Positions 1 through 47,498 of a DNA stretch of 47,498 nt are shown in pieces (within the stretch, counting starts at the first letter, position 1; each line of letters starts with the position of its first letter). The notes below the pieces were generated by a model, which worked only from the letters and a program-made list of their open reading frames with translations, was not told where the DNA came from and searched no databases. The DNA is from Ignavibacteriales bacterium CG07_land_8_20_14_0_80_59_12. GTDB taxonomy: Bacteria > Bacteroidota > Ignavibacteria > 0-14-0-80-59-12. The position numbers were made by a program, and so were the translations under genes. The DNA lies in NCBI GenBank assembly GCA_002779395.1, contig PEWR01000053.1, forward strand, positions 1-47,498, in the 5' to 3' direction.

Positions 1-263
1 AACTCTAACTCCATCGCCTGCTGACCGATCTTCTTCTCCAGTTGCGCGATCCGCGCCTCTTCAAATACCCTCTTCTCCAAACCCGCTATCCCCCCTGCGA
101 TGAAATCCTCCCGCCACTTCGTCAGGGTCGACACCGTCACTCCGTTCTCTCGGCTCACCCCATCCATCGACTCTCCCCGAAAAAGCCGCATCACCACCTC
201 CACCTTCCGCCGCTCTTCTCCATGATCTTCCCTTTCCCAGTCTTGTGAGTCCTTCTTACTCAA
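1..263 (-). mobile_element. IS3-family transposase OrfA (HTH), running off the left edge; start codon uncertain
   Basis: Hand translation of the minus strand (absent from the ORF track): ...RRKVEVVMRLFRGESMDGVSRENGVTVSTLTKWREDFIAGGIAGLEKR...IAQLEKKIGQQAMELE, an HTH plus coiled coil typical of IS3 OrfA. Confidence 0.7.
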
Positions 264-277
264 ATTAAGCCTAAAAA

Positions 278-305
278 GTGCTCACATGAAACTGGGGCCA
301 ATATA
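278..305 (-). repeat. Probable left terminal inverted repeat of the IS3-family element
   Basis: Minus strand reads TATATTGGCCCCAGTTTCATGTGAGCAC just upstream of orfA, resembling IS3-group ends; the partner end is outside the window. Confidence 0.4.
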
Positions 306-347
306 TTTCAGGACGCGGACCATATCTAGTTCATTTCTGATTGAATC

Positions 348-794
348 CTAACGTTCTCCATAAACCTCCCGCAACGCCCCACACCTTCTCTCTAATGAGT
401 CACTACTAAGGTAAACGTCAGCGGTATCGATGGCGGGAACATTCGGCTCCCATTGCCGATGCTCAATTAGGGTAACGACACTCTGTCCGGTCTGCACGGT
501 GCAGAAAAAGAATGTTTCGACGGTGACTCCGCCTATTTGATTCCAGTTGCCACTCTTGGGTGTGTAGCAAGTGCTGTCAATTCGCACAACGTTTGTGTCA
601 CCGATTGAGTAATTCCACTGATAACCGGCATCAGCCTGCAAGTCCAGTTGCAGAGTGAACTTCTGATTCCGGGGATAGAGAACGGTCTTTCCGTTTATTG
701 AGGAATCGAGCTCTAGAGCGACGGGCGATGACGGCTGTGAGCAACCGACTAGAGAGAAAAGAAGGATGAATGTGAAACAAACATGCGTTTTCAT
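348..794 (-). CDS. Protease inhibitor I42 (chagasin-like) lipoprotein, apparently frameshifted near the C-terminus
   Basis: Lipobox LVGC; chagasin-like loops ADAGYQW, IGG and RQWE; the expected final beta-strand LTFTLVVTH* lies in another frame (stop 392-394). Confidence 0.7.
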   Translation of the reverse strand: MKTHVCFTFILLFSLVGCSQPSSPVALELDSSINGKTVLYPRNQKFTLQLDLQADAGYQWNYSIGDTNVVRIDSTCYTPKSGNWNQIGGVTVETFFFCTVQTGQSVVTLIEHRQWEPNVPAIDTADVYLSSDSLERRCGALREVYGER

Positions 795-1001
795 TGTTCG
801 CTCCGTTTGTAGCGGCGTTGCCTAGCTGGTTACTATCATAACATCGTATACTGATTCTTAATGCTCAGGAATTTTATTTGCAATTTACCCGCAATCTTTG
901 ACGCACGTTTCTGAATGTCGAAGTGTCGGGATGGGGAACGTAGCTCGAAGGAAGTCTTCGATTTGCGCACCTGAACGGCCACGACAAAAGGAGCCACAGC
1001 A

Positions 1002-1835
1002 TCATTCCTTGAACTCTGAGACCTTTAGTGCGTCCAGCAATGCGGTCACACGCTCATAGGCATCTCGTTTGATCCGGTCGCGTGCCTCCTTGTCCGTAAT
1101 CTCGTCGAAGTCCGCGACAGAAGTGGGACCGAGGCTGTCGACCGACACGAACTTTGCTCTGATCTTGCGAAGCCCTTCTTGTACGAGTTTGTTCTGTATG
1201 ACCGGCTCAAACTGCTTCGCAAGAGCGTCTATGCCTCCTTCAAAGTTCTTCAAACAGAAGTGGATATCCCACGCATCCTTCTCGTTCATCCTTCCATACA
1301 ACGCCATTCCTTTCATCACGATAAAGGGGACGACTTCGCTCAGGTTTACCTGCACCCTATTGACGGCCCCACCAGGCATCATCCCCTCGACTGTGACCTG
1401 CGTGTGATGCTCAAGGGCCAGCTCGCACCCTCGGGCCTTTCTGGCTTTCAGGTCCTCTTGAAGAGGCTGATGACGATGCTCCTTGCCGACACCGCCATAT
1501 TCACCAGCAAGGAAATCCACCTGAACGGTAATCGGGTCGCCATCGTCAATCTTCACTTCTTTAGTGAAGACGAACGGCTGCTCACCTTGCGTGTAGCCTC
1601 GCTTCTCGAGGTGTTGTCGTATTGTTCGATACACATCGTCGGTGATCTCTTCTCTGTCAAGAGCAATGTCAACATCTGTGCTGCCAACATGTTCGGGACC
1701 GAAGAGAAAGAAGGGCACCCAGCCTCCAATGAGCACCATCTGCTCACGGTACTCGCCGAGGACCTGCATAAGCTCAATGAGAACGCTCTTTGCAGCTTCT
1801 ACCTCGCGCTGCCCATACTCTGACTTTGTTGCCAT
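1002..1835 (-). CDS. Nucleotidyltransferase-fold toxin (AbiEii-like, type IV TA)
   Basis: LIGGW...GSTDVDI NTase motif, C-terminal MKG...KDAWD; overlaps the end of the AbiEi gene. Confidence 0.75.
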   Translation of the reverse strand: MATKSEYGQREVEAAKSVLIELMQVLGEYREQMVLIGGWVPFFLFGPEHVGSTDVDIALDREEITDDVYRTIRQHLEKRGYTQGEQPFVFTKEVKIDDGDPITVQVDFLAGEYGGVGKEHRHQPLQEDLKARKARGCELALEHHTQVTVEGMMPGGAVNRVQVNLSEVVPFIVMKGMALYGRMNEKDAWDIHFCLKNFEGGIDALAKQFEPVIQNKLVQEGLRKIRAKFVSVDSLGPTSVADFDEITDKEARDRIKRDAYERVTALLDALKVSEFKE

Positions 1836-2896
1836 GAAGAACTCAAAGAATGTTGCATCAAGAAATCGGCAGCTTCTTCACCCCTGCCCTTGTAGGTTTT
1901 GAGATCGATGTAGATCTGCACATCGGAAACGACCCTTAGGCCGTCGATGTCACGGCTCTTGTAGAAGACCCCGGCGTCGTAGGGTTTGAGAAGCACGACA
2001 TTCGATCCGGACGGTACAGGTTTGAAGTTCAACGCGCTGGCTACCTGATCTAGATTGACATCAACAAAGACAAAGGACTTGTTCATGCGGACGTGGGGAG
2101 CGACGCGTGAAGCCGCAGAAAACAAACCGAGCGCATAGCGAATGTTCTGCTGGCTGCAATAGTTGGCGATCCGGCGTTCGACCTTCTGTGTTTCGTCGAG
2201 GGTGTAATAGTCCACGATGATGTTTCTCTTGTAGCGGTAGTTCTCCACCCAAGCATCAATGAGTCGTTGGGGAGATTTGACTCTCATCCGTCGATCCTGT
2301 TCAAGGACAAACTCCTCTTCGAGCAACTTCTGCTTCAGCCTTGATACGAGACCTATGCTGATCCCGGCCTCGCCTGCAATCTCCTGGACCTGCCACCACC
2401 TGTTCAAGTCGGAGAGGAGGACGCGGGCGACACGACTCGACTTGGGAGAAAAGAGAAACTTGCTCGATCGTTTTGCCGGTTGAAGATTCTTGTTCCCTTT
2501 GATTTCAATGTGTATCCCACCAAACGACAGATAGCAGTTACCGACAGCGTCAAGACAGCCAATTTGTTCCTCTTTGCAGGTTTCCATTCCGTCGTCAGAG
2601 ATGTATGGAGCCCCAACGGCGAGATAGAGATTTTCCTTGTCGGGAAACGCATGACGCAGAGCCTTGAGCTGACCAGCTGCTCTCCTAATAGCGGCTGGCG
2701 AGCCATCCGACTTGATTTCCACGAGTATCTCGTACTGGCAGTTCCCAATATCGACGACCGTGTCAATATCGACCTCGGCGTCGGCGAAACGCATGTTCGG
2801 CCGAAGATTTACCAGCCTGACATTGGGTAATCGCTCAAGGAGCTCGCTCAGCCGGTTGGCAATCTGCGTCTGTATGTTGGAACTTTGGTCGTTCAT
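1799..2896 (-). CDS. Type IV TA antitoxin, AbiEi (AbiEi_2-like) family transcriptional regulator
   Basis: EIK restriction-like N-domain, DAVGNCYL, HTH (QEIAGEAGISIGLVSR), C-terminal VSDVQIYIDL...GRGEEAA signature. Confidence 0.8.
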   Translation of the reverse strand: MNDQSSNIQTQIANRLSELLERLPNVRLVNLRPNMRFADAEVDIDTVVDIGNCQYEILVEIKSDGSPAAIRRAAGQLKALRHAFPDKENLYLAVGAPYISDDGMETCKEEQIGCLDAVGNCYLSFGGIHIEIKGNKNLQPAKRSSKFLFSPKSSRVARVLLSDLNRWWQVQEIAGEAGISIGLVSRLKQKLLEEEFVLEQDRRMRVKSPQRLIDAWVENYRYKRNIIVDYYTLDETQKVERRIANYCSQQNIRYALGLFSAASRVAPHVRMNKSFVFVDVNLDQVASALNFKPVPSGSNVVLLKPYDAGVFYKSRDIDGLRVVSDVQIYIDLKTYKGRGEEAADFLMQHSLSSSWQQSQSMGSAR

Positions 2897-2898
2897 TG

Positions 2899-2965
2899 TT
2901 TCACTATATTTGCAGTGTCACCGTCTGATGAAAACCAATATATAGTGAAATATACTCGCAGTCAA
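2899..2965 (-). promoter_or_regulatory. Promoter of the abiEi operon with an overlapping inverted-repeat operator
   Basis: TTGACT (2965-2960), 17 bp, TATATT (2942-2937); perfect 11-bp IR TTTCACTATAT (2899-2909) / ATATAGTGAAA (2940-2950). Confidence 0.6.
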
Positions 2966-3083
2966 GCCCAGTTTCACCTAAAGCACAGTTTCACCAACCG
3001 GTGACAACAGCTATAGAGTGAAATACCTCCGTTTTTCTTCAAATTCACCTACACCGGCTTGGTGTCCCAAGGGTTCATCTTTC

Positions 3084-3296
3084 CGGCATCGGCCACGGTT
3101 GTTGTCGGACAACGGGAATGCCTACGTCTCGGAGGAGTTGCGGAAGGACCCCCAGTCGAAAGGCATGACTCAAACGCACGGAGCGCAGTACCATCCGATG
3201 ACCCAGGAGAAGATCGAGCGGTATCATCGCTCGATGAAGAACGAGATCAATCTGCAGAAGTACTATCTGCCGTGGGAGCTGGAGCAGGAGATGTGA
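3084..3296 (+). pseudogene. IS3/IS481-type transposase integrase-core (DDE) fragment
   Basis: RPRLLSDNGNAYVS...YHPMTQEKIERYHRSMKNEI; no N-terminus, premature stop. Confidence 0.8.
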
Positions 3297-3371
3297 AGGA
3301 CCGCCAGGGTACGACAATCCGTGAAATAGCTACACTCCTTTGTCTCTCTAAGAACGTCTACGATATCGGCC

Positions 3372-3560
3372 ATGAGTAAAGTCTCCATCCTCAACGTGAG
3401 TTTTGACAACATCACCCAGGCTCAGGTTCTCGAGAGGACCGAGATGTTTATCAAGTCGACCGATTCCCATTACATTGTTACTGCTAACCCGGAGTTCGTC
3501 GTCCGTGCCCAGCGCGACGGACTGTTTCGTCGAATAGTCAACGAAGCCAACGTGAGATGA
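3372..3560 (+). pseudogene. WecB/TagA/CpsF glycosyltransferase N-terminal fragment
   Basis: ILNVSFDNIT...IVTANPEFVVRAQRD...IVNEA, stops at 62 aa before the conserved PDG motif. Confidence 0.7.
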
Positions 3561-3579
3561 GGAGCGCTGTCCAGCATCC

Positions 3580-4935
3580 TCACACAGCGGCGTGAGATCG
3601 AAACAAATCCTCTACTGATTCCGCCGCGCGGCGTCCACTCAGGATGGCGCCTTCAATTGTCGCCGGGTAACCCGTCGCGGTCCAGTCTCCTGCGAGGAAG
3701 AGTCCCTTGACCGGCGTCTCCGTCCCGGGACGGACTGAATCGACTCCAGGGAGTGATGCCATCGTCGCTCTCCTTTCTTTAATGACGACCTGTTTTGTTA
3801 CAGCCGCCTCCAGACTGGCAGGGAAGACGGCGCGAACGTCTTCGAGAGCAATCCTCGCGAGATCGGAAGAAGATCTCTCCACAAGCTCGCCCGCTCCGCT
3901 CATCACAAGCGTCAGATGTGACGGGCGCACCTTGTCCCCTGTTCGGATCTCCGGCGTGTTGAAAAGCCATTGGAACCTCCCGTCGAGGAGGGCGGCAAAC
4001 GGTAGAGGCGTCACTGCGCGGTCGAACCACAGATGCACATTGACGATAGCCGAGTGCGTCAGAGCACCCGCCTGACGCAGGATGTTTGAAAGTCCCCCAC
4101 GAGCGGTTGAATCCCGGAAGACTTCGTCCAGATGCTGGAAGGGAACGGCTGAGATGAGAGCGCGCGAGGAGATCTCCACGCCATTTGCAGCGTGAAGGAC
4201 AAACCCATCCTGGGTGGCGTCGATTCCGTCGATTCGGAGACCTCTCCTGACCTCCCCCCCATTCGCGAGGATGTACCGCTCGGCGGGTGACGCAATCAGC
4301 AACCGGAGGCCGACAAGCGGGAAGGCGAGGGACGAGTTCTCCCTTCTCCCTCCCAACATCGTCTTCAACAAAGTCTGAAATACTCTCGCGCTCGCACGTT
4401 CGGGGAGATCATTCATGACAGCCAGGGCGACGACATCCCAGAAACGATGCTGCCACTCCGAAGGCTGATCCGTCCGCGTGAGCCACTCACGAACGCTTAC
4501 ATCGCCGTCCTCGATTCCGTCCTTCAAAAGGTGGAATGCGCGCGTGATAGCCCGCAGGCGGATGGCTGGGCTGCCCAGGGGGAGGGCCAGGAGTCCGGCG
4601 AGAAGGTGAAACGGTGAAGGAAGCGGAGGACAGGAGAGCTGTACAAAGCTCCCTCCCCCGCTGAGGAATGGAACTGAGAGCGATGGTTGGACGGAGAGTA
4701 GGTGGTCCGAGCCGATGATCCGGAGGAGCTCGCGCGTCGCACTGTAGCACCCCATGAGGAGATGCTGGCCGTTGTCGATCTCCTCTCCCGTTGCCGCGTC
4801 GGTGTAGGATGAAGCCCGGCCGCCGAGCGTCCTCCTCGCTTCGAGCAGGACGGGCCGGAGGCCTGCACGGCAGAGATGGACGGCCGCCGAAAGGCCTGCG
4901 GCTCCGCCGCCGACGACACTGACGTCGTACTTCAC
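3580..4935 (-). CDS. hpnE: Hydroxysqualene dehydroxylase
   Basis: FAD motif VVGGGAAGLSAA, IDNGQHLLMGCY, LAGDWTATGYPATIEGA; follows hpnCD with a 4-bp overlap. Confidence 0.92.
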   Translation of the reverse strand: MKYDVSVVGGGAAGLSAAVHLCRAGLRPVLLEARRTLGGRASSYTDAATGEEIDNGQHLLMGCYSATRELLRIIGSDHLLSVQPSLSVPFLSGGGSFVQLSCPPLPSPFHLLAGLLALPLGSPAIRLRAITRAFHLLKDGIEDGDVSVREWLTRTDQPSEWQHRFWDVVALAVMNDLPERASARVFQTLLKTMLGGRRENSSLAFPLVGLRLLIASPAERYILANGGEVRRGLRIDGIDATQDGFVLHAANGVEISSRALISAVPFQHLDEVFRDSTARGGLSNILRQAGALTHSAIVNVHLWFDRAVTPLPFAALLDGRFQWLFNTPEIRTGDKVRPSHLTLVMSGAGELVERSSSDLARIALEDVRAVFPASLEAAVTKQVVIKERRATMASLPGVDSVRPGTETPVKGLFLAGDWTATGYPATIEGAILSGRRAAESVEDLFRSHAAV

Positions 4936-5798
4936 CGAAGCCGCGAGAACTCGTTTTTCAGATACGCGCCGAGCGCAATGATCCCCCTCGATACGGGGGA
5001 GAGTGAGATGCGCTCAGTGAAGACATCGTAACGATGGCACTCGATCTTGCGGAGGATTCCCTCATAGATCGCCTCCATCACACGCGCGGCGGTCATGAAC
5101 GGTTCATCTTCGGGAGTGAGGTGTGCGCGGGCGCTTTCAAAGAAACCGCGGGCACGCTCACACTCGAACCGCATCAGCCGCCTGAATTCCTCCGAGAGCT
5201 TTCGCTGGAGAAGATCTTCCTCCGGACAGCGAAAGCGGACAAGATCCTCCTGTGGAATGTAGATCCTTCCCTCCTGTGCATCGAGCGCGACGTCACGGAT
5301 GATGTTGGTCAACTGGAGAGCCTTGCCGAGGTTCACCGCGTACTCTTTCGCTTCCTCCGTCCTGTATCCGAAGACGGCGATCGACACAAGTCCGACCGTG
5401 GAGGCAGCGCGGTAGCAGTACTCCTGAAGCTCCTGGAACGTCTCATACCGGTGCTTCGTCAGGTCCATCTCCATCCCTGCGAGGAGGTCTCGGAATGGTT
5501 CGACAGGGATGCCGAACCGTTCAATGACCGTCTTCACTGCGCTGAACACACCGGACGCAGGCTCTCCGTTGAGCGACGCCTCGAACTCCTCCGAGAATTC
5601 CCGGAGCCGCCGCCGCTTGTCGGCGGGGTCGCCCGGCTCGTCCACAGCGTCATCGGCCGCGCGGAAGAACTCATAGACCGACATCAGCGCCTCGCGCTTT
5701 TCCTTTGGAAGAAGGAGAAGCGAGTAGTAGAAGTTGCTCCGCCGCGCTGTCAGCAGCGGAGACCCGGCACCACCGTCCGCTCTGTGAGATGATGTCAT
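4932..5798 (-). CDS. hpnD: Presqualene diphosphate synthase
   Basis: SNFYYS, ADDAVD, YCYRAASTVG, LQLTNIIRDV, GRIYIP. Confidence 0.88.
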   Translation of the reverse strand: MTSSHRADGGAGSPLLTARRSNFYYSLLLLPKEKREALMSVYEFFRAADDAVDEPGDPADKRRRLREFSEEFEASLNGEPASGVFSAVKTVIERFGIPVEPFRDLLAGMEMDLTKHRYETFQELQEYCYRAASTVGLVSIAVFGYRTEEAKEYAVNLGKALQLTNIIRDVALDAQEGRIYIPQEDLVRFRCPEEDLLQRKLSEEFRRLMRFECERARGFFESARAHLTPEDEPFMTAARVMEAIYEGILRKIECHRYDVFTERISLSPVSRGIIALGAYLKNEFSRLR

Positions 5799-6745
5799 GA
5801 GATTGGGAAGAGGATGCGAGGGATCATTGACACGGCATGACGTGTGTGGATCCGCGGCCTGTGGTGCAGAACGTCATAATCCGCTTTGCGGATCAGCTCA
5901 AGGATCTTTCTCCCACCGAGCCACGTCGCACCCAACTGAAGCCGCAGGCTTCCGCGGACCATCCGGAGGAGCGGCTTCCCTTCTTCGAACAGCTCTTCGG
6001 TCCGGTCGATAAGCCGCCTCATCATCCGGCGGAAGTCCTCGTCAATGACGTACTGCCGCAGCCGCTGATCATTGTACCCTGCCTTTTCCATTTCATCCAC
6101 CGGCAGGTACACCCGTCCCTGCGGAAGGTCGACTGAGAGATCCTGCCAGAAGTTCGCGAGCTGAAGTCCGGTGCAAATCCTGTCCGACAATTCGTCCATC
6201 GCGTCATTGCGGTACCTGAAGACTCTCAGGACGATTCTGCCAACCGGGTTTGCCGAGAAGCGCGAGTACGTGAGGAGATCCTCAAACAACCGCGGCTGCA
6301 CATGATCAACGTCCATGTGGAAGGCTTTCAGCAGATCGGAGAGAAGGGCCGCCGGGACTTCGAATCGAGTGAGAGCGTCGCAGAGAGCAAGGAACACCGG
6401 GTTGTCCGAAGGGGCGCCGCTCGACACCTTCCCAAGCTTCTCCTCCATCGCGCCGAGACGTGCATGGCGCTCAGCGGCCGGGAGCGCCCCTTCGTCTGCG
6501 ACGTCATCCGCGGAGCGCGCGAAGGCATAGACCGCGGCCAGTGCATTCAGCTCAGCCTTCGGGAGGAAAAATGAGATAACCGGGAAATTCTCATAATGGC
6601 GCCGCGCGATCTCACGACACTGTCGGTATGCATCGCGGAGCCCGGGGTGTGGTGGCGCGTCTCTCACAGCGGCGGCGACTCTGATGGCGGGCGTGCTGCC
6701 GTCAGGGTCATTCTCCAATTCATCGTCTGCACCGTGACACCTCAA
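5795..6745 (-). CDS. hpnC: Squalene synthase HpnC (true start probably downstream of 6745)
   Basis: HYENFPVIS, FARSADDVADEG, YSRFSANPVGR, LQLANFWQD. Confidence 0.9.
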   Translation of the reverse strand: MRCHGADDELENDPDGSTPAIRVAAAVRDAPPHPGLRDAYRQCREIARRHYENFPVISFFLPKAELNALAAVYAFARSADDVADEGALPAAERHARLGAMEEKLGKVSSGAPSDNPVFLALCDALTRFEVPAALLSDLLKAFHMDVDHVQPRLFEDLLTYSRFSANPVGRIVLRVFRYRNDAMDELSDRICTGLQLANFWQDLSVDLPQGRVYLPVDEMEKAGYNDQRLRQYVIDEDFRRMMRRLIDRTEELFEEGKPLLRMVRGSLRLQLGATWLGGRKILELIRKADYDVLHHRPRIHTRHAVSMIPRILFPIS

Positions 6746-7911
6746 AGCTTCTCGACCGCACTCCGTATGCGCCTGAGTGCTTCCTCGATGTTCGGGACGG
6801 AGTTGGCGTAGGAGAAGCGAAGATATCCATCACCGTGTTTTCCGAACGCCGTCCCGGAGAGGGCTGCAATGCCGGCCTCGTTGAGGAGGTAGTCCTCGAG
6901 CGCTCGCGACGACCTTCCCGTGCCCGTGATATTCGGAAACACGTAGAAGGCCCCCTGCGGACGATGGCAGCGAAATCCGGGGATGTTGTTCAAACCGTCC
7001 ACGATCACGTCGCGCCGGCGGCGGAACTCGGCGACCATGGCCTCGACATCCTTCTGCGGCCCGCGGAGCGCCTCGATCCCGGCAATCTGGGTGAAGCTCG
7101 CGGTGCAGGAGTTGCTGTTTATCTGGAGCTGCGCCATGCGTTCGGCGAGCTCAGCCGGCATAATGCCGTATCCAAGCCGCCACCCGGTCATGGCGAACGT
7201 CTTTGAATACCCGTCAAGGATGATCGTACGTTCCAGCATGCCGGGGAGAGAGGCAATGCTCTTGTGCTGAAACCCGTCATAGATGATACGCCGGTAGATC
7301 TCATCCGAGAGGACGATGAGATCATGTTCAACTGCGAGCCAGGCAATCTCACGAAGGTCCTCGTCGGTGAGGACGCCCCCGGTAGGATTCTGGGGAGAAT
7401 TGAGAACAATCATGCGGGTTCGCGGTGTGATGAGGCGTTTGAGCTCATCGATATCGAAGCGGAAACCCATCTCCTCGCGGAGCACGATCGGCATGGCTTT
7501 CGCGCCGATGAAATTGATTACCGACTCGTAGATGGGGAAACCGGGGTTTGGGTAGATGACCTCGTCACCGTCGTTGATGAGTGCGAGGAGGGCGAAAAAC
7601 ATGACCGGTTTGCCGCCCGGAGTCACGACAACGTTCGACGCATCGACCTTGATCCCGCGCGATGCGCTCGTCTCCTCCGCGATTGCCTCGCGGAGCTGAG
7701 GGAGTCCTGCCGCCGGTCCATAGTGGGTATAGCCCTCGTCAAGCGCCCTCGTCGCCGCTGCCTTGATATTCCCGGGTGTATCGAAGTCCGGTTCTCCGAT
7801 TTCAAGGTGGATGATGCTCCTCCCCTGGGCCTCGAGCGCCTTCGCCTTCGCAAGAACGAGGAAGGCGGTCTCAGTCCCGAGTCGCCTCATCCTATCTGCG
7901 TATCTGATCAT
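6742..7911 (-). CDS. PLP-dependent class I aminotransferase (aspartate aminotransferase-like)
   Basis: IGEPDFDTP, NSPQNPTG, SDEIY, GYSKTFAMTGWRLG. Confidence 0.92.
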   Translation of the reverse strand: MIRYADRMRRLGTETAFLVLAKAKALEAQGRSIIHLEIGEPDFDTPGNIKAAATRALDEGYTHYGPAAGLPQLREAIAEETSASRGIKVDASNVVVTPGGKPVMFFALLALINDGDEVIYPNPGFPIYESVINFIGAKAMPIVLREEMGFRFDIDELKRLITPRTRMIVLNSPQNPTGGVLTDEDLREIAWLAVEHDLIVLSDEIYRRIIYDGFQHKSIASLPGMLERTIILDGYSKTFAMTGWRLGYGIMPAELAERMAQLQINSNSCTASFTQIAGIEALRGPQKDVEAMVAEFRRRRDVIVDGLNNIPGFRCHRPQGAFYVFPNITGTGRSSRALEDYLLNEAGIAALSGTAFGKHGDGYLRFSYANSVPNIEEALRRIRSAVEKL

Positions 7912-7968
7912 TCTGCCTCCGATGGCAAGACATAGAGTACAACAATAAGCTGTGCAGGAACACCGTTC

Positions 7969-8934
7969 TCATGAGCCGCGGCGAGCAAGGACCCTCTTCA
8001 CTGCGGCGATGATCTCCCGATGCGTGAGCCCGAAGGCGCGCATCAGCTCGTCAGGGTCTCCGGACTCGCCGAAGCGGTCATTGACCGCAACGAATTCCAT
8101 CGGGACGGGATGGCCTCGCACCACCACCTCGGCGACAGCGCCCCCGAGTCCGCCATGGATCTGATGCTCTTCCGCCGTGACGATGGCTCCCGTTTCACGT
8201 GCCGCGAGGATGATCGCATCCCGGTCGATCGGCTTGATCGTGTGAAGGTTGATGACACGTGCGTCGATCTCATCTTTCGAAAGCTCCTCGGCTGCGACGA
8301 GGGCTTCCCACACCATCGCACCGCAGGCAATGATCGACACATCGCTCCCCTCCCTGAACACCTCCGCCCGCCCCACCTTGAACGGTGTCGACTCGTTCGT
8401 GTAAAGGGGAACCGCCTCCCGGCCGAACCGGAGATAAACCGGACCGGTGATCTCTTCCGCCGCGGCGATCGTTGCCTTCTTCATCTCCACTGCGTCGCAG
8501 GGAACAATCACAGTCATGTGAGGGAGGACGCGTGTCACGGCAATCTCCTCGAGCGCCTGGTGCGTCGCGCCGTCGGGTCCAACGGAGATCCCTGCGTGTC
8601 CGCCGCCGATCTTCACATTGGCCTCGTTATAGCACACCGAGACTCTCAGCTGGTCAAGGTTCCGTGCCGACGCGAAGACACCGTACGTGGACATGAACGG
8701 AACATAGCCGGTGAGAGCGAGCCCGACTGCCACCGTCGTGGCGTTTTGCTCGGCGATGCCGAGACTGAAGAAGCGGTCGGGGAACCTGTCGCGGAACATG
8801 GAGGTCATTACCGAGCCCGTGATGTCGGATCCGAGAACGACGACGCGAGGGTCTTTCTCTCCCGCCGCCACGAGGCCTTCTCCAAAGCCGTACCGTGTCG
8901 CTTTCTTCTGTGGCGGCGCCGTCACATCGAACAT
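7969..8934 (-). CDS. Transketolase C-terminal subunit (split transketolase)
   Basis: GIAEQN, GPDGATHQALE, GPVYLRFGR, EEHQIHGGLG. Confidence 0.92.
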   Translation of the reverse strand: MFDVTAPPQKKATRYGFGEGLVAAGEKDPRVVVLGSDITGSVMTSMFRDRFPDRFFSLGIAEQNATTVAVGLALTGYVPFMSTYGVFASARNLDQLRVSVCYNEANVKIGGGHAGISVGPDGATHQALEEIAVTRVLPHMTVIVPCDAVEMKKATIAAAEEITGPVYLRFGREAVPLYTNESTPFKVGRAEVFREGSDVSIIACGAMVWEALVAAEELSKDEIDARVINLHTIKPIDRDAIILAARETGAIVTAEEHQIHGGLGGAVAEVVVRGHPVPMEFVAVNDRFGESGDPDELMRAFGLTHREIIAAVKRVLARRGS

Positions 8935-8961
8935 GCCTTCCTCCCTTTCATTGCATGAGGG

Positions 8962-9795
8962 TCATTGAAGCTCAGCAAGCGCCCGTTCCCCCTGCTCCTT
9001 CGACGGAGGTTTCCCATGCCAGGTATAGTCGTCCTCCATGAACGAGACGCCCTTCCCCATAATCGTGCGGGCGACGATGGCGGTCGGGCGGCCCTTCACA
9101 GAGCGAGCTTCCCGGAACGCCGAGAGGAGCGCATCGAAATCGTGCCCGTTGGCCTCGACAACATGAAGGCGAAACGCCGAGAGCTTCTCGCCGAGCGGAT
9201 CAAGGCCCATGACCTGCTCGGTGCGTCCGTCGATCTGGCAATAATTCCGGTCGATGATGATAGTGAGGTTGTCAAGCTTGTAGTATCCCGCGGCCATGAG
9301 GGCTTCCCAGATTGAGCCCTCCTGCATCTCGCCATCGCCGCAGAACGCGAAGACATGCCAATCCGATTTCGCAAGATACTTCCCGCCGATCGCGATGCCG
9401 ACGGCGATGGAGAGCCCCTGTCCAAGCGAGCCAGCGGACGTCTCGAGACCGGGGAGCCCCATGTCACGCCCCGGGTGGCCTTGCAGCCGGGTGCCAAACT
9501 TGCGAAGCGTCATCAGCTCTGCTTTCGGGAAGAAGCCCGCCTCGGCAAGCGTCGCATAAAGGACCGGGCATATATGTCCGGCAGAAAGAACAAATCGATC
9601 CCGGTCCGTCCAGAGAGGCTCATCCGGACGATACCTCATTACGCCTCCGAAGTAGAGCGTAGCGAAAATGTCTGCGGAGCCGAGCGGGCCGCCGGAGTGG
9701 CCCGATTTCGCCTCGACGAGCATACGGATGATGTCGCGGCGGATCTCCTTCGCCATGTCGCGAAGCTCATGGACGGACAGCACGCGTTGTTCCAT
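8962..9795 (-). CDS. Transketolase N-terminal (TPP-binding) subunit
   Basis: SGHSGG, DRDRFVLSAGH, LQGHP, GSLGQG, GDGEMQEG...N. Confidence 0.93.
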   Translation of the reverse strand: MEQRVLSVHELRDMAKEIRRDIIRMLVEAKSGHSGGPLGSADIFATLYFGGVMRYRPDEPLWTDRDRFVLSAGHICPVLYATLAEAGFFPKAELMTLRKFGTRLQGHPGRDMGLPGLETSAGSLGQGLSIAVGIAIGGKYLAKSDWHVFAFCGDGEMQEGSIWEALMAAGYYKLDNLTIIIDRNYCQIDGRTEQVMGLDPLGEKLSAFRLHVVEANGHDFDALLSAFREARSVKGRPTAIVARTIMGKGVSFMEDDYTWHGKPPSKEQGERALAELQ

Positions 9796-9981
9796 GTCTC
9801 TCCCGCAAGGTGGTTCCTCTTCAGCTCACCGCACAGTCCTTTTCCCCGCAGTAGAAAGGAGTTGTGGGCTCGCCGGAGCGTCGGCACGGTCTGTTTCCGC
9901 ACCGGGGTTAGCAATTGTGAATGTGCAAAAACTGTACTAATTTACGCCACACCCTGTAGAGAAGCAACAAGAGTCTCAGAG

Positions 9982-10725
9982 ATGAAACAGGCAACTCCCG
10001 ATTTCACCGGCCTCTCCCGGAAGGCATTCGACTTCATGAAGGGGCTGCGGAAGAACAACAACAAGCAATGGTTCGACGCACACCGCGAGATGTACGAAAA
10101 CGATCTTGTGGCACCTGCCCGGGCGCTCATTTCACAGCTCGGCGAGTTCATCCATTACCTCAATCCCGCCTTTGAAGTGGAGCCGAAGTTCAACAAGGCG
10201 ATCATGCGAATTACGAAGGATATGAGGTTCGCGAAAGGGGCTCCCTACCGCGATTACTTTCTCGTCCGGTTTGGGCGTTGGAAAATGGACAGCGAGCTGT
10301 TTCTTGTCTGGACCTCGGAGGGGCTGGAAGTCGGCATCTTTGTCAACAACAGTCCGAAGGAGGACACATCATTCTTCCGGGCAAACGTGACACAGGCGCC
10401 TGAGTTGTTTGTCAAAACGTGCAACGAGTTTGGCATTGGCCGCACATTTTCAGTATTCGACCTCGCCGGCGACAACGAGACCATCATTCCGCGGTTCGAC
10501 CCCGCACGGGACAAAGACCGGATTGCACAGCTCAGGATGTTCCTTATCGAGAGGTCGCACCCTCCGTCGCACAGGCGTCTCTACAGGCCTGAGTTCCTCA
10601 CCGATATCATGACGATCTTCTCGCGGCTTTATCCCATCTGGATATTCGCCGCCTCGACTCATCCCGCCGATGACCTTGAACGCTACCGTTCCCTCGTCGA
10701 CCCCCACGATCTTCCGAAGTCGTGA
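9982..10725 (+). CDS. DUF2461 family protein
   Basis: From ATG 9982: AFDFMKGLRKNNNKQWFDAHREMYE...MRITKDMRFAK, the DUF2461 N-terminal pattern. Confidence 0.75.
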   Translation: MKQATPDFTGLSRKAFDFMKGLRKNNNKQWFDAHREMYENDLVAPARALISQLGEFIHYLNPAFEVEPKFNKAIMRITKDMRFAKGAPYRDYFLVRFGRWKMDSELFLVWTSEGLEVGIFVNNSPKEDTSFFRANVTQAPELFVKTCNEFGIGRTFSVFDLAGDNETIIPRFDPARDKDRIAQLRMFLIERSHPPSHRRLYRPEFLTDIMTIFSRLYPIWIFAASTHPADDLERYRSLVDPHDLPKS

Positions 10726-10842
10726 GGCGTTGATCGCGACGACGGATTATTGCGGCATGAGCTTCAGAAGGTTGGGAGCGAGGTGAGGACCTAGCCTGTT
10801 CAGCGTTCCATGCTCCCGCCGCGCGCCGTGGGATTCAAGGGT

Positions 10843-10871
10843 TTGCAAACATTTGTCGGAGGTTTTATATT
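10843..10871 (+). promoter_or_regulatory. Promoter for tRNA-Ser
   Basis: TTGCAA, 17 bp, TATATT; about 50 bp upstream of the tRNA. Confidence 0.55.
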
Positions 10872-10924
10872 GAAACAGGTTTGGACACCTGCACCCCATG
10901 GAGGCTGCCAGGGGTCTTGCAAAT

Positions 10925-11015
10925 GGAGAGGTGGCCGAGTGGCTGAAGGCAACCGCCTGCTAAGCGGTTATAGGGGCTAAAACTCTTATCGGGGGTTCGA
11001 ATCCCCCCCTCTCCG
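10925..11015 (+). tRNA. tRNA-Ser(GCT)
   Basis: GGAGAGG acceptor stem pairs with CCTCTCC; D-arm GCCGAGTGGCTGAAGGC; anticodon arm ACCGC-CTGCTAA-GCGGT; long variable arm; GGTTCGAATCC. Confidence 0.96.
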
Positions 11016-11022
11016 CACCACA

Positions 11023-11053
11023 AAGCTCGCCGAAGGGCGGGCTTCTTTTGTTT
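11023..11053 (+). terminator. Intrinsic terminator after tRNA-Ser
   Basis: AAGCTCGCC-gaag-GGCGGGCTT followed by CTTTTGTTT. Confidence 0.75.
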
Positions 11054-11257
11054 AAAGAGAGGAAGAGCAGCCCGGAGGGTACCGGGATGTTGTCGGATTG
11101 GTTTACAGTTTTGTTTACACCTTATCCGACACTTCCCTGTAGAGAACGGAACGCCCCGTGCAGCTTTCCCACCTCGGCCAAGAGGTTGCAGTACTGCGCG
11201 GGGCATTCACGCAAAACTTGATTTCGGCCGGTTCGGAAAACTTGCGACTGCGTCGCG

Positions 11258-11286
11258 AATATACATCACGCACGGGGGGATGTCAA
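11258..11286 (-). promoter_or_regulatory. Strong sigma70-type promoter with no downstream ORF
   Basis: TTGACA (11286-11281), 17 bp ending in TG, TATATT (11263-11258). Confidence 0.65.
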
Positions 11287-11364
11287 GAGGTTGGCGCTTC
11301 CGGGCGGAACCTCCAGGCGGCAGGTCGAGCGTGCGGGATCGATCTTGATGTTGTGTGCGCGGAT

Positions 11365-11594
11365 GAAGCGCTTGCGCGATCTTCCGTGTTCCGAGCCGGG
11401 GGTTCTGGAGCCTGCCTGCGGCGGGCAGGAGAGTCCTGATAGTGACCCACTGATCCATTGTTAGCACCTCGATAGTCTCCTCCTGAAGGTTGGCAGAAAA
11501 GGGAAAATAGCCAATCTCCCCGCCGCAGGCGGGTGATCAGAGGTGGGTCAATTTTCAGCGGGAAAAGTGGGTCAGTTTTCGGTGGTAATTAACA
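11365..11594 (-). mobile_element. IS21-family left end plus truncated istA start
   Basis: Minus strand TGTTAATTACCACCGAAAACTGACCCACTTTTCCCGCTGAAAATTGACCCACC (TG end, tandem binding repeats); ORF from 11467 MLTMDQWVTIRTL...GTRKIAQAL resembles the IstA HTH start. Confidence 0.75.
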
Positions 11595-11621
11595 GCAGCC
11601 TCCTAAAGCTGCCTGGACAAG

Positions 11622-11690
11622 GGTGAGCTTGATCGCCCCACTGTGATTCCTCGTATTGGTCTCCCGACGAATGGGACGACCAAGCTCAAC
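11622..11690. repeat. Imperfect inverted repeat (REP/MITE-like hairpin) downstream of the porin gene
   Basis: GGTGAGCTTGATCGCCCCA (11622-11640) versus TGGGACGACCAAGCTCAAC (11672-11690). Confidence 0.5.
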
Positions 11691-11729
11691 TTATTGGCTC
11701 CCTTAGTTAAGCCTTCCGGATTTGCACCG

Positions 11730-12839
11730 TTAGAAATCTACCTTACCAGACACGTTGAGAACGAGTGCTGAATTCTTGTCTCCGCCCTTTATTTTTGTGG
11801 TAATGCTTTGCGCTTCCAGGGCGATAGAGAAACCGTTACCGAAGGGGAAAATCAAGTCACCGTAAATAACCGTGTTTTGTTCGGTGGCACCGGGCGACAG
11901 GTTGTCGGTTTGGTTCTTATCCATACCGAATCCCGCTACCATGTTCAAGTTGTCGAAGGGTTTGGAAATGGCATTAACCCACAGGCACAGGCTTTTTTTG
12001 TCATTATTCCTGGAGCCATTGCCCGAGATGCTGAACAGGTTGGCGTTGAGTAGATTTTTGCCCACGTTGACTTCACCTTTCAGTGCTAACAGCGGATTGA
12101 AGGGCAGGTCAAAATCTAAACCAAGCCCGGTAGTGTTATATTCGTCATCCCCTACGTCTGGATTTGGATCGTAGGAGGCGTGAACGAAGTAAACACCAAC
12201 CACGCCTTTCTTCAGCAACTTGGCGGATAGACGGCCCTGGATCATGGGTAGGGTAGCATAGTTGTCTGCACCCAAACCGACAGCCTCTTTTGACCCTTCA
12301 CAAAATGCCAGTTGCACCATCGGCGCTAAGCTTTCCATCGGTATTTTGTAGAGTAACTGAATCTGGCCGCGGCGAAAACCCAGGTTGCCAGCATACCACA
12401 TATTTCCGTTAGTGTTGTTGGTAGTGGCATTGTTGGGGGAGAATATATCCCACTGTTGTCCGAAACGTAGTTCAAAGTTCCCGGCTGCCATCCAGGCGTA
12501 AGCCAGGCGTATGCGGGGCTTGGCATTGGCATCAAATCCCTCCCCGAAGAAATCCAATTCCAGCGTTCCACCGACTTTGACATTGTCGCCTGTGCTACCT
12601 TTCAGGCCAAAACGGGTATGCATGGCCGTAAATCCCAGCGCGGCAGTGTCCGCGCCACTGGCACGTTGCGCTGCTGATAGGTTGGGTTTATCAAAAGAAA
12701 GGACGCCCTTAGTGGCATAGACCATATCACCCTTGATAAATCCATAGGGCTTAAGCTCTAAACCACCAGCTATGGCCGTCGGGACAACTAGAAAACTTGC
12801 CAAGATCAGCAGTAACGAAAAGACTCCTAGTGATTTCAT
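11730..12839 (-). CDS. Outer-membrane porin, DcaP-like
   Basis: AGGAGG RBS before ATG 12839, signal peptide, PYGFIKGDMVY, TRFG, ELDFFG, PRIRLAY, FGQQWDIF, C-terminal Phe. Confidence 0.75.
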   Translation of the reverse strand: MKSLGVFSLLLILASFLVVPTAIAGGLELKPYGFIKGDMVYATKGVLSFDKPNLSAAQRASGADTAALGFTAMHTRFGLKGSTGDNVKVGGTLELDFFGEGFDANAKPRIRLAYAWMAAGNFELRFGQQWDIFSPNNATTNNTNGNMWYAGNLGFRRGQIQLLYKIPMESLAPMVQLAFCEGSKEAVGLGADNYATLPMIQGRLSAKLLKKGVVGVYFVHASYDPNPDVGDDEYNTTGLGLDFDLPFNPLLALKGEVNVGKNLLNANLFSISGNGSRNNDKKSLCLWVNAISKPFDNLNMVAGFGMDKNQTDNLSPGATEQNTVIYGDLIFPFGNGFSIALEAQSITTKIKGGDKNSALVLNVSGKVDF

Positions 12840-12861
12840 AAATCCTCCTGCTAAGTTAAAT

Positions 12862-13193
12862 GGGTCTTCTCCCAACTGAGTGGGTAGAATTCAGGTGAAA
12901 AAGTGAAAAGCGTGTAGGAATGACAAGGCGTTTGGGTTTTAAGTATGCTCAAGTTTTTGTATCTTGAACAATGCATAAACGCAAGCGCCTCCTCGATGCC
13001 TAATGCAAGCCGGAAAACAAAATCTCGCTCGGCTTCGCTGAAGGTCTCAACAACAAGATCCGGGTCATCCAGCGTCGAGCTTACGGACTGCGCAATGAGG
13101 GGTATCTCAGGTTGAAGGTCCTGACATCCACCCTCGATCACCTATGAACCCCAAAAACAGCTGAATCTTACCCACTCGATGTGGAGAAGACCC
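12862..13193 (+). mobile_element. Internally deleted ISL3-family element (332 bp)
   Basis: Termini GGGTCTTCTCCCAACTGAGTGGGTA and TACCCACTCGATGTGGAGAAGACCC; 8-bp target duplication AGTTAAAT (12854-12861, 13194-13201); internal GFAEGLNNKIRVIQRRAYGLRNEGYLRLKVL is the ISL3 transposase C-terminus. Confidence 0.9.
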
Positions 13194-13358
13194 AGTTAAA
13201 TAATAGTGGCGTGATTTGAAATTCTGAATACGGATTGCAACACAGGATCCTACTTCGAAGCGGGAGTCTTTGTCTGTCAATCTTCAATGTATCCTCCTTT
13301 CTCAGTTGGTTAATCACGTTTCTTGCTTTGTCCAAGGCATCAAAAATGATGGTGCAGG

Positions 13359-13390
13359 AAAAAAGTCCCCCCTACCGCGACAAGGGGCCT
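13359..13390 (-). terminator. Possible intrinsic terminator after fdhB
   Basis: Minus strand GCCCCTT-gtcgcggt-AGGGGGA followed by CTTTTTT. Confidence 0.4.
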
Positions 13391-13482
13391 CTGGATTTGA
13401 TTTAAGGTGCCGGTGGAGAAAGCCTGAACCCCCAGGGCCAGAACTATCCCCCCAACAAACTACGCCATTGCTTCATTTAAAT

Positions 13483-14238
13483 TCACCCAGCTTGTTTCCA
13501 TCCTCTTTCACGCCACTTGAAGACTAGGCCCAGGATGCCCAAAGCCAGGGTAGTGGGAGAAAGAATCCTGTTCCAGCCAAAATGGTAGGTTCTTTCTTCC
13601 CTCAAACCCATCTGGAACTGAGCTTCGGCTTCGTGTAACAAGTAAATCCAACGCACGTCGTCAATGTCCAACAGTTGGGCACTGGGATGGGCGACTTTGA
13701 TCTCCTTCAGCCGCTGGTTGGCCTGAGCCAGAATCTGATCACGATCGCCAAAAGTCAGGGCCCCAGTAGGGCAGGCTTTGACACAGGCAGGCACCAGGCC
13801 ATTGGCAATACGGTCCTTGCAGAAGGTGCATTTGACCCATTGCATAGTAACCGAATTTCGGCGTGGAATACCGTAGGGGCAAGCTTCCTTCAAATCCATA
13901 TTGCCCAATTCCTTGGTCTTCTCCGTGTAAAAAACCGCACCATTTTCATCCACCACAATAGCGTCTTTGACTATGTCATCAGCCGAATACTTACAAGGTG
14001 GATCTACACAGTGATGGCACTGGTCCTTGAAGAAATTCCATTTCACCTGGCCATTTCCTTCCACTTCCTTAAAACGAACCAGAGTATACGTGAAGGCCGA
14101 TAGATCAGGTGGGTTTTGATAGGAGCCCCAATTGACGGTCTGTTCTCCCGGTAATTGGTTCCATTGCTTACAGGCCACCTGGCATCCCCGGCAACCGATG
14201 CATTTGGAGAGATCCACTAAAACGGATTTGCCTTTCAT
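13483..14238 (-). CDS. fdhB: Formate dehydrogenase iron-sulfur (beta) subunit with a short C-terminal hydrophobic tail
   Basis: CIGCRGCQVACKQWN, CHHCVDPPC, CPY, KCTFCKDR, PACVKACPTG. Confidence 0.92.
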   Translation of the reverse strand: MKGKSVLVDLSKCIGCRGCQVACKQWNQLPGEQTVNWGSYQNPPDLSAFTYTLVRFKEVEGNGQVKWNFFKDQCHHCVDPPCKYSADDIVKDAIVVDENGAVFYTEKTKELGNMDLKEACPYGIPRRNSVTMQWVKCTFCKDRIANGLVPACVKACPTGALTFGDRDQILAQANQRLKEIKVAHPSAQLLDIDDVRWIYLLHEAEAQFQMGLREERTYHFGWNRILSPTTLALGILGLVFKWRERGWKQAG

Positions 14239-14242
14239 AATG

Positions 14243-17200
14243 TCACACCTCCTTTCTGACGTCTACCAGGAAAGCCTTGGATTCCTGAATCATGGTGTTT
14301 CCATCGCCGATATTCGGTACTAAGGTATTGGCGCTATCACCCGTGGCCAGTCCCATAAAGCCGAAACACCATGGTAACCCCACCTCATGAATGATATTGC
14401 CCCCAATATTAAAGGGCTTGTATCTTGAAGTGACCATGGCCACTGCCCGAACTTTGCCTCGAGCCGATTCCACGACGCACCACTCGCCATTTTTGATGCC
14501 CAACTCCTTGGCCAACTCCTTACTCATCTCCACGAACATATTGGGTTGCATTTCCACTAGCCACGGCATCTGGCGGGTCATGGCGCCCGTCTGCCAATGT
14601 TCGCTGAGACGATAGGTAGTGCCTACAAAAGGATAGCGGGGATCACCTACCTGAGCAAACTTATCCATATCGCTACCCACAAGGTCCCAACGCTTGGAAG
14701 TGGGATTGAAAAGGACGCTGGACATCATATTTTTGACCGGGCATTCCAGCGGCTCGTAATGTTCCGGAAACGGGCCGTCAGCCAGATCTGGCCCAAAGAT
14801 TCGGGCAAAGCCTTCAGACCTCATGATGAACGGATACCTGGTTTCGGCCTCATTGACCATGGGAGGCCAGCCGCCATCCGGAATATCGCCAACCCAGGCG
14901 CCTTTGCCTTCATTGGATGTGGCATCCCAACGGATAACCGGATGCTCTTTGTCCAAGGGCTGACCAGTTTTATCCACCGAAGCCCGGTTATAAATAATTC
15001 TTCGGTTCAACGGCCAGCACCAGGCCCATTTAGAATAGAGACCGATGCCGGAAGTATCTTTGGTATCCCGTCGGGCCGCCATATTGCCATCCTCGGTGTA
15101 ACTGGCGCAGTAGATCCAGTTGCCCGAAGAGGTGCTACCATCGTCCATTAGCTTGGCAAACGAAAGCAGAAGTTTTCCCGTCTTCAAGTCGTAGCCATTG
15201 ATCTCCTTGGCCACCGCATGAATGTCTACCTTGCCATTCTTAGCATAATCCCATTTCAGCTTGGTTATGGGTTCTGGAAAGGTACCGCCCTTCGTCTCGT
15301 ACAGTTTTTTCACCCGCAGGTACAGCTCATGAATGATTTCGCCATCGGGTTTGGCTTGGCCGGGTGAATCGACGGCTTTGTAGCGCCATTGCATCCAGCG
15401 CCCACTGTTGGTGATACTCCCCTCTTTCTCCATGGAAGCGGCACAGGGAAGCAAGAATACCTCGGTCTTGATCTTCTCGGGATTCACACCCGGTCGCTTC
15501 CAGAAAGCGCCCGTCTCAGTCTCCCAGAGATTTACATTCACCATCCAGTCCAGTTTACCCAGAGCTTCGCGAGTCATCTCTGCATTGGGCCCACTACAGG
15601 CTGGGTTCTGGCCCCAGGCAAAGAAGCCTTTAAATTTCCCAGCATACATAGCCTCAAACAGAGAAATCCAGGAGCAATCCTCGCCGTCATCCAATTTAGG
15701 CAAGTACTGATAGCCAAACTCATTGGCTGGTTGGGCATGGTCATCATACAGGGCCTTGAGCAGGCTTACCGAATATTTCGCATAATTGCCCCACCAGTTA
15801 GCACTCTTAGGATCACTGGCTTTGGGAGTGTACTTCTCGTTGTAAGCCTTCAAGGTAACATCTGAGGCGCGGGGATTTTTTAAGTATCCTGGTAGAATGT
15901 GGAACAACAAGGCATGATCCGTAGAGCCTTGCACATTGGACTCTCCTCTCATTGCATTCACCCCACCGCCTGCGATGCCGATATTCCCCAGAAGCAACTG
16001 TACAATAGACATTGCTCGAATATTCTGGGTGCCCACGGTATGCTGGGTCCAGCCCATAGCATACATAACAGTACCGGCCTTGCCCGGTTGCCCGGTAGCC
16101 GAATAGGCCTTGTATACTTTCAATAACTTCTGCTTTGGCGTACCGGTAATAGCGGAAACTTTATCCAGATCATAGCGAGAAAAATGTTTCTTGAGCAATT
16201 GAAACACGCACTGGGGGTCTTGCAAGGTTTTATCCCGCTTGGGGAATCCCTTTTCATCCACCTGATACTGCCAGGTGGCTTTGTCGTATTTTCGTTTGGG
16301 CTTGTCGTAGCCGGAGAAGAGGCCATCCTCAAATCCGAATTTTTCGTTGATCAAAAACGAGGCATTGGTGTATTCCACCACATAGTCTTTGTGGTAGAGA
16401 TTGTTGTCCAAAATATACTTGATCATGCCGCCCAAGAAGGCGATATCGGTTCCGGAACGCAATGGCGCGTAGATATGCGCTTTGGAAGAGGTACGAGTAA
16501 ATCGGGGATCAACGCTGATGAGGGTAGCACCACGTTCTATGGCTTTGGTCACCCATTTAAAAGAGATAGGGAAAGTTTCAGCAGGATTACTCCCCATGAT
16601 CAAAATACAATCGCTATTCCTAATATCGATCCAGTGATTGGTCATGGCACCTCGGCCAAACGACTCTCCCAGAGCCGCAACAGTCGATGAGTGACATACA
16701 CGCGCCTGGTGTTCGATATACACCAGGCCCAAAGAACGCAAAAACTTCTGGTACAGCCAGCACTCCTCATTGTCCATGGCCGCGCTTCCCAGAGACGCTA
16801 GACCATCAGTGCGATTGAGCACCTCGCCTTTGGCGTTCTTAGCCGTAAAGGTAGCGTCTCTGGCCATTTTGATACGTTTAGCAATCTCATCCAACGCCCA
16901 GTCCCAAGACTTCTCCTCCCACTGGTCACTGTAAGGCGCTCGGTACATGACCTTGGTGATTCGCCGATCATTATTGGCCAACTGATAGAGCGCACTCCCT
17001 TTGCTACACTGCGAACCCTGATTGATGGGGTGATCCGGATCCCCCTCGATATTGATCACCTTCCCTTCTTTGACCGATACAATTTGGCCACAGCCCACCG
17101 CACAGTAGGGACAGATGGTCGTGCTCTCCTGGGCGTATTTGATTCTCAGTTCTTCCTCAGAGGTTTTGGCAGGCCAGCTATCCCACCCGAAGCGACTTAG

Positions 17201-17260
17201 CATCGCTCCAGAGGTCATTGCGCTGGAAACCTTGATGAATCCTCGTCGTGAAATATTCAT
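14243..17260 (-). CDS. fdnG: Periplasmic formate dehydrogenase-N type alpha subunit (Mo/W-bisPGD), Cys at the Sec position
   Basis: Tat motif SRRGFIK; CPYCAVGC...C Fe-S motif; HQARVCHSST; GRGAMTNHW; RGESNVQGSTD; PEHYEP. Confidence 0.95.
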   Translation of the reverse strand: MNISRRGFIKVSSAMTSGAMLSRFGWDSWPAKTSEEELRIKYAQESTTICPYCAVGCGQIVSVKEGKVINIEGDPDHPINQGSQCSKGSALYQLANNDRRITKVMYRAPYSDQWEEKSWDWALDEIAKRIKMARDATFTAKNAKGEVLNRTDGLASLGSAAMDNEECWLYQKFLRSLGLVYIEHQARVCHSSTVAALGESFGRGAMTNHWIDIRNSDCILIMGSNPAETFPISFKWVTKAIERGATLISVDPRFTRTSSKAHIYAPLRSGTDIAFLGGMIKYILDNNLYHKDYVVEYTNASFLINEKFGFEDGLFSGYDKPKRKYDKATWQYQVDEKGFPKRDKTLQDPQCVFQLLKKHFSRYDLDKVSAITGTPKQKLLKVYKAYSATGQPGKAGTVMYAMGWTQHTVGTQNIRAMSIVQLLLGNIGIAGGGVNAMRGESNVQGSTDHALLFHILPGYLKNPRASDVTLKAYNEKYTPKASDPKSANWWGNYAKYSVSLLKALYDDHAQPANEFGYQYLPKLDDGEDCSWISLFEAMYAGKFKGFFAWGQNPACSGPNAEMTREALGKLDWMVNVNLWETETGAFWKRPGVNPEKIKTEVFLLPCAASMEKEGSITNSGRWMQWRYKAVDSPGQAKPDGEIIHELYLRVKKLYETKGGTFPEPITKLKWDYAKNGKVDIHAVAKEINGYDLKTGKLLLSFAKLMDDGSTSSGNWIYCASYTEDGNMAARRDTKDTSGIGLYSKWAWCWPLNRRIIYNRASVDKTGQPLDKEHPVIRWDATSNEGKGAWVGDIPDGGWPPMVNEAETRYPFIMRSEGFARIFGPDLADGPFPEHYEPLECPVKNMMSSVLFNPTSKRWDLVGSDMDKFAQVGDPRYPFVGTTYRLSEHWQTGAMTRQMPWLVEMQPNMFVEMSKELAKELGIKNGEWCVVESARGKVRAVAMVTSRYKPFNIGGNIIHEVGLPWCFGFMGLATGDSANTLVPNIGDGNTMIQESKAFLVDVRKEV

Positions 17261-17323
17261 GTGTCTCGTTGGCCTCCTTTCTTGAAATCAAGTAAGGTAG
17301 CCTTAACCGGAATTTCTTTCTCC

Positions 17324-18217
17324 TCAAAGCCACCACTGTCCATTCTGATACCCCTCTTTCTCCGCCGCAATATCTAGCTCACAAGTAGTCAGATCTTCAG
17401 CTCGCATCTGAATTTCTCTTTTTTCGGGCAGCCTCCTTTCATCAATGGTTTTGAGATACTTCTTACAATTTTCACAGACATCCACCCGATAAGGGCTTTC
17501 TTCCTCCACAAAGAAGTAACTCAGGCGGTTATGGTCCTTGTTGGAACAGAAAGGACAATGAATTCGCTGAAAAGCCCATTCGGAATTGCAAAAGGAACAC
17601 CAGAGGATTCTCTTGCCCGTTTCTTGTTCTAATCTTGCCATGCCAGGTGGGTTACCGCAAATCGGACAGTAGCCTCTGAGCCACTGTTCATCACTGATCT
17701 TATTCTGCAAACCGTGAGCATAGGATTCGAGGAGGGGATTGGCTAACATCCTGGCCAAGAATAGAAGGAATCCCTTTTTTACGTTGAGTTCCGCAGAGAC
17801 AGTTTGAAAAAATTCCTGATCACCGGAAACCACTTTTAGAACCAATTTTTCCAGGTCCAGGTGGTATTTATCCCTGGCCGATTTTAAATTGATAATGTCC
17901 GATTTATTTTCCCCCTGGTATCTTTCCATCGTAGCTAAAAGGTCCTGAAATAAACCTTTCAGGAAGTCGTTATTCAATTTCACTTGTTCAAAATCCAGGA
18001 TAGGCCGTCCCTCAGATAAACGTTGCTGGACGTCAAAAGATTGAATTTGACGGTTTATATTTTTTTGGCTAACTCGTCTTAGATTTGTGAACTGGGCTTT
18101 TAGAATATCTTCATAAAAGTTAAGATACTCAGTCGAAAGCTTTCCGTCTTTTCTTAATCGGTCAATCTGTCTGTTTATGAAGTCGATATTGGTCATATCA
18201 TTCAATGCCCTAAACAT
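17324..18217 (-). CDS. fdhE: Formate dehydrogenase accessory protein FdhE
   Basis: CPICG, CSFCNSEW, CPFC, CENCKKYLKTID Cys pairs. Confidence 0.9.
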   Translation of the reverse strand: MFRALNDMTNIDFINRQIDRLRKDGKLSTEYLNFYEDILKAQFTNLRRVSQKNINRQIQSFDVQQRLSEGRPILDFEQVKLNNDFLKGLFQDLLATMERYQGENKSDIINLKSARDKYHLDLEKLVLKVVSGDQEFFQTVSAELNVKKGFLLFLARMLANPLLESYAHGLQNKISDEQWLRGYCPICGNPPGMARLEQETGKRILWCSFCNSEWAFQRIHCPFCSNKDHNRLSYFFVEEESPYRVDVCENCKKYLKTIDERRLPEKREIQMRAEDLTTCELDIAAEKEGYQNGQWWL

Positions 18218-18424
18218 GGGTTAATTTATCAGAGTTCAGTTCCGGCTGAAAAAAAATAATCACAACCGATCTAAAGACACAGTTCTGGTTCGCTCCGAAA
18301 CAAGCACCGTGGCCAGAACCGCTATTTTAATGCAGTTTCCCTCGCCTCCATTACTCCAATAATCCATCCATCCAATTCTTGCTATTCGCGAACAACGGAA
18401 GAATAACACCATTCATTCTTGAAA

Positions 18425-19207
18425 TCAATTTATGCGCCAATCATGAGTATAGACATTCATTCTCTTTCCGCGAGCGAAGCCGACCATAGTTAATCCAAAT
18501 TCATCTGCCAGTTTGATGGCAGCACTGGTAGGAGCCGTTCTGGAAACCAGGATGGGCATACCTGCTCGAGCCACTTTTAACACAATTTCTGAGGACATCC
18601 GGCCGCTGGTCAAAACAATTTTATCAGCGGTAGTTATTTGGTTTAACAAACATTCACCGATGATCTTGTCCACCGCATTATGTCTGCCTATGTCCTCCCG
18701 AAAGAGGATGATCTCCTCACCCTGACCCAGGGCACAACTGTGTATTCCGCCAGTAGATTCAAACAAAGACGATGCCACCTGCAAGCTGGTCATGAGCCGG
18801 GATATGGCCTCTGCATCAATTCTCAGATCACTTCGCATAGCAGGATTCGGTAAAAAATCCCTTTGTCGGTTAAACATGATCCCCCTGGCGCAACCAGAGG
18901 TGACCGTCCTTCCCTTTATGAAATTTTCGTCAATCTGAAAATCCTTCGCTAATCTGACCCAAACGATTCCTTTGCTCTGGTTGAGAATCAAACTCTCTAT
19001 CTCCTCTCTGCTCTGCAAAAAGCCTTCTGAAAAGAGAAAGCCTACCGCCAGCGCTTTCTGGCGATCCGGTGAACAAAGCAGGGTCACCAATTCTTTATCG
19101 TTAACGAAAATAGTTAAAGAGCTTTCCTTAATGACCACATCGTTTTTGCTGAGCCGCTCACCCCCACGGATTCCGAGGATTTCAAAGGTTTCAGTCAGTT
19201 CGGTCAT
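18425..19207 (-). CDS. fdhD: Formate dehydrogenase accessory sulfurtransferase
   Basis: LAVGFLFSEG, TSGC, TGGIH, EDIGRHNAVDK, TSGRMSSE, GFAR. Confidence 0.95.
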   Translation of the reverse strand: MTELTETFEILGIRGGERLSKNDVVIKESSLTIFVNDKELVTLLCSPDRQKALAVGFLFSEGFLQSREEIESLILNQSKGIVWVRLAKDFQIDENFIKGRTVTSGCARGIMFNRQRDFLPNPAMRSDLRIDAEAISRLMTSLQVASSLFESTGGIHSCALGQGEEIILFREDIGRHNAVDKIIGECLLNQITTADKIVLTSGRMSSEIVLKVARAGMPILVSRTAPTSAAIKLADEFGLTMVGFARGKRMNVYTHDWRIN

Positions 19208-19796
19208 TCAGGGATTGGGCTGCTAAATTTCTTTCGGCTCTTTCTAAATCCTGTGGCGTATTAATATTGAAAAAAGCCTTTTGCTCAGGATCAAATTGTT
19301 TAAAACCTTCCCAGTTAATCTTTTTTACCCTCACTTGGTCAAAAAATGAACGTACGCGCAAATCACCGCTGGCTAATTGCTCAGCAATAGGTTTCAAACA
19401 ATTTTGGGAGTAAATGGCGCAAAGGGGTTCTAAAAGTCCATTGCGTTCAGGGATGATGATATCATACCCATCGACCTGAGCCTTGAGATAATGGATGATG
19501 TCCCTGGTAATAAAAGGCATATCACACGCTACTACAAAATTATAAAAACTTCCCGAGGCCGTTAACCCCGCATGAATGCCTCCCAGTGGACCATTGTGGA
19601 CAAAAATATCACTGACAACTTTGGGTCCCAGGTGGAGATATTTTCCTCTATCATTAGCCACTATTGTGACCTCATCGAATTCTTTGCTTAATATCTGGAT
19701 GGTGTTTTCAATAATGGCGCGTGAGTCGAGTTTGATGAAGGACTTGGTGGTAGAGATTCGGCTGTTGTTTCCCCCCGCGAGGATGATCGCATTCAT
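19191..19796 (-). CDS. mobA: Molybdenum cofactor guanylyltransferase
   Basis: IILAGG, GPLGGIHAGL, ACDMPF, EPLCAIY, FFNINTPQD. Confidence 0.92.
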   Translation of the reverse strand: MNAIILAGGNNSRISTTKSFIKLDSRAIIENTIQILSKEFDEVTIVANDRGKYLHLGPKVVSDIFVHNGPLGGIHAGLTASGSFYNFVVACDMPFITRDIIHYLKAQVDGYDIIIPERNGLLEPLCAIYSQNCLKPIAEQLASGDLRVRSFFDQVRVKKINWEGFKQFDPEQKAFFNINTPQDLERAERNLAAQSLNDRTD

Positions 19797-20145
19797 TTCG
19801 CACAAATCCTCTCACGTATCGGATTGGCTGATTCAGTTAAAGGGTGAACAAAAATGACCCAAAAGTTAGCAAAAAATAACTAAAATTTGGCAATTTGTCA
19901 AGTCAAATCTTAGCTTTCTGGAATTGAAAGGATGATTTATTCCGGTTGAAACCCCGTTTATTGATTGTTATTTTCAGATCGAGGGTCCTTTGTCAGGGGC
20001 CATCATATTCCCCAGGCAGGGCCAGAACGATTCTCCATCTGTTGCCTTGCTTGAACGATAGTATAATAGTGACTCCGATTGAGGGAGTCAAGCGATCATG
20101 GTTCAGGGCGGTCGGATCATGTTAAGCGTCCTGTGGTTGAGGGGG

Positions 20146-20400
20146 TTAAGCGTTGTCCGGTTCGGGTGCAAGCTTTTTCCTGTATGACTGACCTTTTATG
20201 ACGACTTGGTGTGATGTGTGCGCTAGGCGCGCCAAGGCGGCCAAGCCGGTCGAGGATCGCATTGGCGATGAAGAGGATCGGGGAAGAGCTTGGGCCAGGT
20301 GAGTCTTGCCGGTTCCGGTAGGGCCGAGAAGGAAGACACCCTTGAACTGGATGTAGAGGTCGGGATGGACTGAGGCTTCCTTCCACTCGGGCTTAACGAA
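20146..20400 (-). pseudogene. IS21 helper ATPase IstB remnant (internally deleted, frameshifted)
   Basis: Walker A GPTGTGKTHLAQAL, ANAILDRL and HQVVIKGQSYR, spread over different frames. Confidence 0.75.
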
Positions 20401-20416
20401 GTGGCGAGCCACGCCG

Positions 20417-20587
20417 CAGGCCAACGGCCCGCCGTAGGCAGGCATGTGCGAGACATTGAAGTTTAGCCCGAAGATGTGCGATCCGCCTCAGGCCAACGGC
20501 CCGCCATAGGCAGGCACGAGCGAGACATTGAAGTTTAGTCCAAAGATGTGCGATCCGCCTCAGGCCGGCGGCCCGCCGTAGGCAGGC
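20417..20587. repeat. 72-bp tandem repeat, about 2.4 copies
   Basis: Units begin CAGGCC at 20417, 20489 and 20561; shared GGCCCGCCRTAGGCAGGC...GAGACATTGAAGTTTAG...AAGATGTGCGATCCGCCT. Confidence 0.9.
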
Positions 20588-20723
20588 CTGCCCGCCGCAG
20601 GCAGGCGGACGGAGCGAACGAGCACATCGAAGGGCGTAGCTCGACAGAGTTCGTTCGACAGAATCCGTCGGAATCGGCGATCGGAATCGACGATCGGAGT
20701 CTGACCTGCCCGCCGCAGGCAGG
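20587..20723. repeat. Two copies of the 19-bp palindromic element CCTGCCCGCCGCAGGCAGG (third copy inverted at 11411-11429)
   Basis: Identical 19-mers at 20587-20605 and 20705-20723; exact reverse complement at 11411-11429. Confidence 0.9.
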
Positions 20724-20755
20724 CAACCAGTGCCGAGGGGAGCGCTCCGCGAATG

Positions 20756-20864
20756 TCCGAACATCGGGACTCGGGTTTGCGAACTTGCTTGGACGGGCAA
20801 GTAAACTTCCACGGACAACTGAGTCAGACGAAGCGTAAGCGAAGTCGCAAGCCTGAAGTTAGGC
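20756..20864 (-). other. attC-like recombination site downstream of the radical SAM gene
   Basis: Minus strand GCCTAAC...GTTCGGA core pair; inner arms 20771-20790 and 20837-20856 form an imperfect inverted repeat; asymmetric spacing suggests decay. Confidence 0.45.
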
Positions 20865-20884
20865 GAACCTTTTTACAAAATATT

Positions 20885-22480
20885 TTATAAGTATTTTTCA
20901 TAAACCTTTCTAAAATGGTAACCATAAATCGCATAGGTTAATGCCAATGGGAAAAGACGCGGTCGTTTAAAAAAAGCCCAAAAAAAGAGTTTCCAATAAT
21001 AAACCCTTGCTTTATCTTTTATGCCAAGAAACCATAGGGATTTAAAGAATGCACCGGAATAACCGAAATGGAAACGAATGTAACCGAAGTGAAAATGCAA
21101 CTTTTTTAGTGGCTTATATTCTTTTAAAAATCCCTTAACCCGTTCGTAATAAGATTTAGGGGAGTAGATTCCGTCGATAATTCTTTTATAGCCATTAATG
21201 AGTATTTCATAATTCATTTTAGGGATAAAGTTTATCGAAAAGTCAGTATTATCTCCAGAAGGATTCTTTAGCAATCTATTCTCCTTTTTAAGACGTTGGT
21301 AAAGTTTTGTACCACGAGGAGCATTTAATAAGCCAACCATTGCAGTAACAATTTTGCTTTTTTGAATAAACTCGATTTGTCTTTCAAAAATTGAGAACGG
21401 ATCATTATCAAATCCAACAATAAATCCTCCCTCCACCTGCAAACCAAACGTCTGAATTTTTTTAACGCAACCAATTAAATCACGATTCTTATTCTGAAAC
21501 TTACTGCATTCTTCTAAACTCTCCTCATTCGGAGTTTCAATACCAACAAAAACTGTATGAAATCCTGCTTGAACCATCAATCGCATAAGTTCTTCATCAT
21601 CAGAAAGATTTATAGATGCCTGGGTGGTAAATACGAAAGGATATCTTCTTTGCTTCATCCATTTAGCAAGAGCGGGTAAAACCTCATTTTTCAACTTTGC
21701 TTTATTCCCGATGAAATTATCATCAACAAAGAATACTCCACCCCCCCAGCCTTGTAAATACAGACTCTCCAACTCTGCTAATATCTGATCCTTATCCTTT
21801 GTTCGTGGTTTGTGTCCATAGAGCAAGGTAATATCACAGAATTCACAATTAAAGGGGCAACCTCTAGAATACTGAATATTCATTGTAGCATATTTTTTCA
21901 TATTGACAAGTTCCCAGTTCGGGATAGGTGTCTTCTTTATATCTGCCCATTGGGAAGATGTGTAAACTCCGTTAGAGATAGGTTGTTGTGGGCGACCGTT
22001 ATCCTGCCTATCGGGGTTATCTCTAACGGAGTAAATATGTTTAGCACACCCATTCTCTAAATCTTCCAAAAATAATGGGAGTGTAATCTCGGCCTCATTG
22101 AGTACCAGATGGTCTGCTTCCTCAAACTCGTCATGGTTACTTGTGAAGAGAGGTCCACCAGCTACAATTTTAATACCCATTTTTTTACATCGGCTGATGA
22201 TTCCTTTTACAGATTCTTTTTGGATAGCCATAGCACTGATAAAAACAAAATCAGCCCACTTGAGGTCTTTGTCCTTCAGGGAAGTCACATTCATGTCTAC
22301 GAGTTTTTTGTCCCATTCTTTAGGAAGTATCGAGGCTACAGTCAATAATCCAAGAGGCGGGTTACCCGCTTTTTTGGAGATAAATTTCAACGCATATTTA
22401 AAGCTCCAAAACGTCTCCGGAAACTTTGGATAAACGAGAAGTATCTTCACCCCATCGGAGACTTTCCGCAAATTAGGCAT
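20885..22480 (-). CDS. B12-binding domain radical SAM protein (DUF4070 type); alternative start at GTG 22450
   Basis: LLVYP...PPLGLLTVA B12 domain, SRGCPFNCEFCD, FVDDNFIG, GIETP; strongly AT-rich compared with the core genes. Confidence 0.9.
   Translation of the reverse strand: MPNLRKVSDGVKILLVYPKFPETFWSFKYALKFISKKAGNPPLGLLTVASILPKEWDKKLVDMNVTSLKDKDLKWADFVFISAMAIQKESVKGIISRCKKMGIKIVAGGPLFTSNHDEFEEADHLVLNEAEITLPLFLEDLENGCAKHIYSVRDNPDRQDNGRPQQPISNGVYTSSQWADIKKTPIPNWELVNMKKYATMNIQYSRGCPFNCEFCDITLLYGHKPRTKDKDQILAELESLYLQGWGGGVFFVDDNFIGNKAKLKNEVLPALAKWMKQRRYPFVFTTQASINLSDDEELMRLMVQAGFHTVFVGIETPNEESLEECSKFQNKNRDLIGCVKKIQTFGLQVEGGFIVGFDNDPFSIFERQIEFIQKSKIVTAMVGLLNAPRGTKLYQRLKKENRLLKNPSGDNTDFSINFIPKMNYEILINGYKRIIDGIYSPKSYYERVKGFLKEYKPLKKLHFHFGYIRFHFGYSGAFFKSLWFLGIKDKARVYYWKLFFWAFFKRPRLFPLALTYAIYGYHFRKVYEKYL
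21966..22032. mobile_element. 67-bp MITE-like palindromic element inserted in frame in the radical SAM gene
   Basis: Perfect 15-bp TIRs ACTCCGTTAGAGATA / TATCTCTAACGGAGT, flanked by AA on both sides; 67+2 = 69 bp = 23 codons. Confidence 0.85.
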
Positions 22481-22685
22481 TGAGAGCAACCTCGAAAGTC
22501 GTCAGTAGCGCCTTTTCCGTTTCCGGCATTGGAAATTCTTCAAGATAGAGTTCAGTTGCCTCTCTGAGATTTACCAGAGCCTCTTCAACCGTTGCGCCTT
22601 GACTGACTGTGCCAACCTCCGGACATTCAGCCACATACATATCTTCTTCTCGATGAAGAACTGCTGTGAATGTTCTAACGCTCAT
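22473..22685 (-). CDS. hicB: HicB-family antitoxin
   Basis: FTAVLHREEDMYVAECPEVGTVSQGATVEEALVNLREATELYLE; AGGAGG RBS. Confidence 0.9.
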   Translation of the reverse strand: MSVRTFTAVLHREEDMYVAECPEVGTVSQGATVEEALVNLREATELYLEEFPMPETEKALLTTFEVALNA

Positions 22686-22810
22686 TGAACCTCCTTTTTC
22701 GGGTAATATAGCAAAAATCTCGTTCGGGTGCCGTGTACTGGATTGACGCCCGAGGGTGCGTCTATCATGCCCCTTGGGTTGGATAAAGGCACCATGATGT
22801 GCAGGTGCAT

Positions 22811-23200
22811 TTATTTCACCCTTGGCTTCACCCCCTTCGTCGGCTTTGAGATTGTGATCTGGTCAATTAGGCTCCGAATCGCTGCAATGCTCTGCTTTGT
22901 CACATGTGTATAGATCTCGGTCGTCTTGGAGCTGGTATGGCCCACCAGCCCTGGATGAACCGCAAGTCAATCTCCCAGCCTCCAAGGCGGGCACAAAAAA
23001 GGAAGAAGCGAGTGAATGCTTACCCGCTTTCTCAAATGCGCCTTCTCCACCGCGCGCTCGAAAACCTTCTGCACACGCCGGACTGCTATTGGCTGTCCAT
23101 CATCCTGCCCTTCGAACGGCCACTTCTTCGGCGGATAGTCGCGCCAGTAGTCTCGCAGAGCGGCGAGCAAACCATCAGAGAGCAGTGAGACAGTCTCCCT
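22811..23200 (-). pseudogene. Tyrosine recombinase C-terminal remnant (integron-integrase-like), multiply frameshifted
   Basis: LLAALRDYW...FEGQ...KRVSIHSL, DLRFIQ and LVGHTSSKTTEIYTHV...IRSLID, read in different frames. Confidence 0.8.
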
Positions 23201-23423
23201 TGTCTCGGATTTAGAACCCGCATGCCCAAGCACGAAGTGGCCGGAGTTTGTAGAGAGAACTTAGCAAAAACTCACGCCTAAATCGGATTTAAGGGCGTCA
23301 GCGGTAGAACTCCCGCTGCTCAAGGCGAAGCTGCTCTTCAAACAATGAATAGAGAACGATTGCCGACGCCTCCGCTCCCGAGAACCGCGGCGGGTGCGGC
23401 AGACGCTCCTCGTTTCGATTGGC

Positions 23424-26400
23424 TCAGCTTCCCTTCGGCCCGCCCGACTCGCCGTCGGTCTTCTTCGGGCTCCAGGAAGCGAGACGTTCGTAACGCTTCC
23501 AGCGGTTCTGTACGTCGGCCTTAGCCCGCTTTAGCAGCAGCTTCGCGGCTTCGGGGTTGCTCTTCGTCAGCATCTTGAAGCGGTTTTCCGAATAGACATA
23601 ATCCTCGAGCCGGAGCTTCGGAGCGCGCGAATCAAGCTGCAACGGGTTTTCGCCTTGTGCTGCACGTTCTGGATTGTACCGGTAGAGGAGCCATTGTCCC
23701 GATTCAACCGCCGCCTTCTGATGCTGCAGCCCCTCCTCGAGCTCAAACCCCTGCTCGATGCAGTGACTGTATGCGATGATGATCGACGGGCCGTTGTATG
23801 CTTCGGCTTCCAGGAATGACTTGAGCGTCTGTTCGTCCCGTGCTCCCATGGCGACCTGCGCGACGTAGACATTGCCGTAGTTCATCGCCATCATCCCGAG
23901 GTCCTTCTTTGAGGTCGGCTTGCCTCCCGCGGCGAACTTTGCCACGGCGCCGACCGGTGTGGACTTCGACATCTGTCCGCCGGTGTTGGAGTACACCTCC
24001 GTATCGAGGACGAGGATGTTGACGTTCCGTCCGCTCGCGAGGACGTGGTCTAGCCCGCCGTATCCGATGTCGTAGGCCCATCCGTCTCCGCCGACGATCC
24101 AGACGCTCTTCTTCACGAGCATGTCGGCGACGCTGAGGAGCTGTTTCACATCGGGGGAGTCGATGCCTTCAAGTTTCTTCTTAAGCTCCGCCACGCGGCC
24201 CCGCTGCTCGTAGATATCTGCTTCGTCCTTCTGCGGTCCGGTGGCGATAGCGTTCGCGAGGTCCTCTCCGATCGTCCCGGCAAGCTTCTTCACGAGCTCC
24301 ATCGCATACTCTTTCTGCTTGTCGATGGAGATGCGGAAGCCGAGCCCGAACTCCGCGTTGTCCTCGAAGAGGGAGTTCGACCAGGCCGGTCCGCGCCCTT
24401 CGGCGTTCTGTGCCCACGGCGTCGTGGGCAGGTTTCCGCCATAGATTGACGAGCACCCGGTCGCGTTCGCAACAATCGCCCGGTCACCGAAAAGCTGAGT
24501 CATAAGCTTCAAGTAAGGGGTTTCACCGCACCCGGCACACGCGCCGGAGAACTCGAAAAGCGGCTCCTGAACCTGCTGCTGGCGGATAGTGTTGACCTTG
24601 ATGTTGCGGCGGTCCATCTCCGGAATCTTGAGGAAGAAGTCCCAGTTCTCCCGCTCGGTCACGCGCAAAGGGGGCTGCGGCGCCATGTTGAGGGCCTTGA
24701 GCCGCGTGACCGACTTGTTCTTTACCGGGCACACATCCACACAGAGGGTGCATCCCGTGCAGTCCTCAGGGGCGACCTGGATTGTGTATTTCATGCCCGT
24801 CCACTCGCGGTCCTTCGATTCCATCCACTTGAATGTTGCGGGAGCGCCCTCGAGATACTTCGGATCGTACACCTTGATGCGGATGACGCCGTGCGGACAC
24901 ACCATGGCGCACTTGCCGCACTGGATGCAGATTTTCTCATCCCAAACCGGGATCTCGAGCGCGATGTTCCTCTTCTCCCACTTCGCGGTCGCGGTCGGGA
25001 ACGTTCCGTCGGCTGAGAACGCGCTCACCGGAAGACCGTCGCCGCGCCCGGCGATGATCTCGCCGAGGGTCTCACGGACGAACGCCGGGGCTTCCGTCGG
25101 AACCGGAGGAGGCATCTCAATCGCGCTCGTGACCTTGTCGGGTACCTTCACCTCGTAGAGATGCGAGAGCGTTTGGTCGACCGCCTTTAGATTCATCGCG
25201 ACAATCTCGTCTCCCTTGCGGCCGTACGTCTTCCTGATCGAGTTCTTGATGGCCTCGATCGCCTCCTCCTTCGGGAGGAGGCCAGTGATCGCGAAGAAGC
25301 AAACCTGCATGACGGTGTTGATGCGTCCGCCCATACCGCTTTCCTTCGCCACCTTGACGGCATCGATGACAAAGAACTTCAGCTTCTTCGCGACGAGCTG
25401 CTCTTGCATCATCCGCGGGAGATGGTCCCACACTTCTTCGGGCCCGTACGGAGCGTTAAGGAGGAATGTCCCACCGTCCACGAGGTCGCTCAGCATGTCG
25501 TACCGCTCAAGGAAGACCGGCTGGTGACAGCCGACGAAGTTCGCCTTCGAGACACGGTAGGTGGAGCGAATCTTCCCGGGACCGAAGCGCAGGTGGGACA
25601 CGGTGACAGTGCCTGACTTCTTCGAGTCATAGACGAAGTAGCCCTGCGCATCGTTGTCCGTGTTTTCGCCGATAATCTTGATGGAATTCTTATTCGCGCC
25701 GACGGTGCCGTCTGCGCCGAGGCCGTAGAAGAGGGCCCGGATCACGCTTTCCGGTTCGGTCGAGAACGACGGGTCGTACGGAAGGCTCGTCTGGAACACG
25801 TCGTCGTTGATGCCGATCGTGAAATGCTTCTTCGGCGACGCGAGAGCCAGGTTGTCGAACACACCTTTCACCATCGCCGGCGTGAACTCCTTCGAGGAAA
25901 GACCGTAGCGTCCGCCGGCAACCTTCACGCAGTCTTTCAGCGAACCCCATCCGTTTTCCTTCGCCTCGTAGAGTGCGTTGACGCAGTCGAGGTAGAGCGG
26001 CTCGCCTGCACTTCCCGGTTCCTTTGTCCTGTCGAGGACGGCAATTGCCCTGACAGTCGCAGGAAGAGCCTCGACGAAGCGCCTCACGTCGAACGGCCGA
26101 TAGAGCCGAACTTTGAGGACCCCGACCTTCTCTCCCTTGTCCGTGAGGTAGTCGACGGTCTCGTGAGCCGTCTCGGCACCGGAGCCCATGATGACGACGA
26201 CGCGTTCTGCATCAGGCGCGCCGTGGTACTCAAAGAGCGAATAGCGGCGGCCGACTATGTCGGCGAACCTGTCCATCGCCTTCTGGACGAGCGCCGGACA
26301 CGCTGCATAGTACGTGTTCACTGTCTCCCGCGTCTGGAAGTAGACGTCTGGGTTCTGTGCAGTGCCGCGAAGAACTGGATGGTCCGGTGACAGCGCGCGG

Positions 26401-27014
26401 GCGCGGTGGCTCAGCACGAGGTCGAGATCGATCATTGCGCGCATGTTCTCCTCGGATATCAGCTCAATCTTCGAGACCTCGTGCGACGTCCGGAACCCGT
26501 CAAAGAAGTGTAGGAACGGTATGCGTGTTTCGAGTGTCGCCGCCTGAGCGATGAGGGCGAAATCCATCGCCTCCTGGACGGATGCGGATGAGAGAAGTGC
26601 GAAACCCGTGGAGCGGGTCGCCATTACATCGGAATGGTCGCCGAAAATCGAGAGCGCCTGTGCCGCCACCGTCCGCGCGGCGACGTGGAACACCGTTGAC
26701 GTCAGCTCGCCCGCTATCTTGTACATGTTCGGGATCATGAGGAGAAGTCCCTGCGACGACGTAAACGTCGTCGTCAGCGAGCCGGTCTGGAGAGCCCCGT
26801 GGACTGCGCCGGAGGCGCCTCCTTCGCTCTGCATCTCCGTCACCGTGGGGATGGTTCCCCAGATGTTCGGCTTCAGTTCCGACGCCCACTGGTCCGACCA
26901 CTCTCCCATCGGCGAGGAAGGCGTGATGGGATAAATGGCGATGACCTCGTTAACGCGGAAGGCAACGTACGCTACTGCTTCATTGCCGTCAATTGTAGTG
27001 AAATCCTTTTTCAT
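23424..27014 (-). CDS. nifJ: Pyruvate:ferredoxin (flavodoxin) oxidoreductase
   Basis: DGNEA, YPITPSS, MQSEGGA, FFDGFRTSHE, two ferredoxin motifs, FSGACAGCGETPY, GGDGWAYDIG. Confidence 0.97.
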   Translation of the reverse strand: MKKDFTTIDGNEAVAYVAFRVNEVIAIYPITPSSPMGEWSDQWASELKPNIWGTIPTVTEMQSEGGASGAVHGALQTGSLTTTFTSSQGLLLMIPNMYKIAGELTSTVFHVAARTVAAQALSIFGDHSDVMATRSTGFALLSSASVQEAMDFALIAQAATLETRIPFLHFFDGFRTSHEVSKIELISEENMRAMIDLDLVLSHRARALSPDHPVLRGTAQNPDVYFQTRETVNTYYAACPALVQKAMDRFADIVGRRYSLFEYHGAPDAERVVVIMGSGAETAHETVDYLTDKGEKVGVLKVRLYRPFDVRRFVEALPATVRAIAVLDRTKEPGSAGEPLYLDCVNALYEAKENGWGSLKDCVKVAGGRYGLSSKEFTPAMVKGVFDNLALASPKKHFTIGINDDVFQTSLPYDPSFSTEPESVIRALFYGLGADGTVGANKNSIKIIGENTDNDAQGYFVYDSKKSGTVTVSHLRFGPGKIRSTYRVSKANFVGCHQPVFLERYDMLSDLVDGGTFLLNAPYGPEEVWDHLPRMMQEQLVAKKLKFFVIDAVKVAKESGMGGRINTVMQVCFFAITGLLPKEEAIEAIKNSIRKTYGRKGDEIVAMNLKAVDQTLSHLYEVKVPDKVTSAIEMPPPVPTEAPAFVRETLGEIIAGRGDGLPVSAFSADGTFPTATAKWEKRNIALEIPVWDEKICIQCGKCAMVCPHGVIRIKVYDPKYLEGAPATFKWMESKDREWTGMKYTIQVAPEDCTGCTLCVDVCPVKNKSVTRLKALNMAPQPPLRVTERENWDFFLKIPEMDRRNIKVNTIRQQQVQEPLFEFSGACAGCGETPYLKLMTQLFGDRAIVANATGCSSIYGGNLPTTPWAQNAEGRGPAWSNSLFEDNAEFGLGFRISIDKQKEYAMELVKKLAGTIGEDLANAIATGPQKDEADIYEQRGRVAELKKKLEGIDSPDVKQLLSVADMLVKKSVWIVGGDGWAYDIGYGGLDHVLASGRNVNILVLDTEVYSNTGGQMSKSTPVGAVAKFAAGGKPTSKKDLGMMAMNYGNVYVAQVAMGARDEQTLKSFLEAEAYNGPSIIIAYSHCIEQGFELEEGLQHQKAAVESGQWLLYRYNPERAAQGENPLQLDSRAPKLRLEDYVYSENRFKMLTKSNPEAAKLLLKRAKADVQNRWKRYERLASWSPKKTDGESGGPKGS

Positions 27015-27284
27015 CTCTTCGTCAAACCTCCCAGGTTTCTCATTTTCTTGATGGATCTGTTGGATTCTTGAACAGTCTCAACGGTGCGCGGGAAGCACAA
27101 AGAACCTACACTTCCGCCATGATCCTTGAAGGATCGATAGTTGAGTCGGCCGTAACGGGATTCAAAAGTCGTTTCAAGTTACTCCAAAGGAGCAGAATTT
27201 GCAAGAAAACCTCAACGACGCGGAGTCAAGCCCCCCATGCCACCAGGGCCTCCCTCACCCAAGATGGAAGCAGTCCCTTCCCTT

Positions 27285-27318
27285 AAACGAAAGAAGCCAT
27301 CCGTTTGGATGGCTTCTT
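27285..27318 (-). terminator. Intrinsic terminator downstream of tRNA-Phe
   Basis: Perfect 12-bp stem AAGAAGCCATCC-gttt-GGATGGCTTCTT. Confidence 0.7.
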
Positions 27319-27407
27319 GCTTGCTGGACTTTCAGTCCCGAATGTATTCGCATCAAACCGCGATACCCCTGGGGGAGCAGACGTACAAACCGGTCGATGC
27401 CTATGTG

Positions 27408-27480
27408 TGGACAGGGGCGGAATCGAACCGCCGACACAAGGATTTTCAGTCCTTTGCTCTACCGACTGAGCTACCTGTCC
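27408..27480 (-). tRNA. tRNA-Phe(GAA)
   Basis: GGACAGGTAGCTCAGTCGGTAGAGCAAAGGACTGAAAATCCTTGTGTCGGCGGTTCGATTCCGCCCCTGTCCA. Confidence 0.97.
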
Positions 27481-27537
27481 GAGGGGTCAGGCCCAGGAGG
27501 GTACACTCAAGGCGACATCAAGCCGTAGATCACCCTA

Positions 27538-27566
27538 AATATATCCGAGGCGCCTCAGAAAAACAA
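27538..27566 (-). promoter_or_regulatory. Promoter for tRNA-Phe
   Basis: TTGTTT, 17 bp, TATATT. Confidence 0.5.
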
Positions 27567-27581
27567 GGGATTCATGCCCCA

Positions 27582-29306
27582 CTACACGGCCGTCACGAAC
27601 TTGTCCATGTCGACCAGCATCGTGTCGAACCCGTTGACGATCTGCTCGACGTGCATGAGCGACTTCGCGTACGAGTCGCCGATGTATTTCTTCGCCACGA
27701 GGAGCTTTTTTTCGGAGATCTTCGCCTCGTTGAGAACCAGGCAGCCCAGATAGACCGAGCCGTAGAGCTCCACGAGGTCATGCGCCCGCAGCTCCTGGTA
27801 CGCCGTGTCGTTCTTCTTCAAGAGGTACTCGCGGCATTCCTTGCAGCGGTTTCGGATTTCGATCAGTTTCTGGTGGAGTGGACGCAGCTCGCCGCGGTAG
27901 GTCTCGGCTTCGTATTGGTCAAGGATCAGGTCGAGCACACCGCTCACAGCGCCTCCCATCGCCGCGACGATTTGGAGCTGTGACGTCCCCTCGTAGATGT
28001 TTGTCACACGGACGTCCCGGTAGTGCCGCTCGACGTTGAACTCCTGCATGAAGCCGGTGCCGCCGTGTATCTGGATGGCGTCGTAGCAGATCTGGTTGGC
28101 GAGTTCGGTGGTTGTGTACTTGCAGAAGGGCGTGAGAAACGCTGCAACGCGAGTCGCCTGCTTGAGCCGATCGTTCAGCTCCTTGAACGGCTGTCCGAGG
28201 GCCTTTGCCCGGTTGAGCTGCCGTTCAAGCTCGTCGCGCGTGTCGACAGCCTTTGCCGTTGCGTAGAGGAGCGATCTACTCGTCTCGATGTTTACCTTCA
28301 TGTTGATGAGCATTTCAGCAACCGCCGGAAATCGGTGGATGGTTTTGCCAAATTGCTCGCGCTCGTGTGCGTACTTGAACGCTTCCGCGTAGGCGGCCTG
28401 CGCAATTCCAAGCGCCTGGGCGGAGACAGCGAGACGCGCGCCGTTCATGAGCGACATGACGTAGGTGATGAGTCCCCGCTTCCGCTCGCCGACGAGTTGG
28501 CATGGGGTGTCGTTGAATTGTATCTCGCAGGTCGGTGAGCCGTGGAGGCCAAGTTTGTTCTCTATGCGCCGCACCTGCACACCGTCCCTCTCGCAGACGA
28601 AGAGGCTGAGTCCCCGGGCATCGACCGTCCCTTCTTCGGAGCGGGCGAGGACGAGGAGGACGTCGCCGCTTCCGTTTGTGATGAAGCGCTTCACGCCGCT
28701 CAGCCGCCACTGCCCGTTCGCGTCCTGATACGCTCGTGTCTGCACAGCCTGAAGATCCGAGCCTGCGTCCGGCTCGGTGAGCGCCATGGCCCCGGTGCCC
28801 TCTCCGCTGCAGAACCTGGGGAGGTACTGCCGTTGGATCTCGATGTCCGCAAAGTGGTGGATCGTCTCGGCAATGTCCTGCAACCCGAAGATGTTCATCA
28901 GCGACGCGTCGCCGCGGGAGATCATCTCGATCCCCATCGCGTAGATGGTCACGGGGAAGTTCAAACCGCCGAACTCCCTCGGGAGCGTCATCCCCATGAC
29001 ACCGGCCTGCGAGAGGCGCTCAAGCGCCTCGGCCGTCCCCGCGGCAAAGCGCACCCGGCCGTTCTCGAAGTGTGCCCCCTCCTTGTCTACTTCGGGAGCG
29101 CGCGGCGCAACGAACTCGCCGGCAATGTCGCCGAGGACTTCAAGCACGCGCCGGTAACTGTCCATGGCATCCTCCGCATTGATCGGCGCGTCCGGGTGCT
29201 CCTGTGCTTCCTCGAAATTTCTCTCACGCGAGGCAACGATATCGTCGATGCGGAGGTTTTCGAACTGGAAGAGTAGGTCGTGGTTGTCTTTGAAGAAGTT
29301 CGACAT
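27582..29306 (-). CDS. Acyl-CoA dehydrogenase (long form with C-terminal extension)
   Basis: MALTEPDAGSD, GVKRFITNG, KLGLHGSPT, IQIHGGTG, RVTNIYEGTSQLQ. Confidence 0.93.
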   Translation of the reverse strand: MSNFFKDNHDLLFQFENLRIDDIVASRERNFEEAQEHPDAPINAEDAMDSYRRVLEVLGDIAGEFVAPRAPEVDKEGAHFENGRVRFAAGTAEALERLSQAGVMGMTLPREFGGLNFPVTIYAMGIEMISRGDASLMNIFGLQDIAETIHHFADIEIQRQYLPRFCSGEGTGAMALTEPDAGSDLQAVQTRAYQDANGQWRLSGVKRFITNGSGDVLLVLARSEEGTVDARGLSLFVCERDGVQVRRIENKLGLHGSPTCEIQFNDTPCQLVGERKRGLITYVMSLMNGARLAVSAQALGIAQAAYAEAFKYAHEREQFGKTIHRFPAVAEMLINMKVNIETSRSLLYATAKAVDTRDELERQLNRAKALGQPFKELNDRLKQATRVAAFLTPFCKYTTTELANQICYDAIQIHGGTGFMQEFNVERHYRDVRVTNIYEGTSQLQIVAAMGGAVSGVLDLILDQYEAETYRGELRPLHQKLIEIRNRCKECREYLLKKNDTAYQELRAHDLVELYGSVYLGCLVLNEAKISEKKLLVAKKYIGDSYAKSLMHVEQIVNGFDTMLVDMDKFVTAV

Positions 29307-29367
29307 GGCCTTACACCCCGTTCAATAAAGACAAATGCGACCGCGGATTACGCGGCTCCATCTTCTG

Positions 29368-30384
29368 TCACTTGGATAGCTCTCTGTACGCCGCGATGAG
29401 ACGAGGGATGACCTCGGTCACGTCGCCGACGATGCCGTAGTGCGCTATGTCGAAGATAGGCGCCTTCGGGTCCTTATTGATCGCGATGATTTTCTTCGAC
29501 TCGCTCATCCCAGCACGGTGCTGAATCGCGCCGGAGATCCCGCACGCAATGTAGAGTCTCGGACGGACAGTCACGCCGGTCTGTCCCACCTGCCGCTCGC
29601 GCTCCGTGAATCCGGCATCGACCGCCGCACGCGATCCCGCGACTTCACCGCCGAGGACGGCCGCGAGCTCTTCAAGGAGCTTGAAGTTGTCCTTCTTCCC
29701 CACACCGAAGCCGCCGGAGACGATGATATCGGCCGCTTTGAGGTTCACCTTCGGTTTCGCCTTAAAGCGCTCGAGAAGCTCGACGGCGAGATCCTTCTCG
29801 CTGAGAACAGGTCTTACCTCGATCGTCTTCCCCGTCCTCGCGGCATCCGGCTTTTCCATGCGCATCACTCCTTCGCGCACCGTCGCCATTTGCGTCTTCG
29901 ATTCCGGAGAGATGATTGTTGCCACGATGTTCCCTCCGAAAGCCGGACGGATCTGCAGAAGCAGATTGTGGTGAAGCTTACCGCGGTGTGTGACGTCGGT
30001 GATCTGAAGGTCTGTGCAATCCGCCGTCAGGCCCGAGCGTGTGTTCGATGCCACACGGGGCGCAAGGTCCCGCCCGATCGACGTGGCACCAAAGAGTACC
30101 ACTTCCGGCTCGTGCTCCCGTACCAGCCGGATGATCGTCGTCGCATACGGGAGCGTCAGATAGTGCTCCAGGCGCTCACTATCGGCAAGGAAAACAGTAT
30201 CGGCGCCGAAGGCGTAGAGCTTCGGGACGAGATGCCCGACGTTGCATCCGAGAAGGACGGCGGAGAGAGGAGCGTTCAGGTTTGCGGCGAGCTTCCGCCC
30301 CTTGGAGAGGAGCTCGAGCCCCACGTCATGGAGATGACCATTCTCCTGTTCGGCAAATACCCACACACCCTTGACTCTTTCCAT
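29368..30384 (-). CDS. etfA: Electron transfer flavoprotein alpha subunit
   Basis: GRDLAPR, GLTADCT, RPAFGGN, QVGQTG, GISGAIQH, INKD. Confidence 0.95.
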   Translation of the reverse strand: MERVKGVWVFAEQENGHLHDVGLELLSKGRKLAANLNAPLSAVLLGCNVGHLVPKLYAFGADTVFLADSERLEHYLTLPYATTIIRLVREHEPEVVLFGATSIGRDLAPRVASNTRSGLTADCTDLQITDVTHRGKLHHNLLLQIRPAFGGNIVATIISPESKTQMATVREGVMRMEKPDAARTGKTIEVRPVLSEKDLAVELLERFKAKPKVNLKAADIIVSGGFGVGKKDNFKLLEELAAVLGGEVAGSRAAVDAGFTERERQVGQTGVTVRPRLYIACGISGAIQHRAGMSESKKIIAINKDPKAPIFDIAHYGIVGDVTEVIPRLIAAYRELSK

Positions 30385-30391
30385 GCTCCCC

Positions 30392-31282
30392 TCATCCGAA
30401 TATGTGGTCAGCGATCAGCTCGCCGATAAGACGTTCAATATCCCCCTTCGTCGGCTCATAGCGCTTCCGATCGGGGCTCGTGAGCACGACGTTCTCAACC
30501 TTAAACACCTGCGTCGGCGAGCCTTTCAGCCCGCATTTCTCCTCATCGGCCGCGATATCCTCGATGCTCCACGTCTTGATGAGGAGTCCCTTCTTCTCAA
30601 GCGCGTCGACGTCGTTGTAGTAGTAGTAGAACGGATTGTCCTCACTGAGCCGCTCAAGCTCGAACTGCGACCGGGCCCGTTTCTTCTCCATGATGAGCTT
30701 CGCATTGAACGGTCGCGGCGTCGCGGCATCGCCGTATACGGTCACGAGGACCGGTAGCTTCGCACGCACCCGTTCGAAGCCGTCGTCGATCTTCCGCCTC
30801 GCCACCATGGTGCCATTCCCTACCCACTCTATCTCCTCCGTGTACGTCACCTGAGGGATATCGAGCTTCTCGGCGAGCTGCGGACCGACCTGTGCCGTGT
30901 CGCCGTCAATCGCCTGACGCCCGCAGAAGACGATGTCGGCATTGCACTTGTTCTTGATCGCCATCGCCAGGGCATAGGATGTCGCGAGCGTGTCAGCACC
31001 TGCGAAGCGACGGTCGCTGATGAGCGCAACCTCATCCGCACCCATCCAGAGGGCCTGGCGCAGCACCTCCGCGGCGGGCGGGGGACCCATCGTGATGACG
31101 GTCACCTTCCCACCGTACAGGTCTTTCACACGGAGCGCGAGCTCGAGAGCGACGAGGTCGTCGGGGTTGAAGACGGTCGGCAGCTTCGCCCTGTTCACCG
31201 TCCCGTCCGGCTTCATCACCTGGCCAGAGATGTTCGACGTGTCAGGCACCTGCTTGACGCAGACGACGCAATTCACTGGCAT
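30392..31282 (-). CDS. etfB: Electron transfer flavoprotein beta subunit
   Basis: VCVKQVPDT, TMGP, FAGADTLATS, GRQAIDGDTAQVGPQ, GLKGSPT; start taken at ATG 31282. Confidence 0.95.
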   Translation of the reverse strand: MPVNCVVCVKQVPDTSNISGQVMKPDGTVNRAKLPTVFNPDDLVALELALRVKDLYGGKVTVITMGPPPAAEVLRQALWMGADEVALISDRRFAGADTLATSYALAMAIKNKCNADIVFCGRQAIDGDTAQVGPQLAEKLDIPQVTYTEEIEWVGNGTMVARRKIDDGFERVRAKLPVLVTVYGDAATPRPFNAKLIMEKKRARSQFELERLSEDNPFYYYYNDVDALEKKGLLIKTWSIEDIAADEEKCGLKGSPTQVFKVENVVLTSPDRKRYEPTKGDIERLIGELIADHIFG

Positions 31283-31417
31283 GAACGATTTCCTCCCAAT
31301 CCGGTTGAGGACATTCATCTCTTCGGAAGGCGAGTGACCCTCTCCTGCTCCCCGCCGCCCGCCACGGGCGGGGCCGCCTTCCGTTCACATCTAAGGAATC
31401 GCCTTCAGCCGCGGGGC

Positions 31418-32254
31418 TTATTCGATTGTGACCGGTCCTTCCTGTGCAACAAACCCGATGACGTCTTCCCCGCCGTCAACCCGCAGGACACTGCCGTTGA
31501 TCCAATACGACCGGTCATCACTGAGAAGTGCGATAGCCTTTGCAACGTCGGTTGGTGTGGTGTTGCGGCCGGAGGGATTCTTGTACTGCGCCGCCTTGAG
31601 GAGCCGAAGCCCTCCGGGGATTTTCCTGAGAGCAGGTGTGTCGGTCACTCCCGCCATGATCGCGTTCGCCGTGATCCCTTTCGACCCGAGTTCCATCGTC
31701 AGCTGGCGGATGTGTGCCTCGAGCGCCGCCTTCGCCGCGGAGACCGCGCCATACGACGGCATGGCGGTGTGCCCGCCGGAGCTTGTCATCGCGAAGATCC
31801 GTCCCCCGCGGCGCATGAGCTTCCGTTGGACAAGGCCCTGGACCCAGTAAACGAGGCTGTTTGCCATGACGTCGAGTGTCATCTCCATCTGCGCCTGCGT
31901 GATCGCATCGCGCGGATCCTCTGCAATCAACGGCTTCAGGGTGCCGAAGGCAAGGGAATGAAGGAGGACCTTCACCATCGCATCAGGATCGGGGGCCAGA
32001 CGCTCGGCCATCTCATCGAGCACGTCCTCGCGCTTCACCGGGTCGGCAGCGTTCACGTTGTAGAAGACCGCCTCGACCTCTTTCGAGCGGATCTCCGCAA
32101 CGATCCGGTCGACGTTCGGCATGGTCGAGGCACGACCAAGGTGCACACCGAAGATGTTGTATCCCCCGACAGCGAGTTCTATCGCCGTTGCCTCGCCGAA
32201 CCCGCTTGAAGCACCCAGGATGAGGGCCCAGAGATTCGATTTCCGTTCGGTCAC
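31418..32254 (-). CDS. SDR oxidoreductase, FabL-like enoyl-ACP reductase
   Basis: GGAGG RBS before GTG 32254; LGASSGFG, YGAVSAAK, GVTDTPAL, VDGG. Confidence 0.8.
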   Translation of the reverse strand: MTERKSNLWALILGASSGFGEATAIELAVGGYNIFGVHLGRASTMPNVDRIVAEIRSKEVEAVFYNVNAADPVKREDVLDEMAERLAPDPDAMVKVLLHSLAFGTLKPLIAEDPRDAITQAQMEMTLDVMANSLVYWVQGLVQRKLMRRGGRIFAMTSSGGHTAMPSYGAVSAAKAALEAHIRQLTMELGSKGITANAIMAGVTDTPALRKIPGGLRLLKAAQYKNPSGRNTTPTDVAKAIALLSDDRSYWINGSVLRVDGGEDVIGFVAQEGPVTIE

Positions 32255-32315
32255 GCCTCCTCCCCCCTTTCCGATGAATTCTGAGCCTATTAAGTTACGA
32301 GTTTTCGAGAGAAAT

Positions 32316-33242
32316 TCAACTTTCAAGAACCGTCGCAAGAAGCGCCATCCGCACGGCGATGCCATTCCGCGTCTGGCGGAAGTAAGCGGCGTGGGCGTCC
32401 CCGTCCACTTCCGGCGCAATCTCGTTGAGTCGCGGGAGTGGATGAAGGATGATGGATCCCTCTTTCATCCGGGCGACCTTCGCCGCATCGATGAAGTAAG
32501 ACCGGGCGATCTCATCATATTGGTCGGCACGGTCGCCGAGCCGCTCCCGTTCAATGCGCGTCTGGTAGAGGACATCGACCTCAGGGAGGATCTTTGAGAA
32601 GTCCGACTCAAGCGCAAACCACACGTCGTGTTCCGCAAGGTGGTCGAGGAGATCGGATTTCATCTGAAGGACATCGGGCGCGACGAAATAGATCATCACG
32701 CGGTCAAACTTGCCGAGGAGATACGACAGCGACCTCGCCGTCCGGCCGACGGCGAGGTCGCCGGCGATGGCGATCTTCAACCCTTCGATGGCCCCGCGCT
32801 CCTTGTAGATCGTGTAAAGGTCGAGAAGCGCCTGCGTCGGATGCTGTCCGCCCTTTCCGTCCCCTGCGTTGACAACAGGCACGCTGGACACCGCAGCGGC
32901 CCGCTTTGCGCCCCCGACTTCATCGTGGCGAAGGACGATCACATCAGCGAAATCGCCGAGGACACGGATCGTGTCCGCAAGGGATTCGCCCGAGGCGACC
33001 GAGGAGAACGTCCTGGCGTTTTCGGTCGAGAGAATCTTTCCTCCCAGTCGCAGCATTGCCGACTCAAACGAGAGCCTTGTCCGCGTCGACGGCTCGTAAA
33101 AGAGCGATGCCATGATCTTCGACTGGTAGTCCTGCGTTCCTCCGCGGGCGAGCACTTTCTCCATCTGCCCGGCAATCTGGAACAGCTCCATGAGCATTGG
33201 CAGCGTGAACTGCTGCGACTCAACGACGTGGCGAAGTTTCAT
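32316..33242 (-). CDS. Aspartate carbamoyltransferase-like protein with a divergent active site
   Basis: FYEPSTRT, LRH, HPTQALLD, GRTARS and HPLPR retained; SSVASGESL in place of KGE and TRIERER in place of TRxQxER. Confidence 0.85.
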   Translation of the reverse strand: MKLRHVVESQQFTLPMLMELFQIAGQMEKVLARGGTQDYQSKIMASLFYEPSTRTRLSFESAMLRLGGKILSTENARTFSSVASGESLADTIRVLGDFADVIVLRHDEVGGAKRAAAVSSVPVVNAGDGKGGQHPTQALLDLYTIYKERGAIEGLKIAIAGDLAVGRTARSLSYLLGKFDRVMIYFVAPDVLQMKSDLLDHLAEHDVWFALESDFSKILPEVDVLYQTRIERERLGDRADQYDEIARSYFIDAAKVARMKEGSIILHPLPRLNEIAPEVDGDAHAAYFRQTRNGIAVRMALLATVLES

Positions 33243-34195
33243 GAGAAGACCCTCTCGTCAGGAACGATGTGCGTCCCCGTTCTGCCGCGGACGGCATCGA
33301 GGAGGCATTCGGGAGACGTGATGACGGCTTCCTTCCCCCCGCCCCGGATGAACCGGATCGCCGATGAGATTTTCGGACCCATGTTTCCGGGGGGAAAATG
33401 GCCGTCCGTGAAGTACAGCTCCGCCTCCGATACGGTGATGCGGTCAAGCGCCTGCTGGTTCGGTTTCCGGTAGTTGAGAAAAACCTTCTCAGCATCGGTG
33501 GAGATAATGAACGTATCGACATTCAGCTCGCGAGCGAGCAGAGCAGACACCAGGTCCTTGTCGATCACCGCCTCCACCCCTTCGACGTAGCCGTCGCGGC
33601 GGACGACGGGAATCCCGCCTCCCCCCGCAGCAATGACGATGTACCCGTTGAGGACAAGCCTCCGTATCGCGTCGATCTCGACAATCTCAAGCGGTTCGGG
33701 GGAAGCGACAACCCGCCGGTACCCTCGGTCCGCGTCTTCGACCATCTTCCAGCCGAGCTCCCGTTCCCGGCGGCGTGCCTCTTCCTCCGAGTAGAAAGGT
33801 CCGACCGGTTTCGTCGGGTGGAGGAAGCCGGGATCGTCTCCCCCCACGACCACTTGCGTCAGCACAGTCACCACGGGAACACGCATCGAAGCTTCATCGA
33901 GCGCACGCTGGAGCGCATGCTCGAGAACGTAGCCGATGGAGCCCTGCGTGTCCGCTACGCAGACATCAAGGGGCTCCGGGTGAACCTGCGACGACGCGAG
34001 CTCGGAACGGAGGAGCTGCGCCCCGACCTGCGGTCCATTCCCGTGGGTAAGGACGACGAAGTAGTCGTTTCGAATCAGCTGTGCGATGTACTTCGCCGTG
34101 GTGGCAGCATTGTCACGCTGCTCCGCAACCGTTCCGCGCTGTCCCGCGCGGATGAGGGAATTGCCTCCGATCGCAACAAGGGCGAGCTTCGGCAT
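33239..34195 (-). CDS. arcC: Carbamate kinase
   Basis: GGNSL, THGNGPQVG, KPVGPFY, RRVVASP, GGGGIPV, EAVIDKD, MGPK. Confidence 0.96.
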   Translation of the reverse strand: MPKLALVAIGGNSLIRAGQRGTVAEQRDNAATTAKYIAQLIRNDYFVVLTHGNGPQVGAQLLRSELASSQVHPEPLDVCVADTQGSIGYVLEHALQRALDEASMRVPVVTVLTQVVVGGDDPGFLHPTKPVGPFYSEEEARRRERELGWKMVEDADRGYRRVVASPEPLEIVEIDAIRRLVLNGYIVIAAGGGGIPVVRRDGYVEGVEAVIDKDLVSALLARELNVDTFIISTDAEKVFLNYRKPNQQALDRITVSEAELYFTDGHFPPGNMGPKISSAIRFIRGGGKEAVITSPECLLDAVRGRTGTHIVPDERVFS

Positions 34196-34198
34196 CCG

Positions 34199-35125
34199 CT
34201 ACCCCCGGGCTTTCATGAGGTCGACCATAACCGCCTTCTGCATATGGAGGCGGTTTTCCGCTTCGTCGTAGACGACGGACTGCGTTGAGTCGATCACATC
34301 GTCCGTCACCTCATCGCCCCGGTGCGCCGGGAGGCAATGCATGAAGATCGCGTCCGGCTTTGCGAGCTTCATAAGAGCCGCGTTGACCTGGTAGGGCTTG
34401 AAGATCTCCTTCCGTGCCTCGGCTTCCGCCTCCTGTCCCATGCTTGCCCATACATCCGTGTAGATGACGTCCGCACTTCTCACCGCCTCCTTCGGGTCGT
34501 GGAGGACGCGTATCGTCGCGCCGGTCTCTCTCGCATCTTCGGTGGCAAGGCGGAAGATCTCCGGATTCGGCTCGTATCCTTTCGGGCAGCAGATTGCGAC
34601 GTTCGCCCCGGCCTTCGCACCGCCGAACATTAGCGAGTGCGCGACGTTGTTGCCGTCGCCGACGTAGGTCACGTTCAGTCCCTTCAATGTCCCCCTGTGC
34701 TCCATCATCGTGAAATAGTCGGCCATCGCCTGGCACGGGTGAAGGAGGTCGGTGAGCCCGTTGATGACGGGAATAGTCGCATGCTCGGCGAGTCCGGTGC
34801 AGATGTCGTGTCCGAACGTGCGGATCATGATGCCGTCAACCCAGCGCGAAAGGTTCTTCGCCACATCCTGCACGGACTCCCGCTTCCCGAGAGAGATGTC
34901 CGACGGTGCAAGGTAGACCGCAAAGCCGCCGAGCTGCTGGATGCCGACCTCGAAGGTCACACGCGTGCGGAGCGACTGCTTCTCAAAGATCATCGCGAGG
35001 GTCTTCCCTTTCAGGGCCGACGCATACACCTCCTTGTGCGCTTTCAGATCGCGCCCAAGATCAAAAAGGTGGTGGAACTCATCGAGTGTGAGATCGTGAA
35101 TTGAAATGAAATCTTTCGTGTGCAC
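34199..35125 (-). CDS. argF: Ornithine carbamoyltransferase (ArcB/ArgF)
   Basis: SLRTR, HPCQ, GDGNNV, DVWASMG, HCLP. Confidence 0.96.
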   Translation of the reverse strand: MHTKDFISIHDLTLDEFHHLFDLGRDLKAHKEVYASALKGKTLAMIFEKQSLRTRVTFEVGIQQLGGFAVYLAPSDISLGKRESVQDVAKNLSRWVDGIMIRTFGHDICTGLAEHATIPVINGLTDLLHPCQAMADYFTMMEHRGTLKGLNVTYVGDGNNVAHSLMFGGAKAGANVAICCPKGYEPNPEIFRLATEDARETGATIRVLHDPKEAVRSADVIYTDVWASMGQEAEAEARKEIFKPYQVNAALMKLAKPDAIFMHCLPAHRGDEVTDDVIDSTQSVVYDEAENRLHMQKAVMVDLMKARG

Positions 35126-35148
35126 GGAATCCTCCCTGGTGAGCGTTG

Positions 35149-36489
35149 TCAGCGTGGCAGCTGCCCGTGGAATTTCTCGACGAACGTTTTCAACACATCC
35201 TCGAGTCCGGGCTTCGTGAGCTCATCAAGCTCGTACGTCACACGGACGGCGGGCTTCTCGATCCTCACGATCCGCCGGAGGTCAATCGGCGTACCGACGA
35301 TCACCGTGTCGCACGGGACGCGGTTGATCGTCTCCTCGAGATCTTTCACCTGTTCCTCGCCGTACCCCATGGCCGGCAGGAGCGTTCCCGTCTTCGGGTA
35401 CTTCTTGAACGTCTCCGCGATGGTGCGGACCGCGTACGGCCGTGGATCGACAATCTCTGCGGCGCCGAACTTCTGTGCTGCAACAGTCCCGGCACCGTAC
35501 GTCATGCCGCCATGCGTGACCGTGGGACCGTCCTCCACGACAAGAACGCGCTTCCCCTTAATTGTGGCGCCGTTCCATATCGTGATAGGGGATGCCGCCT
35601 CGATGATCTCCGCCGCCGGATTGATGGAGCGGACGTTCCCACGGACAAGCTTTACGTTTTCAGGCTTCGCGGTGTCAACCTTGTTGATGACGACCACGTC
35701 CGCGAGGCGGACATTCGTCTCGCCCGGGTAGTATGTCAGCTCATGCCCCGGACGGTGCGGGTCGACGACGGTGATCGTGAGGTCGGGCCTGTAGAATGAC
35801 ATGTCGTTGTTGCCGCCGTCCCAGATGATGACATCGGCTTCCTTCTCCGCCTGTCGCAGGACCGCCTCATAGTCGACGCCCGCGTAGATGACGCCGCCCG
35901 CGACAACGTGAGGCTCGTACTCCTCCATCTCCTCGACCGTGCAATTGTATTTCTTCAAGTCATCGATTGTCGCGTAGCGCTGCACCTTCTGCGCCACAAG
36001 ATCACCATAGGGCATCGGATGACGCACAGCGACAACGCGCAAACCCTTCGCCCGGAGGATGTTGACGACCTTCCTCGACGTCTGGCTCTTCCCGCAGCCG
36101 GTCCGGACTGCAACGACGGCGACAACCGGCACGGACGACTTCAACATCGTCTCCCTGGCGCCGAGGAGCGTGAAGTCCGCTCCCGCAGCGATGACAACGG
36201 AGGACTTCTCCATCACGTATTGAAAGGAGACGTCCGAGTAAGCGAACACGACCTCGTCCACTCGGTACTTCTTAATCAGGGCAACAAGCTCCGACTCGGG
36301 ATAAATCGGTATGCCCTGCGGGTAGAGCTTTCCGGCGAGCGCGGCAGGGTATTTGCGTCCCTCGATATTCGGTATTTGTGTTGCGGTGAATGCGACGACA
36401 TTGTAGACTTCGTTGTTACGATAGACGGTATTGAAATTGTGAAAGTCCCTTCCTGCAGCCCCCATGATGAGAATGTTACGGCGCGTCAT
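35149..36489 (-). CDS. arcE: Arginine synthetase ArcE homologue (COG2403; often annotated as GTPase or cyclic 2,3-diphosphoglycerate synthetase-like)
   Basis: GAAGRDFHNFN, AFTATQIP, AVRTGCGKSQTSR, RHPMPYGDL, EEYEPH, WDGGNND, EDGPT, PAMGY; adjacent to OTC and carbamate kinase; ATG 36489. Confidence 0.8.
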   Translation of the reverse strand: MTRRNILIMGAAGRDFHNFNTVYRNNEVYNVVAFTATQIPNIEGRKYPAALAGKLYPQGIPIYPESELVALIKKYRVDEVVFAYSDVSFQYVMEKSSVVIAAGADFTLLGARETMLKSSVPVVAVVAVRTGCGKSQTSRKVVNILRAKGLRVVAVRHPMPYGDLVAQKVQRYATIDDLKKYNCTVEEMEEYEPHVVAGGVIYAGVDYEAVLRQAEKEADVIIWDGGNNDMSFYRPDLTITVVDPHRPGHELTYYPGETNVRLADVVVINKVDTAKPENVKLVRGNVRSINPAAEIIEAASPITIWNGATIKGKRVLVVEDGPTVTHGGMTYGAGTVAAQKFGAAEIVDPRPYAVRTIAETFKKYPKTGTLLPAMGYGEEQVKDLEETINRVPCDTVIVGTPIDLRRIVRIEKPAVRVTYELDELTKPGLEDVLKTFVEKFHGQLPR

Positions 36490-36574
36490 AATACCCCCTG
36501 TCAGTTCACACTCGCCCGCGCGGCCGTCCCTTCCCTGCTGGACGGGACGCCGCAGGCGCTGTTGTTGCACAAGC

Positions 36575-38410
36575 CTATTCTACGGTCACGCTCTTCGCCA
36601 GGTTCCGCGGCTGGTCGACGTTGCAGCCGCGGTCGATGGCGATGTAGTACGCGAGCAACTGGAGCGGAATGATGGTGAGGATGGGTGTGAGGAAATCCAG
36701 TGTGTGCGGAACGCGAAGGACAAAATCGGCGAGCCGGGTGATCTCCTGATCGTTCTCGTCTGCGACGGCAATGAGCCTCCCCTTTCTCGCCTTGACCTCC
36801 TGTATGTTGCTTAGAACCTTTTTGTACGTCCCGTCACGCGGTGTGATGAAGACGACCGGCATGTCCCTGTCGATGAGGGCAATTGGACCGTGCTTCATCT
36901 CCGCTGCTGGATACCCTTCCGCATGAATGTACGAGATCTCCTTCAGCTTCAGGGCACCTTCCAGTGCCACGGGAAAATTGTAGCCGCGGCCGAGGTAGAG
37001 GAAATTCCGTATCGACTGAAATTCACGGGCGATCTCCCTGACAGTCTGTTCCTGCTCGAGTACCTTCTCCGCCTTTTCGGGCAGAATTTCGAGCTCATGG
37101 ACGATGGCCCGCCCCTGGTCCGGGCCAATGGTGCCCCGGAGCCGGCCAAGCATGAGCGTGATGAGAGACAGCGCAGTGAGCTGGGACGTGAAGGCTTTCG
37201 TTGACGCGACGCCGATCTCGGGGCCCGCGTGGAGGTAGGTCCCGCCGTCCGTCTCACGGGCAATGGAGCTGCCCACCACGTTCACGATCCCCGCCGTCGT
37301 CGCTCCCCGGGCGCGCGCCTCGCGGAGCGCTGCGAGCGTATCGGCGGTCTCGCCGCTCTGGCTGATGAGCCACACGACATCCGACGGCCCGACGATCGGA
37401 TTGCGATACCTAAACTCTGACGCATACTCGACACGGACCGGGATCCGCGCGTACTGCTCAAGCATGTACTGGCCTACAAGGCCGGCATGCCATGACGTGC
37501 CGCAGGCAGTGATGGTGAAACGGTCGGCCGCGAGGATGCGGTCCGTGAGCTCACGGAGTCCCCCGAGACGCGCGGTCCCCTCCTTTTCGTTGAGACGGCC
37601 GCGGAGTGTATTCATGATCGTTTCAGGCTGTTCGTGGATCTCCTTCAGCATGAAATGATCATAGCCGCCCTTCTCGATCTGCTCGAGCTCGAGTGTGACC
37701 TCCATTACCTTCTTCATCACGTCGGCGTTCTGGATCGTCTTCGTGACATACCCCGACGGATCGAGCGAGACGATCTCACCATCCTCAAGGTAGACAACCT
37801 GCCGCGTGTTGGAGATGATCGCCGCCGGGTCGGATGCCACGAAGTACTCACCGTTGCCAATTCCCAGGACAAGGGGACTTCCCTTCCGTGCCGCAACAAC
37901 CCTCGACGGCTCACGTGAACTCACGACTGCAATACCGTATGCGCCGTGGACCTCAAGGAGAGCAAGGCGGACAGCCGTGAAGAGATCATGTGAAACCCGG
38001 TACCAGTCCTCGACGAGATGGACGAGCGCCTCGGTGTCAGTCTGCGTTTTGAAGACATGCCCGCCTGCTTCGAGTTTTGACTTGATCGCCGCGTAGTTTT
38101 CTATGATTCCGTTGTGGACGAGTGCAATCTCGCCGGCGCAGTCGAAGTGCGGATGTGCGTTCGTATCGGAAGGTTCACCGTGCGTGGCCCAACGCGTGTG
38201 CCCGATGCCGATTGTCGCAGCCTCGAAGTCCATGGGAATGCCGGCGGCGACGTCGCGCACCTTCCCTGCTTTCTTATGTATAAGAAGATGGCCGTCAGTG
38301 ACCACGGCGACTCCAGCAGAGTCGTAACCGCGGTATTCAAGGCGTTTCAGACCATCGAGGAGGATCGGGAGAGCGGGTTTCTGACCAACATACGCGACGA
38401 TACCGCACAT
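36575..38410 (-). CDS. glmS: Glutamine--fructose-6-phosphate transaminase
   Basis: MCGIV, LEYRGYDSAG, HTRWATHG, SQSGETADT, PRNLAKSVTVE. Confidence 0.98.
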   Translation of the reverse strand: MCGIVAYVGQKPALPILLDGLKRLEYRGYDSAGVAVVTDGHLLIHKKAGKVRDVAAGIPMDFEAATIGIGHTRWATHGEPSDTNAHPHFDCAGEIALVHNGIIENYAAIKSKLEAGGHVFKTQTDTEALVHLVEDWYRVSHDLFTAVRLALLEVHGAYGIAVVSSREPSRVVAARKGSPLVLGIGNGEYFVASDPAAIISNTRQVVYLEDGEIVSLDPSGYVTKTIQNADVMKKVMEVTLELEQIEKGGYDHFMLKEIHEQPETIMNTLRGRLNEKEGTARLGGLRELTDRILAADRFTITACGTSWHAGLVGQYMLEQYARIPVRVEYASEFRYRNPIVGPSDVVWLISQSGETADTLAALREARARGATTAGIVNVVGSSIARETDGGTYLHAGPEIGVASTKAFTSQLTALSLITLMLGRLRGTIGPDQGRAIVHELEILPEKAEKVLEQEQTVREIAREFQSIRNFLYLGRGYNFPVALEGALKLKEISYIHAEGYPAAEMKHGPIALIDRDMPVVFITPRDGTYKKVLSNIQEVKARKGRLIAVADENDQEITRLADFVLRVPHTLDFLTPILTIIPLQLLAYYIAIDRGCNVDQPRNLAKSVTVE

Positions 38411-38451
38411 AGGGGGCCGTCCGTAATCATCTATATATCAATAGGTTCCGA

Positions 38452-38480
38452 AATATACCAAAGCGGTTTCTGAAAAGCAA
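38452..38480 (-). promoter_or_regulatory. Promoter upstream of glmS (probably of the glmS-arc operon)
   Basis: TTGCTT, 17 bp, TATATT with a TGn extension. Confidence 0.55.
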
Positions 38481-38642
38481 ACCCAGGCGGGGCGGAGGGA
38501 GCAGCGCGCAGCCCGCCTGCTGGTTGGGTAAACCTCTTCGGGACCAATTTCGTTCCTCTCCCCGGGAATGGGAGACAGAGCCCGGCGTTCAGATGATCCG
38601 CCGGGCCCGTAAAAGTCGTCTGAAACGCGGTTTCTCCGTACG

Positions 38643-39959
38643 TCAGCGGAGCTGTCCCAGTGCTCTGTGAAGATCATGGATGATGTCATCGACCCGCTCG
38701 AGCCCCACGGAGAGCCTGATCCCTCCCGGGTCGATCCCTTTCTTCACCTGTTCTTCCGGCGGTATCGCCGCATGTGTCATGGAGCCAGGATGCTCAACAA
38801 GTGTTCGGATATTGCCGAGGCTCACTGCCAGGGTCACCGTGTAGGCGTTCTTCGCGAGGTAGTTGATGACCCGCTCGCCGCGCGCCCGCCGTTCCTTCGG
38901 CGTCCTTCCTTTCACCGTGAAATGAATCATGATACCGGGCGCGAAGTTCCCGTCGTAATCGAGCATCTGCCGCTTCGCAACCTCATACTGCGGATGCGAA
39001 GTGAGCCCCGGATACGTCACCGAATCGACATGCTCCTCGGACTCGAGGAACCTGGCGATCTCGATCGCCGATCGTTCCTGGTGCCGGGTCCTGAGCGAGA
39101 GGGTCGGGAGGCCGTAGACAAGGAGCGGCCAGGCGCTCTTCGCGGCAAGGGCGCCGCCGAAGTCCTTCCGGTAGAGAAGCAGCCGGTCGCGGCTCCACGC
39201 CGGCCCGATCACGGCTCCTCCCATGTCCGTCCCGAAACCGCCGATATTCTTCGTCAGAGAGTGCAGAACGAAGTCCGCGCCCAGCTCGATCGGCCGCTGG
39301 CAGAACGGCGTCGCAAAGGTATTATCGATGACGACGTAGATCCTGCTCTCCGCGCTTCTTTTCCTGTTCTCGACTGCAACCACATCGCAGACACCGCGGA
39401 TATCAATGAGCTGCATCGTCGGGTTTACCGGCGACTCAAAATAGACGACACGGGTCCGGCGGCTGATGGAATGCCGGAGGTGGTCAAGGCTCGTGAGGTT
39501 GGCGAACTTCACCCCAATCCTGTAACGCGGGTACCAGTTCGTAAGGAGCGAGTAGGTGCAGCCGTACAACATCCGGTGAGCGACGATCTCATCACCGGTC
39601 GCGGTGAGACAGCCGAGGATCCCCGAGACAGCCGCCATCCCCGTTGTGAAGGTGACCGACGCCGCCCCCGATTCTGCCCGAGCAAGCGTTTCCTCGAGCA
39701 TATCTTTCGTCGGGTCCCCGAGTCGGTCGTAGATGTAAATCGGCGCCCTCGCCTTTACTGCCACCTCGTCCGTTGTGTGAGCGAACTCGACGAAGCCTTG
39801 CGCGCCGCGCTGCGCAGAATCGAGACGGTACGTGCAGCTTGAGGTGATCGGAGGGACAAGATGATGGCTGTAGTCCCAGTGCGGCGTCTTCGCACGGCCG
39901 TAGATGAGCGTGGTTTCGACCGAGTAACTATTGTTCCTTCGCTTCTTCCCGCGTTTCAT
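38643..39959 (-). CDS. Trans-sulfuration family PLP enzyme, methionine gamma-lyase-like
   Basis: YDRLGDPT, GMAA, LYGCT, FESPVNPT, DNTFATP, HSLTK, AVSLG, IRLSVGLE; GGAGG before ATG 39959. Confidence 0.85.
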   Translation of the reverse strand: MKRGKKRRNNSYSVETTLIYGRAKTPHWDYSHHLVPPITSSCTYRLDSAQRGAQGFVEFAHTTDEVAVKARAPIYIYDRLGDPTKDMLEETLARAESGAASVTFTTGMAAVSGILGCLTATGDEIVAHRMLYGCTYSLLTNWYPRYRIGVKFANLTSLDHLRHSISRRTRVVYFESPVNPTMQLIDIRGVCDVVAVENRKRSAESRIYVVIDNTFATPFCQRPIELGADFVLHSLTKNIGGFGTDMGGAVIGPAWSRDRLLLYRKDFGGALAAKSAWPLLVYGLPTLSLRTRHQERSAIEIARFLESEEHVDSVTYPGLTSHPQYEVAKRQMLDYDGNFAPGIMIHFTVKGRTPKERRARGERVINYLAKNAYTVTLAVSLGNIRTLVEHPGSMTHAAIPPEEQVKKGIDPGGIRLSVGLERVDDIIHDLHRALGQLR

Positions 39960-42900
39960 TGGCACCTCCATCGTCTACCGCGCGGCCTCCCGAGACCGGG
40001 AACCGGAAGATGAATGTTGCCCCCTTCCCCTCTTCGCTCTTCACCTCGACCTCCCCGCCGTGCAGGTCGACAATCTGCCTCACGATGGCGAGTCCGAGTC
40101 CCATCCCTTCCGACTTGGTGGAGAAATTCGGTTCGAACAGGTGAGGTCGCACCTCAGGGGGGATCCCGGGACCGTTGTCGTGGATCGAGATTTCGATGCC
40201 CCCTCCTTTCCGTTCAGTGCGGAGTGTGATGCAAGGTGAGGAGGTCCCCCGCACCGCCTGGACGGCGTTGCGGATCACGTTGATGAAGAGGCGGCTGATC
40301 TGGTCCCTGTCAGCCTCGATGACGGAGGCAGTATCTGCAAAATCGCGGACAAAAGCAACATCCCGCTCCGACTCGAAGAGCGACGCGGCGGACGAGAGGA
40401 TCTCGGACGGATTCTGGGGAGTAAAGTGGGGTTCCGGCATCCTTGCGAAGTACGAGAACTCGGAGGCAATGGCACGGAGACTCTCGATGCGGTCGATGAT
40501 TGTGCGCGCGACCTGATCGAGCTCCTCCTTGAAATCCGGCTTCGCATCCCTGTACGCTGCGAGGAGCTGCTGCATCCCCAGCTTCATGGGTGTGAGTGGG
40601 TTCTTGATCTCATGCGCCACCTGCTTTGCCATCTCGCGCCACGCCGCTTCACGCTCCGCTCTCGCGACAAGCTCCCGCGATTCCCGGAGGTCCCTGACCA
40701 TCCCGTTGAACGTCCGCACAAGATCATCGAGCTCGTCGCGTGTCCTCGACTCCACGTTCACCGCAAGGTCACCGCGCGATACTTTCTCTGCTGCTTCCGT
40801 CAGGCGGATCACGGGGGCGCTGATGCGCCGGGAGAGGAGCCAGCCCAGGAAGCCGGCGAGCACAACCATCCCGGCGTACGGCCAGATGCCGAACACGTTT
40901 CTCCGCGCAATCTCGAGATCCACCTGCCCTTCCCTGTAGAGAAGAGGGACGGAGAGGACGAGACGCCGGAAAGAAGAAGCCTGAGCGCCTCCTGCGGCCG
41001 GAGCGTATCCCACCTCGTACGTGAAATCGCCGATCCTCTCAGCGTGCTGGAAGAACCGGTCACACCGAAGAACGATCGCCGCGTATGCCATCCCGTTGAG
41101 CCGGTCGTCAAGGAGCCCTGAAGCGAAGAGCTCCGGCGTGCTGCTCGCAATGAGGGCCGAATCGCTGTAGACATGGACATCGACGCCGGCCAGCTGCGCC
41201 AGGCGCCGGACGAGGCTATCCGCGCTCCCCCCCGCCGCCGACACGTTCGGAAAACCTGCCGTGCTCTTTCCCGGCGTCAGAGGCTCAAGCGAAAGAGAGC
41301 GAGTGAGAAGATCGAGTGAGTTCCTGAGACGCGTCCCCAGTGATTCATTGAACCGGCGTTCGGCGTCCCTCCTGTCGGCCGCCGCCAGGTAAAGGACAGG
41401 AAGGAGAGACACAAAGAGAAACGCTGTCAGCAGGCGGAAGCGGAACGAGAAGCGTCGCCGCCGGATGAGCCCGAGGACGAGGGCGATGAGTCCCAACGCA
41501 AGCGATATCTCCACGACAAGGATGAGCGTCTTCAGGACGACAAACGCATCCCATCGCATGTCGGGGCGCGACAACCGGAACACGAACCTCATCGCCGGGT
41601 CTCCCGGATCAGGGAGGCTGTACTCGTAGACAGACCCGGGGATCTCCATCCACGCTGCAGCTCCTTCGGCGGGAGCGCTCCGGCTCGCCTCGGCGGACCG
41701 TTGCCTCGATAAGGTGGGGACCCGGTCGACGCGGACGTCGAAGAGGGGGTCAAGCTGGGCGGCTGGCAGCTCGGGCCGCAGGAGTTCCGGTATGCCGCTT
41801 GAAAACGGGAAAGGAATCTCCGAAGGAACCGCAACACAGACGCTGCCGAGCGTTTCTCCCTCCTCACCCGTGATGGGTGCAGTGCCGATGTAGGTCCTTC
41901 CCGTGCGCCCCCCTACCACCCAGATCCCTGAGCCATGTTCCGAGCGTGAGAGGAACGACGTGAGGGACCTCATACGCTCCCCGATGGTGAACTGGCTCAC
42001 CGTCTTTCCGGCCGTGTCCAACACAGTGACAGCAGCCCCGTACCCCTGTTTGCCGAGGGGGCTTTCCGCCCAGATGAGGAACGCGAGCGTCGATCGCTCA
42101 TTCTCATCGGGATTGGATGAAGGAGAGCTCAACGCCTCCCTCACCCTCTGGCCGCTCGCCGAACGGAGCGTCTCCTGAACAAGGTATGTAAGCCATGCAT
42201 CCTGCGGCTTCACAAAGCTCGACGCCAGGAGCTCAACATGGTGCCGCGTTCGCTCAGCCTGCTCCCTCGCGATAAAACCGCCGACTGCGACCACGGCGAC
42301 GAGAATTGTCAGGAAGAGGCGGCGAGGGGCGAGGACTCCGCTCTGAAGCAGGGCGGACGGGACGACGACGAGGAGGACCAATCCGAGCGCGACGTGCCAC
42401 TCCATGAGCGGGTTCGGCGAAATCCACCACGCCGTCATCCCGGCGGGGGTCAGCATCACCCAATAGAGAATGCGCATCCTCGGGGGAGCGAGCAGCGAGA
42501 TAAGAATGTGAAGTATGAGAACAAACCCGAGTGTCAATCCGATGAGCGATGCGACGACGGCTGCTCCGGGAATCGAGAGGAGAAGCGACGCCGAATCCCC
42601 GTAGTCAATTGTCGAGTCAGTAACAGCGCTCGCGGCCAATGCAGCCGCACCTCGCCACGCCCAGTAGACGAGTCCCCCGACGACCAGTCCGCCTACGGCG
42701 GACCATCCCCACGAGGGGGACCCGCGGCGCAGAGTTTCGCCGTCTGATGCGGAGAGAGCCCGGGCAGAAGCGGCGACGCTCAAGAGGAAGGTGACGGCCG
42801 TCAGGACGAAATCACCTGGAGACCGCGCGAGTCCAAATCCGAATGACGAGGCAAAGTTCGTCGGATCCGCCAGGGAGGTTCCGATGACGCTGAACGGGAA

Positions 42901-43866
42901 TGCCGTGACAAGAAAAAGGATTCGCACGCCCCAGAGGAGAAGAACGAGCACGAGAAGTCTCACAAACCGGCGTGAGATGCGAGTGGAGTACCAAGCCCCG
43001 ACGAGGGCGGCCAGCAACCCGGCAACAGAGATGAGAACCCCTTCGGCTTCCCGAAGCTGCTCCTGACGATACCCAATGTACCCTTCCGGCACGATCGGAG
43101 AGGCAACAACCTCGCCGAGCGCCGTACCCTGAAGGCTCGTGAGGAAATGAGCGGTTCCTCGGGTATCCGGCGCTTCGGGGGACGAGCCGTTGCGAAAGAC
43201 GAACTCGATGTCAGCACCGATCTCCTGCGATATCTCCCTTGACAGGTTCCTCCCCCTGACGAACCGATTCGCTATCGGGTATGTAAGCTCGACAGGGACC
43301 GCATGAAGGAGGGCATACGGGTATGGCTCCTTCACCGCCGCTCCGGCAGGAATAAGAACGACAAGATAGTTGCTCACAGCGCCCGTATCGATGAAGCTTG
43401 CGCCGCTTCCACGCCTGACAAGACGAAGCAAATCCGACGGGACATCGATCGGCCTTCCTGACCATGCGGCAACGTCAATCGGCGTTTCGCGCGCCGCGTT
43501 TTCTTCGTGAAGCCGGAGGAGCTCCACGCTCTCAGAGGCGTCATTCCGTATCTCTTCCATGACGCCGAAGAGCGCAGGGAGAGAATCCGGCATTGACTGG
43601 AGAAGAGAGCCGACTTGGAGCTCGCGGTAGGCCTCGCGAAGGTCTTGCTCAGTCGACGACTGAAGGCGGGCGAAAATGACGGCGGCCCGCTCCACCGCCT
43701 CAAGGGTGGCCCTCCGTTCACGCTCTGGCCACGATTCTCCGAGGTCGTGTGGGACACGCTGCCTGACGATCTCGAGGATCCCTGCGGCGGTGAGAAGAAG
43801 GAGGACAAGCGCAAAGAGGAAGGAGCGGGTCGAACGCCATCCACCTCTGCGACGGAGCTCCTCCAC
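39928..43866 (-). CDS. Large multi-pass sensor histidine kinase with HAMP domain (NtrY-like C-terminus); start uncertain
   Basis: Many hydrophobic helices; AWREMAKQVAHEIKNPLTP, NVIRNA, DNGPGI, FEPNFSTK, GMGLGL. Confidence 0.92.
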   Translation of the reverse strand: MEELRRRGGWRSTRSFLFALVLLLLTAAGILEIVRQRVPHDLGESWPERERRATLEAVERAAVIFARLQSSTEQDLREAYRELQVGSLLQSMPDSLPALFGVMEEIRNDASESVELLRLHEENAARETPIDVAAWSGRPIDVPSDLLRLVRRGSGASFIDTGAVSNYLVVLIPAGAAVKEPYPYALLHAVPVELTYPIANRFVRGRNLSREISQEIGADIEFVFRNGSSPEAPDTRGTAHFLTSLQGTALGEVVASPIVPEGYIGYRQEQLREAEGVLISVAGLLAALVGAWYSTRISRRFVRLLVLVLLLWGVRILFLVTAFPFSVIGTSLADPTNFASSFGFGLARSPGDFVLTAVTFLLSVAASARALSASDGETLRRGSPSWGWSAVGGLVVGGLVYWAWRGAAALAASAVTDSTIDYGDSASLLLSIPGAAVVASLIGLTLGFVLILHILISLLAPPRMRILYWVMLTPAGMTAWWISPNPLMEWHVALGLVLLVVVPSALLQSGVLAPRRLFLTILVAVVAVGGFIAREQAERTRHHVELLASSFVKPQDAWLTYLVQETLRSASGQRVREALSSPSSNPDENERSTLAFLIWAESPLGKQGYGAAVTVLDTAGKTVSQFTIGERMRSLTSFLSRSEHGSGIWVVGGRTGRTYIGTAPITGEEGETLGSVCVAVPSEIPFPFSSGIPELLRPELPAAQLDPLFDVRVDRVPTLSRQRSAEASRSAPAEGAAAWMEIPGSVYEYSLPDPGDPAMRFVFRLSRPDMRWDAFVVLKTLILVVEISLALGLIALVLGLIRRRRFSFRFRLLTAFLFVSLLPVLYLAAADRRDAERRFNESLGTRLRNSLDLLTRSLSLEPLTPGKSTAGFPNVSAAGGSADSLVRRLAQLAGVDVHVYSDSALIASSTPELFASGLLDDRLNGMAYAAIVLRCDRFFQHAERIGDFTYEVGYAPAAGGAQASSFRRLVLSVPLLYREGQVDLEIARRNVFGIWPYAGMVVLAGFLGWLLSRRISAPVIRLTEAAEKVSRGDLAVNVESRTRDELDDLVRTFNGMVRDLRESRELVARAEREAAWREMAKQVAHEIKNPLTPMKLGMQQLLAAYRDAKPDFKEELDQVARTIIDRIESLRAIASEFSYFARMPEPHFTPQNPSEILSSAASLFESERDVAFVRDFADTASVIEADRDQISRLFINVIRNAVQAVRGTSSPCITLRTERKGGGIEISIHDNGPGIPPEVRPHLFEPNFSTKSEGMGLGLAIVRQIVDLHGGEVEVKSEEGKGATFIFRFPVSGGRAVDDGGANETREEAKEQ

Positions 43867-43873
43867 GACCGCC

Positions 43874-44380
43874 TCAGTAGATGTTGAACTGGGAGATGAC
43901 CCAGCGGGAGCCGGACCTGCTAAGGGAGACATAGATCTGAACCCGCTCACGGACCCCCCGGTTCACGAACGTTCCTCCTCCGGTCGCGTACGGGTTGTCG
44001 CCTGATTCCCCGAACGTCGTGAAATCGAATCCCAGCGGGTGATGGATTGAAAAGAAGCTTGAGAGAAGATAAAACGACTGCGAGCCGCTGAAGTAGCCAG
44101 TCTCGCCGCCGCGAAGCGAGAGCGATACCTGGTCACCGAGGTAGCGGGAGAAGGCTGACGGGTCTCCTTTCGCGACGCCGCGTTTGACCGCCTGGAACAC
44201 CTCCAAATGGTCACTTCGAGGGACATACGGGTTCTGGGGCGCGTTCCCAAGCCGCCTGAAATTCTCGTCGACATGCCGCTCGCGGGTGGGACGTCCGGCC
44301 TGCCGCTGTTCGACCTGGGCCCCCGCCGCGGGGGGCCCAAGAAGATAGACGAGCAGGAGTATGGAGGAGAGGTATCTCAT
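43874..44380 (-). CDS. DUF4783-like secreted protein
   Basis: Signal peptide; GYFSGSQSFYLLSSFFSIHHP...F resembles the DUF4783 motif. Confidence 0.6.
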   Translation of the reverse strand: MRYLSSILLLVYLLGPPAAGAQVEQRQAGRPTRERHVDENFRRLGNAPQNPYVPRSDHLEVFQAVKRGVAKGDPSAFSRYLGDQVSLSLRGGETGYFSGSQSFYLLSSFFSIHHPLGFDFTTFGESGDNPYATGGGTFVNRGVRERVQIYVSLSRSGSRWVISQFNIY

Positions 44381-44480
44381 CGTTCGGGCCACCGCCGGTT
44401 CAAGTTATGTCGGCGGGCCGAGAAAATCAACACGCTCACCGGGGTCCCCGCCGAGGGCTCCGCGCTTCTTCTCTGGGGCA

Positions 44481-45281
44481 TCAGTAGAGCTCCCGGGTCC
44501 AAACGCGTGTGAGAGGAGCCCGCGGCTGCGACTTGAGGTCGGGGTCATTCGGCACGAGCTGATAGGCCCAGTCGAACTTCACCCACGCCGCGGTGAGGAC
44601 CACGATGCGGAGTTTCGCATAGTGATTGTCGTGTGTGCGAATGACATACATGTGGCCGCCAATCGCCTGGGCGTCCTTCGTCGGTGACCACCCCGTGGTG
44701 GGCGCCCGGAGGATCTCGTCGAGCGACCCCGCGTAGCCCATGTCCTGGATATCGGTGTCGTTCCAGACATCGAGGTAAAGGATGCCCTGGTAGTTTTCGT
44801 AGAACAGATCCGTGTAGTTGTCGCTGTAGAGTCCGACCGAGTTCGTGGAGAAGTCATACCCGGCACGTGTTGAATCCCTCCTGTAGTCGTAGAGGAGGAC
44901 ATCGAACCCTTCGGGCCGGGGAGTCGCGGCGACGACATCGGCGCTCAGTTCGCTCTCGTAGCCGTCGAGATCATACGCCGTCACCGTGTAGTAGTACGTG
45001 TCCCCGTTCCTCGCGCCACGGTCGACGAACTGCGTCGAGTGGGTGGTCCCTATGAGGTCGTAGCGGCCGGAGTAGCTACCGCCGACGTAGACCTTGTATC
45101 CGGCGAGATCGTGCTCCCTGTTCGGAAGCCACGAGACAGTGACGATGTTGTCACCTGCAAGTGCAGCGACCCCCTGGGGAGGCGCAGGCGGAACGCTGTC
45201 GAACGGTTCGTTCACATGAATGTTGCAGCCCGCAACAAGGAGAGCGAGTGATAGTCCGGTAAAAACCGTGAGCGATTTCAT
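44481..45281 (-). CDS. Lipoprotein with a fibronectin type III domain
   Basis: Lipobox VAGC; PPAPPQGV...VSW...DLAGYKVY...YYYTVTAYD..GYESELS. Confidence 0.8.
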   Translation of the reverse strand: MKSLTVFTGLSLALLVAGCNIHVNEPFDSVPPAPPQGVAALAGDNIVTVSWLPNREHDLAGYKVYVGGSYSGRYDLIGTTHSTQFVDRGARNGDTYYYTVTAYDLDGYESELSADVVAATPRPEGFDVLLYDYRRDSTRAGYDFSTNSVGLYSDNYTDLFYENYQGILYLDVWNDTDIQDMGYAGSLDEILRAPTTGWSPTKDAQAIGGHMYVIRTHDNHYAKLRIVVLTAAWVKFDWAYQLVPNDPDLKSQPRAPLTRVWTRELY

Positions 45282-45320
45282 TGTCGTTCCCTTTCAGTAG
45301 ATGCGGTCACGAAACATGAG

Positions 45321-45336
45321 AACAACTCATGTGCCA
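45321..45336 (-). promoter_or_regulatory. Possible sigma54 (-24/-12) promoter for the FN3 lipoprotein gene
   Basis: TGGCAC-ATGAG-TTGTT, 40 bp upstream of the start; the -12 element has GT instead of GC. Confidence 0.4.
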
Positions 45337-45547
45337 GATGGTGTGAAAACTCTCCGGCCTGAAAGGCACACAATACGGGGGAAAAATGGGTGTTCTGAGC
45401 GTGGAATCGGAGGGCGCTTCCAACAGGTACCGGAGACCTGTTCGTTCGAGTGAACAGGAGTGTCGAAATCTAAGCGCAGTCCCTCCTTCAGAAAGCCTCT
45501 GCAAATACTCCGAGTTGAATCGGATCCGCCTCCGGCGGATCGAACGC

Positions 45548-46855
45548 TCAGCGCAGTTCGGGACCCAGGAAGACCTTCCCATGGTTGTAGATGCCGACGG
45601 CTTTGCCGACGAGAGCACGTCCGGCGAACGGTGTGTTTCTTGATCTTGAGTGGAAGAGTGCGGGGTCGACCTTCCAAGCGATGGTGGGATCGACGATAGT
45701 GAGGTTCGCCTTTTCCCCCTCGGCGATTTTCACGATTGGGAGTCCCAGGATTCTCCGCGGGTTGTAGGAGAAGACCTCGGGGAGGCGTTGAAGCGGCAGG
45801 TACCCTGTGCCAACGATCTCTGTGATCACAAGTCCGATCGCTGTCTCGAGTCCGACTATGCCGAAGGGAGCAGCCGCGAACTCCACCTCCTTCTCGTCGA
45901 AGGAATGGGGCGCATGGTCCGTGGCGATGACGTCGATCACTCCGTCGCGCAGCCCCTCGCGCAGCGCCATCATGTCGTCCTTGCTCCGCAGAGGAGGATT
46001 CACCTTGGTGTTCGGATTGAACGAACGGAGCACCTCGTCGTGCAGCGTGAGGTGGTGTGGTGTGACCTCCGCGGTCACATGGAGACCACTTAGCTTCGCA
46101 TCTTTGATCATGTGGACAGAAGCTGCGCAGCTCAGGTGCTGGGCGTGGTAGCGGCCCCCTGTGAACTCGACGATCCGCAGGTCGCGGGCGAGGCATGCCT
46201 CTTCCGCGATGGCGGGGCAGCCGGGGAGCCCGAGCTGCGTGGAGACGGCTCCCTCGTGCACAAGACCGCCCGCCGAAAGGGTCAGATCTTCACAGTGCTG
46301 GAGGATGACCCCTTCAAACATCTTCGTGTACTCAAGCGCAAGGCGCAGGATTCCTCCGGAGGCCACGGGGGCTCCGTCGTCCGTGAAGGCACGGGCACCT
46401 GCGTCCCAAAGCTCAGCGAGCGGTGCCAGGGCGGTCCCCTTCCTCCCACTCGTCACCGTGCCGGCGGGATACACATCAACGGCGCCCCCGAGCGCTTCCA
46501 TGCCGCGCTCGATGACCGTGCGAATGACCGACGCATCGTCCGCCGGTGGATTCGTGTTTGGCATCGTGAGGACGGCGGTGAACCCGCCCGCTGCCGCAGC
46601 AGCGGCGCACGTTGCAATCGTCTCCTTGTACTCATAGCCCGGCTCCCGCGCATGAACGTGCATATCCATGAAGCCCGGGAACACGAGCGCCCCGTGGAGG
46701 TCGACCCTCTCGAGTCCGCCCGTGCTCAGGTCCTCCCCGATGGCTGTGATGAGCCCGTGTTCAATGCGGATGTCCCTCACGGCATCGACCCCAGCGGCAG
46801 GATCGATGATATGAGCCGAGGTGAAAAGCAGATCCATTGTCTTTACCATCGTCAT
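45548..46855 (-). CDS. pyrC: Dihydroorotase
   Basis: PGFMDMHVHAREPG, MPNTNP, HCED, EVTPHHL, KVNPPLR, ATDHAPH, SRNTPF; ATG overlaps the pyrB stop. Confidence 0.96.
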   Translation of the reverse strand: MTMVKTMDLLFTSAHIIDPAAGVDAVRDIRIEHGLITAIGEDLSTGGLERVDLHGALVFPGFMDMHVHAREPGYEYKETIATCAAAAAAGGFTAVLTMPNTNPPADDASVIRTVIERGMEALGGAVDVYPAGTVTSGRKGTALAPLAELWDAGARAFTDDGAPVASGGILRLALEYTKMFEGVILQHCEDLTLSAGGLVHEGAVSTQLGLPGCPAIAEEACLARDLRIVEFTGGRYHAQHLSCAASVHMIKDAKLSGLHVTAEVTPHHLTLHDEVLRSFNPNTKVNPPLRSKDDMMALREGLRDGVIDVIATDHAPHSFDEKEVEFAAAPFGIVGLETAIGLVITEIVGTGYLPLQRLPEVFSYNPRRILGLPIVKIAEGEKANLTIVDPTIAWKVDPALFHSRSRNTPFAGRALVGKAVGIYNHGKVFLGPELR

Positions 46856-47498
46856 GCTCCGAGCGGGCTGAGTGTCAGGAGGTAGAGGACCGCCATGCGG
46901 ATGGCGACGCCGTTCAGCACCTGGTCCAGGATGACGGAATGCTCGCTGTCCGCAACGTCGGCCGACAACTCGACGTCCCTGTTGATCGGACCCGGATGGA
47001 GGATGGTGACGGGGTGCCGCGCGCGCTCGAGCCTCGCGCGTGTGATGCCGAAATAGGTCCGGTACTCGCGGAGGGTTGGGATTCTTGCACCCGCCTCGCG
47101 CTCGAGCTGGATGCGCAGGACATTGAGGGCGTCGACATGCGGTATGAGGTCGTCGATCCTGTGGCAGACATCGACGCCGAGCATCTCGATACCGCGGGGG
47201 ATCATCGTCGGTGGGCCACACACGGTGACCTTCGCCCCCATCGTCCTGAGTCCGTAGATGTTCGAGAGCGCGACGCGGCTGTGCGCAATGTCGCCGACAA
47301 TGCCGATATGAAGCCCTTCGAGCGTGCCGAACTTCTCCTTGAGCGTGAGCATGTCGAGGAGCCCCTGCGTCGGGTGTTCGTGCGCGCCGTCGCCCGCGTT
47401 GAGGACATGCGAGTGGAGAACGCGTGCAAGGAAGTGCGGAGCGCCGGCGGCCGAGTGGCGCATGACCACCATGTCGACCTTCATCGCCTCGATGTTGC
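46852..47498 (-). CDS. pyrB: Aspartate carbamoyltransferase catalytic subunit (5' part outside window)
   Basis: NAGDGAHEHPTQGLLD, GDIAHSRV, LRIQLER, HPGPINR; directly upstream of pyrC. Confidence 0.96.
   Translation of the reverse strand, partial: NIEAMKVDMVVMRHSAAGAPHFLARVLHSHVLNAGDGAHEHPTQGLLDMLTLKEKFGTLEGLHIGIVGDIAHSRVALSNIYGLRTMGAKVTVCGPPTMIPRGIEMLGVDVCHRIDDLIPHVDALNVLRIQLEREAGARIPTLREYRTYFGITRARLERARHPVTILHPGPINRDVELSADVADSEHSVILDQVLNGVAIRMAVLYLLTLSPLGA

Follow-up and report, generated by a model that had tools for sequence, protein, structure and literature searches.

Why would a bacterium that carries an aspartate carbamoyltransferase (ATCase) gene beside pyrC keep a second, divergent gene of the same kind behind a carbamate kinase? 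The question is raised by the window analysed here, a 47,498-nucleotide stretch of an Ignavibacteriales genome (contig PEWR01000053.1), in which an ATCase paralogue, named pyrB' here, closes an arcE-arcB-arcC block (Table 1). A sequence-only reading of the window had proposed a carbamoyltransferase for an acceptor other than aspartate, a catabolic phosphorolysis of an N-carbamoyl compound that supplies carbamate kinase for ATP formation, or a non-catalytic subunit, after noticing that the start codon of the gene overlaps the arcC stop and that a canonical pyrB-pyrC pair lies at the window end. Both observations hold: at the junction (TTCTCATGAAACTT) the ATG (33242-33240) and the arcC TGA (33241-33239) share the nucleotides ATGA, and the canonical pyrB fragment, which matches PF02729 at 47335-47493, is followed by pyrC.

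Table 1. Features of the pyrB' locus (positions in the window).
Feature	Position	Strand	Evidence
pyrB', ATCase-fold paralogue, 308 aa, member of the K84-less/E231 clade	32316..33242	-	ORF list
ATGA overlap of arcC stop and pyrB' start	33239..33242	-	sequence
Codon 84, TCG = Ser, replaces ATCase Lys84 of the 80s loop	32991..32993	-	
Codon 231, GAA = Glu, replaces ATCase Gln231 of RxQxER	32550..32552	-	
K130-G131, clade-specific one-residue insertion in the 130s loop (GDGKGGQHPTQ)	32850..32855	-	
R33-G34-G35-T36-Q37-D38-Y39 loop, clade-invariant except position 37	33126..33146	-	
arcC, carbamate kinase, 318 aa, upstream neighbour	33239..34195	-	TIGR00746 378.9 bits (cut-off 358.25)
arcB, ornithine carbamoyltransferase, 308 aa	34199..35125	-	NF001986 445.6 bits (cut-off 306); TIGR00658 422 bits
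arcE-like P-loop protein (putative arginine synthetase), 446 aa from ATG 36489	35149..36489	-	
Canonical pyrB, C-terminal 214 aa, cut by contig end; then pyrC	46852..47496	-	LRIQLER, HPGPINR

The arcE-like gene adjoins arcB-arcC. In profile searches its product stays below the cut-off of every curated family, and it shows a weak similarity to cyclic 2,3-diphosphoglycerate (cDPG) synthetase (9sxb_A, E 2.4e-06), a likeness also reported for ArcE homologues (PMC11032458). Judged by the published description (a P-loop and a weak cDPG-synthetase likeness), it is a candidate ArcE homologue. The genome of the window (95% complete) also encodes CarB and ArgG, and a search of it for a PyrI partner (PF01948) found none. 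A scan of positions 31300-38700 was uninformative, with three promoter-like sites (shuffles 1.7 +/- 1.4), two terminator-like sites (shuffles 5.2 +/- 2.5) and none of either kind between arcE and pyrB'. Among the sequencing runs listed as holding this DNA, 20 are DNA runs (groundwater, aquifer and sediment metagenomes) and none is an RNA run.

By overall likeness, PyrB' belongs with the ATCases. It scores above the curated ATCase cut-offs (TIGR00670, 309.8 against 236.95; NF002032, 278 against 263), matches PF02729 (140.1 bits) and PF00185 (80.5 bits), and its AF2 model (pLDDT 88.2) shares the fold of the plant/CPR-type ATCase of Arabidopsis (PYRB, 6ypo/6yvb; TM 0.94 to 6yvb_C, 52% identity in the structural alignment). 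PyrB' also resembles the plant/CPR-type enzymes in its length, the F-S-S start of the carbamoyl phosphate (CP) loop (ENARxFSS), the lack of a PyrI partner and its CP motifs: EPSTRTR (S52-T55), LRH (R105), GGQHPTQ (H134, Q137) and HPLPR. The CP-binding set (S52, T53, R54, T55, R105, H134, Q137 and P266/L267 of HPLP) is thus present, and each of these positions is conserved in at least 91% of the clade described below. However, PyrB' departs from the ATCases in Lys84 of the 80s loop, which an ATCase active site receives from the adjacent chain, and in the 240s-loop motif RxQxER, which PMC4581275 attributes to all known ATCases and which is RIERER in PyrB'. Its 80s loop reads FSSVASGESL and its 240s motif TRIERER; in a phmmer alignment with Arabidopsis ATCase 6ypo (E 1.4e-100), S84 aligns with the Lys of AAKGE and E231 with the Gln of TRIQRER (residue numbers are those of PyrB'). 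The intact CP motifs and the SSVASGESL and TRIERER readings had been noted in the sequence-only reading, which called the K84S and Q231E changes from an alignment by eye; the phmmer alignment upholds both changes.

The substitutions define a conserved clade, and the view that PyrB' is not an ordinary ATCase is supported. Among 241 aligned relatives, 121 have E or D at position 231, of which 118 are without K84, and 112 combine K84 with Q231, a pattern that is not due to chance. In a tree of 90 rows, a 35-row set forms one group (SH-aLRT 99) that holds all rows devoid of both K84 and Q231, with the exception of the long-branch row P0135. Its sister group consists of K84/Q231 ATCases of Terriglobia, and the clade is nested in the plant/CPR-type ATCases. 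Judging from these sequences, it would be a so far undescribed offshoot of that type; we found no description of it in print, and the neighbourhood figures of PMC11032458 (SI Fig. S2B, S10, S11) could show the gene uncommented. Its members, found at 58-84% identity, come from metagenome-assembled genomes (MAGs) that carry the labels Kryptoniota, Ignavibacteriota, Bacteroidota, Acidobacteriota and Hyphomicrobiales (Pseudomonadota).

Residue conservation separates the clade sharply from its canonical relatives. All of 130 non-redundant canonical relatives (100%) have K at position 84, whereas the 43 non-redundant members of the clade are hypervariable there (M 23%, S 16%, T 14%, with G, A, Y, L, P, E, R, H and K among the rest). 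Position 231 is Q in 100% of the canonical set, against E in 77%, D in 14% and R in 5% of the clade (E/D 91%, non-redundant). Two features are gained in comparison with the plant/CPR-type enzymes: (i), an extra G131, found in 100% of clade members while 99% of canonical relatives have a gap there, next to a K130 present in 88% and replaced by A, S or N in an Acidobacteria-type subclade; (ii), an RGGTxDY loop, invariant at R33, G34, G35, D38 and Y39 and 98% conserved at T36, where most canonical relatives show a gap at 33-34 and 82% have L at 39. The clade retains S80, R167, T168, R229 (93%) and E233 (93%), while R234 drops to 67% and the 240s motif deviates in some members (TRIVPAQP, TRLESTSQ, TRSDSSLQ). 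Two simple compensation rules were considered. A charge swap, with E84/R231 in Vicinamibacterales-type members against x84/E231 elsewhere, is rejected as a general rule by the existence of P84/I231, M84/V231 and K84/D231 members, and a lysine swap, K130 standing in for K84, is weakened by the A, S or N at 130 in the Acidobacteria-type subclade.

The replacement of two residues held critical for ATCase might be taken as the mark of a functionless, decaying pyrB duplicate, and the sequence-only reading had named substitutions unique to this genome and a relaxed dN/dS as the signs of such decay. Neither was seen. The substitutions are clade-wide and span several phyla, a 34-sequence alignment has 112 invariant positions, and the synteny with arcC is fixed. 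Purifying selection acts on PyrB' as strongly as on ArcB, ArcC and ArcE: its dN/dS is 0.019-0.070 in seven locus pairs, in which that of the three arc proteins is 0.012-0.105. These values come from the pairs whose dS was finite; in 5 of 12 pairs, including the window versus locus L026, dS was saturated in at least one gene. Alignment, tree and dN/dS together refute decay, which we consider hardly conceivable.

The gene neighbourhood points to carbamate kinase. Clade members account for 33 of 80 contig loci, and arcC lies directly upstream in 32 of them (31 full length and one truncated, L064; L021 is the exception), whereas the 47 K84-bearing loci gave no ArcB, ArcC or ArcE match in flanks of up to 8 kb. 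In a sample of 121 genomes of the class, pyrB' was immediately 3' of carbamate kinase in 32/32 carriers, as in 7/7 further loci that were fetched. These adjacencies are not independent events, since relatives share genes by descent. The distance from the arcC stop to the pyrB' start ranges from -56 to +82 nt (31 related loci). Three cluster types were found: arcE-arcB-arcC-pyrB', arcB-arcC-pyrB'-rocD-arcE, and a purine-type arrangement in which ygeW-like/ygeY-like genes precede arcC-pyrB' along with xanthine-dehydrogenase-like genes and in which arcB and arcE are missing. The sequence-only reading had asked whether a K84-less clade tracks arcE-arcB-arcC; the clade does track the arc genes, but the constant neighbour is arcC and not the whole block. 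An ArcB or YgeW-like enzyme is already encoded in these clusters, making PyrB' an extra component, and one that the pathway does not need: 6 of 38 same-type full-length carbamate kinases (at least 52% identity) in the class sample, and 46 of 77 ArcE genomes, are without it. The plant/CPR-type ATCases differ in this respect too, as pyrB' stands behind carbamate kinase rather than with pyr genes and a canonical ATCase is also present (in 10 of 11 clade-bearing genomes of a 300-genome phylum sample, and in the genome of the window). The loss of aspartate-recognition residues and the position behind carbamate kinase suggest that PyrB' probably serves the ATP-yielding breakdown of arginine or purines and not pyrimidine synthesis.

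A link to pyrimidines could nevertheless be imagined, with PyrB' as a second ATCase isozyme that steers arginine-derived CP from ArcE-ArcB into pyrimidines, another residue replacing K84. The TIGR00670 score agrees with this, the ArcE pathway of T. kodakarensis feeds CP to pyrimidines according to PMC13260591, and in sister-group genomes a K84+Q231 ATCase-like gene adjoins arcE or arcC and is the sole ATCase match in one of them (G257). The K130 beside G131 might in principle reach the active site, but it is absent from the Acidobacteria-type subclade. Moreover, Lys84 substitutions nearly abolish the activity of E. coli ATCase, carriers already have a canonical ATCase, and the genome of the window has its own CarB. 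Three members, all from ygeW-type clusters (L042, L092 and L094), also speak against it: ESG(L/T)LTR replaces EPSTRTR and two of the three lack R229, so that they cannot be ATCases. These proteins are mutually 78-80% identical, with dN of 0.13-0.16 and saturated synonymous sites, like their carbamate kinases; since they are still conserved, the conserved function there needs no canonical CP site. We regard an isozyme as improbable.

Could PyrB' instead be a working carbamoyltransferase that has an acceptor other than aspartate? It would then phosphorolyse an N-carbamoyl compound to CP, turned into ATP by carbamate kinase, or carbamoylate another amine with arc-derived CP. The changes K84 to x and Q231 to E/D make the acceptor pocket less positively charged, which would be in keeping with a substrate that has one carboxylate less than aspartate or bears an amide or amine at the position of the aspartate beta-carboxylate. 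The set STRT, R105, H134, Q137, R167 and R229 is kept in full in 147 of 153 clade rows, as expected of an active transcarbamylase, and the retention of T168, E233 and E/D231 itself across phyla and the low dN/dS also argue for catalysis. In Table 1 of PMC4581275 the 80s-loop residue varies between active transcarbamylases, and ornithine carbamoyltransferases (OTCases) catalyse carbamoyl transfer without Lys at this position, so the loss of K84 alone does not abolish catalysis; the same paper notes that catabolic transcarbamylases are typically near carbamate kinase. Catabolic OTCase, putrescine carbamoyltransferase and YgeW resemble PyrB' in this way, their genes being placed with carbamate kinase in ATP-yielding catabolism of ureido compounds, but unlike PyrB' they fall into the OTCase or knotted branches.

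A precedent comes from the pseudo-ATCases (Barba et al. 2013, PMC4016543), which are ATCase-branch paralogues annotated as ATCase that keep STRT and HPTQ with an altered RxQ. As that paper describes them, subgroup 1 adjoins carbamate kinase and acts catabolically, and Rxyl_2847, beside carbamate kinase, proved to be a ureidoglycine carbamoyltransferase (UGTCase). PyrB' differs on several counts. Table 1 of PMC4016543 gives motif 3 as HPLA, H[ST]LP or HSLP and motif 4 (R230-Q232) as AIA/AIS/SIA, GX[SC] or VXP, whereas PyrB' keeps HPLP (at least 91% of the clade) and R229 and reads RIE, only Q231 being changed. The modelled UGTCase site keeps the 80s-loop Lys (K106*, PMC4581275 Table 1), which PyrB' has lost. 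The gene contexts probably differ as well, being purine/allantoin or hydantoin for the pseudo-ATCases (allantoinase and purine genes for subgroup 1), against arcE-arcB-arcC for PyrB', whose gene adjoins carbamate kinase in all but one locus with arcE/arcB/rocD or ygeW/ygeY/xdh-like partner genes. Across the three cluster types, pyrB' has no conserved neighbour that would make or use a candidate ureido substrate. This, together with the hypervariable residue 84, the 67% of R234, the deviating 240s motifs and the three STRT-less members conserved beside carbamate kinase, makes a new carbamoyltransferase less likely in our view than a kinase partner, although it is the main rival; its acceptor cannot be named from the data.

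Of the three possibilities offered by the sequence-only reading, the evidence tilts to the non-catalytic subunit, owing to the loss of STRT in three conserved members and to an in-silico pass for kinase binding. Complex modelling with ArcC, which had been suggested as a check, gave weak support: ArcC and PyrB' scored 0.56 (runs 0.25, 0.56 and 0.57) and the best of three controls 0.00. In the calibration of the method, 116 of 157 solved complexes attained this mark, as did 2 of 215 mismatched pairs; with scores of 0.60 or less it was attained by only 18 of the solved complexes and by both mismatches. Partner pLDDT was at least 87 and the runs agreed in at least 95% of contacts; the prediction used self-built alignments and returned no interface. 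No carbamate kinase-PyrB' fusion occurred among longer homologous proteins, which is weak negative evidence; the best long matches were plant and CAD ATCases (identity up to 54%), none with PF00696. The carbamate kinases and ArcE genomes without PyrB' likewise count against a kinase subunit. Pseudomonas ATCase has an inactive dihydroorotase-like subunit, an analogous case of an enzyme-fold paralogue selected as the partner of a pathway enzyme, although there the fold and the partner are different and the kinase binding of PyrB' is weakly supported in silico. We know of no non-catalytic transcarbamylase-fold partner of carbamate kinase that has been described. The K130-G131 insertion also fits a subunit: it lies in the 130s loop, which in E. 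coli ATCase contacts R167 and is part of the catalytic-regulatory interface, on the surface to which the regulatory chain binds, as reported in PMC6981877.

We thus tentatively favour the explanation that PyrB' is a carbamate-kinase-associated subunit and not an ATCase. PyrB' would be made together with carbamate kinase and dock on it. In most members the retained pocket would bind CP or a related ligand, the carbamoyl group not being passed to aspartate. PyrB' may then hand over, hold or gate the CP that a catabolic transcarbamylase (ArcB fed by ArcE, or the YgeW-like enzyme in purine-type clusters) frees for ATP formation. In a possible bolder version, PyrB' is a pseudo-transcarbamylase, an ATCase-derived trimer turned dedicated subunit of carbamate kinase, which docks via its remodelled 130s-loop and RGGTxDY surfaces, whose pocket holds or delivers CP or senses a nucleotide (such as UMP, as in plant-type ancestors with the F-S-S loop), and which gates the ATP-yielding step in the fermentation of arginine and purines. 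If true, no regulatory or channelling subunit of a carbamate kinase would have been known before it, nor any transcarbamylase-fold protein that is non-catalytic.

The database name "aspartate carbamoyltransferase" is very probably wrong for the whole clade, which roughly one in four of the class genomes sampled carries (32/121) and which occurs also in Acidobacteriota and other MAGs. PyrB' would be an unrecognised fourth component of many bacterial arginine synthetase (ArcE) pathways, a route first described in 2024 (Michimori 2024), and it is found as well in purine clusters of the ygeW type. Its function should reveal either a new transcarbamylase acceptor or the way in which carbamate kinase receives labile carbamoyl phosphate or is protected from it. 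In both cases, the clade is a natural experiment on which residues of the ATCase active site are aspartate-specific.

The arc run of the window leads from glmS through an arcE-like gene (a putative arginine synthetase gene) to arcB, arcC and pyrB' (see table). The arcC stop and the pyrB' ATG share the tetranucleotide ATGA, downstream of pyrB' come an SDR gene and then etfB-etfA-acyl-CoA dehydrogenase, and the contig ends with a truncated canonical pyrB (LRIQLER, HPGPINR) and then pyrC. Both the overlap and the canonical pyrB-pyrC pair had been pointed out in the sequence-only reading, whose description was right in every detail checked. Parts of this neighbourhood recur: in the window and in loci L016, L026, L028, L040 and L044, arcE is directly preceded by a same-strand glmS and pyrB' is followed by an SDR gene (FabL-like, scoring under the cut-off), the block being extended by etfB-etfA-acyl-CoA dehydrogenase in the window and L026. 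Two large ORFs of the window, named by eye, fit an anaerobic fermentative lifestyle.

Table. Features of the window, with curated-model scores where available
Feature	Coordinates	Strand	Remarks
glmS	36575-38410	-	start of the arc run
arcE-like	35149-36489	-	P-loop gene; arc run
arcB	34199-35125	-	NF001986 445.6, cut-off 306 (NCBI curated)
arcC	33239-34195	-	TIGR00746 378.9, cut-off 358.25 (NCBI curated)
pyrB'	32316-33242	-	308 aa; ATCase equivalog TIGR00670 309.8, cut-off 236.95; both OTCace domains
Histidine-kinase-like ORF	39928-43950	-	1340 aa, multi-pass membrane
Pyruvate:ferredoxin oxidoreductase-like ORF	23424-27014	-	1196 aa

The closest solved relative of PyrB', Arabidopsis ATCase (6ypo, E 1.4e-100), agrees with it at STRTR, R105, HPTQ, R167, R229 and HPLPR and places S84 opposite the Lys of AAKGE and E231 opposite the Gln of TRIQRER (PyrB' numbers coincidentally equal those of E. 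coli ATCase). The two substitutions beside intact carbamoyl phosphate (CP) motifs, as first described, are thereby borne out. An AlphaFold2 model (pLDDT 88.2, pTM 0.89) matches Arabidopsis ATCase with a TM of 0.94. The 120 best matches to PyrB' in a collection of 5.8 billion proteins (64-100% identity; Kryptonia, Ignavibacteria, Rhodothermia and Bacteroidota MAGs) are, where named, called aspartate carbamoyltransferase. When these were aligned with 50%-identity representatives (241 relatives), 121 carried E or D at position 231, three of them with K84, while 112 had K84 and Q231 and eight showed other combinations. A quick maximum-likelihood tree of 90 rows (12 representatives and 77 genome loci besides the window; partial rows L064, L066 and L089 excluded, trait columns 84 and 231 kept in) unites 35 rows (SH-aLRT 99), including every row that has neither K84 nor Q231 except P0135 (A84/S231), a long branch unresolved just outside; another long-branch row, P0133, falls inside with uncertain placement. 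The K84-less/E231 relatives thus form one clade and not a one-genome accident. Its sister group consists of Terriglobia ATCases with K84/Q231 (support 87), and it is nested among a broader range of ATCases (CPR, DPANN and plant-like).

Comparison of 43 non-redundant clade members with 130 non-redundant canonical relatives shows which parts of the active site were kept. T55, R105, H134, Q137, R167 and T168 are retained at 100%, S52, T53 and R54 at 98% each, S80 at 98%, R229 and E233 at 93%, and the HPLP motif at 100% (H267, P268), 91% (L269) and 98% (P270). Position 84, K in all canonical rows, shows no favoured residue among clade members (M 23%, S 16%, T 14%, among others), and position 231, Q in all canonical rows, is E (77%), D (14%) or R (5%); R234 is down to 67% and E50 to 81%, and D162 is N or D. 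The clade also has features of its own: an invariant single inserted residue, G131, which follows K130 in 88% of members and stands where 99% of canonical rows have a gap; a new and invariant loop, R33-G34-G35-T36-x-D38-Y39; new, invariant P15, R181 and Q193; and nearly invariant G111 (95%) and W208 (93%). The 130s loop of E. coli ATCase touches R167 and sits at the catalytic-regulatory interface (available portion of PMC6981877). STRT, R105, H134, Q137, R167 and R229 are all kept in 147 of 153 clade rows; R229 is H or C in three, and L042, L092 and L094 have ESG(L/T)LTR where others have EPSTRTR. Retention of the CP pocket and of the residues at the trimer interface argues for continued binding of CP, or of a ligand like it, by most members.

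Decay of a pyrB duplicate, which would leave the substitutions in one genome under relaxed selection, is contradicted by the 121 relatives with E/D231 and excluded by PyrB' dN/dS values of 0.019-0.070 in the seven locus pairs with finite PyrB' dS, comparable to those of ArcB, ArcC and ArcE in the same pairs (0.012-0.105). In the least saturated pair, L032/L033 (dS 0.49), PyrB' has 0.070 vs 0.085-0.105 for the three neighbours. Among the STRT-less proteins pairwise identity is 78-80% and dN 0.13-0.16, dS being saturated, and their carbamate kinases give a similar picture.

A genome scan with one genome per species yielded 80 loci, 33 of clade members and 47 bearing K84. The arcC gene lies immediately upstream of pyrB' on the same strand at 32 of the 33, with stop-to-start distances of -56 to +82 nt (31 loci), and an arcE-like gene flanks 26; ArcB, ArcC and ArcE matches occur at none of the 47. 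The exception, L021 (locus 3023-3940), has no arc gene in 3 kb of available upstream DNA; an unassigned 165-aa ORF stands upstream on the opposite strand and two DNA-binding-like ORFs downstream, and its closest relatives (L019, L025, L027) have complete arcE-arcB-arcC. L064 (a MAG, locus 7430-8913) has a truncated arcC match of 183 aa and a pyrB' match that does not begin until about residue 115; either the pair is broken or the assembly is at fault. Among 121 genomes of one class-level sample, 77 have an arcE-like gene, 69 a carbamate kinase and 32 a clade member, directly 3' of the kinase in all 32 and accompanied by arcE in 31. The carriers' kinases all belong to the 38 full-length ones (the window's own included) at least 52% identical to window ArcC, six of which lack PyrB'; the clade is absent from all 30 genomes whose kinase is more distant. 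Since gene order is inherited among relatives and some genomes are in both sets, these adjacencies do not count as independent events.

Three settings of the pair were seen: that of the window, arcE-arcB-arcC-pyrB'; arcB-arcC-pyrB'-rocD-arcE, where rocD is presumably an ornithine aminotransferase-like gene; and ygeW-like ... ygeY-like-arcC-pyrB' with xanthine-dehydrogenase-like genes. Carbamate kinase is therefore the constant partner of PyrB', and the suggested tracking of arcE-arcB-arcC is closest for arcC, with arcB and arcE both absent from the third setting. The window's genome has, on another contig than arcC (L003, G000 contig C108, locus 142-2460), a 333-aa carbamoyltransferase directly after a 409-aa M20 peptidase, which by likeness we take to be YgeW-like and YgeY-like, and an XdhC-like ORF downstream; near-identical pairs precede arcC-pyrB' in L022 and L042.

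Of the options first raised (another acceptor, catabolic phosphorolysis, a non-catalytic subunit), we tentatively put the last ahead, at somewhat below even odds: PyrB' would have a carbamate-kinase-linked role independent of carbamoyl transfer. This is proposed because kinase pairing is strict across cluster types, because STRT-less members survive under selection, and because ArcC and PyrB' weakly passed a docking prediction. The prediction, from alignments made in this analysis (32 ArcC and 34 PyrB' rows), was classed as 'weak support', with a score of 0.56 (runs 0.25, 0.56 and 0.57; best of three controls 0.00), partner pLDDT of at least 87 and at least 95% of contacts agreeing between runs; the output contained no interface. 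In the calibration of the method, 116 of 157 solved complexes attained the mark, as did 2 of 215 mismatches; at 0.60 or below, only 18 of the solved complexes and both mismatches attained it. No solved complex of a carbamate kinase with an ATCase is known to us, which makes a memory effect seem improbable; a search of longer homologous proteins found no kinase-PyrB' fusion. A serious rival, which we hold less probable, is that PyrB' is a working transcarbamylase whose acceptor differs: the clade conserves the arginines on the acceptor side and E/D231, OTCases function without an 80s-loop lysine, and ureidoglycine carbamoyltransferase, a 'pseudo-ATCase' of the ATCase branch adjoining carbamate kinase, offers a precedent (available part of PMC4016543).

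That PyrB' is a residual ATCase tapping arc-derived CP appears improbable; in its favour, the ArcE pathway of T. kodakarensis feeds pyrimidine synthesis (available part of PMC13260591) and a second arcE/arcC-linked ATCase type retains K84 and Q231. PyrB' is not the housekeeping ATCase; of 11 clade carriers in a 300-genome phylum sample, 10 also have a canonical ATCase match, the eleventh being 89% complete, and the window's genome (95% complete) encodes CarB and ArgG and gave no PyrI match. The second type (37-41% identical to PyrB'; TRIQDEY, R234 to Y) occurs in two families of the class, where its gene either follows arcE directly or is found beside or close to carbamate kinase (L090 in G257:C45, locus 4593-7001; also genomes G316, G323, G330, G337, G309, G344, G351, G369 and G375), and ATCase genes thus seem to have been recruited repeatedly to arcE/arcC. 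G257 has no other ATCase match at E<=1e-20, and carbamate kinase was not found there.

CPR bacteria, DPANN archaea and Terriglobia (L037, L038, L039-L056) have ATCases whose CP loop matches the plant AREFSSAAKGETLE exactly or almost exactly, including the Phe needed for UMP inhibition in plants, where this loop is the element most distinct from non-plant ATCs (PMC7878868); UMP-type feedback may thus exist in these prokaryotes. The ATCase homologues of two Saccharibacteria MAGs (L057, L058) keep K84 and have GRIPKEY for TRIQKER (T228G, Q231P, R234Y); their aspartate motif was remodelled separately, and they have no arc genes nearby.

The pseudo-ATCases of Barba et al. form three groups with HPLA, H[ST]LP or HSLP, and AIA, GxS or VxP replacing RxQ (available part of PMC4016543), and the modelled UGTCase site retains the 80s-loop Lys (available part of PMC4581275), whereas the PyrB' clade has HPLP and R229 and lacks this Lys, and is so a distinct offshoot. 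The main text of the ArcE paper has no occurrence of pyrB or aspartate carbamoyltransferase (PMC11032458), that of a second mentions only housekeeping pyrB (PMC13260591), and a full-text search for pseudo-ATCase or ATCase-like proteins returned Barba 2013 alone as relevant, with no description of the clade found. The PyrB' clade is a real, conserved and mis-annotated subfamily, new within the transcarbamylase family, with a proposed carbamate-kinase-linked role.
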